Source of the DNA: an uncultured Acidimicrobiia bacterium
GTDB taxonomy: Bacteria > Actinomycetota > Acidimicrobiia > Spongiisociales > JAOTWH01
Assembly (NCBI GenBank): GCA_964195995.1
Contig: CAXMQS010000088.1
Coordinates: 10,082-74,081 of the forward strand
DNA length: 64,000 nt
Reading direction: 5' to 3'
Shown here: positions 1 through 64,000 of the stretch, in pieces
Layout of the letters: the number at the start of each line of letters is the position of its first letter
Numbering within the stretch: the first letter of the stretch is position 1
Position numbers and translations under genes: made by a program
Notes under the pieces: model-generated
Told to the model about the DNA's origin: nothing
The model's input: the letters and a program-made list of their open reading frames with translations, nothing else
Databases searched by the model: none

Positions 1-1130
1 TCGAATCGGACCTCCAGCGACGTCCCCGCTTCGACCCGGCGACCCTGGTGGGTAAGGGAAAGACGGAGGAGTTGGCCAGCCTCGTGAAGGCGCTCGACAT
101 CGACGTCGTCGTTTTCGACCACGGGCTCTCGCCTAGCCAGCAGCGCAACCTGCAGGAGGCCCTCGGCGTCGATGTTGTAGACCGCGAGGCGGTCATCCTC
201 GACATCTTCGCCCAACACGCCTCGAGTAGAGCGGGCATGCTCCAGGTAGAGCTGGCCCTGCTCCACTACCGCCTGCCGCGACTTCGGGGCAAGGGAGTCG
301 AAATGAGCCGTCTCGGCGGCGGCATAGGGACCCGCGGGCCGGGCGAAACCAAGCTGGAGACGGACAGGCGGCGAATCACAGAACGGATCCGTGCCCTAGA
401 GAAGGAGCTGGAACACCTGAGCACCGTTAGGGCAACCCAGCGCAAGGCCAGGGAACGCGCCACGTCGCCCGAGCTGGCACTCGTCGGATACACCAACGCC
501 GGCAAGTCCACCCTGCTCAATCAGCTGACAGACGCCGGCGTCCTCACCGAGGATCGGCTCTTCTCGACCCTCGACTCGACGGTGAGGCGCTTCGACCTGC
601 CGGGAGGACAGGAGGTGCTGCTCGCCGACACGGTCGGATTCGTACAGAGGCTCCCCCACCACCTTGTCGAGGCGTTTCGGTCGACGCTCGATGAGGCCGT
701 CCACGCCGACCTGCTCATCCATCTGGTCGATGGCTCGACGGCACAGGCAGAGCAACAGATCGAAGCAGTTCGTCAGGTCCTCGCAGAGATAGGTGCCGGC
801 GAGATCCCCGAGCTCCTGGTGCTCAACAAGGGCGATATAGCCGAGGCAGAGGTCTACAACCGGCTTCGTCTGCTGCACCCCGAGGCGGTACCGATCTCAG
901 CGCTCAGCGGGGACGGAATGGAGGGGCTCTTCGAGGCAGTCGTGAAGAAGCTGGCAGAGGCGACCACCGAGATCGAGCTCTTCGTGCCATACGCCCGCGG
1001 GGATGCCATGGCCGCCCTGCATCGGCGCGGCGAGGTGCTGAGCGAGACCCACAACGACGACGGGACAGTGGTTAGAGTGCGGCTCCCCCACGATGTCGTA
1101 GAGGAGTTCGCCGACCTCCAGCGAGGCTGA
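1..1130 (+). CDS. hflX: GTPase HflX (5' end cut by window edge)
   Basis: The frame stays open from base 3 (..QRRPRFDPATLVGKGKTEEL), so the GTG at 48 is internal. G-domain motifs GYTNAGKST, DTVGF and NKGD are present. Confidence 0.9.
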   Translation, partial: ESDLQRRPRFDPATLVGKGKTEELASLVKALDIDVVVFDHGLSPSQQRNLQEALGVDVVDREAVILDIFAQHASSRAGMLQVELALLHYRLPRLRGKGVEMSRLGGGIGTRGPGETKLETDRRRITERIRALEKELEHLSTVRATQRKARERATSPELALVGYTNAGKSTLLNQLTDAGVLTEDRLFSTLDSTVRRFDLPGGQEVLLADTVGFVQRLPHHLVEAFRSTLDEAVHADLLIHLVDGSTAQAEQQIEAVRQVLAEIGAGEIPELLVLNKGDIAEAEVYNRLRLLHPEAVPISALSGDGMEGLFEAVVKKLAEATTEIELFVPYARGDAMAALHRRGEVLSETHNDDGTVVRVRLPHDVVEEFADLQRG

Positions 1131-1171
1131 ATTACCTCAACCTGCCAGGTCGATAGCCCGATATACCTAGG

Positions 1172-4099
1172 ATGCGAGGGACTCGCGGGAGCATTGCTCC
1201 CGTACAACCCGAGCGGATATTCGTCCGCTTGACCCTCTGGGCCGGCCTCATCGGCGGCCCATGGTTCATCGTCCTCGGCCCGCTCAGCGGTGAGAGCGGT
1301 TACATGACCCTTTCCGGGTCGTGTTTCCTGGTAGCGCTCCTCGCGTGGCGCCAGCTGGCGACGAATCGCCTACGCCCCGGACTCATCGCCACTGCCGCCG
1401 CCACCCTCATGGTGTTGCAGCTTCCGTTCTTCCCCGAAGCCGAAGCAGTTGCGCAGACGATTCCGTTTGGTGTTGCCGGGTTCGGAGTCATCGCCAGCCC
1501 CTTCGTGCGAAAGAGAGCCTTCCCCTTCTATGCCCTGTACATGGGTGCCATGTACATGACTCAGCTGTACTGGACACCGGTTAGGACCAATACGGTCGTC
1601 AGCCTTGGCTTCGAGGTTGCCCTGTTCACGCTGATCTCAGTGGCCCTCCGCTTCATCTCAGGAGCCTCGGAGAAGAACAACCTGCGCTACCGCCACCTCT
1701 TCGAACGAGTGCCGACATCGATCTGGCTGGAGGACTTCTCAGAGGTCGCTGCCGTCATGAACGAGTGGAAACGGGCCGGCGTGCGCGACATCGAGGCCTT
1801 CCTGGAGGAGAACCCTGTCGAATTCGATCGGGCGATCTCCAAGATCACCGTGACCGACGTCAACCCTGCCACCGTCCGGCTGCTAAACGCCCCGGATCGC
1901 TCCAGCGTTCTCGGAACCCTCGACCCTCGCACCATCATCGAAGACACGCGCTCCTCGTTCGCGGCCATTCTCACGGCGATCTGGAACGACCAGGACACCG
2001 TCAAAACCGACGTCGTGGGGACGACAATCGACGGCAGACCGCTAGAAGCAGTACTTCGGATGCTGGCGCCGCGCGACGAGATGGGTCGGCTGCAACTAGA
2101 GGATGTGGTCGTATCGATGGCAGATGTCACCGACCTCAAGGCGACCCAGCGCCAGCTGGAACGCGCCAAGACCGCAGCAGAGGCGGCGTCGATCACCAAG
2201 TCGGAGTTCCTCGCCAACATGAGCCATGAGATTCGCACCCCGATGAACGCCATCCTTGGCATGACGGAACTGGCACTGGTCACGGACATGACGCCGGAGC
2301 AGCGTGAGTATCTCGGCATGACGAAGTCCTCAGTCGACGCACTGCTCACCCTCGTCAACGACATCCTTGACTTCTCGAAGATCGAGGCCGGCAAGATGCA
2401 ACTCGACAACGTCGCCTTCAGCGTGCGCGACAGCATCGGCGACACCATCCGCACTCTGGCAGTGAAGGCCGCCGAGAAGGGGCTGGCGCTGACTCACGAG
2501 ATCGTTGGAGATATTCCGGAGGGGTTGCAGGGCGACCCCGGCCGCCTTCGCCAGATACTCATCAACCTCATCGGGAACGCATTGAAGTTCACTCACGTCG
2601 GCGGTGTTGCCGTCACCGTTACCGCTGATGACATGGGCGGCGACGAGACCATGCTCCATTTCTCGGTTGCAGACACCGGGATCGGGATTCCGGACGACCA
2701 ACAGGACGCCATCTTCGACACGTTCGCCCAGGCGGACGGATCTGCCACTCGTCGCTACGGCGGGACCGGGCTCGGATTGTCCATCACCGCACAACTCGTT
2801 GAGATGATGGGTGGCCGTACCTGGGTGGAGAGCGAGGTAGGGGCTGGAAGCATATTTCACTTCACAGCGCGTTTCGGGATAGTCGACGACTCGACCGTTT
2901 CGGTGGCGACAACAGACCTCTCCCGAACGAAGGTGCTAACTGTTGCCGACCGGAGCCGGCAGCGTGCCCTCGTCGAGATGTTACGTCAGGGAGGCATGCA
3001 TCCCATCTCAGTACACGCTGCTGCCGATGCTTTGGATCTGCTCGACGATCTAAGCGAGACCGAGCAACCCGAAGTCATCGTTGCCGAGGTGGATGACTCT
3101 TCGGGTGTCTCGTCGCGGCTCATCGATGCAGGACTCCCCATCATCATGCTGGCGGATCCCGGAAGACGCGGCGACGCCGGCCGCTTCCACAAGATGGGGG
3201 TAGCTGCATACTTGACGAATCCAGTGTCACACTCGGATCTCCTCGACACCATCCGAACCGCGGTGGCGGGCACCGCCGGAGGTGCGCTGATCACTCGCCA
3301 CTGGCTCCGCGAGCACCGCAAACACTTTCGGGTCCTCGTTGCCGACGACAGCCCGACCAACCGCATGCTGGCGATGCGCCTCCTCGAGAACGGAGGCCAC
3401 GAGGTCACTTCCGTCGATGACGGCTCTCAGGCCGTCGAGGCACTCGAAAGCAACCTCTACGACGTTGTGCTGATGGACGTCCAGATGCCCGTTATGGATG
3501 GCTTCGAAGCAACCGCGGAGATCCGCCAGCGTGAAAGCATGAGCGGCAAGCACATCCCCATCATCGCGTTGACGGCGCATGCCATGGATGGTGATCGCCA
3601 GCGATGCCTCGACGCCGGGATGGACGCCTATGTTTCCAAGCCCTTCCGGAGCGCCGAACTGTTTGCCACCATCGAGCAGCTAGTCGTCGTAGCCGGAGAG
3701 GCTCCGCAAATGGACATCATCGACCACGAGGACTACGAAGATTCGGGCCCCGCTATCGATCGTCGTGAGTTGATGGAATCCGTGGGTGGCATGCCTGACC
3801 TTCTCCGCGAGATCGTGAACCTGGTCATCGAAGAGATCCCACCGATCGCGGCAGAGATTCCACCGGCCATCGACAGCCCTGACCTCGAAGTCGTCGCCCG
3901 TCGCGCCCACCGCATCAAGGGCAGCGTCGGCAGCGTCGCCGCCAGGAGGGCTTACCTCGCGGCGAGCAACCTCGAGCAATGTGCAGATGCCGGAGACCCC
4001 GCCGCGGTGGCTGTGGCGTGGGACACCCTGAGTCGTGAGCTCAAAATCATGGAAGCCGAGCTCTACGAACTGCGCGCTCCACCTGTCCTCTACGAATAG
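1172..4099 (+). CDS. hybrid sensor histidine kinase (membrane N-terminus, PAS-like, HisKA, HATPase_c, pseudo-receiver, receiver, HPt)
   Basis: Hydrophobic first ~170 aa. H-box SHEIRTPMNAILGM; N/G boxes NLIGNALKFT, DTGIGI, GGTGLGLSI. True receiver RVLVADDSPTNR..LMDVQMPVMDG..YVSKPF. HPt motif AHRIKGS. Confidence 0.9.
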   Translation: MRGTRGSIAPVQPERIFVRLTLWAGLIGGPWFIVLGPLSGESGYMTLSGSCFLVALLAWRQLATNRLRPGLIATAAATLMVLQLPFFPEAEAVAQTIPFGVAGFGVIASPFVRKRAFPFYALYMGAMYMTQLYWTPVRTNTVVSLGFEVALFTLISVALRFISGASEKNNLRYRHLFERVPTSIWLEDFSEVAAVMNEWKRAGVRDIEAFLEENPVEFDRAISKITVTDVNPATVRLLNAPDRSSVLGTLDPRTIIEDTRSSFAAILTAIWNDQDTVKTDVVGTTIDGRPLEAVLRMLAPRDEMGRLQLEDVVVSMADVTDLKATQRQLERAKTAAEAASITKSEFLANMSHEIRTPMNAILGMTELALVTDMTPEQREYLGMTKSSVDALLTLVNDILDFSKIEAGKMQLDNVAFSVRDSIGDTIRTLAVKAAEKGLALTHEIVGDIPEGLQGDPGRLRQILINLIGNALKFTHVGGVAVTVTADDMGGDETMLHFSVADTGIGIPDDQQDAIFDTFAQADGSATRRYGGTGLGLSITAQLVEMMGGRTWVESEVGAGSIFHFTARFGIVDDSTVSVATTDLSRTKVLTVADRSRQRALVEMLRQGGMHPISVHAAADALDLLDDLSETEQPEVIVAEVDDSSGVSSRLIDAGLPIIMLADPGRRGDAGRFHKMGVAAYLTNPVSHSDLLDTIRTAVAGTAGGALITRHWLREHRKHFRVLVADDSPTNRMLAMRLLENGGHEVTSVDDGSQAVEALESNLYDVVLMDVQMPVMDGFEATAEIRQRESMSGKHIPIIALTAHAMDGDRQRCLDAGMDAYVSKPFRSAELFATIEQLVVVAGEAPQMDIIDHEDYEDSGPAIDRRELMESVGGMPDLLREIVNLVIEEIPPIAAEIPPAIDSPDLEVVARRAHRIKGSVGSVAARRAYLAASNLEQCADAGDPAAVAVAWDTLSRELKIMEAELYELRAPPVLYE

Positions 4100-5292
4100 C
4101 GCCGCAGCTCTCTTCTGGCCACCGACCGCTTATGCACCTCGTCCGGCCCGTCAGCGATACGCAGCGTTCTGGCGTGCGCATAGAGCGCAGCCAACGGTGT
4201 GTCATCGGAGACGCCGGCACCACCGTGGGCCTGTATCGACTTGTCGATGACCCATGTTGCCATCTCGGGGGCGGCGACTTTGATGGCCGAGATCTCGATC
4301 CGGGCTCCCTTGCTGCCAACGGTGTCCATAAGCCATGCCGTCTTCAGGACTAGCAAACGCACCTGCTCGATCCTGACACGAGACTCGGCTATCCAGTCCT
4401 GAACAACGCCCTGATCCGCTATGGGGCCTCCGAACGCCTCCCGAGCGAGCACCCGTGTGCACATCAGGTCGAAGGCCCGCTCTGCCATTCCGATGAGCCG
4501 CATGCAGTGGTGAATCCTCCCGGGACCCAGCCGCGCCTGAGCGATGGCGAAACCGCCACCTTGTTCCCCCAGCAGGTTGTCAACCGGTACCCGCACGTCG
4601 GTGAACGAGAGCTCGGGGTGGCCGCCCCTCTCGTGGTAGCCGAACACCGGGACCCGTCTCACCACCTCGACGCCCTGCGTATCGAGCGGAACCAGGATCA
4701 TCGACTGCCTGTGGTAGGTGTCGGCGTCGGGATCCGTCACTCCCATCACGATGGCGATCTTGCAGCGGGGTGAAGCAGCGCCGCTCGACCACCACTTGCG
4801 TCCGTTGATCACGTACTCGTCCCCGTCGCGCTCAACGCTGGTCCGGATGTTGCGAGCATCCGAAGAGGCGACGTCGGGCTCTGTCATCGAAAAGCACGAC
4901 CTGATCTCTGCGTCAAGCAGCGGTTGCAGCCACTGTTCCTGCTGGAGTGGCGTGCCGAACTCGGCGAGGATCTCCATGTTCCCGGTATCTGGCGCGGCAC
5001 AGTTGAGGGCCTCGGGGGCCAGCCATGGACTGCGGCCCGTGATCTCGGCGAGTGGCGCGTATCCGAGGTTGCTCAGCCCAGCGCCCCGCCCCCCGGGCAG
5101 GAAGAGGTTCCATAGGCCGCGGCCTCTCGCCTCAGTCTTCAGGTCCTCGAGAACGGGCGGGTGAAAGTCGGGGTCGCCTGCGTCTTCCATCTGCCTGGCA
5201 TAGAGGGCCTCAGCCGGGTAGACGAACTCGGACATGAACGTCTCGAGCCGATCGATCAACTCGAGGATGGCTGGTGAGTGTTGAAAATCCAT
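4090..5292 (-). CDS. acyl-CoA dehydrogenase, ACAD10/11 (FadE2)-like
   Basis: MDFQHSPAILELIDRLETFMSEFVYPAE.. is an N-terminus typical of the ACAD10/11-like clade, with ACAD middle and C-terminal regions. Start moved to ATG 5292, which leaves a 4-nt gap to the upstream ADH gene. Confidence 0.85.
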   Translation of the reverse strand: MDFQHSPAILELIDRLETFMSEFVYPAEALYARQMEDAGDPDFHPPVLEDLKTEARGRGLWNLFLPGGRGAGLSNLGYAPLAEITGRSPWLAPEALNCAAPDTGNMEILAEFGTPLQQEQWLQPLLDAEIRSCFSMTEPDVASSDARNIRTSVERDGDEYVINGRKWWSSGAASPRCKIAIVMGVTDPDADTYHRQSMILVPLDTQGVEVVRRVPVFGYHERGGHPELSFTDVRVPVDNLLGEQGGGFAIAQARLGPGRIHHCMRLIGMAERAFDLMCTRVLAREAFGGPIADQGVVQDWIAESRVRIEQVRLLVLKTAWLMDTVGSKGARIEISAIKVAAPEMATWVIDKSIQAHGGAGVSDDTPLAALYAHARTLRIADGPDEVHKRSVARRELRRYS

Positions 5293-5296
5293 CAGC

Positions 5297-6313
5297 TCAT
5301 ACTTCCACAATCGTCCGCACATCGTCGCCCCAAGAGGCCAATCGATCCAGCGTCTCGTTGATGGTTACCGCTCCCAGGGGAATCGTTCGCGAGATCAGGG
5401 AGTCAATGTCAAGCGAGCCGGCTTCGGCCAGGGCCAGTAACTGCGGAATCTCCGAGGCCAGGTGGTCACTGCTGCCGATGAGCTGCCTCTCTCCGATGAC
5501 GAGGTCCGCGTACGGCCCCACCGCCAATGACTCTGCGGTGAGCCCGACCGCGACCGCTCTCCCCATCGGCGCCAGAACGTCGAGGGCGCTTCGCATCACT
5601 GCAGCGGATCCAACCAGATCGAGGGCGATGTCTGCCCCTTCCTCGACGACATCTCTGATCGCTGTCTCCGGGTCCTGCCCCGGATCCACCGCGGTAGCTC
5701 CAAAGGACTCGGCGAGACGACGCTTGGAAGGATTCGGATCGACCGCAACTACATGGCCACCCATGGAGCCGGCAAGCTGAATGGCAGATTGGCCGAGGCC
5801 GCCGGCTCCGAACACCACGACGATCGAGTCTTCGGCGATGCGCCCGACCGTCAACGCGTGGAAGACCGTCGCGGTCGAACACATCATCACGGCGGCGGCG
5901 GCGGTGCTCACTGCGTCGGGAATCTCGAAGGCGTTGCGGGCCGGGACGACGATGGTGTCGGCGAAGCCGCCGTCCAGCTCCTTGCCAAGCATCTGCCCCG
6001 TCTCGCAGAACTGCTCGAACCCACTTGCGCAGTGCCGACATTCTCCGCAGGACACGAGATAGTGAAGGCAGACCCGGGTACCCACATCAAGGGCTGCTCC
6101 AGCGCCCGCCGCCGCGATGGTTCCGGCGATCTCGTGACCAAGAGTGCGAGGTAGCGAGCGCAGAGCAGGGAAACCTGATCGATAGTGCAGGTCGGACCTA
6201 CACACTCCGGCAGCCTCAATGCGCACAGCGACCTCGCTGCTAGCCGGCTCTTGGACCGTCAGCTCGATGTCTTCGAGGGGGGCACCCGGCGTGACCAGCT
6301 GGACTGCGCGCAT
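5297..6313 (-). CDS. zinc-dependent alcohol dehydrogenase family oxidoreductase
   Basis: MRAVQL.. start. Motifs GVCRSDLH, GHEIAG, the structural-Zn Cys cluster CGECRHC and the Rossmann motif VFGAGGLG. Confidence 0.85.
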   Translation of the reverse strand: MRAVQLVTPGAPLEDIELTVQEPASSEVAVRIEAAGVCRSDLHYRSGFPALRSLPRTLGHEIAGTIAAAGAGAALDVGTRVCLHYLVSCGECRHCASGFEQFCETGQMLGKELDGGFADTIVVPARNAFEIPDAVSTAAAAVMMCSTATVFHALTVGRIAEDSIVVVFGAGGLGQSAIQLAGSMGGHVVAVDPNPSKRRLAESFGATAVDPGQDPETAIRDVVEEGADIALDLVGSAAVMRSALDVLAPMGRAVAVGLTAESLAVGPYADLVIGERQLIGSSDHLASEIPQLLALAEAGSLDIDSLISRTIPLGAVTINETLDRLASWGDDVRTIVEV

Positions 6314-6399
6314 ACCCGACACGCTAGGACGCCACACCGACCTCGAATCAATTCATCAAAGAAAACCTCCTGGATGCCGATGCCATAGGCGGAGGTTCT

Positions 6400-7614
6400 T
6401 TGGACCACGAAGCACTTGAATTGAAGCTGAAGCGCGCGAAGGTCGAGCGCGACGCTGCGCAAGCGCTTGCAGAAGCGAGTTCCGACCTGGTGGCGCACGT
6501 CAGCCATGACATGCGGGCGCCGCTCAACGGCATCCTCGGCATGGCCCAGTTGCTGCTTGAAGGAGAGCTCGACGCAGAGCAGCGAGAGTTCGCCGAGCTC
6601 ATCAACAGCTCGGGAGAAGCCCTGCTGACTCTCATCAACGACCTCCTCGACCACTCCAAGATCGAGGCAGGCAAGCTGTCGATCGACAGCGTCGCCTTCG
6701 ATCTGCAGCACGCTGTGAGCGACACAGTCCGCGCCCTTGAGCTTCCTGCTGGAGCAAAGGGACTGTCGTTGACCCTGCACTCGGGGAGCGACGTGCCCAC
6801 GATGGTCGCCGGGGATCCGGGGCGCATTAGGCAGATCCTCTTCAACCTCATCGGAAACGCCATCAAATTCACCCACGAAGGATCGATCTCGGTTTCCATC
6901 GGTGTCGATGAGATCCGTGAGGGAGAGGTCGTCCTGCGTTTCAGCGTCGCAGACACCGGAATCGGCATGACGGCAGAACAGGCCGCAGCCATCTTCCGTC
7001 CATTCGAACAGGCCGACGCCAACGTGTTCCGCTCCTACGGCGGCACCGGCCTTGGGTTAGCCATCAGTCGTCGGCTTGCCGACATGATGGACGGACAGAT
7101 GTGGGTTGAATCGACGCCAGACGCCGGCTCCACGTTCTGGTTCACCGTCACGCTGAGTACGAAGGAGCCTGCGGCGATGACGGAAAGCGGTCTCCCGGCC
7201 GCCCGCGATCAGCTCGAGGTTGTGCTCGTTACAGACTCGCAGCGCCGAGCCGTCGTCAACGGCCTGGAGGGCGCCAGGGTCCGCGTGATTCGGGTTTCAG
7301 ATGCGTCCAAGTCGCCATCGGCGCTCGGCAAAGCCATTGCCGAGCGCCCGGCACACGTCGTGGTCCTCGACTTCCGCGATGAAGGCCTGCGGGCTCCTCA
7401 GACCTCGCTTCCTGCTGCCGGCAACGCCAAGACCATCGTGTTGACACCTGCTGGTCAGCGTGGCGACGCTGCCCGCTGTCGTGAGCTTGGCATAAGTGCC
7501 TACCTCACTGGGAGCGTTACCAGCCGTGATATCAGTGGCGCCGTCGACGCCATCGTCGGTGGGGTGCCTGCTCTCATCACTCGCCACTGGCTGCGAGAGC
7601 AGGCTCAGAGGTAG
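6400..7614 (+). CDS. soluble histidine kinase with C-terminal pseudo-receiver (no sensor domain)
   Basis: TTG start 4 nt after GGAGG (6391-6395). H-box SHDMRAPLNGILGM; HATPase boxes NLIGNAIKFT, DTGIGM, GGTGLGLAI. The tail is paralogous to the mid-region of the 975-aa kinase and ends ALITRHWLRE. Confidence 0.8.
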   Translation: MDHEALELKLKRAKVERDAAQALAEASSDLVAHVSHDMRAPLNGILGMAQLLLEGELDAEQREFAELINSSGEALLTLINDLLDHSKIEAGKLSIDSVAFDLQHAVSDTVRALELPAGAKGLSLTLHSGSDVPTMVAGDPGRIRQILFNLIGNAIKFTHEGSISVSIGVDEIREGEVVLRFSVADTGIGMTAEQAAAIFRPFEQADANVFRSYGGTGLGLAISRRLADMMDGQMWVESTPDAGSTFWFTVTLSTKEPAAMTESGLPAARDQLEVVLVTDSQRRAVVNGLEGARVRVIRVSDASKSPSALGKAIAERPAHVVVLDFRDEGLRAPQTSLPAAGNAKTIVLTPAGQRGDAARCRELGISAYLTGSVTSRDISGAVDAIVGGVPALITRHWLREQAQR

Positions 7615-8933
7615 TCGGTGACCTCCGGATGCTGCGGCTCCGGATCGGGATCACTCGGCGTCTCAACCTTGAGTCGACGAGCCTCGGCGAGTGGCACCAA
7701 CAGCCCGCTGATGTACACGAGCTGAGCCAACAAAGCGCCGACGCCTGCGAGCGCCAGGCCGAACCCAACGGGAATGCTGATCACCACCGGGAGCAAAGCG
7801 CCCAGAACCCATGCTGATTGGAAAATGGTCTCGGAAACGGTGAAGGCGTGCCCTCGATCCTCCGGTGTCACGGTCGACTGCAGGAGACCGTCGTAACCGA
7901 ACTTGGCAGTCCCCCAAGCCAGGCCGGCGGCACCCGCCAGAGCGACTGCGGCGGGAAGACCGAAGATCTGCGCGGCAACGAAGGCTGCCGCTGCCTCCAC
8001 CGCGAGCGAAGCGACGACCATCGGCTCCTCACGCAGGTGTCTTTCTAACCACGGTGACGTCAGCGAGGCGATGAAGAACCCGAAACCGGCACCGGCGAGC
8101 ATGGCTCCGAAGTCGGCAACAGGCGCATCCACGTCGCGGAACGCGAACGCAACCAGCATCAGCAGGTACCCGTTCAGAAAGCGCACGCCCGCGGTCGCCA
8201 CCCGCGCCAACCGAACGCCCCGCGGTGCAGGAGCCCGCCGCCTCCAGCCGCCGACCACTTGATCCGAAGGGACTTCCGGCAGCTGCACCCCCGCCACAGT
8301 GGCTGCGGCGAACAGGACCGAGGCCACGGCGATGGCCAGCCAGGGCGCGATAGCGACGAGCCCCACTCCAAGGAGGGCCACCGCGGCCGTGGTCAGAATG
8401 CCGATTCGAGCGAGGCGAGCGTTGGCCGAGACCAACTCGACAGGATTGTCGATAACAACGGGCATGAGACTGCCTCGACCTATGCCGTGGACACGACTGG
8501 AGATGAGCAAGAGAAAGGCCAGCGGGAACAACCAGATCGAGTCGAGGCCGGTGATCAGCAAGCCGAAGGCAACGAGGGTTCGTGCCGCGGTGCTGAGGAT
8601 GATGCCTGCGCGGTACGCCGTCGGAAAACGCAGGAAGAGCCGGGTGAGGAGCGGTCCGATCACCGTGAACGGCGCCAGCGTCAACAGCAGATAGAGCGCC
8701 ATCTTGTCTCTGGCTTCTGCCGATGGGACCTGAAAGAAGAGGGAACCGGCCAGTGACATCGTGATCAGAGTGTCACCGGCAACGGCTGCGGAGTGGGACT
8801 CGGCCAACCGCCGGAACCTCTCTCCCTTGGAAGTGAACTGGGCACCGGCCGACTGCAGGGCGCGCTTGGAGCCACGGCCGACGGCACCTCGGAACGACTT
8901 CCCGCGAGTCGGCTTGCCCGGATTGGTTTCCAT
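7605..8933 (-). CDS. MFS-type membrane transporter
   Basis: ~12 hydrophobic segments after a basic cytoplasmic N-terminus. The 3' end overlaps the convergent kinase by 10 nt. Confidence 0.7.
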   Translation of the reverse strand: METNPGKPTRGKSFRGAVGRGSKRALQSAGAQFTSKGERFRRLAESHSAAVAGDTLITMSLAGSLFFQVPSAEARDKMALYLLLTLAPFTVIGPLLTRLFLRFPTAYRAGIILSTAARTLVAFGLLITGLDSIWLFPLAFLLLISSRVHGIGRGSLMPVVIDNPVELVSANARLARIGILTTAAVALLGVGLVAIAPWLAIAVASVLFAAATVAGVQLPEVPSDQVVGGWRRRAPAPRGVRLARVATAGVRFLNGYLLMLVAFAFRDVDAPVADFGAMLAGAGFGFFIASLTSPWLERHLREEPMVVASLAVEAAAAFVAAQIFGLPAAVALAGAAGLAWGTAKFGYDGLLQSTVTPEDRGHAFTVSETIFQSAWVLGALLPVVISIPVGFGLALAGVGALLAQLVYISGLLVPLAEARRLKVETPSDPDPEPQHPEVTDYL

Positions 8934-8950
8934 ACGCGTGATGAACCTCG

Positions 8951-9973
8951 CTAGGCGCTGAGGGTATTTCGGGCTTCGGCCGCCAGCGGCGGTACGAGAT
9001 CGCCAAGCTCCGCAAAGCGCTGATCGGCTGTCTGACCGTCAACATATCTCGCGTAGATCTGTTCGATGATGACGGCTATGCGAAAGTAGGCGAGCCCTAC
9101 ATAGAACGCGAGGTCGGAGAGGTCGAGACCGGTGGCTGAGGCGTAGCGCGCCGCCGCGTCCTCGGGTCGCAGGTAGGGAGAGAGCTCCGCGGCACTTGAT
9201 CCGAGCAAGGTGGGCGACTCGGAGTCGGCCCAGTAGGCAAGGGCAGTTCCCAGATCGACCAACGGGTCGCCGAGCGTTGACATATCCCAGTCGAAGACCG
9301 ACGTCACGGCGCCGTCGGGACCCAACATCGTGTTGTCCAGCTTGAAGTCGTTGTGCAACAGGACCGCCCGTTGCGGATCGGGAGCGACGCCAAGCGCTCC
9401 GGCGGCCGCGTCCATGTCTGCCAGCTCCCTGGTCTTGGCGCGGTGCCATCGATCTACCCACCCTGCGATCTGGCGACCAACGAAACCGTCCGGCCTGCCG
9501 TGGTCGTCCAGGCCAATCTCCGCGAAATCAACCTCGTGAAGTTCTGCCAGCGAGTCGATGAGGCTCGATGCCGCCAGCCGTCGTTTTGCGGTCTCGGCGA
9601 ACGGCCACGTCTCTCTCACGACCACGCCATGGCGTCGCTCCATCACGAAGAACGGCTTCCCCATGACGGCAACGTCTTGACAGAGCGCCACAGCTCGCGG
9701 CGCCTTCGGGTAGAGCTGCCATAGTCGAGACAGCACTCGATGCTCCCTGCTCATGTCGTGGCTTGCGGGGGCGACCTCCCCGAGGGGCGGGCGACGCAGC
9801 ACCAGCTCCCTTCCGGCAGCGTCGCGGGCTAGGTAAGTCAGATTCGCCTTGCCCCCAGGGAACTGCTCGAAGACGAATGGAGGTTCCAGATCGGCGACCT
9901 CGATTGACAAGAATGCGGCGACCGCGTCCTCGTCGAAGCCCTCCTCGGGACGAATAGGCGCAGTGTCCGTCAT
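8951..9973 (-). CDS. phosphotransferase (APH/choline-kinase-like) family protein
   Basis: Start at MTDTAPIRPEE (its ATG overlaps the ctaB stop as ATGA). Catalytic loop LLHNDFKLDN and DWD motif. Confidence 0.8.
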   Translation of the reverse strand: MTDTAPIRPEEGFDEDAVAAFLSIEVADLEPPFVFEQFPGGKANLTYLARDAAGRELVLRRPPLGEVAPASHDMSREHRVLSRLWQLYPKAPRAVALCQDVAVMGKPFFVMERRHGVVVRETWPFAETAKRRLAASSLIDSLAELHEVDFAEIGLDDHGRPDGFVGRQIAGWVDRWHRAKTRELADMDAAAGALGVAPDPQRAVLLHNDFKLDNTMLGPDGAVTSVFDWDMSTLGDPLVDLGTALAYWADSESPTLLGSSAAELSPYLRPEDAAARYASATGLDLSDLAFYVGLAYFRIAVIIEQIYARYVDGQTADQRFAELGDLVPPLAAEARNTLSA

Positions 9974-10845
9974 CCGATGAGACGGTCGACGGCCATGGCC
10001 ACGAAGAGGAGCCCGAGGTAGTAGACGGACTCCTTGAAGTAGCGCATGGCTCGATCCGGGCGACGCCACAGCTGGGTTGCGCCCCAGACGAACCATGAAC
10101 CGAGCAATCCCGCGGACAGGCCGTAGATGACGCCAAGCGAGGAAGCGGGAATCAGTGTCAGGGACACGGCGACCGTGGCAATGCTGTAGATCACCATCCG
10201 CCGACGGGTGACGTCCTCGCCGGCGACGACCGGAAGCATCGGAATCCCCGCCCGGGCGTAGTCATCCTTGAAGCGGAGGGCCAACGCCCAGAAGTGTGGA
10301 GGAGTCCACAGGAAGACGACAGCGAACATGAGGTAGGCGGGGAGCTCAACAGTTCCAGTGACGGCCGCCCAGCCAACGAGGGCCGGCACGGCGCCGGCGG
10401 CGCCGCCGATGACGATGTTCTCGACCGTCGTGCGCTTGAGGGCGAACGTATAGACGCCGACGTAAAAGAGCAGCGCTGCGGTCGCCAGAAGAGCAGACAG
10501 CAGGTTGACCGAAACAGTCAGAAGGGCGAAGCCGGCTATGCCGAGCCCGACGCCGATCGCCAACGCCGACGATGTCGACAGGCGATGGGTCGGGAGCGGC
10601 CGACCTGCAGTGCGCTCCATGACGATGTCGACATCACTGTCGAGCACATTGTTCAATGCATTGGCGCCGGCAGCCGAGAGAGTTCCACCCAACACCGTCG
10701 CCACCACGAGCCAGGTGCTCGGCCATCCATCTGCTGCTACGACCATGGCGGGCACCGTCGTCACCAAGAGCAGCTCGATGATGCGTGGTTTCGTCAGCTC
10801 GACCACAGCTCTAAGGCGACGGGCGGGAGCAGCTAGCGACGTCAT
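9970..10845 (-). CDS. ctaB: protoheme IX farnesyltransferase (heme O synthase)
   Basis: LTKPRIIELLLVTT.., a UbiA-family polytopic membrane protein. ATGA overlap with ctaA. Confidence 0.9.
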   Translation of the reverse strand: MTSLAAPARRLRAVVELTKPRIIELLLVTTVPAMVVAADGWPSTWLVVATVLGGTLSAAGANALNNVLDSDVDIVMERTAGRPLPTHRLSTSSALAIGVGLGIAGFALLTVSVNLLSALLATAALLFYVGVYTFALKRTTVENIVIGGAAGAVPALVGWAAVTGTVELPAYLMFAVVFLWTPPHFWALALRFKDDYARAGIPMLPVVAGEDVTRRRMVIYSIATVAVSLTLIPASSLGVIYGLSAGLLGSWFVWGATQLWRRPDRAMRYFKESVYYLGLLFVAMAVDRLIG

Positions 10846-11738
10846 GCCGCCGGCACCCTCTCTACTGCCAGCTCAGCTGCCGTCAACACCACAGCTGAGA
10901 TCCACAGGGCATCAGTGACCACGACATGGACCACCTGCATCCACAACGGGGCACCGAGCGCGAGATTGATGACTCCAACGATCACCTGGACACCGACGAT
11001 GGAGCCGACCAATGCTGCGAGGCTGCCTTGGAAGCCGCGCCTGTCGGCGGCCAATCGCCTGGTGACGACCACGAGATAGACGGCCGTTGCCACCGCCAGG
11101 ATCGGATGCAGTACTCGCAGCCTCACGAGGAAGTGGCTCCCCGAAGAAATGTCGTCGGTGATCGAGGCATCCGGGAACAGGGTGTCGCCGAGGGCCGTGA
11201 GCGCTCCTGCGGCGGCGACAACCAGCAGCGCCCCAAGCCCCCAGACCAGCAGCCGACCCTCGGACGACTGCCGACGAAGACGGATGGGTGGCCCGCCGCC
11301 CGCCCACCATGCCGTCAGGGCGAGCGCAGCAAGCAGGAAGAGAGTGTTTACGAGATGGAAGCCGTCGATGACAGCCCTCGCCACCGAGGTGTCGTCTCCA
11401 ACCCACTCGCCGAGGACGAGAGCGGCTCCGATAGCGACCTCCCCGACCATGAAGAGAAGCGCCGCTCCCGCAGCCCGACGCACCCGTACCACATCGACGC
11501 GACGGGCAAGCATGAAGAGCCAGATCGCAGCAAGGAAGGCCAACCCCGACGTCAGTCTGTGGGCGAATTCGATGATCGATTCGGTCGTGCCTTCCGGTAC
11601 GACCGACCCGTTGCACTGCGGCCAGTGAGAGCCGCAGCCAGCGCCCGAACCAGTCGCCCGCACGATGGCGCCGCCGGCGATCACGGCGACCGATAGGCCG
11701 GTCGCGATCCAGGCATATGTGACGAGACGGCGGGTCAT
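10842..11738 (-). CDS. ctaA: heme A synthase (CtaA/COX15)
   Basis: GSGAGCGSHWPQCNG motif, 8 predicted TM helices with paired His residues, immediately upstream of ctaB. Confidence 0.85.
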   Translation of the reverse strand: MTRRLVTYAWIATGLSVAVIAGGAIVRATGSGAGCGSHWPQCNGSVVPEGTTESIIEFAHRLTSGLAFLAAIWLFMLARRVDVVRVRRAAGAALLFMVGEVAIGAALVLGEWVGDDTSVARAVIDGFHLVNTLFLLAALALTAWWAGGGPPIRLRRQSSEGRLLVWGLGALLVVAAAGALTALGDTLFPDASITDDISSGSHFLVRLRVLHPILAVATAVYLVVVTRRLAADRRGFQGSLAALVGSIVGVQVIVGVINLALGAPLWMQVVHVVVTDALWISAVVLTAAELAVERVPAA

Positions 11739-11810
11739 GAGCGTGAGGCTACCTAGTGGCTTCAGACAGCGAGAGGCCGAGTTCGCGTAGACTGAAGCGA
11801 AAGGAGGAGC

Positions 11811-11900
11811 ATGAAGAAGCTATTCATGCTGGTGTTGCTGATCGGGCTTGCGGTGCTCATGGCCAAGACCCTTTCCGGCGAACACAGCCACACACATTGA
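11811..11900 (+). CDS. 29-aa small membrane peptide with His-rich tail (MKKLFMLVLLIGLAVLMAKTLSGEHSHTH)
   Basis: Not in the ORF track because it is under 60 aa. AAGGAGGAG lies directly upstream of the ATG. One TM helix. Its TGA overlaps a TTG (11897) that restores a canonical ACAD N-terminus. Confidence 0.4.
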   Translation: MKKLFMLVLLIGLAVLMAKTLSGEHSHTH

Positions 11901-13054
11901 CCGACGCCTACCAGCTGTCACCCGAACACCAGGACTTCCGCAAGGTGGTCCGCGAGTTCGCCCTGGACAAGGTCGCCCCGCGAGCCGCAGAGATCGATGC
12001 GACGGGCATCTGGCCTGCAGACCTTCACGCCGAGATGATCAAGATGGACCTCCTCTCGGTGATGTTCGACGAGGAGTCGGGTGGCGCCGGGGCAGACGGC
12101 ATCATCCAGGCAATCGTCGTCGAGGAGCTATCTCGGGTATGTGCCTCGACAGCGATGATCGCCTCGCTGAACAAGTTGGGGATGATCCCCGTGCTATTGC
12201 GAGGAACGGCCGAGCAGAAGGCGGCGTGGATCCCCGGCATCATCGCTGGGGAACACCAAGCCGCATACGGTCTCACCGAGCCAGAGGCAGGCTCAGACGT
12301 CGCCGCGATGCGCACCAAGGCAGTGCACGATGGGGACGAGTGGGTGATCACGGGGTCGAAGCGATTCATCTCCAACGCTGGGGTTGCATCGATCTACACG
12401 ATCTTCGCCAAGACCAACCCAGACGCCGGTGCTCGGGGCATCTCCTGTTTCCTCGTGCCCGCGGCTACGCAGGGCTTCGAGGTTGGCAAGTACGAGGACA
12501 AGATGGGGTTGCGTGGTTCGCCTACCGGCGAGCTGATCTTCAACGAGGTGCGGGTCCCGGCAGATGCCCTGGTCGGCGATGAGGGTGAGGGCATGCGTAT
12601 CGCCATGATGACTCTCGATCGCTCGCGTCCCGGCATCGCCGCCCAGGCTCTCGGCATCGCCCAAGGGGCATTGGACCTGGCCCTTGAATACGCCAAGGAA
12701 CGACGACAGTTCGATCGGCCCATTATCGACTTCCAGGCCGTCGGCTTCATGCTGGCTGACATGGACATCCAGATAAGCGCAGCTCGCCACCTTGTCTACG
12801 AGGCCCACGCCATGGCCGATCGCGACGATCCCGAGCTCACGCGTGTCGCCGCCATCGCCAAGTGCTTCGCCTCGGACACGGCCATGGAGGTGACCACCAA
12901 CGCCGTCCAGGTGCTCGGCGGCTACGGCTACATCAAGGACTTCCCGGCGGAGCGCTACATGCGAGACGCCAAGATCACCCAGCTCTACGAGGGAACCAAC
13001 CAGATCCAGCGCGTCGTCATCTCCCGCCGCCTGGCGGACCGCAAGACCATCTAG
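11897..13054 (+). CDS. acyl-CoA dehydrogenase
   Basis: The tracked N-terminus (11756) is low-complexity and spans the small ORF. The TTG at 11897 gives (M)TDAYQLSPEHQDFRKVVREF, a typical ACAD start, and the C-terminus has YEGTNQIQR. Confidence 0.85.
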   Translation: MTDAYQLSPEHQDFRKVVREFALDKVAPRAAEIDATGIWPADLHAEMIKMDLLSVMFDEESGGAGADGIIQAIVVEELSRVCASTAMIASLNKLGMIPVLLRGTAEQKAAWIPGIIAGEHQAAYGLTEPEAGSDVAAMRTKAVHDGDEWVITGSKRFISNAGVASIYTIFAKTNPDAGARGISCFLVPAATQGFEVGKYEDKMGLRGSPTGELIFNEVRVPADALVGDEGEGMRIAMMTLDRSRPGIAAQALGIAQGALDLALEYAKERRQFDRPIIDFQAVGFMLADMDIQISAARHLVYEAHAMADRDDPELTRVAAIAKCFASDTAMEVTTNAVQVLGGYGYIKDFPAERYMRDAKITQLYEGTNQIQRVVISRRLADRKTI

Positions 13055-13062
13055 GGCCTGGA

Positions 13063-13962
13063 CTAGCCGGTGAACTCGATGATGGCCTTGGCGATGTCGT
13101 CGCCGTGCGTGAGCACAGCCTCGTGCTTGGCGGCAGGCAGCTCGACCACCTTGGCCGCCAGCAGCTCGGCGAGCTCCCGCTGGCGGTGTGGAGGAACCAG
13201 CTGATCTGACGTCGGAATGATGACGAGAGACGGAACGTCGAGGTCGGCTGCCCACGCTCGTGAGTCGAAGTGCCAGATGGCGGCGCCCGACTCGAACGAC
13301 AGTGTCGAGTCGCGATCGAGCAGGCCCTCCCATAACCAGCGGGCGTGCTCGGGCTCGACGGCACCGCTCTTGAGGAGGTAGCGGTGCGTCGCCCTCGCCC
13401 ACTCAATGAGGGAAACGCGTCCGAGGCCTCGGGCGATAGCGAAGACCACGCGCGTTGCCAGCCGCCGCCTCGGGATCGGGAAGGCGGCCGTGGCTCCGAG
13501 CGCCAAGCTCGCGACCTTCTCGGGATGTCTCCTGGCGAGTGACTGGGCCACCATGCCGCCCATCGAGTAGCCGGCGACCGCAACTCTCCCCAACTCCAGA
13601 GCGTCCATGACTCCTGCGGCGTCGTCGGCGAGGTCCTCTATAGAGAACGAGCCCCGGATCCGCGCCGTGCCTCCGTGATTGCGCTGATCCATGAGGATGA
13701 GGCGGAAGTGGTCGCCGAGGGGCTCGATCGTCCGATACCACGTAGCGATGCTGGCGTAGCCCCAGCCGTGCAGCATGAAGAGAACGGGACCCTCAGGATT
13801 CCCGGCCTCGCGGATGAAGAACTCACGGTCTCCGACGAAGACCGACCTGCCTCGCAGCCTGGCGGGGTGGCGCTGCGGAGCCCGGAACCGGGGGACGAAC
13901 TCGGGGCCGAACAGGCGCCAGCCGACCCATCCACCAAGCAACATCCCTGCGAGCTTCTTCAT
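13063..13962 (-). CDS. alpha/beta hydrolase
   Basis: HGWG oxyanion region and nucleophile elbow GYSMGG. Confidence 0.8.
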   Translation of the reverse strand: MKKLAGMLLGGWVGWRLFGPEFVPRFRAPQRHPARLRGRSVFVGDREFFIREAGNPEGPVLFMLHGWGYASIATWYRTIEPLGDHFRLILMDQRNHGGTARIRGSFSIEDLADDAAGVMDALELGRVAVAGYSMGGMVAQSLARRHPEKVASLALGATAAFPIPRRRLATRVVFAIARGLGRVSLIEWARATHRYLLKSGAVEPEHARWLWEGLLDRDSTLSFESGAAIWHFDSRAWAADLDVPSLVIIPTSDQLVPPHRQRELAELLAAKVVELPAAKHEAVLTHGDDIAKAIIEFTG

Positions 13963-13972
13963 CGCCGCGAGG

Positions 13973-15157
13973 TTAGACGTCGCGTCTCAGCTGAGCTACG
14001 GGGCGACGCGCCTTGTCTCGCATGAACAACCCAACGACGGCTGCGGCCAGCAGCAATCCCGCCGCGATATTGAAGCCCATGGTGAAATCACCGGTGTCGG
14101 CGACCGATCCCAACCAGACGGGTCCGACGATGAGGCCAAGGTCGCCGGCCATCCGATACATGCCAACGGCCGATCCCTCCGCACCCTCAGGGGCAAGATC
14201 GCCCGCGAGCGTCGGCGGGACGATCCCGGCAACGCCGGCAACTACTCCGAAGACGATCGAAACGCCGAGCAGCCCTCCGTACGTCGTCATCTGCCCATAA
14301 GCGGCCACCGTCACGGCGGTCAGGGCCATGCCGGCGACCAAGACCGGACGCCGACCAACGCGATCGACAAGCCAGCCTCCTGGGTTGATGATCAGCACCG
14401 TCACCAGCGCGGAGATGGCAAGCACATCACCGATCTGTGACGCGGAGAGTCCTAGCTCCTCAGATCCGAACAAGGGAAGCAGCGTTACGCGGGCCCCCGC
14501 CCGCATCACGAACATGGCGAAGGCAACGAATAGCAATCCAGCAAAGGCTGGGGTACGGATCGTCGATCCAGCGGACCTCCACAATTCGCCAAGCGACTTG
14601 CCCGATGGCGGCACGTCTTCAACGAAACGCCACGAGATGTAGGCAACGATCACCCCCATGAAGGCGTATATCCAGAACGGTGTCGCGAAGTCGCCTAGCT
14701 CAGCCGCCCTGCCACCGATGAAGGGTCCAACGGCGACTCCCCCGAGGAGGCCCGTCTGGAAGAACGCTATCTCTCTGCCCATGCGGTCCTTGGGCGCCCG
14801 TGTGATGATCGTGTGCATCGCGGCAGTGCCGAACGCCGCTGAACCGAAGCCCTCTATGACCCGTGCCACCACCAGAACGGCGTAGTTGGGAGCCAGTGCT
14901 GCCAGCACCGATGACACTGCAACCACGATTCCACCAAAGGTCATGATCCGTCGGGGGCCGAGGCGGTCAGCAGCGACGCCGCCGATGGGATCGAATAGAA
15001 GCCGGGCCACCGCGAAACTCGAGACGAGCGCCCCCGCTCCCGTTCTGCTCACGCCGAACTCCCTGGCGTACAGAGGGAGGATGGGAGCGACGAGAGCGAT
15101 GCCCATCATCGTCAAGAACACCCCGACGGTCAGGATGCGGGTGTTGCGCGACGGCAT
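13973..15157 (-). CDS. MFS transporter
   Basis: 12-TM profile with the motif-A-like sequence GGVAADRLGPRR. Its start directly abuts the selD stop. Confidence 0.85.
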   Translation of the reverse strand: MPSRNTRILTVGVFLTMMGIALVAPILPLYAREFGVSRTGAGALVSSFAVARLLFDPIGGVAADRLGPRRIMTFGGIVVAVSSVLAALAPNYAVLVVARVIEGFGSAAFGTAAMHTIITRAPKDRMGREIAFFQTGLLGGVAVGPFIGGRAAELGDFATPFWIYAFMGVIVAYISWRFVEDVPPSGKSLGELWRSAGSTIRTPAFAGLLFVAFAMFVMRAGARVTLLPLFGSEELGLSASQIGDVLAISALVTVLIINPGGWLVDRVGRRPVLVAGMALTAVTVAAYGQMTTYGGLLGVSIVFGVVAGVAGIVPPTLAGDLAPEGAEGSAVGMYRMAGDLGLIVGPVWLGSVADTGDFTMGFNIAAGLLLAAAVVGLFMRDKARRPVAQLRRDV

Positions 15158-16180
15158 CTAGTAGACGGAAATTCCGCTGCCCGCCCGCAGGCGTCCGATG
15201 ATGGCTGCTGGCTCACCGAGCTCAGCCACGATCGTCGCGGCACCGGCCTCATCGGTGGCGATGAGGAGGCCGCCACTGGTCTGAGCGTCGGCCAGCAAGA
15301 CCCTGTCGACCTCGTCTGTGGCTCCGAAGTCGGTGAACCCCTCTGCGAATGTCAGATTGCGCTTGGTTCCCCCTGGAACGAAACCCTCGACCACCAGTTG
15401 ACGGACCCCGGGAAGAAGCGGGACAGACGCGCTGTCGATGTCTGCTCCAAGCCCCGAAGCCGTAATGAGCTCTCCGAGGTGTCCGAGGAGCCCGAAGCCG
15501 GTGACGTCCGTGGCGGTTACCACGCCGACTCCCAGCATGGCATCTCGCGCCGCGGAATTGAGGGTTGCCATCCAGTCGGTAGCGAGTTTCTCGAGCTCGC
15601 CGTCGATGGCGCCACGCTTGAGCGCCGTCGAAACGATGCCGGTGCCTATCGGCTTGGTTAGCACAAGTACCTGGCCGGCGGTTCCGCCACGATTGGTGAC
15701 TATGCGGTTGGGGTGAACAGTTCCGGTAACGGCCAGACCGAACTTCGGCTCGGGATCATCGACAGAGTGACCACCGACGAGGGTGCACTGCGCGTCAACG
15801 AGGACACTGGCGGAGCCTGCCAGTACGTCGGTCAGCAGCTCGAAGGGGAGCGTGTCGCGTGGCCAGCCGACCATCTGCATCGCCGTCAACGGCGTTGCGC
15901 CCATCGCATAGATATCCGAGAGCGCGTTGACCGCGGCGATGCGACCCCAGTCGAACGCGTCGTCGACGATAGGGGTGAAGAAGTCAACCGATTGCACCAA
16001 CGCCACCTCGGCGTTCAACCGGTAGACCCCGGCGTCATCGGCGTTGTCGAGTCCGACCAAGAGGTCGGGATGTCGTATCGCCGGGTTGTTGTCCAAAGGG
16101 CGCAGAACCTGCGCCAACTCGTCAGGTGCGAGCTTGCACGCTCAACCGGCGCCGTGGGAGTAGGCCGTCAGCTTGACCAC
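15158..16180 (-). CDS. selD: selenide, water dikinase (selenophosphate synthetase), Sec-containing form
   Basis: Extended 63 nt beyond the tracked start: GTG 16180, then ..LTAYSHGAG-TGA(16144..16142)-ACKLAPDEL. This matches the E. coli SelD sequence LTQYSHGAGCGCK. AGGAGG lies 4 nt upstream of the GTG. Confidence 0.85.
16100..16114 (-). promoter_or_regulatory. candidate SECIS apical hairpin for selD
   Basis: GCGCAG-GUU-CUGCGC (6-bp stem) starts 27 nt after the UGA. Confidence 0.3.
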
Positions 16181-16304
16181 ATCACCTCCTCTTTGCGGCG
16201 GCGAGTGTACGGGTTCGACAAGAGCGCGAACGCTGACCCCTTGCTAAGGGTCGCGGAAGAGATACCATCGCTGCCAACGGGATGCCATCGTGTATCCGGT
16301 TCCA

Positions 16305-16396
16305 GGCACGGGCGTCTCCTCCTCCCCCTTGGAGACACCCGAAAGCCTCTGAAACAGGCCCTCTTCTCCCCCCCCTAGAGGGCCTGTTTCTCTGTC
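16305..16396 (+). ncRNA. 6C-like small RNA candidate (two hairpins with C-rich loops); strand not resolved
   Basis: Hairpin 1: 16311-16339, loop UCCUCCCCCUU. Hairpin 2: 16351-16390, perfect 13-bp stem, loop UUCUCCCCCCCCUA, followed by UCUCUGU. It lies in the selD/mgtE divergent spacer. Confidence 0.35.
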
Positions 16397-16516
16397 CGGA
16401 GAGGCTGAGAGCGGACCCTGCCAGAGGCCGACTTCATCGGCGTCGCTCATGTTCGAGGCTGACTCGGCCGGCTCGAAGCTCATAGCTTCATAGCTCATCG
16501 CTCCTAGCCTTACCCC

Positions 16517-17893
16517 ATGCGCTTGCGCCTCCGACGCCCCCGTGATCTAGCTGTCGCTCTTCGCGAGCTGGCGAGGCGCCGTCCCCGCGAGGCCGAGGGG
16601 TACCTAGAGGACCACGCCGAGGAGTGGGAATCCATGGCGGAAGCCGACCCGGCGACGGCGGCCGACATCCTGGAGGCCGTTGGGCAAGAGGCGACGGTCG
16701 ATCTGCTGACCGACCTGGACCCAACCGAAGCCGCCGAAGTGTTGTCTGAGATGCGCTTGGACGCCGCCGCCGAAGCTCTGACCGAGTTTCCCGGCGAGTT
16801 CTCGGCTCGCATTGTCGAGGCCATGAGCGCCGCCGAAGCCGCGGACGTCATCGGCGTCATCGACCCTGCCGACCGACCGAAGGTATTGGAGCAGGTCGCA
16901 GACAAGGCAACCGACGAAGTCCTGGCGTTGCTCGCCTATCCGCCGGACAGCGCAGGTGGTCTGATGACCACGGAGTTCGCCGCCATCCAGATCGGGCTCA
17001 CCGCTGGAGAAGCGATCGAGGCCCTGCGTCGTCTGCAGGAAGACGTAGGCCAGCTGACCTACGTCTACATCACTGATCACGACCAACGCCTCCACGGCGT
17101 GCTGTCCTTCCGCGACCTGGTCTTTGCCCGGCCGGGGACCGGTATCGACGAGGCGATGGTCGCCAACCCTGTCGCCGTCCGGCCCGAGACGGATCGCGAG
17201 GAGGTCGCCGAACTCATCCAGCGCTACGGGCTGCTGTCACTTCCTGTTGTCGACTTCCGAGGCCGGCTACTCGGCATCGTGACGGTCGACGAGATCCTCG
17301 AAGCAGTGCAGGAGGAAGCCGTAGAGGACATCGCCGTCATGGTTGGTGCCGGTGTAAGTGAAACCGTCCACACGACCGTCGCCCGCTCGGTACGCAATCG
17401 ATTCCCTTGGATCGTCGTCAACCTCGGCATCGCGTTCCTCGTCGCCGTCGTCGTTAGCCGTTTCGAACCGGTGATCTCACGCACTGCGGTACTTGCCGCA
17501 TACATGCCGGTAGTGGCAGCTGTCGGAGGCAACGGAGGGGCGCAGAGCCTGGCCATCGTCATCAGGGCCCTCGCCACCGGCGACCTGCCAGAACACCGCT
17601 CCCTCCGGGTTGTCGGCAACCAGGCGCTAATCGGAGCCATCAACGGCCTGGCGGTAGCCGCGACAGCCTCGATCATCGCCTTCATATTCACCGACTCGGC
17701 AGAGATCGCGTTCGTCATCGGAATCGCCGCCCTTGCCAACATGATCGCGGCAGGCGCCGCCGGAGCGGCCATACCGATGCTCTTGCAGAGGTACGGACAG
17801 GATCCGGCGCTGGCCTCGAACATCTTTCTTACGCTCGTCACCGACATCGTGGGCTTCGGAGGGTTCCTGGCCATCGCCACACTTCTGCTCTAG
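16517..17893 (+). CDS. mgtE: magnesium transporter MgtE
   Basis: MgtE N-domain, tandem CBS region and a C-terminal 5-TM domain with VGGNGGAQS. Confidence 0.9.
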   Translation: MRLRLRRPRDLAVALRELARRRPREAEGYLEDHAEEWESMAEADPATAADILEAVGQEATVDLLTDLDPTEAAEVLSEMRLDAAAEALTEFPGEFSARIVEAMSAAEAADVIGVIDPADRPKVLEQVADKATDEVLALLAYPPDSAGGLMTTEFAAIQIGLTAGEAIEALRRLQEDVGQLTYVYITDHDQRLHGVLSFRDLVFARPGTGIDEAMVANPVAVRPETDREEVAELIQRYGLLSLPVVDFRGRLLGIVTVDEILEAVQEEAVEDIAVMVGAGVSETVHTTVARSVRNRFPWIVVNLGIAFLVAVVVSRFEPVISRTAVLAAYMPVVAAVGGNGGAQSLAIVIRALATGDLPEHRSLRVVGNQALIGAINGLAVAATASIIAFIFTDSAEIAFVIGIAALANMIAAGAAGAAIPMLLQRYGQDPALASNIFLTLVTDIVGFGGFLAIATLLL

Positions 17894-18390
17894 GAGCCGA
17901 GGATCACTTCTCCTACGTCGGCGAAGGGTCCGAGGTAGACCATTCTGAATCCGTCCTCCAACCGAAGGAAGTAGTGCAGGTCGAGCAGTGCCTGCTCTCC
18001 GACCGATACCGAGTCGGCGAGAACGAGTTGTGTTACGGCCGTGTCGTCGATGATGTGCAAGCCATTGACGGGCGGGAATCGCTCGACCATCTCACCAACG
18101 AGGTTCTGAAGATCGATGTCCGTGTAGGTGCCAGCGGGAACGGCAACCACGAGAACGTCGTCATCCGTGCGCTCGACGATCGTGAACTCGGGAAACGAGA
18201 AGCCGGGCCCAGTGGTTGGGGTCACGGCTGACGTCGTGCCTGGGGTGTTGTCTGCGGCGACGGTGGCTGGGGTCGTGGTGACGACGGGCGGCGCTGCGGT
18301 CGTCTGCGTGGTGGTCGTCGCTCCGCTGCTGTCACCGCACGCCGAGACGATGGCGAGGCAAGAAACGAAGATCGCTAGCCGAACAGCCAT
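17890..18390 (-). CDS. lipoprotein of unknown function
   Basis: Signal peptide with lipobox LAIVSAC, followed by a Thr/Pro-rich linker. Confidence 0.7.
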   Translation of the reverse strand: MAVRLAIFVSCLAIVSACGDSSGATTTTQTTAAPPVVTTTPATVAADNTPGTTSAVTPTTGPGFSFPEFTIVERTDDDVLVVAVPAGTYTDIDLQNLVGEMVERFPPVNGLHIIDDTAVTQLVLADSVSVGEQALLDLHYFLRLEDGFRMVYLGPFADVGEVILGS

Positions 18391-18413
18391 ACGGCGAGCC
18401 TACCGCCGGGCGG

Positions 18414-18815
18414 TCAGCGCGTTTTCAGCCAGTCGTCGTAACTCGTGCCCTCCAGCCACGGCACGCTGTTCACCATGCGGTAGCGACGTCGGACCTCGTC
18501 GAACGCCTCGGGGTCGGCCGATGACTCGAGGTCCAACATGGCGAGTCGAAGTCCCGGATCCCAACCCATCCCACCAAGGGCCTGGTCAACGGCCATCTCC
18601 CAATCTTGGGGTGGTTGCTGGTCGATCCAGTATTTGCGAATGCGCCTCCCGTTGCGCATCCCGGAGCGCACCTGCTTCAGCACCTCCCGAGAGAGTGCCT
18701 CCCCTTCCGATGCGATCTCCGCGACCCATTCCGCGAGGCGTTCATCGGTCCAGCCCCGTGGGTCAGAGACGATGGATTCGTAGAGGGCATCAACGGCACG
18801 CGCCAAACGAAGCAA
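18414..18815 (-). CDS. hypothetical cytoplasmic protein
   Basis: 133-aa ORF abutting the upstream aminotransferase stop. No motif recognised. Confidence 0.55.
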   Translation of the reverse strand: MLRLARAVDALYESIVSDPRGWTDERLAEWVAEIASEGEALSREVLKQVRSGMRNGRRIRKYWIDQQPPQDWEMAVDQALGGMGWDPGLRLAMLDLESSADPEAFDEVRRRYRMVNSVPWLEGTSYDDWLKTR

Positions 18816-19640
18816 CTAGCGCCCACCAACCTCGGCCGTGATTCGCTCTAGAACGGACGATCTGAGTTTCTCGGTGAGAGGTCCAGGGGTGAATACGGTC
18901 TCGTCGATCGCGACGACCGGCGACACCTCTTTGACCGTAGAGAGGACGGCAACCTCGTCTGCGCCGAGCACCCGAGCCAGTGGGAACACACCCTCCGCTA
19001 TCTCGATTCCGATACCCGCTGCCACCTCGAGCACGACGGTCCGGGTCACAGATTCGAGGACTCCCAGGTCAAGGGTCGGGGTCTCGAGGACGCCATCGAT
19101 GAACCACGCGATGGAGAAGGTGGGTCCTTCAAGCACTGAACCATCCCGACCGACGAGAAGGGCGTCGTGGAATCCATCTCTTTGCGCGGCCAGGCCAACG
19201 GCCATGTTCGGCGCGTAGGACACGGTCTTGGCCTGGGTGAGCTCACTGAAGGCACCCGCAGCATGCCACGGCGCCTGTCGCGCCGACAGGCGGAAGGCGG
19301 CTGGAACATCGGGGATCTCTTCCCAATAGACGATCACCCGCGGGGGCGTCTTCGTGAGGCTGTCGCGACTCCCTGCCGTCATCACTACCCGGATGTAGCA
19401 GTCGCCACCGGCGGCCGCCACCTGTGAGATCCATTCGGCCAGCTGGGCGGGCGGCTCGTCAAGGCCCAGGGCAGCCGCACTTCCCCTCATACGCAACAGG
19501 TGGGCGTCAAGCCCGAAGGGATGGCCGTTGTAGGAGCGTATGTACTCGAAGCAGCCGAAGCCGCGGATGAGGCTCCAATCGAAGACGGAAACCGAGGCAT
19601 CTTCGGCGGCCACTTCGACGCCATCGATCAGCACACGCAT
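18816..19640 (-). CDS. class IV aminotransferase (BCAT / D-amino-acid / ADC-lyase family)
   Basis: Fold-type IV pattern: ..VSVFDWSLIRGFGCFEYIRSYNG.. and a ~270-aa length. Confidence 0.8.
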   Translation of the reverse strand: MRVLIDGVEVAAEDASVSVFDWSLIRGFGCFEYIRSYNGHPFGLDAHLLRMRGSAAALGLDEPPAQLAEWISQVAAAGGDCYIRVVMTAGSRDSLTKTPPRVIVYWEEIPDVPAAFRLSARQAPWHAAGAFSELTQAKTVSYAPNMAVGLAAQRDGFHDALLVGRDGSVLEGPTFSIAWFIDGVLETPTLDLGVLESVTRTVVLEVAAGIGIEIAEGVFPLARVLGADEVAVLSTVKEVSPVVAIDETVFTPGPLTEKLRSSVLERITAEVGGR

Positions 19641-19649
19641 CGTCAGATG

Positions 19650-21293
19650 TTATCCGCGGTAGCGGTGCGTAATCGGCTGCCGCCGATCTCGACCGAAGGC
19701 CTTCTCGGTGATCCTGACACCGGGGGCTGCCTGGCGGCGCTTGTACTCATTGCGATCGACCATGGTGATGATGTCGGTCACTGTCTCGGCGTCGAAGCCT
19801 GCGGCGACTATCTGGCCGAGCTGTCGATCGTCCTCGACGTACAGCTCGATGATCTGATCTAGAACGTCGTATGGCGGCAACGAGTCCGAGTCAAGCTGAT
19901 CCGGCCTGAGTTCAGCCGACGGCGGCTTTTCGATGATGCTGGGAGGGATCACTTCCGACTCACGATTGCGCCAATTGGCCAGTCTGTAGACCAGTGTCTT
20001 CGACACATCTTTGAGCACTGCGAAACCGCCGACCATGTCCCCGTAAAGGGTCGCATAGCCGACGGACATCTCCGACTTGTTGCCGGTGGCGACGACCATC
20101 GGCCCGAACTTATTGCTGATAGCCATCAGAGTGGCGCCGCGAATCCGTGCCTGCAGGTTCTCCTCGGCGACGCCTTCGGGGGCGTCTGCGAAGACATCTG
20201 CAAGTGCCTGGCGGTGGGCGTCGAAGGTCTTTCCGATCCCGATGACATCGAGTCGGATGCCGAGGCGACGGGCCAGCTCGGTGGCGTCGCCCTCTGACTC
20301 GGGAGCGTTGTATGGCCCCGGCATGGCAACCCCCCACACCGCGTCCGGACCGAGAGCGTCGGCGGCGATGACGGCAGTCAGGGCCGAGTCGATGCCGCCG
20401 CTGAGGCCGATGACAACGCCCTCGAAGCCGTTCTTATGCACATAATCCTGCAAGCCAACGGTCAACGCCCTGTAGACGGACTGCTCCTCAACAGGATCCT
20501 CGGACAGCACCGGTTGCTGCGTCTCCCCAGCGCCAGTCGCCAGGTCGACAAAGAAGAGCTCCTCACCGAACTGCGGACCCCGGTAGATCATCGTCCCCTC
20601 GGAGTCGAAGGCCATGCTTTGCCCGTCGAAGACGAGCTCGTCCTGGCCGCCGACCAGGTTCAGGTATACGACGGGCACAGCGAATCGTTTCGCTTGCCGA
20701 CTCAGGAGCTGAGCCCGATCAACTCCCTTGCCCATGTGAAACGGCGAGCCGTTGATGTTCAGCAGAAGCTCGGCGCCGGCGGCGCAATGCGCGGCAGGCG
20801 GTCCATCGGCGACCCAGATGTCTTCGCAGATGGTGAGGCCGACGGAAACCCCTCCGATATCGAAGGTCTGGCCTTCGGGCGAGCCGGGAACGAAGTACCG
20901 AGCCTCGTCGAAGACCCCATAGTTGGGAAGCAAGACCTTGTGATAGGTCGCAACGACGTGTCCGTTCCTGACAAGGGCCGCGGCGTTGGCAATGCCTCTA
21001 TCGGTCGCATCGGTGTGGCGGCGATGGACACCATCGACAACGTCTACGAAACCAACGAGCGTCGCCATCTCGCCGGAAGCTTCGGCGAGATCGTTCAGCA
21101 CCTCGAGGTTCCGCTCGACGAACCCCGTGCGATAGACGAGGTCCTCGGGTGGGTATCCCGTGACCGCCAGTTCCGGCGTCAGCAGGACGTCGGCGCCCCC
21201 CTGCTGCGCTTCTGTCATGGCATCGAGCAGCAGAGCGCGATTCCCATCGAGATCACCGACGGTCAGGTTGAGCTGGGCTCCAGCAACTCGCAT
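19650..21293 (-). CDS. nadE: glutamine-dependent NAD+ synthetase
   Basis: N-terminal CN-hydrolase domain plus an NAD-synthetase domain with the PP-loop GLSGGIDSA. Confidence 0.9.
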   Translation of the reverse strand: MRVAGAQLNLTVGDLDGNRALLLDAMTEAQQGGADVLLTPELAVTGYPPEDLVYRTGFVERNLEVLNDLAEASGEMATLVGFVDVVDGVHRRHTDATDRGIANAAALVRNGHVVATYHKVLLPNYGVFDEARYFVPGSPEGQTFDIGGVSVGLTICEDIWVADGPPAAHCAAGAELLLNINGSPFHMGKGVDRAQLLSRQAKRFAVPVVYLNLVGGQDELVFDGQSMAFDSEGTMIYRGPQFGEELFFVDLATGAGETQQPVLSEDPVEEQSVYRALTVGLQDYVHKNGFEGVVIGLSGGIDSALTAVIAADALGPDAVWGVAMPGPYNAPESEGDATELARRLGIRLDVIGIGKTFDAHRQALADVFADAPEGVAEENLQARIRGATLMAISNKFGPMVVATGNKSEMSVGYATLYGDMVGGFAVLKDVSKTLVYRLANWRNRESEVIPPSIIEKPPSAELRPDQLDSDSLPPYDVLDQIIELYVEDDRQLGQIVAAGFDAETVTDIITMVDRNEYKRRQAAPGVRITEKAFGRDRRQPITHRYRG

Positions 21294-21487
21294 GATGTGA
21301 GCCTAAAGCTCAAGCCCAGTGCGCGGCCCCTTCGGGAACCGTCAGCACTCTCACAACGTCGACCGCGGGGTGTTGCGCGAGGCCTTGTGCCACCTCTTCG
21401 GCCAGGCCAAAGATCTCATCGTTCCGCGCCCCGCACACAACCGCCTGCACGTCATGCACGGTACAGGGGGGCCGATAGGCTCGAACC

Positions 21488-22438
21488 ATGGAGCGGGTGC
21501 TCGTAACCGGTGCCGCCGGCTGGCTCGGCGGACGAGCCGTCCAGCTTCTGGAAGCGCGTCCCGACACGACTGTGCTCGCGATCGACGACACCGAAACGCA
21601 CACTGGCTTCTCTTCCGACTTCGTCAAGATCGGTCTCGACAGCCTCGAATTCGCTGAGCTGCTCGCGAAGTTCTCGCCGACAGCGGTGCTACATCTCGGG
21701 ACGATCGACCGCTCGGCAATGGTTGGGGCGGAGATAAGCGACCGGGGCTTGGTGGTAGGTGCCCAAGCCTTGTTTGGAGCGATCGCCCGGAGTTCCGACA
21801 CGAAGACAGTTGTGATCAAATCTGAAGCAGGCGTGTATGGCATGGGTCCGCGGCAGCCCTCTGTCGCCACCGAAGAGTCGTCTACCACGGCCAAGGGAGC
21901 TTCTCGCCACCAGCGCAGGCTGCGAGAGATGGAGGCGTTCGTCGCCACCCAGGCCGAGCGCCACAAGTCGGCAAGCTATTCCGTCCTCAGGTTCGCACCC
22001 ATCGTCGGCCCCCACATTGGCAACGACCTGAGCCGATACCTGGCGCTGCCGGTCGTCCCGACCCGGCTTGGCTTCGACCCCCGGCTGCAGTTCATCTCAG
22101 AAGACGACGCTCTCGCGGTCCTCATCAGCGCGGTTGACTCGCCCCGCGCTGGCATCTTCAACATCGCCGCCGACGGACAGCTCTATCTCAGCCGGGTGCT
22201 GCGGTTGGGAAGGCGCCTCCAGCAACCGATTCCCAACCGTGCCCTCCGCGCCGCTCGAAGGGGCCTCGCAGGCTGGGGGATCCACCTCACCGACGATGAC
22301 ATGCGGATGCTCAAATACGGGCGGGTGATGGACACATCGAAGGCCAGGGGTGCCCTCGAAGTGCAGCCGACACTCAACTGTCGACAGACTGTCCTCTCCC
22401 TTTATGAGCGCCTTCCCGAAAGCCAGCCAGATGCGTGA
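21488..22438 (+). CDS. NAD-dependent epimerase/dehydratase family protein
   Basis: MERVLVTGAAGWLGGR Rossmann N-terminus. Confidence 0.85.
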   Translation: MERVLVTGAAGWLGGRAVQLLEARPDTTVLAIDDTETHTGFSSDFVKIGLDSLEFAELLAKFSPTAVLHLGTIDRSAMVGAEISDRGLVVGAQALFGAIARSSDTKTVVIKSEAGVYGMGPRQPSVATEESSTTAKGASRHQRRLREMEAFVATQAERHKSASYSVLRFAPIVGPHIGNDLSRYLALPVVPTRLGFDPRLQFISEDDALAVLISAVDSPRAGIFNIAADGQLYLSRVLRLGRRLQQPIPNRALRAARRGLAGWGIHLTDDDMRMLKYGRVMDTSKARGALEVQPTLNCRQTVLSLYERLPESQPDA

Positions 22439-23558
22439 CTTCGCCGATATGAACAAAGCCGACCTGTTGGCGCTGGCCAGGGAGGTTGACATCAAGGGCA
22501 GGTCGAAGATGACGAAGGAGCAGCTCATCGATGCCCTTCGGGGAGCCATGCCCAAAGAGTTGCCAAAGGAGGATCCCCGGCAGCGTCTCGCTGATCGGCT
22601 GGCCAAGCTGGTCGATACCGATCGCCGGTGCGGGTGGCAGAGCGCCGAGGGACACGTCTGCGGGCTTCCCACCGCTACGGGCTCGGCGGCTTGCGTTCTC
22701 CACGGCGGCGTCGACATCGAAGACCTTGCCGTTCCCGTCGTCGGGAGGCTCGGCTTCGACACCTGGCCAACCCTGCTGCGACACCTGTGGCTTGCCAGCT
22801 ACAGCATCGATCCACTTGGACTCGACCCGATCGTTGCGGAGATGGCTTGGCACGTCGGCAACGGCCTGTACTTCGACTACTTCCGCGTCGAAGTTGAGGG
22901 GATCGAGCATGTGCCGATGGTTGGCCCAGCGATCGTCGCTGGCAATCACGGCGGTGCCGCTCTGCCGTATGACGCCGCCATGCTGATGTTGGCAGTCATG
23001 AACGAGGCCCCCTTGCCGCGAAGGGTGCGGGTAGTCGGCACCGAGATCTTCAACATGCTGCCACTCGTCTCCCACCTGTACCGCAAGGCGGGGGCTGCCT
23101 TCGCCAGCCGCGACGACGCACTGCGCATACTCGGCGACGGCCATCTGCTGGGAGTATTCCCCGAAGGCGAGCGCGGGTTCATGAAGCCGGTATGGGAGGC
23201 GTATCAGCTACAGCGCTTCGGCCGCGGCGGGTTCGTCGAGCTGGCCGGCCAGTCCGGAGCCCCGATCGTCCCCGTGGCCATCGTCGGTTCCGAGGAGGTG
23301 CACCCAGCGGTGGCGGTATCCAAGACGCTGGCTCGGGTTGTTCGAATGGTCCTGCCCGAACAAAGAGTCGACGGGGTGGCCGTCTGGCTCAATCCGATTC
23401 CGCTCCCGGTCAAGTGGCGGATTCGGTTCCTACCTCCTGTGGGACCTCCGTCCGATCCTGACGATCCGCTCGAGGTCCTCGAGACCACCGAGCTCATCAA
23501 GAGCCGAATCCAGGCCGAACTGGACGACATGGTGGCCAACAGGGGTTCGATCTTCTAG
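22431..23558 (+). CDS. lysophospholipid (PlsC-type) acyltransferase with N-terminal Rho_N-like domain
   Basis: Start ATG 22431 overlaps the upstream stop. MNKADLLALAREVDIKGRSKMTKEQLIDAL is Rho_N-like. Acyltransferase blocks AGNHGG and FPEGERG. Confidence 0.8.
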   Translation: MRDFADMNKADLLALAREVDIKGRSKMTKEQLIDALRGAMPKELPKEDPRQRLADRLAKLVDTDRRCGWQSAEGHVCGLPTATGSAACVLHGGVDIEDLAVPVVGRLGFDTWPTLLRHLWLASYSIDPLGLDPIVAEMAWHVGNGLYFDYFRVEVEGIEHVPMVGPAIVAGNHGGAALPYDAAMLMLAVMNEAPLPRRVRVVGTEIFNMLPLVSHLYRKAGAAFASRDDALRILGDGHLLGVFPEGERGFMKPVWEAYQLQRFGRGGFVELAGQSGAPIVPVAIVGSEEVHPAVAVSKTLARVVRMVLPEQRVDGVAVWLNPIPLPVKWRIRFLPPVGPPSDPDDPLEVLETTELIKSRIQAELDDMVANRGSIF

Positions 23559-23596
23559 TTGCGCCTCGGGTCAATCCGCTAGCAATAGCAAGCGAA

Positions 23597-23956
23597 GTGC
23601 GGTATTCTGCACATGAGATGCGAGGCCAGATTTCCGACGTAGGCGACTTCATTCGACAGCAACGCGAGCGCAGCGCTATGTCGGTGCGCAAGCTGGCAGA
23701 CCTGGCCGGCATCTCGAACCCGTATCTGAGCCAGATCGAGCGAGGACTACGCAGGCCATCGGCCGACATCCTCAAATCGGTTGCCAAAGGGCTCTCCATC
23801 AGCGCCGAGACGCTCTACGAGAGAGCAGGACTGATGGAGAAGAAGGAGCGACCGACCGTCACAGACGCCATCGCCGAAGATACGGCCCTGACCCCAAAAC
23901 AGAAACAGGCGCTGCTGCAGATCTACAGCAGCTTCATCACGAAGGAGAGAGAATGA
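23597..23956 (+). CDS. XRE-family helix-turn-helix regulator
   Basis: HTH motif MSVRKLADLAGISNPYLSQIERG. The start may instead be ATG 23618, which sits 9 nt after a TATTCT -10-like hexamer (possibly leaderless). Confidence 0.8.
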   Translation: MRYSAHEMRGQISDVGDFIRQQRERSAMSVRKLADLAGISNPYLSQIERGLRRPSADILKSVAKGLSISAETLYERAGLMEKKERPTVTDAIAEDTALTPKQKQALLQIYSSFITKERE

Positions 23957-24402
23957 AAGTCACTGATGCGTTCTACGCAACAATCGGAGCGCCCGTGCTC
24001 GCCGGCCGCAAGCTGGTCGATTTCGGCGGCAAAGCCGTGGTCGCTGTTCGCGACGGAGTCGAGGCCTCAACCATCGAGGGTCGCACCGTTGCCGAGAAGT
24101 TCGGAGACGGCAACGTGGTCGAAGAGCTGAACACCCGCCTCGAGGTCGATGAGCGAGTAGGCAAGCTGCGCGATCAGGTCGAAAGCGTCGTCGAGCGCTG
24201 GCGCGAGGGCTTCCAGGCGGACAAGAAGGCCGAGGCCCCCAAGCCCGCCGCCAAATCCACAGCCAAGAAGGCCCCTGCCAAGAAGGCGGCGGCGAAGAAG
24301 CCAGCTGCCAAGAAGGCTGCGGCCAAGCCCAAGGCGACACCCAAGCCAGAGGCCACAGAGGAGACAACGCCGGTCGATGACAGGGTCGACATCACCGCCT
24401 AG
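23953..24402 (+). CDS. HbhA-like protein with Lys/Ala-rich C-terminal repeats
   Basis: ATGA coupling to the XRE gene. Helical N-part, then AKKAPAKKAAAKKPAAKKAAAKPKA repeats. Confidence 0.65.
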   Translation: MKVTDAFYATIGAPVLAGRKLVDFGGKAVVAVRDGVEASTIEGRTVAEKFGDGNVVEELNTRLEVDERVGKLRDQVESVVERWREGFQADKKAEAPKPAAKSTAKKAPAKKAAAKKPAAKKAAAKPKATPKPEATEETTPVDDRVDITA

Positions 24403-24425
24403 GGCGGAACGGTCCAAGTGAGAAA

Positions 24426-24449
24426 AGAGCCCCGGTAACCCGGGGCTCT
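24426..24449. terminator. bidirectional intrinsic-terminator hairpin
   Basis: AGAGCCCCGG-TAAC-CCGGGGCTCT (10-bp stem) flanked by AAAA and TT, between convergent genes. Confidence 0.6.
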
Positions 24450-24472
24450 TTGCGCGACATCAACGCGTCAAG

Positions 24473-24877
24473 TCAGCGGGACACCAAGGGGGAAAGCTTC
24501 TTGGCTTCATTGATCCAGGCGTTCACCATGCCCTCGGTGGGCAGACGGCGCACCAGCTTCTTCGCCTGGTTGACGTCGGTCATCTTCTTCGTGAGCGAAG
24601 CTGCGCTGCGATTACGGAGTTCTTTCACAGTGTCCACACCGGCGGCCTCGAGCAGGTCGCTGTATTCGGAGCCGATCCCTTTGACCCTCATGAGGTCGGC
24701 CCGATTGACCCACACGAGGATCTGTCTCTCAGGGACGGTGGCGGCAAGACCAAGTGCCCGGCGGCCCTTGCGAGCACCGGCCTTCTTAAGAAGAGACTCT
24801 GTAGTCCGCACTCCCGCTTTGCGCAGCTTCCTGGCGTCCGTGGGGCCCATGCCCTCTATGGTGTCGATTGACGACAC
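24473..24877 (-). CDS. DUF4332 domain protein
   Basis: IEGMGPTDARKLRKAGVRT.. and VKGIGSEYSDLLEAAGVDTV helix-hairpin-helix-like repeats. Confidence 0.8.
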   Translation of the reverse strand: MSSIDTIEGMGPTDARKLRKAGVRTTESLLKKAGARKGRRALGLAATVPERQILVWVNRADLMRVKGIGSEYSDLLEAAGVDTVKELRNRSAASLTKKMTDVNQAKKLVRRLPTEGMVNAWINEAKKLSPLVSR

Positions 24878-24961
24878 AGCAGTTCCTTTCCGTTCGGCGT
24901 GCCCGCCTCCCCTAGCGGCGGCGGCGAGGATAACTGCGTGAGACGCGACGTGCCACCGGGA

Positions 24962-25516
24962 TCAGTTGATGGACCCGGGAGCTGGCTCGGAGATCACCAC
25001 GGTGCTCGACCATTCCGGATGTGCCGCCAGCAATTCTTCGAGGCGCTGATCTGTGTCAGAAGTCATCACGTGATCCCAAAGCTGGCGTCCGAGGAGGACG
25101 GGTCCCCCTCGGACGTAGCGGTAGGTAGGGGCCGCAGCCATCTTCCCCGACGTCGCCAGGCTATCCACGAGAGCAGCAACGGTCCCCCCAGGGACCTCCG
25201 GCACATCACTGTCGATGATGAGAGCCGCGTCCGCATCGGGGAGCAAATGAGAGACCGCGTCGAGACCAACGCTGATCGCAGAGGAACGGCTGTTTCCATC
25301 CTCGTCGAGCACCGCGATGCAACCGCCTAGATCCATCGACTCGACGAGGTGCTCGTCGTCCTTACCGAACACGACAACGACCGGCTCCGCGAGATCCCAC
25401 TGCTTCGCCAGAGCGATCACGGCCTCCAACACGGGCTTGCCGTCAAAGGGAGCCTGCGGGCGTGCAGGCGAAGCGGTGATGATGACGCCAGCGATCTCTT
25501 GTTTGGCCTCATCCAC
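24962..25516 (-). CDS. MobA/MocA-like nucleotidyltransferase-fold protein with a degenerate NTP loop
   Basis: GTG 25516 lies 18 nt after the giant-gene stop. LIIDSDVPEV and PTYRYVRGGPVLL resemble MocA. The N-terminal LAAGxSxRMG loop is replaced by ITASPARPQAPFDG. Confidence 0.6.
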   Translation of the reverse strand: MDEAKQEIAGVIITASPARPQAPFDGKPVLEAVIALAKQWDLAEPVVVVFGKDDEHLVESMDLGGCIAVLDEDGNSRSSAISVGLDAVSHLLPDADAALIIDSDVPEVPGGTVAALVDSLATSGKMAAAPTYRYVRGGPVLLGRQLWDHVMTSDTDQRLEELLAAHPEWSSTVVISEPAPGSIN

Positions 25517-25533
25517 TGCGGCCAGGTTACGAC

Positions 25534-28500
25534 CTAACGGTCCTGGGCGATGGCCACGAGATAGATCTTGCCGTTCTTGTACTCGAAGTGGGCCATCCAA
25601 GACCCGGTCACGCCGTCGCGGCCGAAGGACATGAAGTGGAAGTTGTGGAGCTCCGTCGGGATGAGTGCAGAGACGAGGATCGGCGTATCGATCGCAGGCT
25701 CGGGCGAGACGGCGGCGGCCGCCAGGAACGGCTCAGCGATGGCCTCGGTGAAGTCGACGCTATGGAAGGGGATGCTGCGGCCTGCCACGACCGCCTCGAT
25801 GTCCTGGGTCCGCACAACCACGGGCGAGCCCCCAAGACCAATAGCGAGTCCGCGCTCGCCGACGAGGGATCCGACTGATCCCTCGTCGGCGAAGGCGTTG
25901 CGCATCCGCTCGATGATGGCGCCAACCCTTTCGTCCTCGACGAACTCTTCGTCGGTGACCTGCTCTGTGAGGTAGTAGAAGTCCACCCAGCCGCTTCGGT
26001 CCCCGGCCTCGATCTCTATCCAGTCGATCCCTTCGAGTGGTCGCACCTTCGAGATAGCAACGATGTCGCGTGCCGTCGGACTGAGGTGGTGCCTGATCTT
26101 CGAGTCATCTCCCGGCTCTTCGTAGATCGGAAGCGAAGACTCGGGATCCCGCATGACGACGGCGTACAAGCGACGCTTGCCGCCGAGGAACGGAAGGATC
26201 CTGACTACGGAGCTCCAGCGGAATCCTCCAAGAAGCATCGACCACATCAGGGAGATCAACAACAGGATCAACGGAATCTGGAGCGTTTCGAGGCTCTGGA
26301 AGAAGGCACCCGTGAGCAGCTCGACGCCACTTGGCGCCAAAACCTCGATGCCGTCGGGCACGTCGAAGTTGATGAGGGGACTCCCGACTTCGTTCGATAG
26401 ATCGGTCGCAGTGTCGAATACGTCACGAGGCACGACGATGAAGATCGAGGACTCGTCAGTGCCGCCCTTGCCGTCAGAAGCGCGATAGGAAACCTCGATA
26501 CTCCCGAAGAAGCCCGGGTATGCCCGGAACGTGACGGTCCCGTCGGCATTGGCCACGAAAGACCCGTTGGAGTCGCTCCCGACGGAGGCCAGGATCAGGA
26601 AGTCGCCATCTGGGTCGATGTCGTTGGCGAGCACCTGGATGTTGACCTCGAAGTAGTCGTTCACGACAAGGAAGTCCTGCATGCCGACAGGCGGATCGTT
26701 GAGGGGGAACACCCGGACGTCGACCGCCGCCGAGGACGTGCCGCCGTTGCCATCGGAGATGGTGTACCTGAAGTGATCGATTCCGGTGTAGTTGTGGGCT
26801 GGCGTGTAGGTCACTTGCCCGCCGACATCGATGGTCAGGGTCCCGTGTTCGGCCGCAGTCACCGCGGTGACGAACAGGCTGTCACCGTCTGGGTCAGAGT
26901 CGTTGAGGGTGAGCTCGAAAGTCCCCGTCGAGTCCTCGTAGAGCACGTATGCGTCGTCGACCGCAAATGGCGGCTTGTTCTTGGCCTCGATCGACAGTGT
27001 CACCCTGACGGGCTCCGAGAAGGCGAGGCCGTCGAACACCCGGTAGGTGAAAGAGTCGTCGAAGTCGTTGTCGGCGCTATGCGCATAGGTGAACGAGCCG
27101 TCCGAATTGAGAGTCAGCGTCCCTCGGATCGGCAGGGCCTCGATGACAGAGGCGATCGGGTCGCCGTCTGGGTCCGTGTCGTTGGAGAGGACGCCTGGAG
27201 CGCCGATGACCATCGTGTCGTACTGGACCAAGTCGTAGTTGTCCGGAAGGCCCGTTGGCGGCCGATTGGTGTTGAGCACAGTGAGGCTGAAGGCGGTAGA
27301 TGCCGAGAGGCCTCCAGGGCCCGTGACCGTGACCGTGATCACGTAGACGCCGCTGTCGTCATACCCCGGAGTGCCGCTGATCAAGCCAGACGCCGGATCA
27401 ATCACCAGGAACGGAGGTAGTCCGATGGCCGAGAATGTCAAGGGGTCGCCGTTGATGTCACTCCCCGTCGCCGTGACGGCAAAGGGATCGATTTCGGAGA
27501 TCGTCGCATCCGGGATGGGATCGATGGCCGGCGGGTCGTTGACAGGAACCACGACGACGGTCACGTCCGCCCAGCCGCTCCAAGCCCCATCGTTGTCCTG
27601 TACCCGATAGGCGAAGGAGGTCGACCCGTTCCAATCGCCGACCGGGCTGAAGTCGAACGTGCCGTCGGCGTTGTTGGTGACGGTCCCGATGGTGCCGGTG
27701 TCGTCGAGCTGCACGGAAGGCGCGAGCAGCGTCCCATCGATGTCGGAGTCGTTGCCGAGGACGCCTCCGGTGGTGAACGGGACGTCCTCGGGTGTGTTGA
27801 ATGCCGGGCCCGAGTCGTCGACAGCGATTGGCGGATCGTTGACATCGCCTACCGTGACGCTGACCGACGCCCAGTTGGACCAGGCTCCAATGTCATCCTG
27901 AACGCGATAGTCGAACGAGGTGGTGCCGTTCCAGTCGGCTGCCGGACTGAAGTCGAAGGTCCCATCGGCGTTGTTGATGACGGTTCCGATGGTGCCGGTG
28001 ACATCGAGCTGTACCGAAACCGGGACCAGCGTGCCGTCGATGTCGGAATCATTGCCGAAAACGTCTCCGGTGGTGAAGGGCGTGTCCTCCAGGGTGTTGA
28101 AGGCGGGACCCGAGTCGTCGATCGCCACCGGTGCGTCGTTGACCCCAGTGACGGTGATGGTCACAGTGGCGGTGTTGGAGACACCAGAGTGGGAGTCGGT
28201 GGCTCGGTAGGTGAAGGTGATGTCACGGTCCTCGCCCAGCGCCAGGTCCTGGAAGTCGGTGCCGGGATCGAAGTCGAAGGTGCCGTTGACCGCACCCAGG
28301 GCCGCGGCGCCTTCACCGACACCCGGTGGGGTGACAATGGCGTAGACCAAGGTGGTGGGATCGTCGTCGGAGTCGACGTCGTTGGAGTCGAATGACCCAG
28401 TGACGACGGGGCCATCTTCGGTGGCGTTGTCAGAGACGTCTTGGGACACCGGTGCGTCGTTGACCCCAGTGACGGTGATGGTCACAGTGGCCCAATTCGA

Positions 28501-31500
28501 CCAGTCACCATCGTCGTCCTTAACCCGGTAGTCGAAAGTAGTGGTCCGGCTGTCGCCAACGGCCAAGTCGTGGTAGCTAGCACCGGGGTCGAAGTCGAAA
28601 GTGCCGTTGGCGTTGTTGGCGACAGTGCCCACCGTCGCCGCGTCGTCCAGCTCGACGGAGGATGGATCGAGGATGCCGTCTGTGTCGAAATCGTTACTGA
28701 GTACGTCTGCCGTCGTGAACGACGTGTCCTCGTCCGTGCTGAAGCCAGCCGGTCCAGGATCGTCAACCGCCGTAGGCGGATCGTTGATGTCGTTCACCGT
28801 GATGCGGAACACCTGCGTCGGCGAGGTGTTGTCGTTGGGCGCAGGCGCACCGAGGCCCGAGTCAACCAACTCGATAGTTATGTCGGCAAATCCACTCAAT
28901 GCCGGTGTCGGCGTGAACGTCAGCGTTCCGGTCGGCGACAGTGCAGGGCCCACCGAGAACAGGCCGGGGTTGGTGTTCGTAACGATGTTGAAGCTGACCG
29001 TCTGCGGCGGCACCTCATCCGGTGGCCCCTCCAAGATGGCAGTGGCCCAAGCCACGAAGGTCTGCGGTGGTGCATCCTCAGCTACAACGACGTCGGCACC
29101 CTTGGTGAACGACGGCTCATCGTTGATGGCGGTGATGGTGATGTTGAAGGTCTGGGTCGGTGACACGTTGTCGTTGGGTGGGACGTTGGATCCCGAGTCG
29201 GTGAGGTAGATGTCGACCGAGGTGGTGCCGTTGGCGTTGGCCGCAGGGGTGAAGGTCAGGTTGCCAGTGGCGGGGTCGACCGCCGGCTGGGTGCTGAACA
29301 GGGCGGGGGTGGCTGCGGTGACGGTGAAGGTCAGGATCTGTGCCGACTCGTCGGCGGGACCCTCGGTGATGCCAGTAGCCCAGCCACCACCCAACAGGTA
29401 GGCGCCGGAGTCCTCGTCCACAGTGACATCGGCACCCTTGGTGAACGACGGCTCATCGTTGACGGCATCGATGGTGATGTTGACGGTCGCAGTGTCGGTA
29501 AGTAGACCGTCCGATACCGTGTAATCGAAGGTGTCGCTCCCGTTGAAATCGCCAGGAGGGTCGTACACGAGTTCGTCGTCGGTCGGGTCGCCAGGCGTGC
29601 CCATGACGTCGAGGGAGATCGTTCCTCCGTTGGCGGAGACAGCATCGAAGCTGTCTATCTGCAGGGCATCGATGTCGGCATCGGTGTCGTTCGCCATGAC
29701 GTCGACGTTGACTGCTGTGTCCTCATTCGTAGATGGGGTGTCGTCGTTTGCGATCGGTGCAACGTTGACGTTGCGGTTCGGCCCGAATTCCGAGGTGTCC
29801 TTGGTCACTGAATCAACTGATATCGCCGATGCCGAATCACCAGCAGCCAGGGCCGCCGTTACGAACGGCCCCCAATTGCCGAGGCCGTCGGCCGTAACGA
29901 AACCGAGGTACTCGACTCCCTCGCCGAAATCCGAACCGCTCAGCGTGTCTCCGAGCCCGGCAACGGCCCGATAGATCTCGACCCGCGAGTTGGGGCATGC
30001 CAAGCCGCTCATAGTCGTGGTCCCTGTGACAAGCACAGCACTCGTGATCAGCGGCGAGTCCGTGCCGAGGTTGCCGTCGCCGACGACGGTGCCGCAGGTA
30101 TTGGCGACCGAGCTATCTCCAAGAAGGATGCCATCGTTGGGGGTGATGCCGTCGCCGGTCGCCGTGCTACCCCCGGCAGCCACTAAATCGATGGCCGGAC
30201 CACCGTTGCTACCGAAGTCGTTGCGCGTCACCTCATTGCTGATTGCAGCATCAGACACGATTACTCCGGGACCGACATTGCCGGTAAGGACATTGAGTCG
30301 AACGGTGTTGCCGTCATCGTTGACTCGGATAGCGCCCGTCTGAACGGCGCGTTGCCCAGACCCGGTAATGGTGTTGTTCTCGATCAGCGTTCCGGTCATC
30401 GTTCCGTCGATACCCATCGCTCCAGAGTCGACTATGAGATTCCCACTGATCGTCCCACCGGAGCTGCCGCCGCCGTGGTTGATGCCATCTGCAATGGTGT
30501 CAACCTGGCCCGACTCCCTTACCTCGTTGCCTGAGATAGTGGTGCCGGTTGTGTCCGACGCGACGATGGCGTCGTTGTCCAAGAAGCCGATGAGGTTGTT
30601 GCGCACGCTCGCGCCATCGGTCTCCCTGAGGTAGACGCCCCGCAGCGTGCTGACAACAAGGGGGTCAACGAACCCATCCGGTGCTGAACCGATGACGTTG
30701 CGTTCGATGATGATCCCACTGGGCCTCATGAGCGGTACGCCGGCCATGTCAATGCCTCCAGCGAATCCCCAGGTGGCGAGATCGCGGATGGTGTAGTTGT
30801 CGGGAATCTGACCGGTGCTGGCATTCGAGGAGAAGGAGAACCCAACACCTATGCCCGAATCAGATCGCATCACTCCGAGCTCGGGCTTGGCGACTTGAGG
30901 CAAGGCCACCGGGCCTGCACCTACGTTCATGCCACCTGCGGCATTGGCTCCCAGAGAACCCAAGTTGGTGTCGCGAACCGTGACGCCGTCCGTCAGGTCG
31001 AATGCAGTGCCGTCGATGGTTGTATCTGCGTCGTGAGTGTCGGCCAGGGTCTCACCGACAGCACTGCCGGTGTAGTCGATCTCCCACCATTTATTGAGGC
31101 CGGGGAGATCGTCGGCGTTGGTGGGAACCGCCGGGACGAACCGCATGGCGTTGCCGAGGTTGATGGCGTTGGCATTGCGAATGAACTGATCAAGCGAACC
31201 CTGATATGAGCTCGCCGTGTAGCCGGCCGCCCACGCGGGCTCGAGATTCGTGACTACGTTGAAGCTGAAGCCGAAGTCGACAGATGCCACCCCGCCCGAC
31301 ACGCTCACCCTGGCAATGTGCTCAGCGGTAGTCAGGCCAGAAGCGTCATCATCGGTGGCTCCATCGACGCCTCCAAAGCAGGGTCCGACCCCCATCCGCT
31401 CCGCCGTGCCACCGAGCCCATCCGCGCACCAGCCTCCGTTCGGTCCGTAGGTCTGCTCGGCCCACGGCGTTGTCGAGAGGTAGGAAGCATGGATACCAGC

Positions 31501-33402
31501 AGATGGAGAGACGGTGAGAGAATCCACAACCACCCAGTAGTCGACCGGCAGCCCTGCCGTGAGGGTGTAGCTGCCGCCCGCCCCGGTTACAGCCGTGTCG
31601 ACCAACGTGTCAGCACCGTCGGGAATTGCGTTGCCGTTGTCCTGGTAAAGGCGGACGTCAACTCCGGCCCGACCCGGGTTGGCGCCGTCGCCGATGGCCT
31701 CGGCCCCGGGGAGCAGGTTGCCGTCAACATCCTCAAACACTGTCCCTGCGATCTGGCATCCTGAAAGATCGCTGGTCGAATTCGAAACCGAGGTCTGCCG
31801 GTAGCCGGCGATCGCCGAAGGGACCACCGCGGTCTGGGTGGTTTCGCCGGTCGGGAACTGGGCCTGGACGATGTAGGCACGGTCGGAGCCGAGGGGAAGT
31901 CCGAAGTGGACGGCCAGTGGATCTTGCGAGCCGTGACCTCGCCCACCGTTCACGTCCCGCACGCCGCTCAGAGCCGTCACCCCGTCACATGCGAAGAGCT
32001 GCAAGGTGGCTCCGACCGCGTCACGGTTCAGCCCCCCGCCGAGGTCATGGAGAGCCCGCACGAACATGTAGTCGATCGCCCCGGTTTGGACTGCGTCGTT
32101 ACGCCACAGTTCGTTGGCCGCTGCCGTTTGGCTGATGAGAACGTCGAGGTCACCGTCGTTGTCGTAGTCGGCGAACGACGCCCCTTCGCCATCACCCGCT
32201 CCGCCGACAAAGGTATTGGCTCCAAAGGTGATCGACCCGGGAGTCGAGGTGTTCGTATACAGGAGATCACCGGCGATAGTGTCGGTGAGAAATAGATCCA
32301 GGTCGCCATCATTATCGGTGTCACCACAGGCGGCACCATCGATGATGCTGCCCCCCGGGACGACCGGCACTCCGGTGGCGGTGAACGTGCCGACCGGTCC
32401 CTGCCGGTAGACCTGAGTCGTTGGGTGGTCGGTCCAGATGATGTCGAACAGCCCGTCGTCATCGAAATCGCAGAAGGCGACTGCTCCTTTGTTGGTGTTG
32501 AGGACGGCCACATCAAACCCACCCGCCACGAACGAACCACCGGTGTTCGCCCACAGGTCGACAAGGCCCTCCTTGCGCCCGAGGATGTCGACGTCACCGT
32601 CGCCATCGAAGTCTCCGACGGCGGAGTAGTCGCCGGAGGCGGCCACTTCCGGGAGACCGATCCCGTTGGGATCGCCGTTGGGGGTCCACCAGGTGAACGT
32701 GCCGGTGCCGTCGTTGTCCCACAGGTCGATGCCGAAGTCGTGGTTATCCATGATGATGTCGAGGTCGCCGTCGCCGTCGTAGTCGAGCAGGCCACCACCC
32801 TCCAGGTTGAAACCGCTAAGGGCGTCTGGCATGTCCAGCAGCACCACCGGGTTGCCTCCCGCATCACCGAAACCGTACGGTGGCACTCCGGCCGGGCCCT
32901 TGTTTATCCACACCGACAGGCGGGTGATCGCCTGGGTGATGAGGTCGACATGCCCATCGTTGTTGACGTCACCCCACACCACCTGCCGCCGATCATCAAC
33001 CCCTGCCAAGTTGGGCGTAGCGAGGCCGGGGGCATGAGTTGCCGTGACGTTCACGAACGAGGGGTTGGGGAGGCTGCAGTCGCTCCGGTAGAGCTGGGTG
33101 TACTGGTCAGGCCCGACCGGGTTTTCGGTGGTGACGATTACGTCGAGGCACCCGTCCTCGTTGAAGTCGGCCCAGGCCAGGCCGGCGTCCTTGATGCCAA
33201 CCGTTTCGAGACCCACCGGAGTTGCCGCGAACGCGGCGAAGGCCGCAGGAGCCACCAGAGTCAGGTTGCCGAGGGCGATCGTAAGAGCCGCGAACAGGGC
33301 GAACGGGCGCTCTATCCCCTTGGCGAAACGAACCCCCCTAGAGCGCGGTGAGGGCCCGGGCGTAGCCGGGCCAGGATCTGAGGTGAGTCTTACCCATCTC
33401 AT
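25534..33402 (-). CDS. giant (2,622 aa) single-pass surface protein: FG-GAP/VCBS + ASPIC/UnbV, SdrD-B-like, parallel beta-helix, ~11 cadherin/Ig-like modules, TM, cytoplasmic SH3-like tail
   Basis: Signal-like N-terminus. Repeated DxDGDGDxD FG-GAP motifs. NRDAVGA..GSQDPLAVHFGL is UnbV_ASPIC-like. ISGN/IENN beta-helix turns. Repeated VNDAP/VNDPP-bounded modules. TM segment LQIPLILLLISLMWSMLLGGF. Confidence 0.9.
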   Translation of the reverse strand: MRWVRLTSDPGPATPGPSPRSRGVRFAKGIERPFALFAALTIALGNLTLVAPAAFAAFAATPVGLETVGIKDAGLAWADFNEDGCLDVIVTTENPVGPDQYTQLYRSDCSLPNPSFVNVTATHAPGLATPNLAGVDDRRQVVWGDVNNDGHVDLITQAITRLSVWINKGPAGVPPYGFGDAGGNPVVLLDMPDALSGFNLEGGGLLDYDGDGDLDIIMDNHDFGIDLWDNDGTGTFTWWTPNGDPNGIGLPEVAASGDYSAVGDFDGDGDVDILGRKEGLVDLWANTGGSFVAGGFDVAVLNTNKGAVAFCDFDDDGLFDIIWTDHPTTQVYRQGPVGTFTATGVPVVPGGSIIDGAACGDTDNDGDLDLFLTDTIAGDLLYTNTSTPGSITFGANTFVGGAGDGEGASFADYDNDGDLDVLISQTAAANELWRNDAVQTGAIDYMFVRALHDLGGGLNRDAVGATLQLFACDGVTALSGVRDVNGGRGHGSQDPLAVHFGLPLGSDRAYIVQAQFPTGETTQTAVVPSAIAGYRQTSVSNSTSDLSGCQIAGTVFEDVDGNLLPGAEAIGDGANPGRAGVDVRLYQDNGNAIPDGADTLVDTAVTGAGGSYTLTAGLPVDYWVVVDSLTVSPSAGIHASYLSTTPWAEQTYGPNGGWCADGLGGTAERMGVGPCFGGVDGATDDDASGLTTAEHIARVSVSGGVASVDFGFSFNVVTNLEPAWAAGYTASSYQGSLDQFIRNANAINLGNAMRFVPAVPTNADDLPGLNKWWEIDYTGSAVGETLADTHDADTTIDGTAFDLTDGVTVRDTNLGSLGANAAGGMNVGAGPVALPQVAKPELGVMRSDSGIGVGFSFSSNASTGQIPDNYTIRDLATWGFAGGIDMAGVPLMRPSGIIIERNVIGSAPDGFVDPLVVSTLRGVYLRETDGASVRNNLIGFLDNDAIVASDTTGTTISGNEVRESGQVDTIADGINHGGGSSGGTISGNLIVDSGAMGIDGTMTGTLIENNTITGSGQRAVQTGAIRVNDDGNTVRLNVLTGNVGPGVIVSDAAISNEVTRNDFGSNGGPAIDLVAAGGSTATGDGITPNDGILLGDSSVANTCGTVVGDGNLGTDSPLITSAVLVTGTTTMSGLACPNSRVEIYRAVAGLGDTLSGSDFGEGVEYLGFVTADGLGNWGPFVTAALAAGDSASAISVDSVTKDTSEFGPNRNVNVAPIANDDTPSTNEDTAVNVDVMANDTDADIDALQIDSFDAVSANGGTISLDVMGTPGDPTDDELVYDPPGDFNGSDTFDYTVSDGLLTDTATVNITIDAVNDEPSFTKGADVTVDEDSGAYLLGGGWATGITEGPADESAQILTFTVTAATPALFSTQPAVDPATGNLTFTPAANANGTTSVDIYLTDSGSNVPPNDNVSPTQTFNITITAINDEPSFTKGADVVVAEDAPPQTFVAWATAILEGPPDEVPPQTVSFNIVTNTNPGLFSVGPALSPTGTLTFTPTPALSGFADITIELVDSGLGAPAPNDNTSPTQVFRITVNDINDPPTAVDDPGPAGFSTDEDTSFTTADVLSNDFDTDGILDPSSVELDDAATVGTVANNANGTFDFDPGASYHDLAVGDSRTTTFDYRVKDDDGDWSNWATVTITVTGVNDAPVSQDVSDNATEDGPVVTGSFDSNDVDSDDDPTTLVYAIVTPPGVGEGAAALGAVNGTFDFDPGTDFQDLALGEDRDITFTYRATDSHSGVSNTATVTITVTGVNDAPVAIDDSGPAFNTLEDTPFTTGDVFGNDSDIDGTLVPVSVQLDVTGTIGTVINNADGTFDFSPAADWNGTTSFDYRVQDDIGAWSNWASVSVTVGDVNDPPIAVDDSGPAFNTPEDVPFTTGGVLGNDSDIDGTLLAPSVQLDDTGTIGTVTNNADGTFDFSPVGDWNGSTSFAYRVQDNDGAWSGWADVTVVVVPVNDPPAIDPIPDATISEIDPFAVTATGSDINGDPLTFSAIGLPPFLVIDPASGLISGTPGYDDSGVYVITVTVTGPGGLSASTAFSLTVLNTNRPPTGLPDNYDLVQYDTMVIGAPGVLSNDTDPDGDPIASVIEALPIRGTLTLNSDGSFTYAHSADNDFDDSFTYRVFDGLAFSEPVRVTLSIEAKNKPPFAVDDAYVLYEDSTGTFELTLNDSDPDGDSLFVTAVTAAEHGTLTIDVGGQVTYTPAHNYTGIDHFRYTISDGNGGTSSAAVDVRVFPLNDPPVGMQDFLVVNDYFEVNIQVLANDIDPDGDFLILASVGSDSNGSFVANADGTVTFRAYPGFFGSIEVSYRASDGKGGTDESSIFIVVPRDVFDTATDLSNEVGSPLINFDVPDGIEVLAPSGVELLTGAFFQSLETLQIPLILLLISLMWSMLLGGFRWSSVVRILPFLGGKRRLYAVVMRDPESSLPIYEEPGDDSKIRHHLSPTARDIVAISKVRPLEGIDWIEIEAGDRSGWVDFYYLTEQVTDEEFVEDERVGAIIERMRNAFADEGSVGSLVGERGLAIGLGGSPVVVRTQDIEAVVAGRSIPFHSVDFTEAIAEPFLAAAAVSPEPAIDTPILVSALIPTELHNFHFMSFGRDGVTGSWMAHFEYKNGKIYLVAIAQDR
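26430..29770 (-). repeat. in-gene tandem array of ~290-320-nt modules encoding cadherin/Ig-like domains
   Basis: 27541-27840 and 27841-28140 align in register with a 300-nt period. An exact 45-nt repeat occurs at 28126-28170 and 28447-28491. Confidence 0.75.
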
Positions 33403-34868
33403 GGGAGAGCACCGGGCTCTCGATAGGGCTCGGCTGCCGCGATGTCGAGCGACACCGGATCGTTATATCCCGACGGCAGCGTGGTGCGGCTCAGCGGAGC
33501 CACGCTCGGTTTGCCGACGCTGACAAGAGGCATGACGACCACGAAGCTGGTCAACCCGTTCTCGCGGACGTATTGGACGGAGCCACCCATGCCGTCGGCG
33601 AGGGCGCGCACGATGGAGAGCCCGAGGCCAACGCTGCCGAGGAGGAGCGGCTGATGGCCCTGGTGCATGAAACGCTGGAACAGCCGCTCCTCCAGATCCT
33701 CGGGGATGCCATCGCCGTCGTCTACGACGGAGAGCGTGAATCGACCGTCGACGACCTCTGCCGAAACACTGAGGTCGGGGCCGCCGTACTTGCGAGCGTT
33801 GGAGATGAGATTGCGCAGGATCTGGCGGAAGCGGAGGCGGTCGGCGCGGATGGTTGCCTCGACCGACGAGACATCGACATGCAGGCCACCGCGCAACATC
33901 GGCCCGACGACTTCCTCGATCTCCTCGGTGATCTCGACATTCTCGAATGTGTAGTGCAAGGCGTCGGCGTCGAGTCGAGCGGTCGTCAGCAGGTCGTCGA
34001 CCATCCGCGCCAGGTCTGTCGACTCCGAGACGATCATGTTGATCAGCTCGGTTGCAGACTCGGAGCCGGCGACCGCCGGATCCTCCTCGAGCAGCAGAGC
34101 CAACCCGTAGATCGAAGTCAAGGGCGTTCGCAGTTCGTGAGAAGCGTTGGCCACGAAATCTTCGCGAGCCTTGCCGAGCTCGCGTTCCGTGCGCAGGGTG
34201 CCCTCGAGGTCCGTCTGCTTGGCCTGTCGTCGCGCGAACTCGCGGAAGATGAGGATGACGGCGGTAGGCACGAGGAAGGCGACGAGGAAGCCGGCCAGCA
34301 TTCTCATCCACGCCAGGAAGGCGTCAGACGAAGCGACCTCCGCGTTGAGCAGGTCGCGCTCGCGAACCAGTTCCAACTGGAGCAACGTCCACGACTTGTC
34401 GAGATCGGACTCGGCCAGCATGCGGGCCGCAATCGGATCGTTGGCTGCCATCAATCCCAGCACCGCGTGGCTTTGCTCCGTGAACTCGCCCACCGCACCA
34501 CGGAGGGACCCATCGAGCGACCGACGACTCTCGAGCTCATCCATGGCGTCGCCCAGGAGAGCGAGCGCCGACTCGGTCTCGCTTCTCGAGATCTCGAGCT
34601 GATCGGAGGAGTTGGAGCCGATGGCGAGATCGACGTTGGCGACGACGACGCCGAGCGCCAGCTGGGCCCTGGCGGTCGTCGCGACGCGTAGTGCCTCATC
34701 GGCTGAGTGGAGTGCTTCCGCACTATGGGTGATACGTCGCGTTTGCTGGGCAACAGCGAAGATCATCGCGAAGACAAGGAGCATCACGACGCCGATCACG
34801 AGGGTCAGGAGAAGTGGACGACCCAGTCGCGATAGCGAACTCGGCTCAGAAGCAGTGTCGGTAACCAC
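33399..34868 (-). CDS. membrane sensor histidine kinase (2 TM, helical extracytoplasmic sensor)
   Basis: H-box SHELRTPLTSIYG; N/G boxes NLISNARKYG, DDGDGI, GLGLSI. Its stop overlaps the giant-gene ATG (ATGA). Confidence 0.9.
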   Translation of the reverse strand: MVTDTASEPSSLSRLGRPLLLTLVIGVVMLLVFAMIFAVAQQTRRITHSAEALHSADEALRVATTARAQLALGVVVANVDLAIGSNSSDQLEISRSETESALALLGDAMDELESRRSLDGSLRGAVGEFTEQSHAVLGLMAANDPIAARMLAESDLDKSWTLLQLELVRERDLLNAEVASSDAFLAWMRMLAGFLVAFLVPTAVILIFREFARRQAKQTDLEGTLRTERELGKAREDFVANASHELRTPLTSIYGLALLLEEDPAVAGSESATELINMIVSESTDLARMVDDLLTTARLDADALHYTFENVEITEEIEEVVGPMLRGGLHVDVSSVEATIRADRLRFRQILRNLISNARKYGGPDLSVSAEVVDGRFTLSVVDDGDGIPEDLEERLFQRFMHQGHQPLLLGSVGLGLSIVRALADGMGGSVQYVRENGLTSFVVVMPLVSVGKPSVAPLSRTTLPSGYNDPVSLDIAAAEPYREPGALP

Positions 34869-34917
34869 TTCTAGTTCTTCGGCAAGCGCTACCGGTACTT
34901 TGAGGGAAACCGCATTG

Positions 34918-34931
34918 GGTGACTAGTCACC
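34918..34931. promoter_or_regulatory. perfect 14-bp palindrome GGTGACTAGTCACC (candidate operator)
   Basis: Read directly from the sequence. It lies in the kinase/ald divergent spacer. Confidence 0.3.
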
Positions 34932-34955
34932 TCGATGGAACCGGGTCCGGACGGC

Positions 34956-34986
34956 ACAGAAGGCGGCTCACGTGACCGCCTTCTGT
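34956..34986. promoter_or_regulatory. 31-nt near-perfect palindrome ACAGAAGGCGG-c-TCACGTGA-CCGCCTTCTGT
   Basis: 11-bp outer arms plus a palindromic TCACGTGA core. Same spacer as the 14-bp palindrome. Confidence 0.3.
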
Positions 34987-35078
34987 CGCCTTACTCCGCC
35001 CGCAAGATCGGGCCGATAAGTAACGATGAGGCTAGCGTTCCGTTGAGTGCCGCGTCGAGTCGAGAAGGAGGAGTTCAG

Positions 35079-36194
35079 GTGATCGTCGGAGTCCCGACCG
35101 AGATCAAGAAAGAGGAGTACCGCGTCGCCCTCACCCCGGCCGGCGCCAGGGAGCTCTCGTCTGTTGGCCACAGGGTGCTTGTCCAACAAGGCGCCGGCGC
35201 CGGCTCATCGTTCGATGACGAGGCATTCATCGAGGCAGGAGCCGAGATAGTCACCACGGCACAGGAGGTCTTTGCGGCCTCCGAACTCATCATCAAGGTC
35301 AAGGAGCCCCAGCTCGACGAGATACAGATGCTGAGAGCCGACCAAACCCTCTTCACGTTTCTCCACATCGCTGCGTATCCCGAGATGGGCAGGGCTCTTC
35401 TCGCGAGTGGGGCAACGGCCATCGCCTATGAAACGGTGGCACTCGCGTCCGGGACCCTCCCGCTCTTGGCACCGATGAGCGAGATCGCAGGTCGGATGGC
35501 AGTACAGGCCGGCGCCCACCATCTCGAAAGGCCACACGGCGGACGCGGTGTCTTGCTTGGTGGTGTCCCTGGCGTTGCCCCGGCCAGAGTCACCGTGCTC
35601 GGCGCCGGCCGCGCCGGCACGAACGCCGCGATGATCGCCGCTGGCATGGGTGCCGAAGTGATCGTTCTCGATCTCAACGTCGAACCGCTCCGACACATCG
35701 ACGAGATGCACCTCGGGCGCGTGGTTACCGTCCGCTCGTCGCTCTTCGCCATCGAGCAACACGTCTCGACGTCGGACCTGGTTGTCGGCGCGGTGCTCGT
35801 CCCAGGTGCCCGCGCCCCCGTTGTGGTGCCCGAAGCCGTCGTCGAGGAGATGCGACCGGGCAGCGTCGTCGTCGACATATCTATCGATCAGGGCGGGTGC
35901 ATCGAGACCGCGCACGAGACCACTCACGCAGATCCTGTGTATGTCACCCACGACGTCGTCCACTACGCGGTCGGCAATATCCCCGGAGCAGTTCCCAATA
36001 CCTCGACACACGCACTCACTAACGCAACACTTCGCTACATCGTCGCGCTTGCCCAGGGCGTTGGATCAGCGGTCACGAAACACCCCGAGCTGCAACTTGG
36101 CGTCAACGTCGCTGGCGGCAAAGTGACGCACTCGGCCGTCGGCGAGTTCCTCGAAGTACCTGTCGTCGATCCGCTCGAGGTACTCGCCGGCTGA
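35079..36194 (+). CDS. ald: alanine dehydrogenase
   Basis: GTG 35079 gives (M)IVGVPTEIKKEEYRVALTP, the canonical Ald N-terminus. GAAGGAGGAG lies 6 nt upstream. The tracked N-terminal extension was rejected. Confidence 0.9.
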   Translation: MIVGVPTEIKKEEYRVALTPAGARELSSVGHRVLVQQGAGAGSSFDDEAFIEAGAEIVTTAQEVFAASELIIKVKEPQLDEIQMLRADQTLFTFLHIAAYPEMGRALLASGATAIAYETVALASGTLPLLAPMSEIAGRMAVQAGAHHLERPHGGRGVLLGGVPGVAPARVTVLGAGRAGTNAAMIAAGMGAEVIVLDLNVEPLRHIDEMHLGRVVTVRSSLFAIEQHVSTSDLVVGAVLVPGARAPVVVPEAVVEEMRPGSVVVDISIDQGGCIETAHETTHADPVYVTHDVVHYAVGNIPGAVPNTSTHALTNATLRYIVALAQGVGSAVTKHPELQLGVNVAGGKVTHSAVGEFLEVPVVDPLEVLAG

Positions 36195-36656
36195 TCAGGC
36201 GTTCAGAACTTCACGGCCCGCCCAGCGCCCGTACCAGAGATAGAGCGCGGAAGCCCCAACGCCGACGATGGCAACCAGAACGAACCACGTGTCTGCCCAC
36301 ACGAATTCATCGGCCAGTGCGCTGACCACGAGCGCAACGGCAGCCAACGAGAACTGGAGAGCGAATGTGGTGACCATCGTCTGACGCCCCTTGGGCCGAC
36401 TCAGGACGAGCACGCCGCCGATGGCCCAACCGATGAGGATGGCACCGCTCCAGCGCATGCCGCTCAACAGCTCTACTTCCGAGGACCTGGCGCCTGCCAA
36501 GGTTCCCCAGATGAGGTCCGGCCATAGGGCGATCGGCAGCCCATAAGCCAGATTGACCACAATTGACAACAACACCGACAGCCTCAGGTGGGTGCCAGGT
36601 TCGAGCGGGGAAGCCTCCGCCGCCTTAGAGGTCGGCTCAATGGGTGGGGTTGTCAT
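36195..36656 (-). CDS. 4-TM membrane protein of unknown function
   Basis: Hydrophobicity pattern; lies downstream of the HTH gene on the same strand. Confidence 0.6.
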   Translation of the reverse strand: MTTPPIEPTSKAAEASPLEPGTHLRLSVLLSIVVNLAYGLPIALWPDLIWGTLAGARSSEVELLSGMRWSGAILIGWAIGGVLVLSRPKGRQTMVTTFALQFSLAAVALVVSALADEFVWADTWFVLVAIVGVGASALYLWYGRWAGREVLNA

Positions 36657-36708
36657 GGTTCCTCCTGGGTTGACGCCTCATGTATCGAGCGCGATAGGTC
36701 TCGACGCT

Positions 36709-36942
36709 TCACCGGTTCTGACCTGCTGCACCGTCAGAGCGCAGAGCAGCTGATTCGCGCTGAGTGTTGATCCAATCCTCGAAGTCCTGGCGAGCCACTC
36801 GCCACTCTCTGCCGAACTTCACGGCAGGGAGGTCGCCAGAGCGGATGACGCTTGTGGTGACAAATGCAGTTACGCCCATGTATTCGCAGATGTCCGCGAC
36901 AGAGAGCCACTCTTTGCCGATATCGACCTGGATTCGTTCCAC
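36709..36942 (-). CDS. excisionase-type (HTH_17/MerR-like) small DNA-binding protein
   Basis: WLSVADICEYMGV..SGDLPAVKFGREWRVARQDFEDWI. Confidence 0.75.
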   Translation of the reverse strand: MERIQVDIGKEWLSVADICEYMGVTAFVTTSVIRSGDLPAVKFGREWRVARQDFEDWINTQRESAALRSDGAAGQNR

Positions 36943-37087
36943 CCACCGAGCCTACGCCACGGCGGTGGCCCCCGGCAAGAAAGCCATTTGCCACGGCATA
37001 GCCAAATCAAGTAATCTGCTTTTCGCGACCTGACTCGAACTCTGTGGGCGAACGGGCTCAAACGGGCGGAGGGAGAGATAGGCGAAC

Positions 37088-38134
37088 ATGAATGTGAAGG
37101 CTACGACTGTCGAACAGCACGAGTTTGCGATTCGGCGACGTGGATACGACCAGGCGGAGGTTGATGCGGTGATGGGCCAATTGGGCCGATCGCTGCGCAA
37201 CTACGAACAGGAGAAGAAGGACCTTGAGGCGAAGCTCGCGCATGCTGGGCCCTCCGAAAAGAAGGCCTCTCCTCCTGCGAAGCGAGGCCAGGGACGAGCG
37301 GCGAAGCACCGCACGGAGAGTGAACTGATGAGACATACGGGAGATGCGGTGGAAGGGGCCCGTCAGCAGGCCGAGGCGATCCTGGCCGAAGCCAGGGCCG
37401 CGATCGACAAGATGTTCGACAGCATCGCAAGCGAGGCCAAGCAGGTGTTGGCCACGGCAGAGAGCGACGCTGCAAAGCACAAGGCCAAGATCGAAGAGGA
37501 GTCCGCCAAGCTGCTCGCCGACTCCCTCGCTAAGGCTGATGCCACCAAGAAGGCGGCAGCGACCGAGGCCGCTGAATTGCGAGCCAAGGCTGCACGCGAT
37601 GCGGCCGCCACGGTCGCGAAGGCACAAGCAGAGCATGACAAGCTGGCGACCCGCATACCTGAACTGCGCACGGCCCTCAGCCAATTCGAAGCACAGGTGC
37701 ACGCGCTCACCAACGTGCCCGTTGCCGACCTCAACGAGGAAGAGGCGACCCAGGCCGCTACCAAGGCTGCTGAAGTCGAGGTAACGATCGATAGCGATGC
37801 CGCGACCGGCGCCGCCAAGGCAGCGCTCGCCACAGCGACCTCGGTCTCTGTCGCAGCACCCGACGGATCGGGCACGCTGCCCGCAGCCAGAGATCTCGTC
37901 AATCTCGACGAGTACCGCGACCTGAAGGCATCGCATGTCGAGAAGGAGGCTCCGGTTCCAGCCCCCGCCAAGCCAGAACCAGCGCCCAGCCCGGCCGCTA
38001 GCGACGGCGCTCCGCTCGAACGGCTGGCATCGACCCACGTGGCCAGCCGGGGCATGCCAACTGACAAAGAGACCATCTACCAGCGACGGGGTGGAGGTCT
38101 GCGGCGTCGGATCAACTCACAAGGGGATGAGTAA
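37088..38134 (+). CDS. DivIVA-domain coiled-coil protein (paralog 1)
   Basis: N-terminal VEQHEFAIRRRGYDQAEVDAVM matches the DivIVA motif F..x..RGYDxxEVDxF. Long Ala/Glu/Lys coiled coil. Confidence 0.85.
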   Translation: MNVKATTVEQHEFAIRRRGYDQAEVDAVMGQLGRSLRNYEQEKKDLEAKLAHAGPSEKKASPPAKRGQGRAAKHRTESELMRHTGDAVEGARQQAEAILAEARAAIDKMFDSIASEAKQVLATAESDAAKHKAKIEEESAKLLADSLAKADATKKAAATEAAELRAKAARDAAATVAKAQAEHDKLATRIPELRTALSQFEAQVHALTNVPVADLNEEEATQAATKAAEVEVTIDSDAATGAAKAALATATSVSVAAPDGSGTLPAARDLVNLDEYRDLKASHVEKEAPVPAPAKPEPAPSPAASDGAPLERLASTHVASRGMPTDKETIYQRRGGGLRRRINSQGDE

Positions 38135-38251
38135 GAAGACGACGATGAGGTCTTGCCAAGACCCCCTTGACCACTGTATGATGTAATTGACGACCACTTA
38201 CCGTGGTCAGAGTATTGCGGGCACAATAGGGCAAGGCGGAGGTAGGCACCG

Positions 38252-39319
38252 ATGAAGGTACGTAGCGAGGACCTGTCAAAGGTCCGATTCCCAGAGGGCC
38301 GTCGCGGTTACGACGCCGACAAGGTCGATGCCGTCCTGTCCGGAGTCATCGAGACGCTCCGAGAGTACGAAGCAGCTGATGAGGCGCTCCATCGCACATT
38401 CGTAGAGGCTCAGCGGATCAAGGACGAGATGGTCGCCGAGGCCAGCGTCGAAGCTGACCAAGTGCGCGCTGAAAGCGAGAAGGCCAAGGCCGCCAAGCAG
38501 ATCGAGGCCGAAAATATCGTTGCCGCAGCCATCGAAGACGACTCCAAGCAACGCGCCTCTACTGAGGAGAACGTCGCCAAAGCGAAGGCGGAAATCGATC
38601 GGCGCATGGTCGAAGCAGAGGGTCTGGTCGCCGAGAAGGTGAAGGCCGCAGACCGCGACGCAGCCTCCGTCCGCACCGACGCTGCCAAGGAATCCGATGC
38701 CATGAGGACCGAGGCGAAGGCTGAGGCAAGCGCCACCGTCAACGCTGCCAAGAAGGCATCGACCGACATGCTCACCGCGGCCAAGGCGGAGCACGCTGAA
38801 CTCAGTAAGAAGGTCCCACAGCTTCGCACCGCCGTTAGCGACATTCGGACCCGACTCATCGAACTCGCTGAGTCGACTCAGGATGAGCTCGGTGTTGTCG
38901 ACGGGATGATCGATCTGGCCTCAAACGAGGCCGTCCCGGCCATCGCCAAAGACGCAACCCAGGACGACCTGAAGCCGGTGGCTGAGGCCACTCCCCCCAA
39001 GGAGGTTCCCCAGGCCCAGCCGACAGCCGAGCAGACGGCAGCGAAGAGCGAGTCGAAGGCTGCCAAGAGCAAGCCGAAAGCAGACGAGTCACCGGCCACG
39101 AAGGTCTCCGCAGAAGCCCCCGAGCAGACGGCTGCACCCGCGGCGAAGGTTGCGGACGCCAAGGATCTCGACGAATCGGTCTTCGACCCAACGAGTCTGA
39201 TGGCGCTGGCAAGCGATCTCGACGAAGCGGTGCCTGGAGACGAATCCAAGGAGTCCTTCTATGGTTCTGGGCTCAGACGGCGCCTAACCGAGGGCACGAA
39301 GACCAAGAAGGGGCGTTAG
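38252..39319 (+). CDS. DivIVA-domain coiled-coil protein (paralog 2)
   Basis: LSKVRFPEGRRGYDADKVDAVL. Shares AEH..L...P.LRTA.S and the C-terminal GLRRR motif with paralog 1. Confidence 0.85.
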   Translation: MKVRSEDLSKVRFPEGRRGYDADKVDAVLSGVIETLREYEAADEALHRTFVEAQRIKDEMVAEASVEADQVRAESEKAKAAKQIEAENIVAAAIEDDSKQRASTEENVAKAKAEIDRRMVEAEGLVAEKVKAADRDAASVRTDAAKESDAMRTEAKAEASATVNAAKKASTDMLTAAKAEHAELSKKVPQLRTAVSDIRTRLIELAESTQDELGVVDGMIDLASNEAVPAIAKDATQDDLKPVAEATPPKEVPQAQPTAEQTAAKSESKAAKSKPKADESPATKVSAEAPEQTAAPAAKVADAKDLDESVFDPTSLMALASDLDEAVPGDESKESFYGSGLRRRLTEGTKTKKGR

Positions 39320-39342
39320 CACCACCAAGCGTCGAACAGAAC

Positions 39343-39370
39343 GAAACCCGCTTCCTAAGAAGCGGGTTTC
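39343..39370. terminator. bidirectional terminator hairpin
   Basis: GAAACCCGCTTC-CTAA-GAAGCGGGTTTC (12-bp perfect stem) followed by TTCGTT. It spans the stop of the convergent ybaN-like gene. Confidence 0.65.
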
Positions 39371-39753
39371 TTCGTTGGGCGGCTGACGATGTACCAGATG
39401 ATCGCTGCCCCGATCGCCACCATGGCAACGCGGCCGGCGAGGCCCTTGACAAAGAACGTCATCGAGAAGCTGAAGCTGAGAGCTAGGGCGAACACTGCCG
39501 TCACCTTCGCTTTCATCGGGATTCCGAGGCCGGCTTGATAGTCCTCAACCAGTGGGCCCAGCCGGGGGTGATCGATGATCACGCCATACACGCGCTCGGA
39601 GGAGCGAGCGAAGAAGAAGGCTGCCAAGAGGATGAAAACCGTTCCCGGCATGACAGGAGCCACCAGACCGATGATGCCAAGGACCAGGCACACTCCACCA
39701 AGCAGCATGTAGAGGCCACGGAGGGCGCGGCTCGCGTGAACGTCTGCGGTCAT
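39355..39753 (-). CDS. YbaN/DUF454 family inner-membrane protein
   Basis: GIIGLVAPVMPGTVFILLAAFFFARSS. Start set at MTADVH (39753) to clear the upstream gene. Confidence 0.75.
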   Translation of the reverse strand: MTADVHASRALRGLYMLLGGVCLVLGIIGLVAPVMPGTVFILLAAFFFARSSERVYGVIIDHPRLGPLVEDYQAGLGIPMKAKVTAVFALALSFSFSMTFFVKGLAGRVAMVAIGAAIIWYIVSRPTKKPAS

Positions 39754-39799
39754 AGGCCTCAACCGTAGCCCTATCTCGTTGCCACAGGGCGTCGGAAAA

Positions 39800-40708
39800 T
39801 CACAGTGACACTGCGATGAGGGCGGCGAATCCCCCAAGCAGTATCAGACCGTCCCAGCGCTCGAGGCGACCGATCCGGCCAGAGAGCAGCGCCGCCAAAG
39901 CGACGATGACGACCATGAGGATCGTGGCACCGCCAAGGCCGCCAGCCGATCCAGGGTGTGCGAGCCCGGCGCTGCCTCCCACGACCAGCGAATTGAAAAT
40001 GTTCGACCCGATGACGTTCCCAGTTATCAAACCGGGTTCATCGCGACGAGCAGCTGCTACAGCGGTTGCGAACTCGGGCAACGAGGTGCCAACGGCGAGA
40101 ATCACCAACCCAACGAAGGCGCTCGTGAGCCCGATGTCGTCGGCCAGGCGTTCCGCCGACCACACCAGCAGCCAAGCACCGCTGACGGTGACCACCAGCG
40201 CCAGGGGCGCCGCGATGAGCTCGATACCAACCGCTACATCCTCATGCTTCGATGGTTCGTCCGGTGGGGGCGCTTCGCTCCGACGGATCAGGAGTGTGTA
40301 GACGAGTACCGCCCCCATCAATAGTGCCAGGCCCTCGATCCTGGCGATCTCGCCGTCGACAAGCACGAGAGCAAGCGCGGCCATGGCGACCGCCATCAAC
40401 ACCCCCTGGCTCCGCACGAGCGCTCGCGGAACATGGAGAACCCTGAGGAGAGCCGCGGTGCCGAGCACCAGCGTGAGGTTGCTGATATTCGAGCCAATGA
40501 CGTTGCCCATCGACTCCGCCGGTTCGCCTGCAACGAGCGACACCACCAGCTCTGGGATCGAGGTTCCGAGGCCGATAACGAGCGCCCCGATGAGGATCGG
40601 CGACATGCCGAAGTGGGCTGAGAGGCGCGCCGCCGACAGCACAGACCGATCGGCGGCGACCGTCAGCAGGGCCAGCCCAGCAGCGAGGGCGAAGATTGAG
40701 AGGATCAA
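39800..40708 (-). CDS. Ca2+/Na+ antiporter (CaCA family)
   Basis: Two alpha-repeats: GNVIGSNISNLTLVLG and GNVIGSNIFNSLVVGG. Confidence 0.85.
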   Translation of the reverse strand: MILSIFALAAGLALLTVAADRSVLSAARLSAHFGMSPILIGALVIGLGTSIPELVVSLVAGEPAESMGNVIGSNISNLTLVLGTAALLRVLHVPRALVRSQGVLMAVAMAALALVLVDGEIARIEGLALLMGAVLVYTLLIRRSEAPPPDEPSKHEDVAVGIELIAAPLALVVTVSGAWLLVWSAERLADDIGLTSAFVGLVILAVGTSLPEFATAVAAARRDEPGLITGNVIGSNIFNSLVVGGSAGLAHPGSAGGLGGATILMVVIVALAALLSGRIGRLERWDGLILLGGFAALIAVSL

Positions 40709-40773
40709 AAGAGAGTGGCCACGCGGAGCCGGGATGTTACCCGTAAGGCGTACAAGCCCACCGCTAGCCTCCC

Positions 40774-42135
40774 GTGATGGTCGATGAGCGCGCTCATAAA
40801 ACTTGGCTCAGCTCGGACCGCCGCATTCCGAGTCGATTCGTAAGACCACTCCTGCGCTTTACGCACGTCGAGGCAGCCGGTGGCGCGGTCCTGCTAGTCG
40901 CTGCCGTATTGGCGCTCGTGTGGGCCAACCTTCCCGGCGGAGAAAGCTATGAACGCTTCTTCGGCACCGAGGTCGGCTTTGATCTCGGAATCGTCCATGT
41001 CGAGGAAACGGTTCGCGACTTCGTCAACGACGGGTTGATGGCGATCTTCTTCTTCGTGGTTGGCCTCGAGATCAAGAGGGAGCTCATACGCGGCGACCTG
41101 CGTGATAGGAAGTCGGCGATGTTGCCGGCGTTCGGCGCCCTCGGTGGCATGATCTTCCCGGCGCTCATCTTCCTGGCATTCGTTCTAGGAGACGGTGAGG
41201 CAACCCGTGGATGGGGTATCCCCATGGCAACCGACATCGCATTCTCGGTCGGCGTCGTGGCCCTGCTCGGCTCCCGCGTCTCTGTTGGAGCCAAGCTCTT
41301 CCTGTTGGCACTGGCGATCGTCGATGACATCGGCGCCATTCTCGTGATCGCGATCTTCTACACCGAGGAGCTGGCGCTGGGATGGCTGGGGGGTGCGATC
41401 GGCCTGCTCGTTATCGTCGAGATAGCGAAGAGAGTCGGAGTCCGTTCTGCCGCCTTCTACCTGGTGGTCGGAGCCGGCGCGTGGTTCGCTCTCTTGGAAT
41501 CGGGAGTTCACGCCACCATCGCCGGTGTGGCGTTGGGCCTGATGACTCCTGCCTACTCCCTGTACAGCGACCCGGAATACCGCCAACGAGCTACCTGGAT
41601 CATGTCTCGCTACGACATGGACGCGGCGCAACACCGAGCGCCCGAGCGCATCGACGCCGATGCCATGGAGCTGGTCGCCGTAGCTAGGGAGTCGGTGTCT
41701 CCTCTCTCCCGACTTGAGACCGCATTCCACCCGTGGAGCTCGTTCGTGATCGTCCCCATCTTCGCACTTGCCAACGCCGGAATCCGGTTTGCCGGCATCG
41801 ACGTCGGCGAGGCACTGACGTCTCCAGTTGCTCTCGGGGTTGGCGTTGGGCTCGTCGTCGGCAAGGCCGTCGGTGTGTCGCTGTTCGTATGGCTGGCAGT
41901 GAAGCTCGGCTTTGCAAACCTCCCGAGAAACACAACATGGACCCACATGTTCGGCATGGCCGCCGCCGCCGGTATCGGCTTCACAGTCTCGCTGTTCATT
42001 ACCGAGCTGGCGTTCACCGATCCCGGGATTCTCGATCGGGCGAAGCTTGGCATATTCGTCGGCTCAGCGATCGCCGGCTTCCTGGCCTACTTCGTCTTGC
42101 GCCGTTCCCCCAAGACAGCGGAACACGATGGATAG
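40774..42135 (+). CDS. nhaA: Na+/H+ antiporter NhaA
   Basis: LALAIVDDIGAILVIAIFY and overall NhaA topology. Confidence 0.9.
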   Translation: MMVDERAHKTWLSSDRRIPSRFVRPLLRFTHVEAAGGAVLLVAAVLALVWANLPGGESYERFFGTEVGFDLGIVHVEETVRDFVNDGLMAIFFFVVGLEIKRELIRGDLRDRKSAMLPAFGALGGMIFPALIFLAFVLGDGEATRGWGIPMATDIAFSVGVVALLGSRVSVGAKLFLLALAIVDDIGAILVIAIFYTEELALGWLGGAIGLLVIVEIAKRVGVRSAAFYLVVGAGAWFALLESGVHATIAGVALGLMTPAYSLYSDPEYRQRATWIMSRYDMDAAQHRAPERIDADAMELVAVARESVSPLSRLETAFHPWSSFVIVPIFALANAGIRFAGIDVGEALTSPVALGVGVGLVVGKAVGVSLFVWLAVKLGFANLPRNTTWTHMFGMAAAAGIGFTVSLFITELAFTDPGILDRAKLGIFVGSAIAGFLAYFVLRRSPKTAEHDG

Positions 42136-43048
42136 AAGGAGGTTCATCAGAACCGCCGGCCTCGGACTCGCCACTATCCCCCTTGGAAGGTTCCTGGCGG
42201 CGTGCGGAGACGCAGCTGCCGAGACCAGTGTCGCCACCACCGGGCTTACAACCACCTCGACTCTTGCCGAGATCACGGTGGCGACAACCGCGGTAACGGC
42301 CACCGAAGCGGCGCCGGCCGCTGCTCCCCGGGCAGAGATCGTCGGCGCTCTATGTCGGGAGGCGTGGGGGGCGACGGCCGTCGGCACCAATGTCATTCCG
42401 CACACAATCGATCGCCTCACCGTGCACCACACGGCGTCCTTCCTCGATGACAACAGCAAGGCCCCCTCACGATTGAGGGGCCATCAGTCATATCACAAGA
42501 GCCTGGGCTGGCCGGACCTGGCATATCACATTGCCGTCGACGCCAACGGCAACATCTACGCCGGGAGACCGACGACGGCGCGAGGTGACACGGCCACCAA
42601 CTACGACCCGACCGGCCACTTCCTGGTTGTGGCCGAAGGGGACTTCAACTCCCAGCCAATACCCACCGCTCAGCTCGAGGGTGTCGCAATGGTGCTGGCC
42701 TGGGCGGCAACCGAGTTCTCGGCAGACCCATCAACAATCCGAGGACACCGAGATCTCGCCTCGACAAGTTGCCCCGGCGACGGCTTCTACTCCTTCATCG
42801 CCGACGGCACGTTGGAAGCCATGGTCGACGGGCGCATTGCCAACGGCGGCATCGATCTGCGCGTGGTGTGTGACGACGGCGCTTACGCCGCCGTTGCTGC
42901 AATCGAGGCCGGAGAGGTGCCAGCGCCACTCGCCACCCAGGCAAGCTTCTACCTGCGCAACTCCAACAGCCAAGGGAACGCCGACACCGTCATCGAGGAG
43001 TTCGGTGACAGCGACTGGATCCCGGTTAGCGGCAACTTCGGCGAATGA
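42128..43048 (+). CDS. N-acetylmuramoyl-L-alanine amidase (Amidase_2/PGRP) with Tat-lipoprotein signal
   Basis: ATG 42128 overlaps the nhaA stop. MDRRRFIRTAG..LAAC signal. Amidase motif LTVHHTAS..AYHIAVDANGNIY. Confidence 0.8.
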   Translation: MDRRRFIRTAGLGLATIPLGRFLAACGDAAAETSVATTGLTTTSTLAEITVATTAVTATEAAPAAAPRAEIVGALCREAWGATAVGTNVIPHTIDRLTVHHTASFLDDNSKAPSRLRGHQSYHKSLGWPDLAYHIAVDANGNIYAGRPTTARGDTATNYDPTGHFLVVAEGDFNSQPIPTAQLEGVAMVLAWAATEFSADPSTIRGHRDLASTSCPGDGFYSFIADGTLEAMVDGRIANGGIDLRVVCDDGAYAAVAAIEAGEVPAPLATQASFYLRNSNSQGNADTVIEEFGDSDWIPVSGNFGE

Positions 43049-43058
43049 GAACAACAGC

Positions 43059-43718
43059 ATGAGCCGGCGGATTCTGGTCTTGGTCGGCTGGCTGGTTATG
43101 ACAGCACCGACCGCGTTGGCTGCAGACACCGTCGGTGCGTTCGATCCTGATACCGCGATGTGGCATCTCCGTCTTGGTGACGACACTGCGACAACCTTCG
43201 AGTTCGGGAATCCAGGAGATGTGCCTTTCATGGGCGACTGGGACTGCGACGGCGTCGACACCCCCGGCCTCTACCGCCAGAGCGACGGCTTCGTCTATCT
43301 TCGCAACGCCAATACGACAGGGATCGCGGACATTCGCTACTTCTTCGGGGATCCGGGTGACGTCCCGCTGGCCGGCGACTTCGATGGCGACAACTGCGAC
43401 ACGGTGTCCCTTTACCGTCCAGCGATGCAACGTTTCTTCGTGATCGACACGCTCGGAAGCGATGACGGCGGGCTGGGAGCGGCTGCAACCGACTTCGTCT
43501 TCGGAGATCCCGGGGATCAACCATTCGCTGGAGACCTCAACGGCGACGGCATCGACACCTTCGGCCTCTACCGGGAGGCCACCGGCTTCGTGTACTACCG
43601 CAACTCGCTCGCGGAGGGGGTCGCCGATGCACAGTTCTTCTTCGGCGATCCCAACGACCAATTCGTCGCCGGCGACTGGACCGGAGACCACACTGACACG
43701 GTCGGTGTTTACCGATGA
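43059..43718 (+). CDS. secreted protein with four FG-GAP-like repeats
   Basis: Signal peptide ending ALA-AD. Four copies of F.FG(N/D)PGD.P..GD(W/F/L).GDG.DT.G.YR. The tracked upstream extension was rejected. Confidence 0.75.
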   Translation: MSRRILVLVGWLVMTAPTALAADTVGAFDPDTAMWHLRLGDDTATTFEFGNPGDVPFMGDWDCDGVDTPGLYRQSDGFVYLRNANTTGIADIRYFFGDPGDVPLAGDFDGDNCDTVSLYRPAMQRFFVIDTLGSDDGGLGAAATDFVFGDPGDQPFAGDLNGDGIDTFGLYREATGFVYYRNSLAEGVADAQFFFGDPNDQFVAGDWTGDHTDTVGVYR

Positions 43719-44104
43719 TCCTGGCTTGGCGACTTGGGCTGGGATGGCTTGTCGGCAGACATCGCATTCTGCTCACGACCGCCAACCGGCGCGTCGTACT
43801 GCCGTTTCGATTCTTCGCAGATACCTTCTACCTTCGTCGAGTAGAGGCGCCGTGGGTGGACGACCTCGCCGCCACCCCCACCGCCACCCTGCAGGCGTGG
43901 CCGGGCCCACGTCCGGTGAGAGTCCGCCAGATCGATGATCCCGAGGAGGCCGAACTCGTCGGCCGCCTGTGGGGTGACGGTGCATCCGTGATCGCACTGT
44001 CACCGACAGGCCAGCGCACCCCAGACATGACGGCGCCCGACCTCATGTGGGTGCTACCAACCGCCCTGGTCATCTTGGTGGCCGCGCGCCGGTTGTCCCG
44101 CTAG
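43715..44104 (+). CDS. hypothetical protein (weak resemblance to the DUF385/deazaflavin-nitroreductase fold)
   Basis: ATGA coupling. RILLTTANRR..P and W..DLAATPTATLQ resemble Ddn-family blocks only loosely. Confidence 0.5.
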   Translation: MILAWRLGLGWLVGRHRILLTTANRRVVLPFRFFADTFYLRRVEAPWVDDLAATPTATLQAWPGPRPVRVRQIDDPEEAELVGRLWGDGASVIALSPTGQRTPDMTAPDLMWVLPTALVILVAARRLSR

Positions 44105-44122
44105 CTCGTAGCCTGGCGCCAG

Positions 44123-44650
44123 ATGAAGCTTCCACCCTTGACCCTCAGCGATCACGAGAGCAACGACTACGAGCTGGTCTTCGAGCGGACGACGGTCATC
44201 GCTCTCGTCCGCTACTACGGCTGAGCTGGCTGTCTCGATTTCCTGTCGCAGTTGGCGACAGCTCATGCCACCATCCAGTCGCTCGGAGCCATGGTGATCG
44301 CCATCGGGCCCAAGGCGCAGTATCAAGCGGCACACCTATCGACGACCCTCCCCTATCCCTTGCTACTTGATCCCGAGCTGTCGGTACGGCGCCTCCTGGG
44401 AGTACGGGAGCAAACGGGGGCTGCGTTCTTCTTCAACGTGAGGGGCTGGCTGCGCTACCTGGGAGCCTTCTTGCGCCATCGCCACCAAGGCCGGCTCGTT
44501 GGCAGGCGACAGACCCTGCCTGCCGTAGCCATCGTTTCGCCACAGGGTGAAGTCCGGTGGCTCCATCAGGGCCGCTCCGTCGCCGACTATCCCAAGATCG
44601 CAACCGTCGTCGCCAGACTCAGGGAACAGACCGTGCCGCCAGCCCGTTGA
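44123..44650 (+). CDS. Prx-like (AhpC/TSA, PRX_like2-type) thioredoxin-fold selenoprotein, U-x-x-C motif
   Basis: From ATG 44123 the frame reads MKLPPLTLSDHESNDYELVFERTTVIALVRYYG-TGA(44222-44224)-AGCLDFLSQL. It continues in frame into tracked ORF 44252..44650. Confidence 0.7.
44243..44261 (+). promoter_or_regulatory. candidate SECIS apical hairpin for the Prx-like gene
   Basis: CUGUCGC-AGUUG-GCGACAG (7-bp perfect stem) starts 18 nt after the UGA. Confidence 0.35.
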
Positions 44651-44669
44651 TTCGGATGTGGCCGACTCG

Positions 44670-45407
44670 ATGAACCCGATAAGAGCCGCGGTGCGCGTAT
44701 GGCGAGCCCTGCAGCGAACAGCTCCCCCGAAACCAAGCGGTGACGGCACGGCATATCACGACGGATTCCGCCCGGTTCTCGAGGCTGTGCGCGATGGAGG
44801 CATCGGTGCCATTCCGGCCGCCCAACTGGACTCCTACCTGGCGATGCTCGGTGCTATCGACCCCGACGGACTCACTCGAGATCACGCGCTCGCCTACTGG
44901 CTCAACCTCTACAACGCCCATGCCCTTGCCGTCGCCGGGCGAGCCGAGAGCGCCAACGCGTCATCGGTGCTGCGCCTCAAGGGGGCGTTCAACAACACCG
45001 CGATCACCGTTGCCGGTGTCCCCATCTCGCTCGACGGGATCGAGCACGGCAAGCTGAGACGACTTGGGGATCCGAGGATTCACGCCGCATTGGTGTGCGG
45101 GGCCATCTCCTGCCCAACGCTGCGCTTCGAGCCGTTCGATGGTGACAAGATCGACGACCAACTCGACGACCAGATCCGCAGCTTCCTGGTCAACGGCGGC
45201 GCCGCGATGGACGGGAACACGCTGCAGCTATCGCGTATCTTCCTGTGGTTCTCCGGCGACTTCGTCCGCAATATGCCGGCGTGGCGACCGGCCGCCAAGA
45301 GCGACCTACTGCAGGCCCTCCGGCAGTGGCTTCCCGACAACGCTCAAACCGCCCAACGCGTCGAGTTCATGCGTTACGACTGGGGACTCGCCTGCACCGT
45401 TCGGTAG
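44670..45407 (+). CDS. DUF547 domain protein
   Basis: YWLNLYNAHAL and ALVCGAISCPTLR blocks. The start could instead be GTG 44658. Confidence 0.8.
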   Translation: MNPIRAAVRVWRALQRTAPPKPSGDGTAYHDGFRPVLEAVRDGGIGAIPAAQLDSYLAMLGAIDPDGLTRDHALAYWLNLYNAHALAVAGRAESANASSVLRLKGAFNNTAITVAGVPISLDGIEHGKLRRLGDPRIHAALVCGAISCPTLRFEPFDGDKIDDQLDDQIRSFLVNGGAAMDGNTLQLSRIFLWFSGDFVRNMPAWRPAAKSDLLQALRQWLPDNAQTAQRVEFMRYDWGLACTVR

Positions 45408-46000
45408 CGGGTCCCGATCCCAAGCAGTGCGAGAGCGACGACGGCGGCGAACAGATCGTTCGGAATGACCAGCCGCATGAGCTGGCGACCGTCGACGATC
45501 CATTCGCCATCGGTTCCAACCCCGACCGTGTCGAGGTAGCGCCAGATAGCCCACACGCAGAAGACTCCGATGGCGACCGCCGTCCCGCTCGCCGCGGCAG
45601 ACCCCCAGCGCCGACGAGCGCCGATAGCCGCGGCTGCTACCACCCAGGCGATGTCAAGCGCGCTCAACAGCTGCAGAAACTGCATGGATGAATCGAACCG
45701 GAGTGCCGCTGAGCTGGCCAGTGTCACCAAGGCTGCCGCTCCTGTAACGAGAGCAACCACCGAACCCGCCGCCGCCAGGGATCGGAAAGGCTCTGCCAGG
45801 TCGGGGAACCACCCAGGCTCGTCGGCGATCGGCGCCAGAGTGAGGGCCACACCTACCTCAAAGACAACGACGGCGGAGAGGTGCCAAGTCGAAACCGCGA
45901 TGACGTGGTCCGCGGCATCGATCGCGAGCAGCGGTAGGGCGAGCACTGCTCCGAAGACAGTCCACCGCAACGCCGTTGCCAGCACCCGCTCGGCCGACAT
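45374..46000 (-). CDS. polytopic membrane protein of unknown function
   Basis: ~6 hydrophobic helices. Its ATG shares one base with the upstream stop (TGATG). Confidence 0.6.
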   Translation of the reverse strand: MSAERVLATALRWTVFGAVLALPLLAIDAADHVIAVSTWHLSAVVVFEVGVALTLAPIADEPGWFPDLAEPFRSLAAAGSVVALVTGAAALVTLASSAALRFDSSMQFLQLLSALDIAWVVAAAAIGARRRWGSAAASGTAVAIGVFCVWAIWRYLDTVGVGTDGEWIVDGRQLMRLVIPNDLFAAVVALALLGIGTRYRTVQASPQS

Positions 46001-46347
46001 CAGTCTCCTCTGGGGTGTTCACCGAAGATGGCGTGCGGACCAGCTGCCCCCGCCGCGTAGAAGAGGTCGAAGCGCCTCCCCGACGCCGACGGTTCTATGC
46101 ACTTGAGCACTCCCGCCATGAACTGATCGATGAGATGGGAATCAGCGAAGCGGTCCGCTGTCTCCTGATCTTCGAACTGGGTGATGATGGAGACGCGGGC
46201 AGGATTGATGTCATCGAGGAGCACGGAGTGGTGAGTCGGAGCGTCGGGGTGGGCCAGAGCCGCTCGCTCCCACTGCTGCACCGCGTTGACGAAGTCCTGC
46301 ATCCCGCCGTCGGCAACCGTGCATTCGATGATCTCAATGCATCGCAT
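46000..46347 (-). CDS. ABM-like (dimeric alpha+beta barrel) small protein
   Basis: IIECTV..G..DFVNAV....SIITQFEDQETADRF follows the ABM-domain pattern. Weak call. Confidence 0.5.
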   Translation of the reverse strand: MRCIEIIECTVADGGMQDFVNAVQQWERAALAHPDAPTHHSVLLDDINPARVSIITQFEDQETADRFADSHLIDQFMAGVLKCIEPSASGRRFDLFYAAGAAGPHAIFGEHPRGD

Positions 46348-46366
46348 GGGCGGAACCTAGCTGGGT

Positions 46367-47227
46367 CTAGTCCTTAGTTGGCTGCGCGATTCGCTCGCGA
46401 GCGAGTTCCACGTAACCGGCATCCGTGTCATAGCCAACGAAGTGCCGTCCAGTTTCGAGCGCCGCCAGCGCAGTGGCCCCAGCACCCATGAAAGGGTCGA
46501 GCACGAGATCGCCCGTGAACGTGTACAGCTCAATGAGACGGCGTGGCAGCTCGACCGGGAACGGCGCAGGGTGACCAACCCGTTTGGCCGACTCGGGACG
46601 GATGTTCCACACCGACAGAGTCGATGAGACGAAGTCGTCCTTTTCGATCGTGTCATCGCCCTTGCGGATACGACGGAAGGTCTCCTTGCAGCCTACGACG
46701 ACGTACTCGTGGACGTCCCGTAGCGTTGGGTTCTTCGCCGACTGCCAAGATCCCCACGCCGTCGATCCCCCGGCCGCCTTGGCCTTCTGCCAGATAATCT
46801 CGCCTCGCAAGAGGAAACCAACGTCCGTTAGCAATCCAGCAACGTGGTGGTTGAGCGGCAGGTAAGGCTTGCGGCCGAGATTGGCAACATTGACGGCCAC
46901 CCTCCCGCCGGGTTCAAGCACCCGATAGGTCTCGGCCAGCACCCTCTTGAGGAGTTCCAGATACTCGGACAGGCTGAGGTCGGCGTCGTAATCCTTGCCG
47001 ACGTTGTATGGAGGCGAGGTCACCATGAGGGAAACGCAGTTGTCGGGGATCTGCAACATCGATTCGGATGATTGATGAAACAGCTCGTCGATGATCGCAG
47101 GTGGCGGATCGACGAGAGGGCTCAGTTCCTTGGCTTCGGCCTGTACTGCGATCTTGCGCTCGTAGAACTCGGAAGCGTCGTGGCTCTCGCGTTTGCCCGA
47201 GCCAAAGGACGAGGTCGAGGTCGGCAT
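46367..47227 (-). CDS. beta-class DNA methyltransferase (N4-cytosine or N6-adenine; TSPPY variant)
   Basis: Motif IV TSPPYNVGKDY precedes motif I LDPFMGAGATA. Sampled lines are ~50-58% GC, against 63-73% in sampled neighbouring lines. Confidence 0.85.
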   Translation of the reverse strand: MPTSTSSFGSGKRESHDASEFYERKIAVQAEAKELSPLVDPPPAIIDELFHQSSESMLQIPDNCVSLMVTSPPYNVGKDYDADLSLSEYLELLKRVLAETYRVLEPGGRVAVNVANLGRKPYLPLNHHVAGLLTDVGFLLRGEIIWQKAKAAGGSTAWGSWQSAKNPTLRDVHEYVVVGCKETFRRIRKGDDTIEKDDFVSSTLSVWNIRPESAKRVGHPAPFPVELPRRLIELYTFTGDLVLDPFMGAGATALAALETGRHFVGYDTDAGYVELARERIAQPTKD

Positions 47228-47270
47228 GGCGGAAACCGTACCAGCGCCAGGGGCGAGCCGTAGGCCATAA

Positions 47271-47333
47271 GACGCAGGACGCAGGACGCAGGACGCAGGA
47301 CGCAGGACGCAGGACGCAGGACGCAGGACGCAG
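47271..47333. repeat. perfect heptanucleotide microsatellite (GACGCAG)x9, followed by a degenerate GAGGAGC unit
   Basis: Counted directly from the sequence. Its proximal end is 43 nt upstream of the methyltransferase ATG. Confidence 0.95.
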
Positions 47334-47625
47334 GAGGAGCCTTGACTTGTCGCACGGAGGCCTGGCGTCTCTCCCCCCGTAGGTGGGAGTACCGGCGAAG
47401 CCGGGGAGGGGGGCTTCTTGGTGGGCGCGTATCTACGGGAGCCGCCTCCGCCTTCACGCCCTCCGGACGCTCCGCCTAGGGGGGAGGAAACAAGACCGGC
47501 CGACCAGCGGTTGCTGGCAAAGCCGTAGGCCCCATCGGACGGCCGATGGCGGTCCCGCTTGAGGCTTGAGCGTTACAGCAGCCCAAGGCTCAAAGCACAC
47601 AGCTTCTGCAGTAGCTTTTCCCCCA

Positions 47626-49062
47626 ATGATCACCGCCTTCACCGACACACCTTCCTGGGTGCCGGACGCCGTCTTCTATCAGATCTTCCCCGATCGCTTC
47701 GCCCGCTCCGACCGTGTTACCAAAAGCCGGAACCTCGAGGAGTGGGATGCCACCCCGACCCATCATGGATTCAAGGGTGGCGATCTCGGGGGTGTTATCG
47801 AGCATCTCGACCACATCATCGACCTCGGAGCCAACGCCATCCTGTTCAACCCGATCTTCCAATCGGCGTCGAATCACCGCTACCACGCACACGACTACTA
47901 CAAGATCGACCCGCTCCTCGGTGACGAAGCCCTCTTCGACGAGATGCTGGCGGCCTGCCACGAGCGCGGCATCAGGGTCGTTCTGGACGGCGTCCTCAAC
48001 CACTGCTCTCGCGGATTCTTCCAGTTCAACGACATCCTCGAGAACGGACCCCAGTCGCCGTACATCGACTGGTTCGACATCAAGGAATTCCCCATCTACC
48101 CGTACCACCCGTCGCAGGCGGAGGACCCCAACTACGAGTCATGGATCGGCCTCCCGGCGCTGCCCGAGTTCAACATAAGGAACCCTGACGTGAGGGAGTA
48201 CATCTTCGGTGTGGTCGAGTACTGGACTCGCAAGGGCATCGATGGCTGGCGGCTCGATGTTGCCCACGAGATCACCGAACCCGGCTTCTGGCAGGAGTTC
48301 CGTCGCCGCGTCAGAGAGATCAACCCCGAGGCCTACATCGTTTCGGAGATCTGGCAGGATTCTTCGGCCTGGATAAACGATCGAGAGCAGTTCGACGGCA
48401 CCATGAACTACCTCTTCACGGGGAACGCACTGTCGTTCGCGGCGGGACGTCACCTGGATGAGACGACGGTTCTCGACCAGGTGCCCTGGCCGAATACGCC
48501 TCCCATGGACGCGATGGCCTTTTCCGCCGCGGTTGACCGCATCCGCGCCCTGTACACCGATCAGGCGACGCTCGGCAACCTCAACTGCTTCGCTAGCCAC
48601 GACACCGCGCGAACATTGACCATTGTTGGAAAGGATGAGGCTGCAGTGCGCCTCACGCTTCTCCTTGTGCTGTCGTTTCCGGGCGCCGCTCACATCTACT
48701 ACGGAGACGAGATCGGCCTCGAAGGCCACAATGATCCGCTATCACGCAACGCGATCCCCTGGGACGACGCTGCTGACTGGAACCACGGGCTGTTGGAGTC
48801 ATACAGGGAGCTGATTGCGCTGCGCGTCGCCAAGCCAGCCATGCGGAGTCTCCCCTACCGAACGCTGTTAGCAGAGGGTCTCGTCTACGCCGTCGAGCGC
48901 GGCGAGGGAGACGATCGGGTGGTCGTCATCGTCAATGCCGGCGATGACGAGGCGGCACTGGACCTCGGCCTCGCCGCAGAACCGTTGTGGGGATCGGCAA
49001 CGGTTTCGGGCACGAGCATCACCATCCCTCGTCGCTCAGGTGCGGTGTTCGGCATCGAGTAA
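47626..49062 (+). CDS. GH13 alpha-amylase-family glycosidase (neopullulanase/alpha-glucosidase-like)
   Basis: ATG 47626 gives MITAFTDTPSWVPDAVFYQIFPDRF. Conserved regions DGVLNH, GWRLDVAHE, SEIW and FASHDT. Confidence 0.9.
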   Translation: MITAFTDTPSWVPDAVFYQIFPDRFARSDRVTKSRNLEEWDATPTHHGFKGGDLGGVIEHLDHIIDLGANAILFNPIFQSASNHRYHAHDYYKIDPLLGDEALFDEMLAACHERGIRVVLDGVLNHCSRGFFQFNDILENGPQSPYIDWFDIKEFPIYPYHPSQAEDPNYESWIGLPALPEFNIRNPDVREYIFGVVEYWTRKGIDGWRLDVAHEITEPGFWQEFRRRVREINPEAYIVSEIWQDSSAWINDREQFDGTMNYLFTGNALSFAAGRHLDETTVLDQVPWPNTPPMDAMAFSAAVDRIRALYTDQATLGNLNCFASHDTARTLTIVGKDEAAVRLTLLLVLSFPGAAHIYYGDEIGLEGHNDPLSRNAIPWDDAADWNHGLLESYRELIALRVAKPAMRSLPYRTLLAEGLVYAVERGEGDDRVVVIVNAGDDEAALDLGLAAEPLWGSATVSGTSITIPRRSGAVFGIE

Positions 49063-49140
49063 CGGCTCATATGGCGATGGGAGCACCGCCTACCATGCCG
49101 CAGCTATGGCCCGGGTGCCGGTGCCATCACGGAGGCTCAC

Positions 49141-50460
49141 TTGAAGCTGCTAGTTCGAAGCGCACTGATGGCTGGCGTCCTTGGCGTCGTGGCCGTTGGC
49201 TGTGGACGCGGCATTGACGAGTCGGCAACCGGAGTTACGGCGCCTACATTGCAGCCCTCGGCAACGACCAGCGTCGCCTCGACGACGACGGAAGCTCCTG
49301 TCGAAGCAACAGAACTTGTGGTGTGGGTGCCGGTGCGGGCGCGAGCGGCAGTACGGGAGGCGGCAGCCACCTTCACGACGGCGACAGGCATAGGGGTCGC
49401 AGTCGAATCCGTCGAGCTCGACGAGATGGAACTCGCCATCAGCAGCGGTGTCGGACCCGACATCTTCATGGGCAGACACACCTGGCTGGCGCGCTTGGCG
49501 CCGCGGGGCCTCGCCGTACCGGCTGGGCTGGAGTCCCGCCTCGATGACTTCGTCGAGGTTGCTGGAGACGCCTTCACCTACGAGGGCATCGTGTACGGCG
49601 CCCCGGCAACCATGGAATCCATAGCCCTGTTCTACAACTCCAACGTCGTGACCAACCCCCCGGGGGCATTCTCCGAGATCAAGGAGGCGTGCCTGCAGAT
49701 TCGCGGTGGCGACGCCACTACCACGACCGTTGACTCAACGACGACAACGGTCCCCGAACCACTCGGGGCTGGTTGCCTCGAGTATCTCGCCGATGACGCC
49801 GAAGTTGGCCTAGCTCTCGTTACAGCTGGAGACGGCTATCTCTACCGACGGGTCGATGGCTCCTACATCGCGACCGACGTCGGACTCGCCACCGACTCCG
49901 CCGTCAGCAGGGCGGCAACGCTGCGCTCCCTAGTTGTCGACGGTGTTCTCGCCGGTGCCGACGACCGCGCAGCGATGGTGGCAAGGTTCGCCAGCGGCGA
50001 GACGCCATTCCTCATAGGAGATATCGGACTGGCGGAGGCCCTCAGCTCCTCGGCCACATCCTTCGGGGTACTGCAGCTGCCGATCATCACAGGTACGACG
50101 CCGCAACCCTTCGTCGAGGTGACCGGCTTCATGGTTGCCGGAAGAAGCGTCCAACAGCAGACGGCGCTTCTCTTCCTCAGCGACTATCTGGCCACTCCAT
50201 CGGCGATGGCCGACGTCTTTGGAGCCTCGACAGGGCTTCCCGCCTACAGGGCCACCGCCGACCTCGTCGCCGGTGATCAGGTTCTCGCAGGGCTACAGGC
50301 GGCGGCTGAGGCTGGGAGTCCGCTGCCGGCAGTGGACGGCATCGACGACGTGCTCGCGGCGTTGCGCGCCACCTTGGCTTCGATTCTGGATGCAGAGGGC
50401 CCTGAAGTTGAGGCCATCCTCGGCGAGGCTGCGCAGCTAGCGCTGTCCCTGGCCAGCTAG
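49141..50460 (+). CDS. sugar ABC-type substrate-binding lipoprotein (family 1 SBP)
   Basis: TTG start 5 nt after GGAGG. Lipobox VAVGC. MalE-like pattern (ESIALFYN..). Confidence 0.75.
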   Translation: MKLLVRSALMAGVLGVVAVGCGRGIDESATGVTAPTLQPSATTSVASTTTEAPVEATELVVWVPVRARAAVREAAATFTTATGIGVAVESVELDEMELAISSGVGPDIFMGRHTWLARLAPRGLAVPAGLESRLDDFVEVAGDAFTYEGIVYGAPATMESIALFYNSNVVTNPPGAFSEIKEACLQIRGGDATTTTVDSTTTTVPEPLGAGCLEYLADDAEVGLALVTAGDGYLYRRVDGSYIATDVGLATDSAVSRAATLRSLVVDGVLAGADDRAAMVARFASGETPFLIGDIGLAEALSSSATSFGVLQLPIITGTTPQPFVEVTGFMVAGRSVQQQTALLFLSDYLATPSAMADVFGASTGLPAYRATADLVAGDQVLAGLQAAAEAGSPLPAVDGIDDVLAALRATLASILDAEGPEVEAILGEAAQLALSLAS

Positions 50461-50699
50461 GCGAACGGGTCTGCTGGGAGATCGTCCGAGCCCGAGTTGC
50501 CATTGGCTTCGGCAGCAACCTTGGAGGCAGAAGCGGTCGCCTTGGCAGCGGCCTTCTTGGCCGGAGCCTCAACGTCGACCCGATCCTCCTGGACCAAAGC
50601 GATCACATCTTCCCAATCCCGCGCCAGGGCGCACTTGGCGCAATAGGCGGCGCTACCCCGCTTGACTACGGCCTCGGCGTTACAGCGTGAGCAATCCAC
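50457..50699 (-). CDS. small zinc-ribbon protein with Lys/Ala-rich tail
   Basis: CxxC-13-CxxC (CSRC..CAKC), followed by APAKKAAAKATA. Confidence 0.6.
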   Translation of the reverse strand: MDCSRCNAEAVVKRGSAAYCAKCALARDWEDVIALVQEDRVDVEAPAKKAAAKATASASKVAAEANGNSGSDDLPADPFA

Positions 50700-50753
50700 A
50701 GTTCTCCTGGCTTCTCTGCGAGATACTTCGGCAGTTCGCCGGAACCACTTGAG

Positions 50754-52970
50754 CTACTCGGAGTCGAGGGCGCTTTCTGCCAACATCATCGAGAGATCGC
50801 GAACGACGGCCGCACCGCCGAGCTCGGTGACCCCGTCATCGAGCATCACGTAACAGAAGGGGCAACTGGTCGCGATCTCGGTGGCACCGGTGGCAATCGC
50901 CTCCTGGGTGCGTTCGACATTGACCCGCTTGCCGGTGGATTCCTCCATCCACATTCGAGCACCGCCGGCCCCGCAGCACAGTCCCTCGGAGCCGCAGCGC
51001 GGCATCTCCACTCGATCTGACACGAAAGAATCGAGCACGGTGCGAGCTGGTGAGTAGATGTCGTTGTGCCGTCCCAGATAGCACGGGTCGTGGTAGGCGA
51101 CTCGCTTGTCGCTGCCTTTCTTGGGAACGATCCGTCCCTGCTCCACAAGGTCCATTAGCAGTTGGCTGTGGTGCACGACCTCGTAGTCGCCTCCGAATTG
51201 CGGGTACTCGTTCGCCAGCGTGTTGAAGCAGTGCGGACACTGGGTTACGACCTTGCGCACCCCGAGATCGTTCAGGGTTTCGATGTTCTGCAAGGCAAGA
51301 CCCTGGAACACGTACTCGTTGCCGGAGCGCCGTGCCGGATCCCCGCTACACAGCTCTCGTGGCCCCAGGATGGCGAAGTCGACCTCTGCCTCGTGAAGAA
51401 GGCGGGCAGTTGCGATGGTGACCTTGCGGTTGCGTTCGTCGAAACTCCCGGAGCAGCCGACCCAGTAGAGATACTCCGCGCTATCGGTGTCGACGCCGAG
51501 AAGTGGCACGTCGAAGTCGAGTTCGTCCCTCCAGTCGCCTCTTGACTGCTGGCTCATCCCCCACGGATTCTGCGAGTTCTCCATGTTGAGGAACGCCGAG
51601 CCGAGTTCCTGGGGGAAGTTGGACTCCATCAGCGTGAGGTGCCGACGCATATCCAGGATCTTGTCAAGGATCTCGATGTCGACGGGACAGGCGTCATCGC
51701 AGGCCTTGCATGTCGTGCACGCGAACACCTCTTCGGGGGTGATGCGCTCGAACACGACGTCTGACCCGAGGCTGATCTCCATGTCGACACCGACCGGCGG
51801 CGACACGGCAACAGCCGCAGTGCGCGAGGCCACCTCGCCGAGCTTCAGCACGATCTCGCGGGGATCGAGCGGCTTTCCCGTCAGGTTGGCTGGACATGCC
51901 GCCGTGCAGCGGCCGCACATTGTGCAGGCATCTGTGTCGAAGAGCTGCTTCCAGGTGAACTCGCCCACCCTCGAGGCGCCAACGGTCTCGATGTCGGCGG
52001 CTTCCAGCAGATTCGGCATCTCCCGCATCGCACCCTTGGTGCGATCGCGCGGTGACAGGTACATGTTCGCCGGCGAAGTCACCATGTGCCGCAGCTTCGT
52101 TGTCGGCAGCATCACCAAGAAGACACCGAACGCCACTGCATGCCCCACCCACAGCACCTGGTGAATACCGGCTGCGCTTCCTTGCGGAACCGCCAGGCTG
52201 AGCGGATAGCCGACGAAGGACCACGTCTCGAAAGACGGCCTGCCCTCGAGTCGGATGCGGGCTGCTTCGACGGCAAGACCGCTTACGCCGATGATGGCGA
52301 GCGTTACAAGGATCCACATGTCCTCGGACTTCGTCTTTGTCCGGATGCGCCACGGGCGAGCCCCATAGCGACGGACGGTGGCGAAGGTCAGGCCGCCAAG
52401 GAACACCAGGGCGAACAGATCCAGGGTGAAGGAATAGCCCTGGTAGAAGCCGCCGCTGAGGAACTTCCAACTCTCGGGGACGAGATTGTCGATCTCGAGG
52501 ATCACGGTCCCTGCAAAGAGGACGAGGAACCCCCAGTAGATCATCGAGTGCATCAAACCCGCCACTCGATCGCGCAGCAGGGTTCTCATCGACAGCCCGG
52601 CCTCGAGCCTCTTCAGCCTCTCCAGGGGTTTCCCACTGCGGCGGTCCGCACTTCCACGTTGCCAATTGCGGGCGCGCAACGAGAAGAGGTGGAACATCAG
52701 GCCAACTGCAGCGGCCGTCCCGACGTAGAACAGGGCTTTGAGGGGGCCGGGGACGTTGCCGAAGATCTTGCGGCCGATGTCGAATTGGGGGTGAGCTTGG
52801 AGCGACGCCGCTACCCAGGCCCCGAGAATGCTCAAGGGGCCGATGATGGCCAGTGCGGACAAGACGCCGCTGGCGCTCAATCGCTTGTTGTCGGCTGCCG
52901 GGTCGTCCACCGAGAAAGAGAGTAGCTCTCGGGGATACCAGTGCTCCTGACCGTCGGCACCGCTGAACAA
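50754..52970 (-). CDS. membrane-anchored iron-sulfur reductase (NarI/DsrM-like TM domain + 2x[4Fe-4S] + two CCG domains)
   Basis: CTMCGRCTAACP and CTTCKACDDACP ferredoxin motifs. C-terminal CCG-type motifs CPHC, CCGAGG. The start is uncertain; TTG 52970 was chosen because everything upstream overlaps the MFS gene. Confidence 0.75.
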   Translation of the reverse strand: MFSGADGQEHWYPRELLSFSVDDPAADNKRLSASGVLSALAIIGPLSILGAWVAASLQAHPQFDIGRKIFGNVPGPLKALFYVGTAAAVGLMFHLFSLRARNWQRGSADRRSGKPLERLKRLEAGLSMRTLLRDRVAGLMHSMIYWGFLVLFAGTVILEIDNLVPESWKFLSGGFYQGYSFTLDLFALVFLGGLTFATVRRYGARPWRIRTKTKSEDMWILVTLAIIGVSGLAVEAARIRLEGRPSFETWSFVGYPLSLAVPQGSAAGIHQVLWVGHAVAFGVFLVMLPTTKLRHMVTSPANMYLSPRDRTKGAMREMPNLLEAADIETVGASRVGEFTWKQLFDTDACTMCGRCTAACPANLTGKPLDPREIVLKLGEVASRTAAVAVSPPVGVDMEISLGSDVVFERITPEEVFACTTCKACDDACPVDIEILDKILDMRRHLTLMESNFPQELGSAFLNMENSQNPWGMSQQSRGDWRDELDFDVPLLGVDTDSAEYLYWVGCSGSFDERNRKVTIATARLLHEAEVDFAILGPRELCSGDPARRSGNEYVFQGLALQNIETLNDLGVRKVVTQCPHCFNTLANEYPQFGGDYEVVHHSQLLMDLVEQGRIVPKKGSDKRVAYHDPCYLGRHNDIYSPARTVLDSFVSDRVEMPRCGSEGLCCGAGGARMWMEESTGKRVNVERTQEAIATGATEIATSCPFCYVMLDDGVTELGGAAVVRDLSMMLAESALDSE

Positions 52971-52975
52971 GCCGG

Positions 52976-54151
52976 CTACGGCGGATCCTGGCCGGAAGTA
53001 CCCAGGGCCGAAGTCAGGACCAACACGGCGAGCACCGCTGGGATCGTGACCACCGCGATGGCTTGGCCAACAGTGAATGCGTCGGCTTCGGCGAGGAAGC
53101 CGACCATGGCCGGGGCGATGAGCAGCCCGACACGCGATCCGGCCGTGAGCGCCCCCAGGGAACGTCCACCGCCCGGCGACTTGGCGGCGGCGTCGTAGAG
53201 CTGGGGGAACACGACCGAAACGCCAAGGGCCGCGATGAACAGCCCGATGAAGACTGACCCGATCCAAGGGACGAGCGTGGCAATGGCGATACCGAGAGCG
53301 GCAATCACCGTCGCGGCGCGTATCGCAACTTGGCTGCCAAATCGATGGACAACGGTGTCTCCATTGAGGCGGCCGATGACCATGCCTGCGGTGAACGCCA
53401 CATATGCCAAGGCCGCAACGCCCTCCGATGCCGCCAGATCTTCGGTGGCGCGGAAGGCTGCCCAATCGCTGTTGACCATCTCGGGAATCACGGCAGCTGC
53501 CCCAACGAGGAGGAAGAACCAGAGCACCCGCCCGAGCCTGCGCGAGCTATTCGCTGTCGCCGGCGGTGGCCGGTCATCGTGCGTCAGCAGCCCCGGCGCG
53601 ACATAGAGCAAGGTCGCCAAGAGAGCGAGGGCCGCCAGCGCGAGATGCACACCGAGATCGACTCCCGCCGCCGCCATCCCGGTCGCGATGAGACCGCCGA
53701 CCACCGTACCGAGACTCCAGGTGGCGTGCAGGCGGTTCATGACCGGCTTTGCCCGCCTGGTACTGAGGGCGGAGCCTTGCACGTTCATGGCCACATCCGT
53801 GAACACGTCTGCTGCGTGGATCAGGCCAAGAACGAGCAGCAGCTGCCATACCGCGTCGACGACTCCAACGAGAGGGAGTAACAAGACGAGAAATGTCGAT
53901 CCGACCAGCATGACCCGCTTGGTGCTGAGCTCTTCGGTCGCTCGGCCAACCAAGGCGCTACCCAGGACGCCCCCGACGGTCGCCACCGCCAATACCCACC
54001 CGATCGTCGACAACGACGCTCCAACCTCATCTCGGATCTCTGGCAAGCGAGGCACGTATGACGCCACCACCGCGCCGTTGACGAAGAACTGAACCGCAAC
54101 CGCACGCAGCGCCCGCCGGTCGAGTTCGGTGCTCATCGTTGGACCTGCCAC
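52976..54151 (-). CDS. MFS transporter
   Basis: 12-TM hydrophobicity profile. Confidence 0.85.
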   Translation of the reverse strand: MAGPTMSTELDRRALRAVAVQFFVNGAVVASYVPRLPEIRDEVGASLSTIGWVLAVATVGGVLGSALVGRATEELSTKRVMLVGSTFLVLLLPLVGVVDAVWQLLLVLGLIHAADVFTDVAMNVQGSALSTRRAKPVMNRLHATWSLGTVVGGLIATGMAAAGVDLGVHLALAALALLATLLYVAPGLLTHDDRPPPATANSSRRLGRVLWFFLLVGAAAVIPEMVNSDWAAFRATEDLAASEGVAALAYVAFTAGMVIGRLNGDTVVHRFGSQVAIRAATVIAALGIAIATLVPWIGSVFIGLFIAALGVSVVFPQLYDAAAKSPGGGRSLGALTAGSRVGLLIAPAMVGFLAEADAFTVGQAIAVVTIPAVLAVLVLTSALGTSGQDPP

Positions 54152-54172
54152 ACCAGGGACCGATCGATCGCC

Positions 54173-54901
54173 TTACACATCCTTGGTGCCGAACCACATC
54201 CCGCGGCCGATGAAGCCCTCGTCGTCGTAGTCGACTTCGAGGCCGGCAGCTTCCATGGCAGCTCGATACTCGGCGGCCGCGAACAGCGTTGTCGGGTGGT
54301 CTTCGGCGAAGTAGCTAACGCCGTGTGGCGTCATCACCATGTGATGGAAGTTGATGACCACGTGGTTGTCGACCCTCTCTCCGGTGCTCATGCGGGCAAC
54401 CTTGAGATCGTCGCTGTTGTATGTCATCAAGTCGAGATGGCCGTCGCTCCACCCCTCGACATCCAACCATGGCTCCACGATCAACACGCCGCCCGGCACC
54501 AGATGCCTGGTCATGTTGCTGATCGCCCTCGCGAGCGAATCGGTGTCTGGCATGTAGCCGATAGCACTGAAGAGACAGGTCACCGCATCGAACCGCCGAT
54601 CGAGCTCGAAGTGCCGCATGTCACCAAGGTGGAAGGCGACATCGGGGTTGCGCTCGGTGGCGATGGCCAGCATCGGCTCGGAAAGATCGATGCCCTCGAC
54701 TTCGTAGAACCGTTGCAGGCGTTCAATGTGCAGGCCAGTGCCACAGGCGACGTCGAGGAGCGTTGCCGCACCAGGTCTCCTCGCCTGGATCCAGGTGTGA
54801 AGACGCTCGACATCGGCCTCGTAGTCCTTCATCTGGCCGTACAGAACGTCGTAGATCCTTGCCGACCCCTCCCACGGCTCCATCGCCATCGCTGCCTCCA
54901 A
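54173..54901 (-). CDS. class I SAM-dependent methyltransferase (TylM1/DesVI-like)
   Basis: YDVLY..KDYEADV, LLDVACGTGLH and CLFSAIGYM blocks. Confidence 0.85.
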   Translation of the reverse strand: MEAAMAMEPWEGSARIYDVLYGQMKDYEADVERLHTWIQARRPGAATLLDVACGTGLHIERLQRFYEVEGIDLSEPMLAIATERNPDVAFHLGDMRHFELDRRFDAVTCLFSAIGYMPDTDSLARAISNMTRHLVPGGVLIVEPWLDVEGWSDGHLDLMTYNSDDLKVARMSTGERVDNHVVINFHHMVMTPHGVSYFAEDHPTTLFAAAEYRAAMEAAGLEVDYDDEGFIGRGMWFGTKDV

Positions 54902-54905
54902 CGAC

Positions 54906-54933
54906 AGACGCCGCTGGCGGACCAGCGGCGTCT
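54906..54933 (-). terminator. intercistronic hairpin after pspA (attenuator or partial terminator)
   Basis: AGACGCCGCTGG-CGGA-CCAGCGGCGTCT, a 12-bp perfect stem with no clear U-tract. Confidence 0.35.
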
Positions 54934-54952
54934 CTCTACGGTTTGTGCCGCC

Positions 54953-55675
54953 TCAGCCTGTGATGCCGAGCTCGGCCTTGAGCTCCTCGAGCTTGGCATC
55001 CGCCTGGCTCAGCGAGATCGCCTCGCGTAGCTCAGCCTCAGCGCCCTGCGGGGTCGCCTCGTTGAGCTCGGCCTTGGCCATCGCATCTGCCTTGCGGGAT
55101 TCGATCTTCTCTTCGACCCTCGCCAGCGACGGCATCTCGTCGTCGAATGTCGAGGACAAGGCGTCCATCGCTTTGTTTACGGACTCCTGCATCTTGGCCT
55201 GCTGGAGAGAGCCCATCAGCTCCATCTTCTTGGCCGACAGTTCCTGGAGACGCATGGCGTTTGACTGGACGGCTCCCTTGGCGTCCTCGGCCTGGCTCAT
55301 GGCTGTCTCGTACTGCCCGCGCAGGGCTGTGAGGTTGTTCTCAGCAGCCTGGAGGCGCATCGCAAGACCCTGTGCGGACTGTGTCCACTTGTCGGTGCCA
55401 GCGGCGTCGCCGGCGGCCGTCGATTCCTGCGCCTTGAGAAGCGCCTGCTTGGCCAATTCGCGAGCCTCGCCTACCTCATCAGCCGAGTTCTCAATCTGAC
55501 TCTCGAGCTTGTGGCGATGCGCCACGACCTTGGCTGCTTGATTGCGGAGTTCCTGGTCGCGCTTGCGAGCCTCGGTGATGGCTTGTTCCATCTCGATCTC
55601 GGGGTCCATCGCCTTTTCCGCCGTCGAGCGGAATAGCTGCTTGATATATCCCCATAGTCGTTTGAGGAAACCCAT
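54953..55675 (-). CDS. pspA: PspA/IM30 family protein
   Basis: MGFLKRLWGYIKQLF..AEKAMDPEIEMEQAI and a long coiled coil. Confidence 0.9.
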   Translation of the reverse strand: MGFLKRLWGYIKQLFRSTAEKAMDPEIEMEQAITEARKRDQELRNQAAKVVAHRHKLESQIENSADEVGEARELAKQALLKAQESTAAGDAAGTDKWTQSAQGLAMRLQAAENNLTALRGQYETAMSQAEDAKGAVQSNAMRLQELSAKKMELMGSLQQAKMQESVNKAMDALSSTFDDEMPSLARVEEKIESRKADAMAKAELNEATPQGAEAELREAISLSQADAKLEELKAELGITG

Positions 55676-55739
55676 GTTTCACGTCCCTTTCGATGAGAGC
55701 GGCAGTCTAGGAGAAGTGGGGGACGGCTGGGCCGGTCGA

Positions 55740-57095
55740 TTACCGGCGGCGGCGCCTGCCGCCGCGTGAGCGCTTCGACTTTGGACTCGGAGAAGGCGAG
55801 GATCGGCGGGTGGCTGAACGGGAGGAGGATGGCCCCGGAATGGGCCCGGATGAACTTCCCGACGACCTAGTCGAGGAGGCTCTCGACGTGGATCTACGTG
55901 ATGAGCGGCCGAAGAGCCCTCCCCCGCGGCGGCCCTTGCCGAGCAGGTCTGGCAATGCCTGACTAGCACCACCAACGAGGATCGACAGCAGGTCCATCCC
56001 TCCGAAGCCGCCGCCGCCGTGGGATTTGGGCGCACGAGGAGCAGGCACCCGACGACCACCGACGTCGATCATCCTGGGGTCGGGCCGTTGTCCAGCAGTC
56101 AGCTTGCCGGCGTCTGCCTTGCACACCCTCACCTCTCTGTTCCCGGCCGAGGTCTTGATGGTGGCTTCGACTGTCGGCCCCCGGTGGGTTGGGTCGAAGA
56201 AACAGCGAGCCATCTCCTTGCGAGGCTTGGGGGGCATCGGATCTCCATCGAGGATGGCCTGGCTCGAATCGAGCTGCCATGCCGCCTCGTCCAGTCGATC
56301 GGACAGGGCTTCGAGTTGGGCCAAGGTCGTGGCCTTCTCGAACTCTTCGGACGCCTTCTCGTAGACCCCGCTGCCCTCCTCGAAGAAGGCGACAGCCTTG
56401 GGGCCACCAAGCCGAACCCGGTCAGCCAGGTCGAGGATGTCGTTGGCCATCGAGTCGAGCTGTGACTGGATCTCGTTGCGGGCCCCTTGGATATCGCCCT
56501 CCGAGCGCGCCACCGATGCCTTCTTGGACTTCCTCATCACGAACCAGGCGATAGCCACGAAGCCGAGGACGATTATCAGAAGAACCCACAGCCCACTGCC
56601 GCCGCCCGAGCTAGAAGCTGACGGGGCAGGAGCCTGAGTTGGCGTTGGCACCGCGGCTGGGACAGTGGCGCCGGTCAGGGTCTCCACCACATTGGTGAGG
56701 TAGACGAGATCGCTGCCCCCGGCTGCGTCTGCGGCATTGAGGGCTGCCTCGACGTCTGCGCGGTCGAACTCGTCGACCGTCTCGTAGCCAACAAAGCCAT
56801 CTTCGGTGAGAACGATGACGGTCGCCGGGCCGCCAATGGCGTCGAGAACGCCACCGGCAAAGGTGGTTGGTCCGCCGCCGGGGCTCTCGTCCAGCACCAC
56901 GAGGGAGAGGCGGAATCCCCGGTCGCGAGCACCGCTGACAAGATCGCTCACCCGAGACTCGCTGATGCTGGTCCCGGGGCCGAGGTAGTAGCCCTCCTCA
57001 GAGACGGCAACAACGGCGTCGATGGTGGTCTGGGCGGCCGCAGGAGCGGCGACCAGCATCAGCGCGACGATGGGGGGGAGCAATCGGCGAGTCAT
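55740..57095 (-). CDS. single-pass membrane protein (secreted N-domain, cytoplasmic helical domain, Ser/Arg-rich tail)
   Basis: Start set at MTRRLLPPIVALMLVAAPAAA (signal peptide). TM segment LWVLLIIVLGFVAIAWFV. CFFDPTHRG block. The tail is rich in RS/SR dipeptides. Confidence 0.7.
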   Translation of the reverse strand: MTRRLLPPIVALMLVAAPAAAQTTIDAVVAVSEEGYYLGPGTSISESRVSDLVSGARDRGFRLSLVVLDESPGGGPTTFAGGVLDAIGGPATVIVLTEDGFVGYETVDEFDRADVEAALNAADAAGGSDLVYLTNVVETLTGATVPAAVPTPTQAPAPSASSSGGGSGLWVLLIIVLGFVAIAWFVMRKSKKASVARSEGDIQGARNEIQSQLDSMANDILDLADRVRLGGPKAVAFFEEGSGVYEKASEEFEKATTLAQLEALSDRLDEAAWQLDSSQAILDGDPMPPKPRKEMARCFFDPTHRGPTVEATIKTSAGNREVRVCKADAGKLTAGQRPDPRMIDVGGRRVPAPRAPKSHGGGGFGGMDLLSILVGGASQALPDLLGKGRRGGGLFGRSSRRSTSRASSTRSSGSSSGPIPGPSSSRSATRRSSPSPSPKSKRSRGGRRRRR

Positions 57096-57189
57096 AGCTA
57101 CGAGAGGATAGACCCTGTGCCAGGGGCCGCTCCGAGCCCGAAGAGCGCGGCCACCACGCGATGAAACCCCTCGGTGGCCCGCCATCCGC

Positions 57190-58005
57190 CTAGGCGTCGT
57201 CGTCCGTCGAACCCAGCTCTCGAGAGCGTGCTGCGGCTGCCCTGATGGCATCCTCGACCAGTGAGCGAAAGCCCCCGCCGTCGAGCACGTGCATGGCGGC
57301 GGCGGTCGTGCCCCCGGGTGATGTCACCTGGGCTCGGAGCGCAGCCGGTGAACTCTCCGACTCGCGCATCAGGATGCCGGCACCCCGCATGGTTTGTGCA
57401 ACGAGCCGCGTGGCTGCATGGTGGGGAAGGCCTTCCCTAAGTGCAGCTTCGGTAAGCGCCTCTGCCAAGAGGAAGGCGTACGCGGGCCCCGTCCCCGAAA
57501 CGGCGGTGACGGCATCGAGGTGCTGTTCACCGAGCCGAATGATCTGGCCGACGGCGCTGAGAACTGACTCGGCCTTCTCCATGGCCGTCGAATCGACGAA
57601 GCTCCCGGCGCAATAGGCGGTGATCGCCTCATCCACGGCGGCCGGCGTGTTCGGCATCGCCCTAATGACAGGCACCTCGCCGAGAGCGCTCTCGTAGGTC
57701 GCGATAGGCGTACCGGCGGCGAGAGAAACGACGACCTGGTCTTTGCGAACCTCCTCGCCCAGCTGTTGCAGGAGAGCTGGGACATCGCGCGGCTTCACCG
57801 ATACGACCACGACTTCTGAGCCCGCAACAGCCGTTGCCGCATCCAATGAAGCGGAGACGCCAAGGCGCTCGTCAAGCTCTTTGGCCCGCTCGGGGCGACG
57901 CACGCACAGAGTGAGGTCGGCTGCGTCCCAGCCGGCACGCAGCAATCCGGAAGCGAACATCTCGCCCATCGAGCCGACACCGACAATGGCAACAGACGGT
58001 TTCAT
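57190..58005 (-). CDS. proC: pyrroline-5-carboxylate reductase
   Basis: VAIVGVGSMGEM Rossmann motif and a ProC C-terminal dimerisation domain (SPGGTT). Confidence 0.9.
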   Translation of the reverse strand: MKPSVAIVGVGSMGEMFASGLLRAGWDAADLTLCVRRPERAKELDERLGVSASLDAATAVAGSEVVVVSVKPRDVPALLQQLGEEVRKDQVVVSLAAGTPIATYESALGEVPVIRAMPNTPAAVDEAITAYCAGSFVDSTAMEKAESVLSAVGQIIRLGEQHLDAVTAVSGTGPAYAFLLAEALTEAALREGLPHHAATRLVAQTMRGAGILMRESESSPAALRAQVTSPGGTTAAAMHVLDGGGFRSLVEDAIRAAAARSRELGSTDDDA

Positions 58006-58038
58006 GCCAGGAGTGTAGGGAGGTTGGGGTTTCGCGTT

Positions 58039-58590
58039 CTAGAGGATGCCGCGAGCAGGGGTGAGAGCGTCAGCGAACCACGCCATCTCCGCGGCCATCT
58101 TCTCGATGGCCCTCGCGGTGCGGTCGCTCGAAAAGGTGCCATCTTCATCGATGTCGGCTGCCACTCGCGAAACGAAGACCGAGTCACCGACGGGAACCAT
58201 GCGATGCGAGAGCGCTACCAACCGAAGTGACTCGACCAGCCTCGATCCGCCGTGGCCGCCGGCTGAAACACCGACGAAGCCGATGGGCTTTCTCGAGAAC
58301 TCGTCGCCACCTTCGTCCAGCAGCAGTTTCAATTCGCCCGGATAACCATGGTTGTATTCAGGGGCAACGATGACCACGCCATCCGCGCTCTCGATCGTCG
58401 AGCGGAACTCGCCGATCGTTGCCGTGCCTCGGCCGTCGTGAGTCGCACTCAGATCGAAGTCGGCGACATCGACCAGCTCGCTCTTGAGGCCGAGTCGCGA
58501 CAGCTCGGTGACGACGAAGTCGGCGACAGGGGCTGACTTTCGCTCGGCCCGAGCTGTGCCGAGGATCACTGGAAAGAAGTGCTGGTCCAT
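58039..58590 (-). CDS. NAD(P)H-dependent FMN reductase
   Basis: APEYNHGYPGELK motif and flavodoxin-like fold length. Confidence 0.85.
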   Translation of the reverse strand: MDQHFFPVILGTARAERKSAPVADFVVTELSRLGLKSELVDVADFDLSATHDGRGTATIGEFRSTIESADGVVIVAPEYNHGYPGELKLLLDEGGDEFSRKPIGFVGVSAGGHGGSRLVESLRLVALSHRMVPVGDSVFVSRVAADIDEDGTFSSDRTARAIEKMAAEMAWFADALTPARGIL

Positions 58591-58685
58591 TGCGTCAGTT
58601 GCAACCTCTGTCGCGGTACCGACATTCCGACCAGGAGCGCCGGGGACGGCGACCAGGTAGGCTATGTCTTATTGGGAGGTGGGCC

Positions 58686-59003
58686 ATGGCCGATTTGAGA
58701 CCGCTGGAGCGGCGAGTTGTGAAGCTCGCCGAGGCCGGGATCGATCGCGCCGAGATCGGGCGTCGTTTTAGGCGATCCGAGGCCCACATCTCACGCATCG
58801 TCGACCTCACCGAACTGCCCGGCCGCTCGGCGCAGCCAAAGAGCTCGACGCTGCGTCCCCTGGAACGCCGGGTGCTTCACCTGAGAGGTGAGGGTCACGA
58901 CCACACCGAGATCGGGCGTCGTTTCAAGCGCAGCCCCGAGCACATGCGCCGCGTCGAGGGCATGGCTCTCTACAAGATGGCTCGCACTCTCCTGCAGACG
59001 TAG
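58686..59003 (+). CDS. 105-aa protein with two tandem LuxR/sigma70-region-4-like HTH units
   Basis: ATG 58686 follows GGGAGG. Internal duplication: LRPLERRVVKLAEAGIDRAEIGRRFRRSEAHISR / LRPLERRVLHLRGEGHDHTEIGRRFKRSPEHMRR. Confidence 0.65.
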   Translation: MADLRPLERRVVKLAEAGIDRAEIGRRFRRSEAHISRIVDLTELPGRSAQPKSSTLRPLERRVLHLRGEGHDHTEIGRRFKRSPEHMRRVEGMALYKMARTLLQT

Positions 59004-59047
59004 CCGGTATTCGGAATAGCCGACGGCACGCGCCAACCTGTGTCTTC

Positions 59048-60325
59048 ATGACCCGTCGCGCTGGCATCGTCACATCGCTTCTCCTCGCCCTGGCGCTGGT
59101 CGCTGCCGCCTGCGGTGACAGCGGCGGCTCTCCGGGCGGGGCCCTTGCCGACGGCACCACTGCAGACGCCACGGCGGGCACGGGGAGTGACGGCACGACT
59201 GCCGATGGCACCACTGGCACTACGGCTGCGGCGCCAGATCTGGCTCCGCTGATAGGCCTCGACCTCGAGTTCATCACGGACGACATCCCGCGCCCCACCG
59301 GGATCATGACGGCGCCGGGTAGCGACTACCTCTATTTCGTCGACCAGCTCGGAACGGTCCGGGTCTTTGACACCGACTTCAACAATCTGCCCGACCGCTT
59401 CATCAACATCCGCGACATCGTCAAGATGGGCGGCATCGAGCAGGGGTTGCTGGGCATGGCGTTCCATCCCGACTTCGCCAGCAACGGCCGCTTCTTCGTT
59501 TACTACACAGACGCCGACGGCTCGCGCACGCTGGCCGAGTACGGAATGCTGTCCATGGAGCCGCCCATCGCCGACACCTCCACGGCCCGGATCCTGTTCG
59601 TCAGGCCGCAGCCAACGACGGAGCCACGGCACTACGGCGGCATGCTCAAGTTCGGGCCCGACGGCTATCTGTGGGTCTCGGTCGGCGACGGCGCCCGCGC
59701 CAGCGTCAACGGTCAGAACCCAGACAACATCTTCGGGACGATCCTGCGAATCGATGTCGACAGCGGTGACCCCTATGGAGTCCCCCCAGACAACCCGTTC
59801 GTCAACGGTGGCGGGCTGCCCGAGGTGTGGGCGTACGGCCTGCGCAACCCGTGGCGCTTCGATCTGGACCCGGTGGACGGCCTCATCTACATCGCGGATG
59901 TTGGGCAGGAGAGGATCGAAGAGGTCAACGTGGTGTCGATGACACAGGGTGGCTACAACTTCGGCTGGGACATTCTCGAGGCATCTCGCTGTTTCCGCGA
60001 GTCGGGATGCGATCGAACGGGGCTGACCGATCCGATCGTCGAGTACACCCACGACGAGGGCTGCTCGATCACGGGTGGAGTGGTTTACCGCGGAGACGCC
60101 ATGCCCGAGCTCAACGGCCACTACTTCTACGCCGACTGGTGCAACGGCTGGGTTCGCAGCTTCCGCCATATCGATGGTGCCGCTACCCAGACGGAAGATT
60201 GGACCCAGGACTTGTTCAACGCCGGCCAGGTCCAGGCTTTTGGGTTCGACAGCACCGGCGAGATGTACATCGGCAACCACGAAGGCCTCATCTACAAGGT
60301 CGTGCCCGTCAGGGCGGACTCCTAG
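59048..60325 (+). CDS. PQQ-dependent sugar dehydrogenase (soluble glucose/sorbosone dehydrogenase family) lipoprotein
   Basis: Lipobox VAAAC. GLLGMAFHPDF and HYGGMLKFGPDGYLWVSVGDG blocks. Confidence 0.85.
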   Translation: MTRRAGIVTSLLLALALVAAACGDSGGSPGGALADGTTADATAGTGSDGTTADGTTGTTAAAPDLAPLIGLDLEFITDDIPRPTGIMTAPGSDYLYFVDQLGTVRVFDTDFNNLPDRFINIRDIVKMGGIEQGLLGMAFHPDFASNGRFFVYYTDADGSRTLAEYGMLSMEPPIADTSTARILFVRPQPTTEPRHYGGMLKFGPDGYLWVSVGDGARASVNGQNPDNIFGTILRIDVDSGDPYGVPPDNPFVNGGGLPEVWAYGLRNPWRFDLDPVDGLIYIADVGQERIEEVNVVSMTQGGYNFGWDILEASRCFRESGCDRTGLTDPIVEYTHDEGCSITGGVVYRGDAMPELNGHYFYADWCNGWVRSFRHIDGAATQTEDWTQDLFNAGQVQAFGFDSTGEMYIGNHEGLIYKVVPVRADS

Positions 60326-60726
60326 ACAACGGCCCTGACGCCGTCTGCATCGACTCGATAGCGGCGTCCCGACTCGAATCCGGCGATCGAGGCAACGACC
60401 ACGATGGGACAGGATCGGTCGTAGAGCTCGCCGGCGACGAGGGCTCCCGCCAACAGGATCTCGTCGCTCTGATCGAGGACTATGGCGCAGGGTCCGGTTC
60501 CCAGCCGGAGACACTCGGCGAGCACGCTGGACGCCGACGAGCTGCCCTTGCCGTGGGACATCACCAACACCCGACCTGCGACGGAGCTGCCGGCCTGGGG
60601 ATGGCGCTGATCGATGATGTCGCCGGTGGCCGCATCCACACCACCCCAGAAGCTGATCGGTTCCGCCAACACCAGCGCCTCCCCCTCAGCGAAACCTGCC
60701 AGCAGGACGCGCTGGTCAGTTGTCAT
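60322..60726 (-). CDS. aconitase X swivel-domain subunit (DUF126)
   Basis: LAEPISFWGGVD..TG.I.D..HP..G.S..GRVLV...GKGSS. Confidence 0.8.
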   Translation of the reverse strand: MTTDQRVLLAGFAEGEALVLAEPISFWGGVDAATGDIIDQRHPQAGSSVAGRVLVMSHGKGSSSASSVLAECLRLGTGPCAIVLDQSDEILLAGALVAGELYDRSCPIVVVASIAGFESGRRYRVDADGVRAVV

Positions 60727-61978
60727 GCCACCACCTGTCGGATCTTGTTATCTCACCGGCGATAGCGGAGGCGACGCAGTCCTCGGTTGAGCCGAACACC
60801 ACCTGGGCTCCGATGTTCGCCGGTGCGTAGTAGGCCCACTTCGCGGAATCGGTCATCATCACCTGGCCCGGCTCAACAGACATGATCGGCTTGAGGTAGG
60901 TGCAGGTGTCGGTGACGATCTCTACGCCCGCCCCCAGCAAGGCGTCGCCAGCACTGCTTGCCGCCAAGACGTCGCGGGCCGTGTTGACCGAACATTCGAT
61001 GGTCGGCGCCACCCGCTGTGATCCGAAGAGACCTGCGATTCGATCGAGCTCAGCCACCGAGGCGTGCGGGGTGCCGAGGGCGACGGCACCAAGCGGGCCG
61101 GCAGCAACAGTGCTCAGATCATCACGGGCGCGCGTGAGGTCCTCGGCCGTGATCGTCATCCTTGCCACGTCGACCCTGCCTCCAAGAGCCTCCTGCAGCG
61201 TCGGAGCCTCTGGTGTGATGCCAACGGCATGGAACATGGCAACTGCTCCCGACGATGCGGCGCCCGCCCCAAGCGCCTTGAGTTGATCCTCCGTTGCGGA
61301 CTCGAGTCCAACGATGACAGGGATGCGCAGGCCCGCCTCGTAGCCGATGAGGTGACCGAGCACCGGGAAGAGGGCATCGCTCTCGGCCACCGACGCCGGC
61401 AGGTCGACCAGCTCGAAGATGATCCCGCCCCTCCTCCCGGCATCGAGATGGAGTCCGGCTGCTGGAGCCCGTCCCGTGATCGCGGCGCAGATATCCGTGA
61501 AGTCCCCGTAGCGCTCGGTGCGGGCGCCGAGCACCGAGTTGGCGAAGACGATGGCGTTGGATTCGCCCCAGGCCACCTGGGCCCCGAAGGAAGGGCGGTC
61601 TTCGAGTTGATAGGGAGCACAGGTCCAGGTGGCACGCCCCCCGAGCGCCTCGTAGGCGGCGACCAAACGAGCCGCCTCGGGCGCATGGTCTGTGTCCCCA
61701 CGGTTCAGCTCGGGATGGAGCAGGTCAAGCGAGGTCACATTGAGGGTGGTGGGCACCGCAACTTGGCCGCGCTCGTCCACGAGCCGCTCTGCGAACTCAA
61801 GACCGGCCATCCCATGGAAGAGGCAGGAGTCGATGTGAGCTCCAGATATGTCGAGCAGCTGTGCCGCGCCCAATGCTTCGGCGACGGAAACCAGGATCCG
61901 CATGGCGATCTGCTCGGCACCCGTTCCCTCACCTGACAGCATCGCCTGATCTGAATCGGAGAGGGCAAGTGGTGCCAC
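60716..61978 (-). CDS. aconitase X catalytic subunit (DUF521)
   Basis: ~420 aa, with ISGAHIDSC, CAPYQ and TDSAKWAYYAP blocks. Overlaps the small subunit by 11 nt. Confidence 0.8.
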   Translation of the reverse strand: MAPLALSDSDQAMLSGEGTGAEQIAMRILVSVAEALGAAQLLDISGAHIDSCLFHGMAGLEFAERLVDERGQVAVPTTLNVTSLDLLHPELNRGDTDHAPEAARLVAAYEALGGRATWTCAPYQLEDRPSFGAQVAWGESNAIVFANSVLGARTERYGDFTDICAAITGRAPAAGLHLDAGRRGGIIFELVDLPASVAESDALFPVLGHLIGYEAGLRIPVIVGLESATEDQLKALGAGAASSGAVAMFHAVGITPEAPTLQEALGGRVDVARMTITAEDLTRARDDLSTVAAGPLGAVALGTPHASVAELDRIAGLFGSQRVAPTIECSVNTARDVLAASSAGDALLGAGVEIVTDTCTYLKPIMSVEPGQVMMTDSAKWAYYAPANIGAQVVFGSTEDCVASAIAGEITRSDRWWHDN

Positions 61979-61980
61979 GG

Positions 61981-62535
61981 TTAGCCGGCGATGAGGTCGT
62001 CTGTGTTGACGACGGTGGCGAACTCCCCGTGGAGATTGGTCGCCGTGATCCTGGCGAGTTCGTCAGCGGTAACCGGCGAGCCGTCGGGGGCCACCATGTC
62101 GTAGGTGTGGGTGGCGTCGAGAGCGAACAAGGTGGAGTAGCCGAGGTTGCCTGCCATGCGAGCGGTCGTCTCACAGCACATGTTGGTCTGGATACCACAG
62201 ATCACCACTGTGTCGATGCCCCGCGCACGCAGCCAGCCGTCGAGGTCGGGCTCACCGTAGAAAGCCGAGTTGACCGACTTGGAAACGAGCAGATCCGAGT
62301 CGCCGGTGACGATGTCTTGGAAGTCGTTGCCGTCCTGCCCTGGGCGGAATGGCGACTGCGGTTCGACGGAGTCGTGCCGCACGAAGACGATCGGACGATC
62401 GTGTCTCCGCCACTCCTCGATGAGCCGGGCGGTGTTGGACTCCATCTCCGGGTTGTTGCGGCGCCCCCATCCGGGGTCGGCGAAACCCTGCTGCACGTCG
62501 ATGACCAAGAGGGCTGCGTTGTTGGGGATCTCCAT
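61981..62535 (-). CDS. isochorismatase-family cysteine hydrolase
   Basis: ALLVIDVQQGF and the catalytic-Cys region VVICGIQTNMCCETT. Confidence 0.85.
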   Translation of the reverse strand: MEIPNNAALLVIDVQQGFADPGWGRRNNPEMESNTARLIEEWRRHDRPIVFVRHDSVEPQSPFRPGQDGNDFQDIVTGDSDLLVSKSVNSAFYGEPDLDGWLRARGIDTVVICGIQTNMCCETTARMAGNLGYSTLFALDATHTYDMVAPDGSPVTADELARITATNLHGEFATVVNTDDLIAG

Positions 62536-62554
62536 GGGTCGACGCTACCTCGTC

Positions 62555-62887
62555 TCAGCTGATCGCTTGCAACAGCCACAGGGTGGCCATGCCTACCGCG
62601 ATCGTGGCCAGCACGTTCTTGGTGCGCCACGCCACCAGTGCCGCGACGATGCCGGCCAGCATTCTCTCGTTCCACGGATCGAAGATCAGGTCGGGGTGGG
62701 TGAGGCTGGGAGTGATGAGCGCTGCGAGCACGGCCGCAGGGATCAGCCGCAGAGCCCTGCGCGCCAGGTCGGGGATCTCGTCTGCGCTGCGCTTGAGAAG
62801 ACCGATAAATGAGTACCGAAGAGCCAGGGTGCCGGCCCCTGCCAGTCCCATCACCAGCCAGATCTCCCAAGAGGCTAAGGACGTCAT
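62555..62887 (-). CDS. azlD: branched-chain amino acid transport protein AzlD
   Basis: Start at MTSLASWEIWLVM (ATGA overlap with the azlC stop). ~110 aa, 3-4 TM. Confidence 0.75.
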   Translation of the reverse strand: MTSLASWEIWLVMGLAGAGTLALRYSFIGLLKRSADEIPDLARRALRLIPAAVLAALITPSLTHPDLIFDPWNERMLAGIVAALVAWRTKNVLATIAVGMATLWLLQAIS

Positions 62888-63564
62888 CGCCGCGACTCCG
62901 CGATGAGGCCGGTGGCGATGCCGACCACGGCGGCCAGCGGCAGGCCGAGGTTGTAGGCCAGGGGCTGCGCAACCACCGCGGTGAGTCCCCCGACGATCGC
63001 AGCAACGGACGTAGCCCGGTCGGTAATGGCCGGGAACAGCAGAGCGAGGAACACGAGCGGGATGGCGAAGTCGAGGGACCACTCGGGAGGGATGCCGGAG
63101 CCAAGCACCACCCCAACGATCGTCGACGACTGCCAGGTAACGAACAGCGCAAGAGCCGCTCCGAAGTAGTAGGCCAGCTTGAGCTCGGTTGACTCGTCCT
63201 CCTTGCCATAACGGATGATCGAAGCGGCAAACGCCTGGTCCGTCAGCAGGTAGGAGGTTGCCAGCTTCTGCGGAGTCGTCGCCGATACGAAGTGGGGAGA
63301 CAGCGACGCGCTGTACATCACGAATCGAGAGTTGATGACGACGACCGTCGCCACGATGACGACGATGGCTGCATCGCGACCGATGAGCTCGTACGCGGCC
63401 AGCTGTGAGGCGCCGGCGAACACCACCGGGGAGAACGCGATCGCCTGGAGACTGCTCAGGCCAGACTCAACGGCAGCCACGCCGGCGATGATGCCGAAGG
63501 GCACCATGCCGATGAGGATGGGGGCGATGGTGAGCACCCCTGCTCGGAAGTTTTGGCGACGCAT
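62884..63564 (-). CDS. azlC: AzlC-family branched-chain amino acid permease subunit
   Basis: GVLTIAPILIGMVPFGIIAG..FAGASQLA pattern. Confidence 0.8.
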   Translation of the reverse strand: MRRQNFRAGVLTIAPILIGMVPFGIIAGVAAVESGLSSLQAIAFSPVVFAGASQLAAYELIGRDAAIVVIVATVVVINSRFVMYSASLSPHFVSATTPQKLATSYLLTDQAFAASIIRYGKEDESTELKLAYYFGAALALFVTWQSSTIVGVVLGSGIPPEWSLDFAIPLVFLALLFPAITDRATSVAAIVGGLTAVVAQPLAYNLGLPLAAVVGIATGLIAESRR

Positions 63565-63576
63565 TGGCCGCGCAAG

Positions 63577-64000
63577 CTAGTCGCCCGCAGCGATGAACTC
63601 GGCGTCGGGTATTTCCGACTCTATGCCACGAATCCGGGGTCGGCTATAGCCGTAGACGGCCAAGATCATCATCCCGATGCCGCTGAGGACGAAGAGGAAC
63701 CCGATCCCTCTCCCTGGGCCAGTGCCGATCACCACGCCAACCGAGTCCGCAAGCGCACCGCCCGGCTGCAGCCGCGGCTCGAAGACGCTGTCTGCCAGTG
63801 GTCCCGCCGCCAAGATGGCGAGAGGGGACACCGCGCTCGAAATCATCCGACGTAGGGAGAACACCCTTCCCTGGATCCCTGCCTCCACCTTGCGCTGCCA
63901 GATCGTCTGACTCAACGCATTGACGATGGGCATCACAACCAGCATGAGAACGAATGCCCCACCGATGAGAGGCACCGATGCGCGCAGCCCGGCAACAGAT
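63577..64000 (-). CDS. MFS transporter, C-terminal part (5' end beyond window)
   Basis: The frame stays open to base 64000. Hydrophobic TM segments and an MFS loop (GRVFSLRRM). Confidence 0.7.
   Translation of the reverse strand, partial: SVAGLRASVPLIGGAFVLMLVVMPIVNALSQTIWQRKVEAGIQGRVFSLRRMISSAVSPLAILAAGPLADSVFEPRLQPGGALADSVGVVIGTGPGRGIGFLFVLSGIGMMILAVYGYSRPRIRGIESEIPDAEFIAAGD

Follow-up and report, generated by a model that had tools for sequence, protein, structure and literature searches.

A selenocysteine codon predicted within selD extends the selenophosphate synthetase gene of an uncultured Acidimicrobiia lineage

We found that the selD gene carried by a 64-kb stretch of DNA from an uncultured Acidimicrobiia lineage (hereafter, the window) is interrupted in frame by a TGA, located exactly where E. 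coli selD encodes its catalytic Cys17. Judging from sequence comparisons, we consider it very likely that this selD is functional and that the catalytic residue of the encoded selenophosphate synthetase (selenide, water dikinase) is selenocysteine (Sec). Since Sec-containing SelD is among the commonest and best-known bacterial selenoproteins, what we report is a corrected annotation and not a discovery, and it leaves our understanding of selenium biology unchanged. Its value lies in the annotation, as reading the codon as Sec restores a 340-residue SelD from a call of 312-319 aa, and in marking this Acidimicrobiia lineage as Sec-decoding.

Results

The selD reading frame continues upstream of an in-frame TGA

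The mechanical ORF list begins selD at TTG 16117 and gives a product of 319 aa, and the public gene call (P0001, 312 aa) starts even further downstream. An exact-protein look-up with the TTG-start ORF returned no match, and the sequence of P0001 led us to the Logan contig L001. Because gene callers take the TGA as a stop, these products of 312-319 aa are devoid of the catalytic loop. The original prediction had instead placed the real start at a GTG at 16180, preceded by AGGAGG and followed by the TGA at 16142-16144 and the TTG at 16117, and every one of these coordinates was correct when we re-read the minus strand (Table 1). Considering ATG, GTG and TTG as possible start codons upstream of the TGA, we found this GTG to be the only one in frame, and the N-terminus that it adds improves the match to the SelD family (see below).

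Table 1. Features of the selD locus in window coordinates, with the basis for each assignment
Feature	Position	Strand	Basis
MFS transporter gene, ATG directly after the selD stop	13973..15157	-	ORF list
Full selD CDS, 340 codons including predicted Sec at residue 13	15158..16180	-	Translation, TIGR00476, NF002098, PDB 3u0o
SECIS-like hairpin GGCGCAG-GUU-CUGCGCC, 7-bp stem, loop 16108-16106	16099..16115	-	Fold, conservation
Proximal helix AGCUCG / CGAGUU, +11..+16 with +24..+29	16116..16134	-	Fold of nt +4..+46
In-frame TGA, residue 13, putative selenocysteine codon	16142..16144	-	Alignment, codon counts
N-terminal peptide VKLTAYSHGAG, part of the glycine-rich loop before the putative Sec codon	16145..16177	-	Codon comparison
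selD start GTG	16178..16180	-	Sole in-frame start between TAG 16246-16244 and TGA
Shine-Dalgarno AGGAGG	16185..16190	-	Sequence
Candidate -10 element TACACT for selD	16204..16209	-	Conserved, within CGTACACTCGCC (16211-16200)

The AGGAGG motif is separated from the GTG by a 4-nt spacer (TGAT) and belongs to a wider Shine-Dalgarno stretch, AGGAGGTGAT (16190-16181), that relatives keep as GAGAGGAGGTG; its conservation extends to L002, L202, L204 and L004. In the relatives with a TGA at the same codon (TGA-type), an ATG or GTG start is found 11-15 codons 5' of the TGA. Here, the 12 codons preceding it consist of the GTG start and VKLTAYSHGAG, while those following it read A C K L A P D E, then the TTG (16117-16115), then A Q V L R. 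The frame is closed by a TAG (15160-15158, minus strand).

Further upstream, the TACACT hexamer may represent a selD promoter element, as it is kept in the window, L002, L202 and L004, with L204 having TAGACT at this place. A simple sigma-70 scan found no full promoter for selD. A conserved block upstream of selD was also evaluated as a selD leader and rejected, since the block is a candidate 6C-like small RNA encoded by the opposite strand.

The extended product is a full-length SelD with the TGA at the Cys17 position

Alignment of the extended translation to the SelD family models, as the original prediction had advised, supported the longer reading. With the 21 N-terminal residues added, the score against the NCBIfam selD equivalog TIGR00476 (cut-off, 125 bits) increased from 349.7 to 385.1 bits and the start of the match moved from profile position 21 to 1, giving a coverage of positions 1-309 of 311. 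Likewise, the NF002098 score (cut-off, 299 bits) increased from 320.1 to 358.8 bits. The protein is thus a full-length member of the SelD family, matching above the curated equivalog cut-off, and its called product has precomputed matches to AIRS (PF00586) and AIRS_C (PF02769).

E. coli SelD (PDB 3u0o, E = 1.9e-78) ranks first among the solved structures, with its chain residues 6-335 pairing with query residues 2-332. This pairing puts the TGA, at residue 13, on Cys17, exactly as had been proposed. In particular, VKLTAYSHGAG-x-ACKL aligns with IRLTQYSHGAGCGCKI of the E. coli protein, and the glycine-rich loop SHGAG-TGA-ACK corresponds column for column to SHGAGCGCK, which includes Cys/Sec17 and Lys20. 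The SelD of Aquifex aeolicus (2yye) also aligns from residue 1, its Sec/Cys position being residue 13 as in the window. The reading frame and its homology on both sides of the TGA are therefore directly observed.

The TGA recurs at the same codon and is flanked by conserved coding sequence

Across 81 loci (80 genome loci and the Logan contig L001), the Cys17 position was occupied by TGC (53 loci), TGT (14) or TGA (13); neither TAA nor TAG occurred there. In addition, we scanned metagenomes with a degenerate pattern spanning the TGA, which returned at least 120 stretches; all 113 usable ones, among the matches listed, were selD with the TGA. Genomes and metagenomes together bring the TGA-type selD loci to at least 126, without a single TAA or TAG at that codon. 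With a single exception among the matches listed, TGA-type loci encode the RLTxxSHGAG peptide ahead of the TGA, its codons varying synonymously. This conservation of the TGA is directly visible in the compared loci.

One may argue that the TGA arose through an error in sequencing or assembly, as it lies one base away from TGC or TGT, either of which would then be the true codon. However, the same TGA is found in three independent assemblies of one species, namely the window, Logan contig L001 and the separate MAG BS1bin.31 of an Acidimicrobiia bacterium (L002, JAZFSG01), with identical sequence around the TGA in all three. Across selD, L002 is 96.2% identical to the window in nucleotides (3.8% different). 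The closest relatives L202, L203 and L204 also have TGA at this codon. The recurrence in L001 and L002 rules out a sequencing error for practical purposes, and we assign this explanation a negligible probability.

Nucleotide identity to the window across selD is 80.6% for L202 and 73.7% for L204. Compared with the window, L202 has 108 codons with synonymous changes only and 53 that change the amino acid, and L204 has 107 and 85, respectively. In each of the two comparisons, 10 of the 12 codons before the TGA are identical, two differ synonymously and none is changed non-synonymously. These data show directly that purifying selection acts on both sides of the TGA. The lack of non-synonymous changes in the 12 upstream codons indicates that the N-terminal peptide is translated and constrained, and consequently the only sensible reading is that translation continues through the TGA.

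The same comparisons bear on the possibility that selD is a pseudogene or is N-terminally truncated, with TGC mutated to a TGA nonsense codon and any restart occurring at TTG 16117 or downstream. The 312-319 aa products that gene callers start downstream would fit such a truncation, and so would the lack of Sec machinery within the 64-kb window. On the other hand, the TGA is retained across lineages at 65-81% nucleotide identity and in at least 126 loci, the stop is always TGA, synonymous changes dominate on both sides of it, and conservation extends over the 12 codons before it, the start codon and the Shine-Dalgarno sequence. Furthermore, the truncated product would lack the loop bearing Cys/Sec17 and Lys20, two residues that, in mutant work from the Stadtman laboratory, were reportedly both essential in E. 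coli SelD. We therefore regard loss or truncation of the gene as very improbable.

Homologues that begin downstream and lack the GAGxxCK N-terminus, which the original prediction had named as evidence that would count against it, do appear in protein databases: over half of the nearest entries are truncated in a similar manner, and many homologues appear to begin just after the TGA. When we checked P0002 (L202/L203) and P0006 (L204) at the DNA level, the missing N-terminus, the GTG start and the GAGAGGAGGTG ribosome-binding site were all present upstream of the TGA. Since this holds for every homologue that was checked, we conclude that the database truncations are gene-calling artefacts.

A SECIS-like hairpin accompanies the TGA

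Downstream of the TGA, the codons for (L)AQVLR(P) contain a hairpin that occupies nt +30..+46 (the T of the TGA being +1). Its MFE is -11.3 kcal/mol (z = -3.7), its apical loop is a GUU of 3 nt, and the spacing from the UGA to the loop is 33 nt. The published consensus for the bacterial Sec insertion element (SECIS) has four parts (PMC13188914, Fig. 2 legend): a stem of 4-16 bp capped by an apical loop of 3-9 nt, a G within the first two nucleotides of the loop, with G or U as the usual next base, a distance of 16-37 nt from UGA to loop, and an MFE of at most -7.5 kcal/mol. Compared with this consensus, the hairpin of the window agrees on all four points.

The hairpin is associated with the TGA. 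Among the matches listed, 93 of 119 distinct TGA-type genes (78%) form at least six of the seven pairs, versus 2 of 64 Cys-type genes, i.e., those with TGC or TGT (3%), and over nt 27-49 the MFE averages -9.6 kcal/mol in the TGA-type and -4.8 kcal/mol in the Cys-type. This association is itself a direct observation. Part of the complementarity comes from the peptide, since the hairpin sits inside the AQVLR codons, and the Cys-type genes serve as the control for this effect. Two of them, L003 (6/7 pairs) and L071 (5/7), illustrate that the AQVLR peptide alone forces partial complementarity.

Codon choice points in the same direction. Among the matches listed, 76 TGA-type genes encode AQVL; Ala is GCG in 65 of the 76 and Leu is CUG or UUG (YUG) in 74 of the 76, against backgrounds of 0.44 and 0.545, respectively, in the rest of the same genes. 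In the matches listed, 85.5% of cells pair, and this value drops to 31-50% when the 3' partner is slid by 1-3 nt. Individual pairs also show compensatory changes in this set: pair 33-43 is seen as G-C, C-G and U-A, and pair 31-45 as G-C, G-U and A-U. In a maximum-diversity subset of 36 sequences drawn from the matches listed, 75.4% of cells pair versus 31-45% after sliding, and the 15 two-sided changes of this subset were reached by none of 500 shuffles. Because the compared sequences are phylogenetically related, the p-values for the hairpin overstate the independence of the data.

On the same 36-sequence maximum-diversity subset, RNAalifold run without a supplied structure returned no consensus structure. 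The hairpin is therefore a majority, and not a universal, feature of TGA-type selD. Indeed, about 22% of TGA-type genes among the matches listed lack the hairpin register, for example those encoding ELGQVLGAL or EDLKKIL, and these presumably use another structure. Altogether, the comparison of TGA-type with Cys-type genes provides a clean and reusable signature of the selD SECIS in this clade.

A second, proximal helix is predicted between the TGA and the hairpin (Table 1). Among the matches listed, 81% of TGA-type genes form at least five of its six pairs, compared with 42% of Cys-type genes, a bias that is partly explained by the presence of E or D at codon 8, which acts as a confounder. These figures hint only weakly that the proximal helix may possibly constitute the lower part of the SECIS.

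Genomic context of selD

The selD gene lies in an MgtE-selD-hydrolase locus. The same arrangement surrounds the TGA-type gene of L004 and the Cys-type genes of L005, L006, L008, L010, L012, L065 and L072. Since the arrangement is common to both types, we conclude that the Sec and Cys forms are orthologues at one locus.

The MFS transporter gene that begins directly after the selD stop is probably co-transcribed with selD. Its adjacency to selD is kept in the closest lineage only (L001, L002 and L202-L204). For this reason, a selenium role for the transporter was considered and rejected, and we see no evidence for a selenium-specific function.

Sec machinery and other candidate selenoproteins

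The original prediction had also stated that the window contains no selA, selB or tRNA-Sec, and our searches bear this out. No selA or selB was found in the 64-kb window by tblastn with SelA and SelB probes from the TGA-type relative L044, no tRNA was found in it by ARAGORN, and Rfam at gathering threshold returned no SECIS or other family over the same 64 kb. For the SECIS, this Rfam result says little, since, to our knowledge, Rfam holds essentially no bacterial SECIS models.

Similarly, the absence of selA, selB and tRNA-Sec from the window weighs little because their linkage to selD is rare in this group. In the fetched flanks, at least one of these genes accompanies 2 of 126 TGA-type loci (among the matches listed) and 3 of 65 Cys-type loci, that is, 5 of 191 together. 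A TGA-type Actinomycetota MAG (L044) carries selB (TIGR00475, 247 bits), selA (TIGR00474, 398 bits), selD and a tRNA-Sec with anticodon UCA within 5 kb, and in L136 local ARAGORN placed a tRNA-Sec beside a TGA-type selD.

We also weighed the possibility that the UGA is read through without Sec, either by near-cognate insertion of Trp or Cys or in a cell with no Sec pathway; the enzyme would then contain Cys or Trp, or be made in low yield. In favour of this reading, a SelD that itself depends on Sec faces a bootstrapping problem, to which a degree of non-Sec read-through could be the solution. However, the hairpin is specific to TGA-type genes and fits the SelB-dependent SECIS consensus, TGA-type relatives have tRNA-Sec, selA and selB adjoining selD, and, in the same class, complete genomes whose selD is of the Sec form carry the entire machinery. 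Moreover, of the 51 genes predicted in the window, 19 end in TGA. It is thus a normal stop codon that has not been reassigned in this organism. Based on these findings, read-through without Sec appears quite unlikely to us, and Sec at residue 13 remains our preferred reading.

We screened the in-frame TGAs lying upstream of, or ending, the 51 predicted genes of the window for a second selenoprotein gene, and none was convincing. The one same-frame pair (54173-55678, minus strand) was inspected and rejected, as its PspA-like gene terminates at the TGA, after which come a hairpin and then a distinct methyltransferase-like ORF.

Discussion

The Sec-type reading of this SelD, put forward in the original prediction, gains support from four sides: the Cys/Sec pairing at the active site, the orthologues with TGA, the purifying selection upstream of it and the SECIS-like hairpin. 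Assuming that the gene is expressed as in known Sec-decoding bacteria, translation would start at GTG 16180, behind the strong Shine-Dalgarno sequence, and the ribosome would reach the UGA at codon 13. There, the hairpin at 16115-16099 may act as a bacterial SECIS bound by SelB with GTP and Sec-tRNA(Sec), with SelB delivering selenocysteine in place of termination. The expected product would be a 340-residue enzyme with the loop SHGAG-U-ACK, placing Sec in the N-terminal selenium-binding loop.

SelB binding and Sec insertion at selD are inferred from the established Sec pathway, which also leads us to expect selA, selB and selC in other parts of this genome. If the lineage is Sec-decoding, then further selenoproteins are also predicted elsewhere in the genome, along with these three genes.

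A wider interpretation may be proposed, in which two ideas are combined: a shared distal SECIS design, and SelD as the main or only selenoprotein here. Taken jointly, we consider the two doubtful. If the first part were true, the Actinomycetota and Gemmatimonadota selD genes of our set would share one unusually distal design, with a 7-bp stem and a GUN triloop written into the AQVLR codons and possibly stacked on the proximal helix, and about one-fifth of TGA-type selD genes, among the matches listed, would use a different and so far undescribed structure. If the second part were true, the main task of the Sec pathway would be to produce the very enzyme that activates its selenium, which would close a self-referential, selenium-sensing loop. 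In principle, neither of these ideas is new, as SelD-only selenoproteomes and multiple SECIS classes have already been discussed (PMC1794560, PMC13188914).

Prior studies rank SelD second among the selenoprotein families of prokaryotes in breadth of distribution (PMC13188914, PMC1794560), and FdhA and SelD are described as the most widespread selenoproteins in bacteria (PMC1794560). Among Actinobacteria, the Sec-type is listed for Rubrobacter xylanophilus and Symbiobacterium thermophilum (PMC1794560). A recent preprint (10.64898/2026.04.03.716425) attributes to Guimaraes et al. 1996 the first recognition of Sec SelD, in Haemophilus influenzae and in archaeal/eukaryotic homologues, and traces the Sec/Cys polymorphism of SelD to the same work. 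The window gene resembles these known Sec SelDs in its enzyme family, in the UGA at the Cys17 equivalent and in the stem-loop located in the CDS just downstream. It differs from them in coming from an uncultured Acidimicrobiia lineage, in a selD that is unlinked to selA, selB and selC, and in a hairpin that lies near the far end of the 16-37 nt range (33 nt) and carries a minimal GUN triloop.

Within the class Acidimicrobiia, a parallel is offered by Actinomarina (Actinomarinales), whose SelD has 342-346 aa, an MRLT-type N-terminus and an active-site Sec. Complete Actinomarina genomes contain selA, selB, selC and selD, with SelD in the Sec form in about half of them (10.64898/2026.04.03.716425). 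As around the window gene, the Sec and Cys forms coexist there in close relatives. Unlike that complete sel set, the 64 kb of the window are without selA, selB and tRNA-Sec. Furthermore, the 63.6% GC content and the large multi-domain genes of the window organism indicate that it is not a streamlined Actinomarina.

A more distant relative is the SelD of A. aeolicus (PDB 2yye / 2zod), which aligns from residue 1 with E = 1.6e-60 and scores 208 bits, compared with 267 bits for E. coli. Its loop reads SSGCAAK, versus GAGUACK in the window. The native A. aeolicus enzyme is a selenoprotein with Sec13, and the form used for crystallisation was a Cys mutant. E. coli SelD (3u0o), in turn, differs from the window protein in having Cys17, encoded by TGC or TGT, and in working without recoding and without a SECIS; the two share the LTxYSHGAG-C/U-xCK motif residue for residue.

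Genomic context of selD

We found that the MgtE / selD / alpha-beta hydrolase synteny of the window is widespread in Acidimicrobiia, being shared by loci L004-L012, L036, L065 and L072 and by the closest-lineage relatives L202-L204. Both Cys-type selD genes (TGC or TGT at the catalytic codon) and TGA-type ones occur within it. An MFS transporter gene, whose ATG lies immediately 3' of the selD stop codon, separates selD from the hydrolase gene in the window's closest lineage only.

Features analysed in the window and in L044, a TGA-type Actinomycetota MAG
Feature	Sequence	Position	Strand
Hybrid histidine kinase, 980 aa	window	1157-4099	plus
MgtE / selD / alpha-beta hydrolase synteny	window	13063-17893	
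CGTACACTCGCC	window	16200-16211	minus
Conserved mgtE-selD intergenic block	window	16296-16402	plus
2,642-aa ORF	window	25534-33462	minus
930-aa protein	window	50754-53546	minus
Same-frame ORF pair	window	54173-55678	minus
Compact Sec gene cluster	L044	6669-11173	
selB	L044	6669-8663	minus
selA	L044	8651-9946	minus
selD, divergent	L044	from 10001	plus
tRNA-Sec	L044	11078-11173	minus

The Sec genes of L044 form a compact cluster, and its SelB carries a long Gly/Ala-rich insertion C-terminal to the GTPase domain.

TGA-type selD genes lacking the +30 to +46 hairpin

Among the matches listed, about 22% of the TGA-type selD genes lack the SECIS-like stem-loop at +30 to +46 (T of the TGA as +1), including the metagenome loci L082, L099, L104, L122, L138, L150, L152, L162 and L200, among others; ELGQVLGAL, EDLKKIL and KVLDQIL are examples of the peptides that such genes encode. 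Several of them have a longer helix instead, in which GAGCCUGC, directly at the UGA, pairs with GGGCAGG farther downstream, and this predicted helix suggests that at least one further SECIS class may exist within selD.

The region upstream of selD

The motif CGTACACTCGCC precedes the Shine-Dalgarno sequence of selD by about 10 nt and includes a -10-like TACACT that is kept in the window, L002 (MAG BS1bin.31), L202 and L004, and reads TAGACT in L204. No complete promoter was detected in a simple sigma-70 scan.

A block of about 140 nt in the mgtE-selD intergenic region is kept in L002, L202 and L204, and an 84-aa ORF called within it showed no conservation in the comparison with these three loci. 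Two strong hairpins whose loops are rich in C (UCCUCCCCCUU and UCUCCCCCCCCU) form when the plus strand of the block is folded (MFE -54 kcal/mol, z = -5.4). Its Rfam matches were sub-threshold for 6C RNA (32.4 bits vs a cut-off of 47), ar14 (32.8 vs 58.8) and CcsR1 (24.8 vs 65.3). The most likely identity of the block is a 6C-like small RNA, lying upstream of mgtE in an Acidimicrobiia lineage.

Other coding regions of the window

The same-frame ORF pair, with one TGA between its members, was screened as a selenoprotein and rejected. It runs from a PspA/IM30-like coiled-coil protein through a GC-rich hairpin to a methyltransferase-like ORF, which has its own ATG 17 codons later, and we judged the two to be separate genes.

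The hybrid histidine kinase combines HisKA, HATPase_c, receiver and Hpt domains. The 2,642-aa ORF, with seven to eight Big_9 / cadherin-like repeats, FG-GAP repeats, a right-handed beta-helix (NosD-like) and He_PIG, is a predicted giant surface or adhesin-type protein. The 930-aa protein contains a NarI-like membrane domain, 4Fe-4S dicluster domains and two CCG domains (HdrD/GlpC-like); no in-frame TGA was seen in its gene. Families related to this protein include selenoproteins in other phyla.

Follow-up and report, generated by a model that had tools for sequence, protein, structure and literature searches.

The window analyzed here is the whole 64,000-nt stretch (64 kb) of DNA from an uncultured Acidimicrobiia bacterium. 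Genes for a sensor kinase, a giant partner protein, and a nucleotidyltransferase lie head to tail on its minus strand. These genes and their neighbors are located as follows.

24473..24877, minus strand: gene for a DUF4332 (helix-hairpin-helix) protein, Pfam 134 bits
24962..25516, minus strand: nucleotidyltransferase gene, 184 aa, GTG start at 25516
25534..33402, minus strand: partner gene, 2,622 aa
33399..33402, minus strand: ATGA stop/start overlap of kinase and partner genes, read from the sequence; in 23 of 58 related genome loci the two genes overlap by the same 4 nt
33399..34868, minus strand: kinase gene, 489 aa, GTG start
34935..36194, plus strand: alanine dehydrogenase (AlaDH)/PNT gene, divergent, 66 nt from the kinase start

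Both gene junctions described in the sequence-only reading, which had been made without database searches, were found as claimed. The TGA of the kinase gene and the ATG of the giant gene overlap as ATGA at 33399-33402, and the nucleotidyltransferase GTG begins with the 18th base after the giant-gene stop, leaving 17 nt between. The overlapping start of the giant gene is probably real, because the N-terminal extension that it adds is conserved at the protein level in two related loci (L010 and L014; L numbers denote related loci throughout). The divergent AlaDH/PNT gene marks the chromosomal context of the window paralogue, and the same arrangement was observed in related loci. A promoter scan of the operon yielded no promoter-like sites, a terminator scan yielded terminator-like hairpins inside coding sequence only, and no transporter genes flank the locus.

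The kinase has a HisKA domain at residues 234-301 (Pfam, 61 bits) and a HATPase_c domain at residues 343-448 (76 bits). Its translation shows all five boxes (H, N, G1, F, and G2), with SHELRTPL, NARKYG, DDGDGIP, and GLGLSIV among them. It is a HisKA-type sensor histidine kinase with a DHp domain bearing the phospho-acceptor histidine and a catalytic domain. Hydropathy analysis placed its hydrophobic helices at residues 19-37 (TM1) and 190-208 (TM2). HAMP is absent, and TM2 runs directly into the DHp (HisKA) domain, which is followed by the catalytic domain. Two features of its N-terminal half recur below.

34239..34301, minus strand: kinase TM2, residues 190-210, consensus RFLVAFLVPTAVILIYRE, from hydropathy and alignments
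34302..34757, minus strand: extracytoplasmic sensor domain, residues 38-189, four-helix bundle

The expectation of two transmembrane helices around a helical extracytoplasmic domain was confirmed, with a measured segment of about 150 aa modeled by AlphaFold as four long helices (pLDDT 88). In Foldseek comparisons, this model resembled the four-helix-bundle ligand-binding domains of Tsr, Tar, and NarQ, with target-normalized TM-scores of 0.6 to 0.77. Neither the sensor model nor the tail model described below had a Foldseek match at E ≤ 1e-3, and both fold assignments are based on Foldseek probability, rmsd, and topology. More than 100 kinase orthologues were found at 48 to 60% identity and about 90% coverage, and those with a named source were from Acidimicrobiia. 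Conservation of TM2 (0.75) equals that of the catalytic core (DHp, 0.76), and within the sensor domain the membrane-proximal part of helix 1 is more conserved (0.69) than the distal part (0.44). The kinase is not an MtrB equivalog; it scored 83.5 bits against the NF040691 (MtrB) model, whose cutoff is 450, and this score ranks below those of the PnpS, PhoR, and WalK models.

The partner protein consists of a signal peptide, a mosaic ectodomain, a juxtamembrane motif, one transmembrane helix, and a tail with an SH3b and an NTF2-like domain. A signal-peptide-like segment lies at about residues 31-58, and the remaining features are as follows.

31753..33225, minus strand: FG-GAP/VCBS and ASPIC-like module, about residues 60-550, with five FG-GAP_3 matches
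29758..31752, minus strand: module with a right-handed beta-helix, about residues 551-1215; Beta_helix and NosD matches at 922-1080
26383..29685, minus strand: cadherin-like/Big_9 "tandem-95" array with one He_PIG, about residues 1240-2340
26278..26322, minus strand: juxtamembrane motif ELLTGAFFQSLETLQ, residues 2361-2375, invariant in the closest tails
26221..26277, minus strand: single transmembrane helix IPLILLLISLMWSMLLGGF, residues 2376-2394, hydropathy 2.2, followed by the basic stretch RWSSVVRILPFLGGKRR
25963..26169, minus strand: SH3b-like beta-barrel, about residues 2412-2480, from AlphaFold and Foldseek
25537..25962, minus strand: NTF2-like/cystatin-like alpha+beta domain, about residues 2481-2622

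Pfam models matched the giant protein with FG-GAP_3 (five copies), Beta_helix/NosD, He_PIG, and eight or nine copies of Big_9/Cadherin_4/Cadherin_5, and the NCBIfam "tandem-95 repeat" model scored 400 bits. Of the modules proposed from the sequence, FG-GAP, beta-helix, and cadherin-like repeats were thus recovered. UnbV_ASPIC was borderline at 23.3 bits against a cutoff of 23.4, and the proposed SdrD-B domain was not reported at E ≤ 0.01. The cadherin-like array includes a 300-nt tandem duplication at 27596-28143.

We also compared the protein with known classes of exported and anchored surface proteins. Neither a Germane domain nor a lipobox is present in it, and export by the Tat route was dropped as a candidate because no twin-arginine motif was found. 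C-terminal sorting signals of the LPXTG/sortase, PEP-CTERM, or GlyGly-CTERM type place a motif, a helix, and a basic cluster at the C terminus; the giant protein has these three elements, but a folded 228-aa domain comes after them. The rhombotarget and myxosortase models scored far under their cutoffs. The protein does not have the character of an RTX or type I secreted adhesin of the LapA, BapA, or SiiE type; it reached 26 bits against 180 for NF045619 (BapA/Bap/LapF).

The ectodomain varies extensively among close relatives. The kinases of L007 and L014 are 89 to 91% identical to that of the window, and tails are 88% identical between close relatives, while ectodomain modules of their partners have been gained, lost, or multiplied. 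The FG-GAP/ASPIC-like module is missing in the L007 and L014 partners, in which the signal peptide is followed directly by the next module. The beta-helix-containing module occurs in one to three copies in relatives' partners, with three in tandem in L007. Partner sizes are 298 aa (L025), 441 aa (L065), 518 aa (L054), 1,166 aa, up to 2,717 aa, and at least 5,708 aa; in the window, the variable ectodomain amounts to about 2,300 aa inserted between the signal peptide (or TM1) and the transmembrane helix. The conserved unit can do without the giant ectodomain, since the 298-aa partner of L025 exposes no more than about 11 residues beyond the membrane.

In contrast to the ectodomain, all visible partner 3' ends encode the same juxtamembrane motif, transmembrane helix, and tail. 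The motif, which is short and amphipathic, is the only extracytoplasmic element kept in minimal partners, and it is recognizable as [AS][FIV][FLY]Q[ST]... in L006, L025, L054, L061, and L065 and in representative proteins. It is followed by the proline-started transmembrane helix and a basic linker. Exactly 228 residues follow the hydrophobic segment 2376-2394. The claim that the giant protein crosses the membrane once and ends in a 228-aa cytoplasmic tail gained support from the 83 family members in which the tail module is preceded by a transmembrane helix. In this group, the net charge is +3.2 after the helix versus -0.1 before it; the domain is free of cysteine in 48 of the 83, and CxnC pairs are absent from all of them. 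By these charge and cysteine statistics, the tail appears to be cytoplasmic and the transmembrane segment a genuine one. In addition, both ends of the minimal L025 protein are predicted to be inside, from its two helices with basic termini, and the separate tail ORF of L013 has no signal peptide. We also considered the tail as a fused downstream lipoprotein whose signal peptide had turned into a transmembrane helix; this origin was rejected, as the basic residues come after the helix and not before it.

The tail was modeled confidently by AlphaFold (pLDDT 91.8), as a bacterial SH3 domain joined to an NTF2-like domain. The SH3b part is a five-stranded beta-barrel that matched the bacterial SH3 domains 4krt and 2kt8 with a Foldseek probability of 1.00 and an rmsd of 2.5 to 3.4 Å over 72 to 77 columns, at E-values of only about 0.02. 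The window tail remained under the Pfam SH3 cutoff, with SH3_4 as the only match (E 0.19, 11.9 bits versus 24.1), and the NTF2-like domain matches no Pfam family. An initial word-indexed search gave two matches, suggesting a near-orphan domain; this was ruled out by an exhaustive profile search, which returned 509 representative proteins at E ≤ 1e-3 and 210 at E ≤ 1e-10, each representing a sequence cluster at 50% identity. The match spans a module of about 220 aa that always ends at the C terminus, and the window tail is a member of this family.

A second, cysteine-rich branch of the family forms the C terminus of Germane-domain lipoproteins. These have a lipobox and CxnC pairs and are clearly exported, and they pass the SH3_3 model with 29 to 35 bits against a cutoff of 27. 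In L081, the gene for such a lipoprotein starts 2 nt past that of an MtrB-like kinase within an MtrA-MtrB operon (the LpqB position), and in L082 it lies one gene away from a similar pair; the other two of the four examined are not near any kinase. The closest recognizable relatives of the tail, SH3b domains and the lipoprotein branch, act outside the cell.

To follow the kinase-partner pair across genomes, an alignment of the kinase sensor was used for a genome scan, which gave 66 loci, and in 58 of them the sequence continues past the kinase stop. Of these 58, 52 have an ORF on the same strand that begins within 100 nt of this stop; 34 show an overlap with the stop, which is exactly 4 nt in 23. 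Seven places found by exact protein agreed with this adjacency. The pair was found beside AlaDH, beside ppx-eno-divIC, and in other flanks, and it persists where the flanks are completely different (L012 and the context shared by L016-L018 and L028). Single genome bins hold two or three copies of it. The sequence-only reading had staked its proposal on synteny in other genomes, and for the kinase and the giant gene this was upheld, because the two form a conserved, tightly coupled pair that also occurs in paralogous loci. The claim of a three-gene operon stood for this pair and not for the nucleotidyltransferase, which is missing after the tail in L018, L025, L053, L061, and L078.

The tail was present in all 11 loci with a visible partner 3' end, including L013, where it forms a separate ORF. 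Metagenome bins are the source of all related loci, and several of these contain frameshifts, in-frame stops, or masked stretches. Six loci (L018, L028, L034, L053, L058, and L078) were considered as candidates for tail-less partners, and none was a clean exception; L034 looks from its ORF map like a giant gene split into overlapping ORFs, and the other five are broken by in-frame stops, runs of masked bases, probable frameshifts, or contig ends. The split ORF of L013 was not used as a free-standing tail protein, since its comparison to L054 points to an assembly frameshift in long-read data. Kinase and tail trees showed the same groupings, with pairwise distances correlated at r = 0.95 over nine pairs that are not independent, and this congruence partly reflects shared species phylogeny. 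Conservation of the operon is equally compatible with simple co-expression.

We examined the 64 kb for a cognate response regulator. A custom receiver-domain HMM run against all six-frame ORFs detected no stand-alone regulator, as had been noted from the sequence; confident receiver domains lie only inside a hybrid kinase at 1172-4099, and a weak receiver-like match (E 0.029) is at the C terminus of a kinase at 6400-7614. The gene upstream of the window kinase is the divergent AlaDH gene instead of an adjacent regulator. The absence does not hold generally, however, as nine related (paralogous) loci carry a receiver-only CheY-like regulator of about 130 aa directly upstream of the kinase, at 80 to 155 nt. 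These adjacent regulators are without a DNA-binding domain, and they are missing in most upper-clade loci and in all AlaDH-clade loci.

The nucleotidyltransferase matched NTP_transf_3 with 64.6 bits (cutoff 27), beginning at profile position 17. The LAAGxSRRLGxPKQL of its relatives is replaced by ITASPARPQA with a 7-residue deletion, and the MocA model TIGR03310 gave 52 bits against a cutoff of 186. Of the MocA/MobA characters, the window protein therefore has the NTP_transf_3 fold and lacks both the LAGGxSxRMG...K signature and an equivalog-level score. Its dN/dS was 0.12 against L005 and 0.24 against L003, and the degenerate gene is still under purifying selection. Five of the nine aligned sequences (L013, L031, L054, L056, and L065) are canonical, with 123 bits over the full profile. 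The description of the gene as degenerate thus applies to the window, where the signature is lost, but not as a general trait, and because those five are canonical the pseudo-enzyme form is confined to the narrow lineage of the window. Downstream of the partner, the nucleotidyltransferase occurs in the AlaDH clade only and always with DUF4332 (L001, L005, L013, L031, L054, L056, L065, and the place P0078). Both genes are co-located neighbors in one clade and lie outside the core unit, although they are perhaps co-transcribed with it.

The evidence points to the kinase and its variable-ectodomain partner as an undescribed signaling pair rather than a plain adhesin with a neighboring kinase. The reading we lean toward is that of a new pair of kinase and accessory protein, closest to MtrB-LpqB, with a plug-in surface antenna. 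The four-helix-bundle kinase and the bitopic partner made from the overlapping gene would form a two-gene signaling unit of Acidimicrobiia. The partner would sit against the kinase through the membrane-proximal and transmembrane regions, which are the most conserved noncatalytic parts of both proteins. Binding to or pulling on the ectodomain would then modulate kinase activity or, alternatively, the kinase would act on the partner tail. The phosphoryl signal would leave through a receiver-only CheY-like regulator encoded elsewhere in the genome. The SH3b/NTF2 tail is likely a docking surface and would dock the kinase core or this regulator.

A more far-reaching version of the pair is possible, though we regard it as rather doubtful. 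Partner and kinase would then be one transmembrane complex working as an integrin-like bidirectional surface receptor, with the CheY-like regulator acting on the tail. Contact or tension on the exchangeable ectodomain, of up to 5,000 residues, would be passed through the juxtamembrane motif and the transmembrane helix to the kinase, and the phosphorylated regulator would bind the SH3b/NTF2 tail and change the state of the surface protein. Such a His-Asp relay would have the same giant membrane protein as input and output, without a transcription factor, and the SH3b/NTF2 module would serve kinases generally as a partner domain, whichever side of the membrane it is on, in a lipoprotein with MtrB and in a cytoplasmic tail here. 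It is unlikely that the partner is instead an ordinary giant adhesin that shares an operon with the kinase and never touches it, its tail merely anchoring it, while the four-helix bundle of the kinase detects an unrelated ligand and an unlinked regulator controls the adhesin or other genes. The resemblance of the sensor to small-ligand-binding domains and the adhesin-typical ectodomain modules would fit such an arrangement. However, the partner stays by the kinase even when almost no ectodomain is left (L025, L065, and L054), and conservation falls on the juxtamembrane motif, the transmembrane helix, and the cytoplasmic domain, not on adhesive modules. Moreover, adjacent regulators, where present, have no DNA-binding domain, and the stop/start overlap suggests coupled co-translation, not regulation of one protein by the other.

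Three further explanations were given still less weight. A four-part module, in which the pseudo-nucleotidyltransferase is a dedicated adaptor or effector on the tail, is improbable. Its gene does lie 17 to 80 nt past the partner in the window, in L003, L005, L031, L054, L056, and L065, and at the place P0078, and it also follows a split partner gene (L013) or an inserted gene (L001); furthermore, the degenerate form is still under purifying selection (dN/dS 0.12 to 0.24), and the protein is cytoplasmic, as is the predicted tail. Its absence after the tail in the five loci given above, its canonical sequence in five others, and the baeRF_family10 gene that separates it from the giant gene in L001 are difficult to reconcile with a dedicated role. 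In addition, DUF4332, a hypothetical gene, and HTH_3 are retained in the flank, with an acyltransferase in closer relatives, so collinearity of the whole conserved flank explains the adjacency. We give similarly little credence to an extracytoplasmic tail, in which the hydrophobic segment would not be a stop-transfer helix and the module would bind peptidoglycan or the kinase sensor, as in the proposal for LpqB and MtrB. SH3b domains typically bind the cell wall, and the lipoprotein branch is exported (lipobox and CxnC pairs) and found at the LpqB position. Against this stand the hydrophobic segment of 19 to 23 residues, after which the net charge is +3.2 in 81 of the 83 transmembrane-preceded members, the loss of cysteines in that branch (48 of 83 with none, and no CxnC pair), the basic-ended helices of L025 that predict both ends inside, and the L013 tail ORF without a signal peptide. 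Finally, it is very improbable that the genes have no functional link and only reflect conserved gene order in a slowly rearranging part of the Acidimicrobiia chromosome. Many flanking housekeeping genes are indeed conserved too, but the pair persists in the L012 and L016-L018/L028 contexts where the flanks differ completely, it is duplicated as a unit, and its 4-nt overlap is kept in 23 loci.

The favored kinase/accessory-protein pair can be compared with several known systems. The LpqB gene lies directly downstream of mtrB, its product is a likely periplasmic modulator, and an interaction between TapA and MtrB has been reported (PMC12818412). As in MtrA-MtrB-LpqB, a gene for a membrane histidine kinase is followed directly by one for an accessory envelope protein thought to be modulatory, and the Acidimicrobiia protein in the LpqB place shares its C-terminal SH3b and NTF2-like module with the giant tail. 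Unlike MtrB, the window kinase has a four-helix-bundle sensor and no HAMP domain, and the window has no DNA-binding regulator of the MtrA type. The window partner is not a Germane lipoprotein but a bitopic protein in which the shared module is predicted to be cytoplasmic, and partners of its type have ectodomains of 0 to more than 5,000 aa.

Accessory proteins of kinases, such as YycH/YycI of WalK and LiaF of LiaS, are membrane proteins whose genes share an operon with the kinase gene. Together with MtrB-TapA, these systems share with the window the combination of a kinase and a single-pass or small membrane accessory protein. YycH/YycI, LiaF, and TapA are not known to have a giant modular ectodomain or an SH3b/NTF2-like cytoplasmic domain. 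In the LapA/LapD/LapG system of Pseudomonas, a giant repeat adhesin is coupled to a transmembrane signaling device encoded nearby. As a type I secretion substrate, LapA is retained in a pore of the outer membrane until a periplasmic protease, under c-di-GMP control, releases it, whereas the window organism is monoderm, its adhesin-like protein spans the membrane, and the signaling protein is a histidine kinase. Integrins and the yeast mucin sensors (Msb2/Hkr1 and Wsc1) offer an analogy only, that of a large ectodomain, one transmembrane helix, and a short signaling tail. Integrin alpha chains have FG-GAP repeats, but homology with the window protein is limited to the repeat type, the closest relatives have partners without the FG-GAP module, and signaling in the window would be a bacterial His-Asp relay. 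The nucleotidyltransferase shares the NTP_transf_3 fold with MocA/MobA, and its five canonical orthologues keep the full signature; in the window protein, the glycine-rich loop of this nucleotide-binding signature is missing, as are its arginines and lysine. Nothing relevant turned up in literature searches on giant proteins of Acidimicrobiia, on DUF4332, or on giant adhesins occurring with histidine kinases.

Even for the well-studied MtrAB-LpqB system, the way in which accessory envelope proteins pass signals to a histidine kinase is not settled. The natural size series described here, from 298 aa to more than 5,000 aa, separates a constant transducer, consisting of the juxtamembrane motif, the transmembrane helix, and the SH3b/NTF2 domain, from an exchangeable antenna, and the SH3b/NTF2 family is used beside kinases on both sides of the membrane. 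Even if the partner were merely a co-expressed adhesin, the analysis would still provide an annotation for a 509-cluster family without a Pfam model. As a signaling pair, it would give a conserved function to the largest genes in this class of marine and soil actinobacteria, which is widespread but almost uncultured, and it would offer a testable route by which a monoderm cell may sense what its surface proteins touch.

The histidine kinase gene, the giant gene encoding its partner protein and a nucleotidyltransferase gene lie head to tail as three ORFs on the minus strand at 24962-34868, and third-position GC is high (0.78-0.80 in the kinase and giant genes). The features are as follows.

33399-34868, minus strand: histidine kinase, 489 aa, with HisKA and HATPase_c domains and every catalytic box present
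33399-33402, minus strand: ATGA, in which the kinase TGA overlaps the giant-gene ATG (from the sequence)
25534-33402, minus strand: giant partner gene, 2,622 aa (Pfam/NCBIfam domains, hydropathy)
24962-25516, minus strand: NTP_transf_3 gene, 184 aa (Pfam), with a GTG start at 25516, 17 nt past the giant-gene stop

Both junctions described in the sequence-only reading, the stop/start overlap and the MocA-like gene directly after the giant-gene stop, are thereby seen in the sequence.

The kinase and partner genes are coupled, conserved, duplicated and inherited together. In all seven neighbourhoods obtained by exact-protein look-up, a long same-strand gene (2,164 aa to at least 5,708 aa) came directly after the kinase; in one of the seven, a small ORF lay between the two. 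When one genome per species was scanned with a sensor/TM-region alignment, 66 kinase loci were found, nearly all from bins labelled Acidimicrobiia or Actinomycetota, and downstream ORFs were counted at the 58 loci with at least 390 nt past the kinase stop. A same-strand ORF started at most 100 nt from the kinase stop in 52 of these 58 loci, overlapped the stop in 34, showed the identical 4-nt overlap in 23 and extended to the end of the available sequence in 45. Since this adjacency recurs across loci, the objection that the genes are syntenic in no other genome falls away for these two genes. The chromosomal setting of the pair varied: a divergent alanine dehydrogenase gene is its neighbour in the window and in some other loci, elsewhere it follows mfd-mazG-REC-eno-divIC-ppx-REC, and further loci have other flanks. 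Some single bins held two or three copies of the locus. In a neighbour-joining tree of 60 kinases, the alanine dehydrogenase clade stood apart from the clade holding the ppx/REC loci. The trees of the kinase and of the C-terminal partner tail were congruent (r = 0.95 over nine pairs, which are not independent).

Several neighbouring genes were also recorded. Loci L010 (8480-9829) and L011 (652-2001), from a relative with a 57% identical kinase, carry genes for CoxS-like (Fer2/Fer2_2) and CoxM-like (FAD_binding_5) molybdenum hydroxylase subunits immediately upstream of the kinase gene, but no large subunit is in view; these are curious neighbours because the downstream neighbour in the clade is a MocA-like molybdenum-cofactor enzyme. 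Two adjacent window genes of about 350 aa each (37088-38134 and 38252-39319, plus strand) show weak N-terminal similarity to DivIVA (E about 1e-5, short of the Pfam cutoff), and this pair is kept in the closest relatives, L007-L009. An N6/N4 DNA methylase is encoded at 46367-47227 (minus strand), and none of the nearby ORFs scanned is an obvious restriction partner for it. The Acidimicrobiia-type operon also appeared in bins labelled Gammaproteobacteria, Acidobacteria or Kiloniellaceae (L028, L052, L059 and L072), labels that probably reflect mistakes of binning or labelling in public records.

The kinase has hydrophobic helices at residues 19-37 and 190-208, and the segment of ~150 aa between them was modelled as four long helices (pLDDT 88), in agreement with the earlier description of two TM helices around a helical extracytoplasmic domain. 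The sensor model superposed on the four-helix-bundle domains of Tsr, Tar, PcaY and NarQ (target-normalised TM-score 0.6-0.77). TM2 leads directly into the DHp helix, and the HAMP domain is absent. Outside the catalytic domains, conservation of the kinase clusters beside the membrane, with scores of 0.75 in TM2 and 0.69 in proximal helix 1 compared with 0.44 in the distal bundle. A word-indexed search with the kinase gave over 1,200 matches at E<=1e-20, most of which are presumably generic histidine kinases. Among the best 120 of these matches, over 100 showed 48-60% identity over about 90% of the length, and those with a named source were from Acidimicrobiia.

The partner begins with a basic extension and a signal-peptide-like segment, followed by FG-GAP_3 repeats with a borderline ASPIC match, a module with a right-handed beta-helix, and an array of eight to nine cadherin-like/Big_9 'tandem-95' repeats with one He_PIG domain. 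The FG-GAP, beta-helix and cadherin-like modules of the sequence-only reading were thus recovered; its SdrD-B-like domain was not reported by Pfam at E<=0.01. The single membrane crossing and 228-aa tail were also recovered, as one hydrophobic segment at 2376-2394 with exactly 228 residues after it. Partner lengths ranged widely among related loci: 298 aa in L025, 441 in L065, 518 in L054, 1,166 in L061, 2,048 in L056, 2,717 in L031 and at least 5,708 in L012. The minimal partner in L025 consists of TM1, an 11-residue loop with the juxtamembrane motif, TM2 and the tail, and nothing else. The window and its close relatives share 89-91% identity in the kinase and 88% in the tail, whereas the partners of L007 and L014 are without the FG-GAP/ASPIC module of the window and carry three and two copies, respectively, of the beta-helix-containing module. 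Because kinase and tail are near-constant while the modules differ, the ectodomain is a fast-changing insert within a constant frame. A 300-nt tandem duplication within the cadherin-like array of the window (27596-28143; 1.8 copies, 79% matches) indicates that repeat expansion is ongoing in the ectodomain.

The constant end of the partner was visible in 11 loci (window, L013, L018, L025, L031, L053, L054, L056, L061, L065 and L078), and all 11 showed the juxtamembrane motif, a TM helix, a basic linker and the tail. The motif, ELLTGAFFQSL in the window and [AS][FIV][FLY]Q[ST] in general form, is the sole extracytoplasmic element kept by every partner; the TM helix after it begins with a proline. 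Tail-less partners were considered as true exceptions and rejected, the breaks being in-frame stops, masked bases, probable frameshifts or contig ends. In L013, the partner stops just past the TM helix and the tail is a separate 221-aa ORF beginning at that stop (17987-18703); comparison with L054 suggests a frameshift of the long-read assembly and not a true split gene.

No Pfam or NCBIfam model was found to cover the tail, the sole Pfam match being a sub-threshold SH3_4. A word-indexed search gave two tail relatives, and an exhaustive profile search gave 509 representative proteins at E<=1e-3 (210 at E<=1e-10), with the match ending at the C-terminus in all representative proteins matched. 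The tail model, predicted from a 41-sequence alignment (pLDDT 91.8, pTM 0.87), comprised an SH3-type barrel in the first ~70 residues (rmsd 2.5-3.4 A against bacterial SH3 domains) and, in the remaining ~140 residues, a region resembling NTF2-like/cystatin-like alpha+beta folds (target-normalised TM-score about 0.45-0.5). A structure search with this model returned no match at E<=1e-3.

The tail family was split into a TM-preceded branch (n=83) and a lipobox or no-TM branch (n=50). In the former, net charge was +3.2 after the helix versus -0.1 before it, and was higher after it in 81 of 83. The domain was without cysteine in 48/83 TM-preceded proteins versus 13/50 lipobox/no-TM proteins, contained two or more cysteines in 3/83 versus 35/50, and had a Cx2-7C pair in 0/83 versus 21/50. 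SH3_3 was above the Pfam cutoff in three of the five lipobox/no-TM proteins tested and sub-threshold in the sole TM-preceded tail tested (P0123). The lipoproteins have a lipobox-bearing signal peptide and a linker rich in Thr and Ser. In addition, the two-helix partner of L025 has basic termini, and the split tail ORF of L013 has no signal peptide. From the charge and cysteine statistics and these two forms, the tail of the giant protein is predicted, not proven, to be cytoplasmic and the lipoprotein branch to be exported.

Four lipoprotein-branch genes were placed on contigs (L080 to L083). In L081, a response regulator clears the MtrA equivalog cutoff (301 bits versus 300), the next gene encodes a kinase with a HAMP domain that matches the MtrB model best but, at 258 bits, falls short of the 450-bit cutoff, and a Germane, SH3_3 and NTF2-like lipoprotein gene follows 2 nt later in the position of LpqB. 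L082 has the same order except for one inserted gene; no kinase was found near the lipoprotein gene in the contig neighbourhoods of L080 and L083. The LpqB gene is reported to lie directly downstream of mtrB, and LpqB is described as a likely periplasmic modulator of MtrB (PMC12818412). The SH3b/NTF2-like module thus recurs next to kinases in two topological guises, which supports, but does not prove, a kinase-partner role.

The nucleotidyltransferase had been taken as part of one module with the kinase and adhesin, but no such gene follows the tail in L018, L025, L053, L061 and L078. NTP_transf_3 and then DUF4332 genes follow the partner in the window, L005, L013, L031, L054, L056, L065 and the place of relative P0078; in L003, the nucleotidyltransferase is present and a contig end just after it hides any DUF4332. 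Beyond DUF4332, among the loci checked, the same hypothetical and HTH_3 genes occur in the window, L001, L005, L013 and the P0078 place, and the same acyltransferase gene occurs in the downstream flank of the window, L001 and L005. Given the five absences and the conserved flank, the nucleotidyltransferase is best read as a clade-specific neighbour inherited with the flank rather than as a component that defines the kinase-partner unit. Its degeneracy holds for one lineage: the signature LAAGxSRRLGxPKQL is full in five of nine aligned proteins (L013 scores 123 bits across the whole profile), is lost with a 7-residue deletion in the window, L005 and L003, and is intermediate in L001. The window match to NTP_transf_3 starts only at profile position 17. 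Purifying selection still acts on the degenerate gene, with dN/dS values of 0.12 against L005 and 0.24 against L003 and with dS near saturation, and it may have a lineage-specific non-catalytic role. The DUF4332 (helix-hairpin-helix) gene (24473-24877, minus strand) follows the nucleotidyltransferase wherever downstream sequence is available (eight of nine other places) and is 92% identical to its L005 counterpart (dN/dS 0.065). In L001, a 386-aa baeRF_family10/Host_attach gene (1426-2586), of a bacterial release-factor-like family, separates the nucleotidyltransferase gene from the tail-bearing one; the L002 gene at the matching position runs off its contig.

A receiver-domain HMM run over all six-frame ORFs of the 64-kb window found confident receiver domains only in a hybrid kinase (1172-4099) and no stand-alone response regulator, as the sequence-only reading had stated. 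This 975-aa protein (plus strand) has HisKA, HATPase_c, one or two receiver domains and Hpt. A 404-aa soluble-looking HisKA/HATPase_c protein (6400-7614, plus strand) has a weak receiver-like C-terminus (E 0.029, home-made HMM), and no DNA-binding regulator lies near either gene. At nine related loci (L016, L017, L018, L021, L028, L030, L043, L047 and L061), a receiver-only gene of about 130-175 codons lies on the same strand 80-155 nt upstream of the kinase, and L018 and L061 also have a tail-bearing partner downstream. Because these linked regulators consist of a receiver domain alone, the system has at these loci a CheY-like output without a DNA-binding domain, which favours protein-protein over transcriptional output. 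In the kinase clade of the window no regulator is adjacent, and any regulator of the window kinase would be encoded beyond the 64 kb. A second receiver-only gene (150-176 aa) lies between mazG and eno in L016 (5686-6138), L018 (5640-6170), L017 and L028, about 3.5 kb upstream of the REC-kinase-partner operon, giving two single-domain regulators per conserved housekeeping stretch.

Among the papers of the library searched, none describes this kinase-partner arrangement. The principle of an accessory envelope protein is already known: WalK-YycHI and LiaS-LiaF are kinases with co-encoded proteins of this kind, and MtrB-LpqB likewise has this principle in common with the kinase-partner pair (PMC12818412). 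From metagenome-assembled sequences and predictions, the evidence base throughout, what appears unusual in the pair is how widely the ectodomain varies in size, that an SH3b/NTF2 module is predicted in the cytoplasm, that this module occurs on both sides of the membrane, and that the regulator is receiver-only. The main rival explanation, that an adhesin is simply co-expressed with a sensor kinase unrelated to it, is made less likely by the minimal partners and the receiver-only regulator. Under the kinase-partner reading, in which signals may pass inward, outward or both ways, the partner would pack against the kinase via its membrane-proximal and TM regions, its ectodomain would serve as an exchangeable antenna or adhesin, and its cytoplasmic SH3b/NTF2 domain would dock the kinase core or a CheY-like regulator.

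Follow-up and report, generated by a model that had tools for sequence, protein, structure and literature searches.

An open reading frame tracked at 44252-44650 on the forward strand of the window (the whole 64-kb stretch of DNA that was analysed) is a mechanical TTG-to-stop ORF, and it raises the question of whether translation of this locus truly begins there or whether a longer gene has been cut short at an internal TGA. The initial annotation favored the latter and proposed a missed selenoprotein with a U-A-G-C active site. This interpretation is supported by conservation of the TGA, by its pairing with Cys in homologs, and by a hairpin downstream of it. We regard it as highly probable that 44123-44650 encodes a thioredoxin-fold oxidoreductase of the PRX_like2/PRXL2 (AhpC-TSA_2) family with the active site Sec34-Ala-Gly-Cys37, in which UGA is decoded as selenocysteine (Sec) via this hairpin.

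A reading frame with one internal TGA

The selenoprotein gene, predicted from its translation, Pfam matches, orthologs, and GC3, occupies 44123-44650 (+) as one gene of 175 sense codons with a single in-frame TGA at 44222-44224. Read from ATG 44123, the frame gives MKLPPLTLSDHESNDYELVFERTTVIALVRYYG up to this TGA, continues with AGCLDFLSQLAT, and ends at its own stop, TGA 44648-44650; frame and internal TGA are as originally described, and the tracked ORF is only the C-terminal part of the gene. From its conservation and its alignment with Cys, the internal TGA is predicted to be a Sec codon, U34, at the first position of a U-A-G-C redox motif set in the context RYYG-U-AG-C. It is followed by TGT at 44231-44233, which encodes Cys37. 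Alignment with Sec and Cys forms and with prostamide/PGF synthase (PGFS) predicts that this residue is the resolving cysteine in the UxxC. The GC3 of the 33 codons 5' of the TGA is 0.88 in frame, compared with 0.58 and 0.36 in the other frames, and the in-frame value 3' of the TGA is 0.73. Orthologs keep the N-terminal peptide as well as the ATG. The high in-frame GC3, a Pfam match that crosses the TGA, and the conserved N-terminus together indicate that the upstream 33 codons are coding.

Six independent orthologs (L001/L002, L004, L005, L006, and L007), which are 42-96% identical to the redoxin, keep TGA at the U34 codon along with an N-terminal region that is conserved, and orthologs starting downstream of the TGA were not seen. 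The close database homologs are all shortened calls of 117-132 amino acids, and their DNA carries TGA at the same codon. In public databases, the redoxin gene stands only as a shortened "hypothetical" or "AhpC/TSA family" protein of 118-132 amino acids with the active site lost. A profile search of 1.84 billion protein representatives, for which the segment after the TGA was aligned to orthologs from the databases, returned 128 relatives. RY[YF]G-C-x-P-C is the reading in those of full length, while many shortened ones begin MPC(R/L/K)DFLSQL, right after the TGA, as confirmed in L008 and L009.

The residue found opposite U34 is consistent across all of these comparisons. In ten full-length homologs, the first Cys of RY[YF]G-C-x-P-C aligns with U, and in an alignment of 16 Sec and Cys forms (A4), column 52 is split between U (6 sequences) and C (10), with Cys37 invariant in all 16. 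A metagenome scan, made with a degenerate DNA pattern drawn from protein-invariant positions only and ignoring the hairpin, gave 120 loci, every one of them HMM-positive. The U34 codon is TGA in 45 of these loci, TGC in 66, TGT in 9, and TGG in none. The Cys/Sec pairing that had been anticipated for this column is thus present both in the full-length proteins and in the metagenome loci, where TGA, TGC, and TGT are the only codons seen.

The hairpin and the presumed Sec machinery

A bacterial SECIS-type hairpin lies inside the ORF at 44243-44261 (+), a designation that draws on conservation, folding energy, covariation, and consensus. It is made up of a 5' arm, CUGUCGC (44243-44249), the loop AGUUG (44250-44254), and a 3' arm, GCGACAG (44255-44261), giving a 7-bp stem and a 5-nt loop at a UGA-to-loop distance of 25 nt, with a dG of -10.3 kcal/mol. 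The bSECIS consensus calls for a loop of 3-9 nt with a G in its first two positions, a stem of 4-16 bp, a UGA-to-loop distance of 16-37 nt, and an MFE of -7.5 kcal/mol or lower (PMC13188914 Fig. 2A). The hairpin agrees with this consensus on all four geometric criteria, and its loop has G as the second nucleotide and U as the third. Like the E. coli fdhF-type SECIS, it sits inside the ORF directly 3' of the UGA and presents a small apical loop with G then U, but its primary sequence does not resemble the E. coli elements and it is matched by no Rfam model. Within the redoxin family, the loop takes the specific form A-G-[U/G]-U, and the stem begins at a fixed 20-21 nt from the U of UGA.

A search for a SECIS element had been suggested as a check on the Sec reading, and it yielded a hairpin that is conserved, covarying, and missing in the Cys forms. 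Its nucleotides, wobble positions among them, do not vary in orthologs with protein identity as low as 42%. Across 49 unique TGA forms the dG has a median of -10.2 kcal/mol, and across 59 Cys forms one of -4.0 (Mann-Whitney p=3.5e-14), p-values here overstating independence because the compared sequences are phylogenetically related. Five or more contiguous pairs are found at the hairpin position in 43 of 49 TGA forms versus 3 of 57 Cys forms. There are 28 distinct stem sequences among the hairpins, with both sides changed in 5 of the 7 stem pairs, and the covariation score of 0.200, which stems only from the more distant family members as the stem is invariant in the closest orthologs, was reached by none of 500 shuffles (0.072+/-0.012). 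For the single sequence, RNAfold MFE z-scores are unremarkable (-1.3 to -1.7), those for the region are weak (-0.4 to -1.7), and orthologs give different MFE structures; it is the comparative analysis alone that is decisive for the hairpin, not single-sequence folding.

The window also contains a Sec-type selD (selenophosphate synthetase) at 15158-16180 (-), identified by tblastn and by a TIGR00476 profile match (1.4e-104), in agreement with the initial annotation. Its UGA at 16144-16142 (-) aligns with the catalytic Cys17 of E. coli SelD (44% identity by tblastn), and 33 nt after this UGA there is a hairpin comparable to that of the redoxin gene, GGCGCAG-GUU-CUGCGCC at 16115-16099, with a GUU loop. 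As this selD is itself of the Sec type and needs Sec decoding, the organism is expected to decode UGA as Sec, and its Sec machinery is presumed from this gene only. Neither selA nor selB is present within the 64-kb window, including the surroundings of selD, and a search for tRNA-Sec with ARAGORN found no tRNA of any kind in the same 64 kb. Rfam, at gathering and permissive thresholds, reports no SECIS family either at the redoxin site or at the genuine UGA of selD. Since the positive control provided by selD is missed as well, the Rfam result at the redoxin is uninformative, and as neither element is detected, the Sec-form hairpins could be used to seed a covariance model. At looser thresholds, only selD and the redoxin gene were convincing as carriers of Sec codons in the 64-kb window; a candidate at 39846-39844 (-) was set aside, as its upstream frame is junk-like.

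There are two ways in which the internal TGA might be explained without selenium. The codon may be a true stop, leaving either a decaying pseudogene or a 33-residue peptide followed by a re-initiated C-terminal protein of 119-132 amino acids. Gene callers do give only the downstream part, of 118-132 amino acids, TGA is an ordinary stop elsewhere in the window, and TTG 44252 and later ATG and GTG codons are possible starts. However, at least six independent assemblies keep both the TGA and the upstream peptide at 42-96% identity, which is unlike a pseudogene, and the shortened product would be without strand β1 and the entire active-site motif. Termination here would also leave a hairpin that is specific to TGA forms without a role and would place the putative TTG start in the hairpin loop, and homologs hold Cys codons at this exact column and never another stop codon. 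We consider a true stop extremely improbable. Alternatively, UGA could be read through as Trp, Cys, or Arg by a near-cognate or suppressor tRNA, or it could be reassigned. This is in keeping with a full-length frame that is clearly under selection and with a window in which selA, selB, and selC are not seen. Global reassignment is ruled out, however, as UGA terminates 9 of the 30 long ORFs in the window and the redoxin gene as well. Opposite U34, homologs have Cys without exception and never Trp (no TGG among 120 loci), and U34 falls where a CxxC redox motif has its catalytic nucleophile, a typical Sec site. The conserved hairpin fits the SelB-dependent bSECIS consensus, and a Sec-type selD in the genome itself needs Sec decoding, all of which makes read-through without selenium very improbable.

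In the selenoprotein reading that we prefer, UGA 44222-44224 would be decoded as selenocysteine rather than as a stop. The AGUUG-loop hairpin inside the ORF would serve as a bacterial SECIS, recruiting SelB with Sec-tRNA(Sec) to the ribosome, and selenophosphate would be supplied by the product of selD, itself a predicted selenoprotein.

Fold family and predicted chemistry

The assignment of the redoxin to PRX_like2, made initially from the sequence pattern, holds in profile and structure searches, with PF13911 above its gathering cut-off and PRXL2B ranking first among solved relatives in sequence as well as in fold. When the U is scored as C, Pfam AhpC-TSA (PF00578) matches amino acids 4-146, spanning the TGA, with an E-value of 1.5e-8 (35 bits against a gathering cut-off of 26), and AhpC-TSA_2 (PF13911) matches with an E-value of 8.5e-7 (29.8 bits against 27). 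The best PDB sequence match is PGFS (PRXL2B/FAM213B; PDB 9us9 and 9usa), with an E-value of 3e-12. Its RRFG-C-VV-C aligns with the RYYG-U-AG-C of the redoxin such that U34 corresponds to the catalytic Cys44 and Cys37 to the second Cys of the CVVC, and a C-terminal GDY-P is common to both. PGFS is, however, a eukaryotic Cys enzyme with an identity to the redoxin of only about 21%, and there is no indication of a prostaglandin-like substrate in bacteria.

Structural comparisons were made with an AlphaFold model of the Cys homolog closest to the redoxin, at 40% identity, and not with a model of the window protein itself. This model has a pLDDT of 93.9, and the U-equivalent Cys40 lies between a strand (30-34) and a helix (41-52), which suggests that the CxxC-type motif is found at the N-terminus of helix α1, after strand β1 of the thioredoxin fold. 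The top Foldseek match to the model is PGFS (TM 0.71/0.80), with BCP/PrxQ peroxiredoxins also ranking high among its structural neighbors. The disulfide reductase ResA ranks after PGFS/PRXL2B as a sequence and fold match.

The only NCBIfam match is NF040769, "SelL-related redox protein" (E 5.6e-18), which covers amino acids 8-165 of 175 and profile positions 10-172 of 173. This family has the same fold and motif position as the redoxin. The redoxin scores 65.2 bits, below the curated cut-off of 120, as do its close Cys relatives (75-103 bits), and only the distant relatives P0081 and P0095 pass. In eukaryotic SelL, the motif is a UxxU diselenide and the SECIS lies in the 3'-UTR. The redoxin, in contrast to this UxxU, has U-A-G-C with a single in-frame TGA. 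Eukaryotic SelL is among the proteins mentioned in PMC2398784.

It is conceivable that the selenoprotein acts as a classical peroxiredoxin-type peroxidase, in which case Cys37, the equivalent of the Prx peroxidatic Cys, would attack peroxide instead of Sec34. The AhpC-TSA score above the Pfam cut-off, the BCP/PrxQ structural neighbors, and one JGI relative named "peroxiredoxin" are consistent with such a role. Against this, the Prx signature PxxxTxxC is absent from the sequence R30-Y-Y-G-U34-A-G-C37, where Arg30 occupies the Pro position and the Thr position is Sec or Cys throughout the redoxin family. Known Prx selenoproteins have Sec at the peroxidatic Cys (TxxU) and not at the Thr position (PMC2398784, PMC13188914), while the best match by sequence and fold, PGFS/PRXL2B, has a CxxC site, and ResA comes next. 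Taken together, these features make a classical Prx mechanism unlikely.

For a Sec34-Ala-Gly-Cys37 oxidoreductase, a catalytic cycle can instead be proposed from what is known of the family. The product would be a cytoplasmic oxidoreductase of 175 residues, with the Sec34 selenolate at the N-terminus of helix α1 acting as the attacking nucleophile. The oxidised substrate that it attacks would be a peroxide/endoperoxide or, alternatively, a disulfide. The intermediate would be resolved by Cys37 to form a selenenylsulfide, and a thioredoxin-type reductant would then restore the enzyme.

The DUF547 neighbor and related selenoproteins

DUF547 is a domain of unknown function that occurs from bacteria to plants. 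A DUF547 gene at 44658-45407 (+), starting at GTG 44658 or ATG 44670, begins 7 nt 3' of the redoxin stop and, judging by this arrangement, is probably the operon partner of the redoxin. The initial annotation had noted a downstream DUF547 protein with its own Cys pair; the Pfam match (DUF547, 1.5e-21) bears this out, but the coupling does not extend beyond one sub-clade, being found in 8 of the 85 loci with enough downstream sequence. The protein has an invariant Cys pair, LVCG[AS]xSCP[TS]LR, and a conserved C-terminal Cys. DUF547 genes lie directly 3' of both Sec forms (L001, L002, L006, L020, L034, L086, and L090) and Cys forms (L042, L094, and L112), and the gap between redoxin and DUF547 ranges from -4 to +82 nt across the linked loci. 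In this sub-clade, the redoxin would be co-transcribed with the DUF547 protein and its invariant CxxxxC pair, which would make that protein the most likely partner or client of the redoxin. Long ORFs in L034 and L094 that could be taken for redoxin-DUF547 fusions are off-frame high-G+C artefacts. Upstream, the neighbor that had been called DUF385-like is a 129-residue ORF at 43715-44104 with no Pfam match at E<=1, and that label was dropped.

Prx-like thiol:disulfide oxidoreductase selenoproteins were reportedly catalogued by Kryukov and Gladyshev in 2004. They are covered, as pfam00578 proteins with UxxC or UxxU, in the Zhang/Gladyshev surveys and in reviews (PMC2398784, PMC9312934, PMC13188914), and the class is defined by a pfam00578 domain with Sec in UxxC or UxxU (PMC9312934). 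The redoxin has PF00578 above its cut-off and the motif UAGC. Prx-like UxxC selenoproteins have long been known, and the redoxin is an unannotated new member of this well-known class, with which it shares Sec as the first residue of UxxC, Cys homologs, a bSECIS in the ORF, and a function that is predicted. Its clade, RY[YF]G-[U/C]-x-x-C ... GDYP, is distinct and PRXL2-like and is found in high-G+C, probably actinobacterial, genomes, and it is set apart from the catalogued Prx-like class (exemplar WP_010940744.1) by description only. The sole PF13911/cd02970 selenoprotein in the reviews has UxxS, not UxxC, and the DUF547 operon link of the redoxin is absent from the same sources (PMC2398784, PMC9312934, PMC13188914). 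Sec forms, with their AGUU-loop SECIS, make up about 40% of the sampled RYYG-[U/C]xxC...GDYP members.

A more speculative reading would combine these two lines. It is possible, if rather doubtful, that the redoxin and DUF547 protein constitute a dedicated selenol/thiol redox system of two components, in which the redoxin, through its UxxC (or CxxC), would reduce or oxidise the invariant CxxxxC of DUF547, and that the RYYG-[U/C]xxC...GDYP clade is a distinct, previously uncatalogued selenoprotein subfamily. If true, the two-component reading would provide the first functional handle on DUF547, and the operon is in any case a testable lead on its function.

General knowledge of selenoproteins is unchanged by this finding. 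Correct annotation gives back a complete redox enzyme at this locus, dozens of relatives being shortened likewise, and would add one more selenoprotein to those of the Acidimicrobiia, a group whose selenoproteome is poorly described. With 49 unique Sec forms to set against 59 Cys forms, the family also offers an internally controlled case of a SECIS constraining codon choice within an ORF; the loop codon is UUG or GUG in the Sec forms and CUC or CUG in the Cys forms.

The redoxin gene and its in-frame TGA

The redoxin gene (44123-44650, plus strand) runs from ATG 44123 through one in-frame TGA at 44222-44224 to a TGA stop at 44648-44650, and its translation reads MKLPPLTLSDHESNDYELVFERTTVIALVRYYG-U-AGCLDFLSQLAT..., where U stands for the predicted selenocysteine (Sec). 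The frame from this ATG through the TGA reads as the initial annotation had reported, and its interpretation as a missed selenoprotein was right, with support from orthologs, Cys/Sec pairing and a SECIS-type hairpin. It is highly probable that this is a missed selenoprotein gene in which UGA 44222-44224 encodes Sec. The mechanical ORF call, 44252-44650, opens with a TTG that is the hairpin-loop codon. When U was replaced by C for a Pfam search, AhpC-TSA (PF00578) matched residues 4-146 at 35 bits (cut-off 26), so the domain crosses the TGA, and AhpC-TSA_2 (PF13911) scored 29.8 bits (cut-off 27). Over the 33 codons 5' of the TGA, GC3 is 0.88 in frame versus 0.58 and 0.36 in the other two; the confirmed genes of the window have values of 0.75-0.78. 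No signal peptide is evident on reading the N-terminal sequence.

A collection of 5.8 billion proteins contains four close relatives, and each is a gene call that lacks its N-terminus (117-132 aa). The contigs of these four and two genome loci were inspected as DNA, and in every ortholog locus the TGA occupies the same codon, with the same ATG and a conserved N-terminal peptide ahead of it. The initial annotation would have been contradicted by orthologs that start after the TGA with no conserved N-terminus; both the N-terminus and the ATG are kept upstream of it. The TGA orthologs include L001/L002/L003 from the Acidimicrobiia MAG GCA_029861395.1, L004, L005, L006 from the Acidimicrobiia MAG BS1bin.31 (96% identical) and L007 from an uncultured-bacterium MAG (42-45% identical). 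In public databases these proteins are called "hypothetical protein" or, at 132 aa, "AhpC/TSA family protein", and thus the selenoprotein form is unannotated.

The initial annotation had also proposed looking for Cys in the U column of homologs, and it is found there, encoded by TGC or TGT. A profile of the post-TGA segment, searched against 1.84 billion cluster representatives, retrieved 128 relatives. A minority, 172-195 aa long, carry RY[YF]G-C-x-P-C, whose first Cys falls in the U column. The majority are 115-140 aa, and several of these start MPC(R/L/K)DFLSQL at a Met right after a TGA, as confirmed by the DNA of two loci, L008 and L009, which reads RYYG-TGA-ATG CCC TGC. Metagenome DNA was then searched with R-Y-[YF]-G-TGN-x-x-C ... 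A-x-[YF]-Q-A, a pattern built from protein-invariant positions only, which takes any TGN codon and leaves the hairpin region out. It matched at least 120 loci; all 120 matches listed are HMM-positive, and the codon in their U column is TGA in 45, TGC in 66 and TGT in 9, but never TGG. For the most part, Sec and Cys forms keep to separate clades, since 102 of 106 sequences have a nearest neighbour of their own type, and a neighbour-joining tree has at least six Sec/Cys switches. Among the sequences compared, the Cys form nearest to the window protein is 41% identical. One Cys form, L066, reads TGC CTC CCT TGC TAG, where an in-frame TAG directly follows CLPC and leaves a 61-aa product; this is probably a pseudogene or a metagenome-contig assembly error.

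A candidate SECIS element and predicted Sec use by the organism

A SECIS-type hairpin, CUGUCGC-AGUUG-GCGACAG, with a perfect 7-bp stem lies 19 nt after the UGA (44243-44261, plus strand). The bacterial SECIS (bSECIS) consensus comprises a loop of 3-9 nt with G within its first two positions and, as a rule, G or U next, a stem of 4-16 bp, a UGA-loop distance of 16-37 nt and an MFE of at most -7.5 kcal/mol (PMC13188914, Fig. 2A). The redoxin hairpin has a 5-nt loop with G at position 2 and then U, a 7-bp stem, a distance of 25 nt and -10.3 kcal/mol. Across four orthologs, the stretch from just 5' of the TGA through the hairpin is invariant, including synonymous sites; among degenerate codons for invariant amino acids, 12 of 17 in this stretch are nucleotide-invariant versus 17 of 65 elsewhere (Fisher p=0.001, for a stretch chosen post hoc). 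All 19 nt of the hairpin are identical in L007 at 42-45% protein identity. Distant Sec forms have other stem sequences at the same offset from the UGA, including CUCGCGC-AGUU-GCGUGAG, CUUCUGC-AGUU-GCAGGAG, CUCGCGC-AGGU-GCGCGAG and CUCGUCC-AGUU-GGGCGAG, and 28 different sequences were counted altogether.

For the best local hairpin, the median is -10.2 kcal/mol among the 49 unique TGA forms and -4.0 among the 59 unique Cys forms (Mann-Whitney p=3.5e-14), although the sequences compared are mutually related and the hairpin p-values overstate their independence. At least five contiguous pairs from the apex are present in 43 of 49 TGA forms versus 3 of 57 Cys forms. A gapless alignment in the 4-nt-loop register has both sides changed in five of seven pairs, and the covariation score of 0.200, against 0.072±0.012 for shuffled alignments, was reached by none of 500 shuffles. 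The loop in Sec forms is A-G-[U/G]-U (columns 29-33 of alignment A5, window 44250-44254). Its Leu/Val codon is UUG or GUG in all 49 Sec forms, while 46 of 57 Cys forms have a first base C (CUC/CUG), as is usual at high G+C. What makes the argument for this putative SECIS element robust is that Sec and Cys forms contrast inside one family and that the stems are varied yet compensated; as comparative sequence evidence it is unusually clean. Rfam 15 at E<=10 detected neither this element (44150-44350 searched) nor that of selD (16040-16220 searched); the 49 unique Sec-form hairpins are enough to seed a covariance model.

The Sec-type selD that had been noted in the window is present at 15158-16180 on the minus strand and is itself a predicted selenoprotein. 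It was found by tblastn with E. coli SelD, used as a probe only (44% identity, reading YSHGAG*ACK). Its start is GTG 16180, preceded by AGGAGG, the N-terminus reads VVKLTAYSHGAG-U-ACK, and the TGA at 16144-16142 aligns to catalytic Cys17 of the E. coli protein. TIGR00476 matches the part 3' of this TGA (1.4e-104), and the mechanical ORF list holds only this 319-aa part. A SECIS-like hairpin, GGCGCAG-GUU-CUGCGCC (16115-16099), lies 33 nt after the UGA. The gene is adjoined by an MFS transporter and mgtE, not by selA or selB. The 64-kb window contains no tRNA gene and no Rfam family, so selC, selA and selB would have to lie elsewhere. A global reassignment of UGA is ruled out since TGA ends 9 of 30 long non-overlapping ORFs of the window as well as the redoxin gene. 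Taken from its genes, the organism is a predicted user of selenocysteine, and Sec use including a Sec-type selD is on record in Acidimicrobiia for Actinomarina (2026 preprint).

Fold, family and predicted chemistry

The sole NCBIfam match of the redoxin is NF040769, "SelL-related redox protein", end-to-end at 65 bits (cut-off 120); close Cys relatives likewise fall under the cut-off, and distant relatives alone pass. When solved structures were searched with a profile built from 16 full-length proteins of the family, prostamide/prostaglandin F synthase (PGFS, PRXL2B; 9us9) was the best relative (E 3e-12), followed by ResA and BCP-type peroxiredoxins. PGFS RRFG-C-VV-C aligns with redoxin RYYG-U-AG-C, and near the C-terminus both have a GDY-P motif. 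The structure modelled was that of P0013, the closest Cys homolog (40% identical to the window protein), from a 26-sequence alignment (pLDDT 93.9, pTM 0.90). In the prediction, Cys40, the equivalent of U, comes after strand 30-34 and just ahead of the N-terminus of helix 41-52, which is where a thioredoxin fold canonically has its active site. Foldseek of this model against the PDB returned human PGFS first (TM 0.71/0.80), then BCP/PrxQ and ResA. The peroxiredoxin signature PxxxTxxC is absent from the redoxin, which has Arg30 at the Pro position and Sec/Cys at the Thr position. Family-invariant residues are R30, Y31, G33, C37, A65, Q68, L72, D83, P133, G150, D155, Y156 and P157, with P133 as the probable cis-Pro of the thioredoxin fold.

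If the redoxin works like PRXL2B and the CxxC/UxxC enzymes of the thioredoxin fold, Sec34 would be the nucleophile acting on a peroxide, endoperoxide or disulfide, Cys37 would resolve the intermediate to a selenenylsulfide, and a thioredoxin-type reductant may recycle the enzyme. This specific chemistry is less certain than the Sec decoding.

Catalogues have listed Prx-like UxxC selenoproteins since 2004-2008 (PMC2398784, PMC9312934, PMC13188914), and selenoprotein reviews count them with the most abundant groups of selenoproteins in ocean metagenomes. By the reviews' rule of domain plus motif, the redoxin belongs to this class. The sole PF13911/cd02970 selenoprotein in the reviews is UxxS, whereas the redoxin is UxxC, and NF040769 is absent from the 2026 review; the clade seems not to have been individually described in the literature consulted. 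The missed selenoprotein is therefore an unannotated addition to an already known Prx-like class.

Genomic neighbourhood and DUF547

As initially annotated, a DUF547 gene with its own Cys pair follows the redoxin (44658-45407, plus strand; Pfam 1.5e-21), starting 7 nt 3' of the redoxin stop. Among fetched loci, DUF547 lies directly 3' only in the sub-clade with motif [U/C]-[A/P]-[G/P]-C, after Sec redoxins in L001, L002, L006, L020, L034, L086 and L090 and after Cys redoxins in L042, L094 and L112, with gaps of -4 to +82 nt. The Cys pair LVCG[AS]xSCP[TS]LR is invariant and a C-terminal Cys is conserved (window, L001, L006, L020, L042, L086, L090, L094, L112). The linkage occurs in 8 of 85 loci with enough downstream sequence and is not a whole-family property. 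Because DUF547 adjoins both Sec and Cys members, the linkage predates the Sec/Cys switches. This gene order points to a functional partnership, and the operon is a possible lead to DUF547 function. L009, a relative of the U-MPC type, has a different context, with a neighbouring, divergently transcribed DSBA/Rv2466c-like thiol oxidoreductase gene (607-1263, minus strand).

Upstream lie a probable secreted repeat protein (43035-43718, plus strand) with GD.P..GD(W/F)(D/N)GDG.DT.G.YR units and, directly next to the redoxin, a 129-aa ORF (43715-44104, plus strand). Neither has a Pfam match, which leaves the "DUF385-like" label once given to the ORF unsupported. Synteny with L001 takes in both, together with an Amidase_2 protein and, downstream, an N6_N4 DNA methylase. 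Elsewhere in the window, a very large ORF encodes 2622 aa (25534-33402, minus strand).
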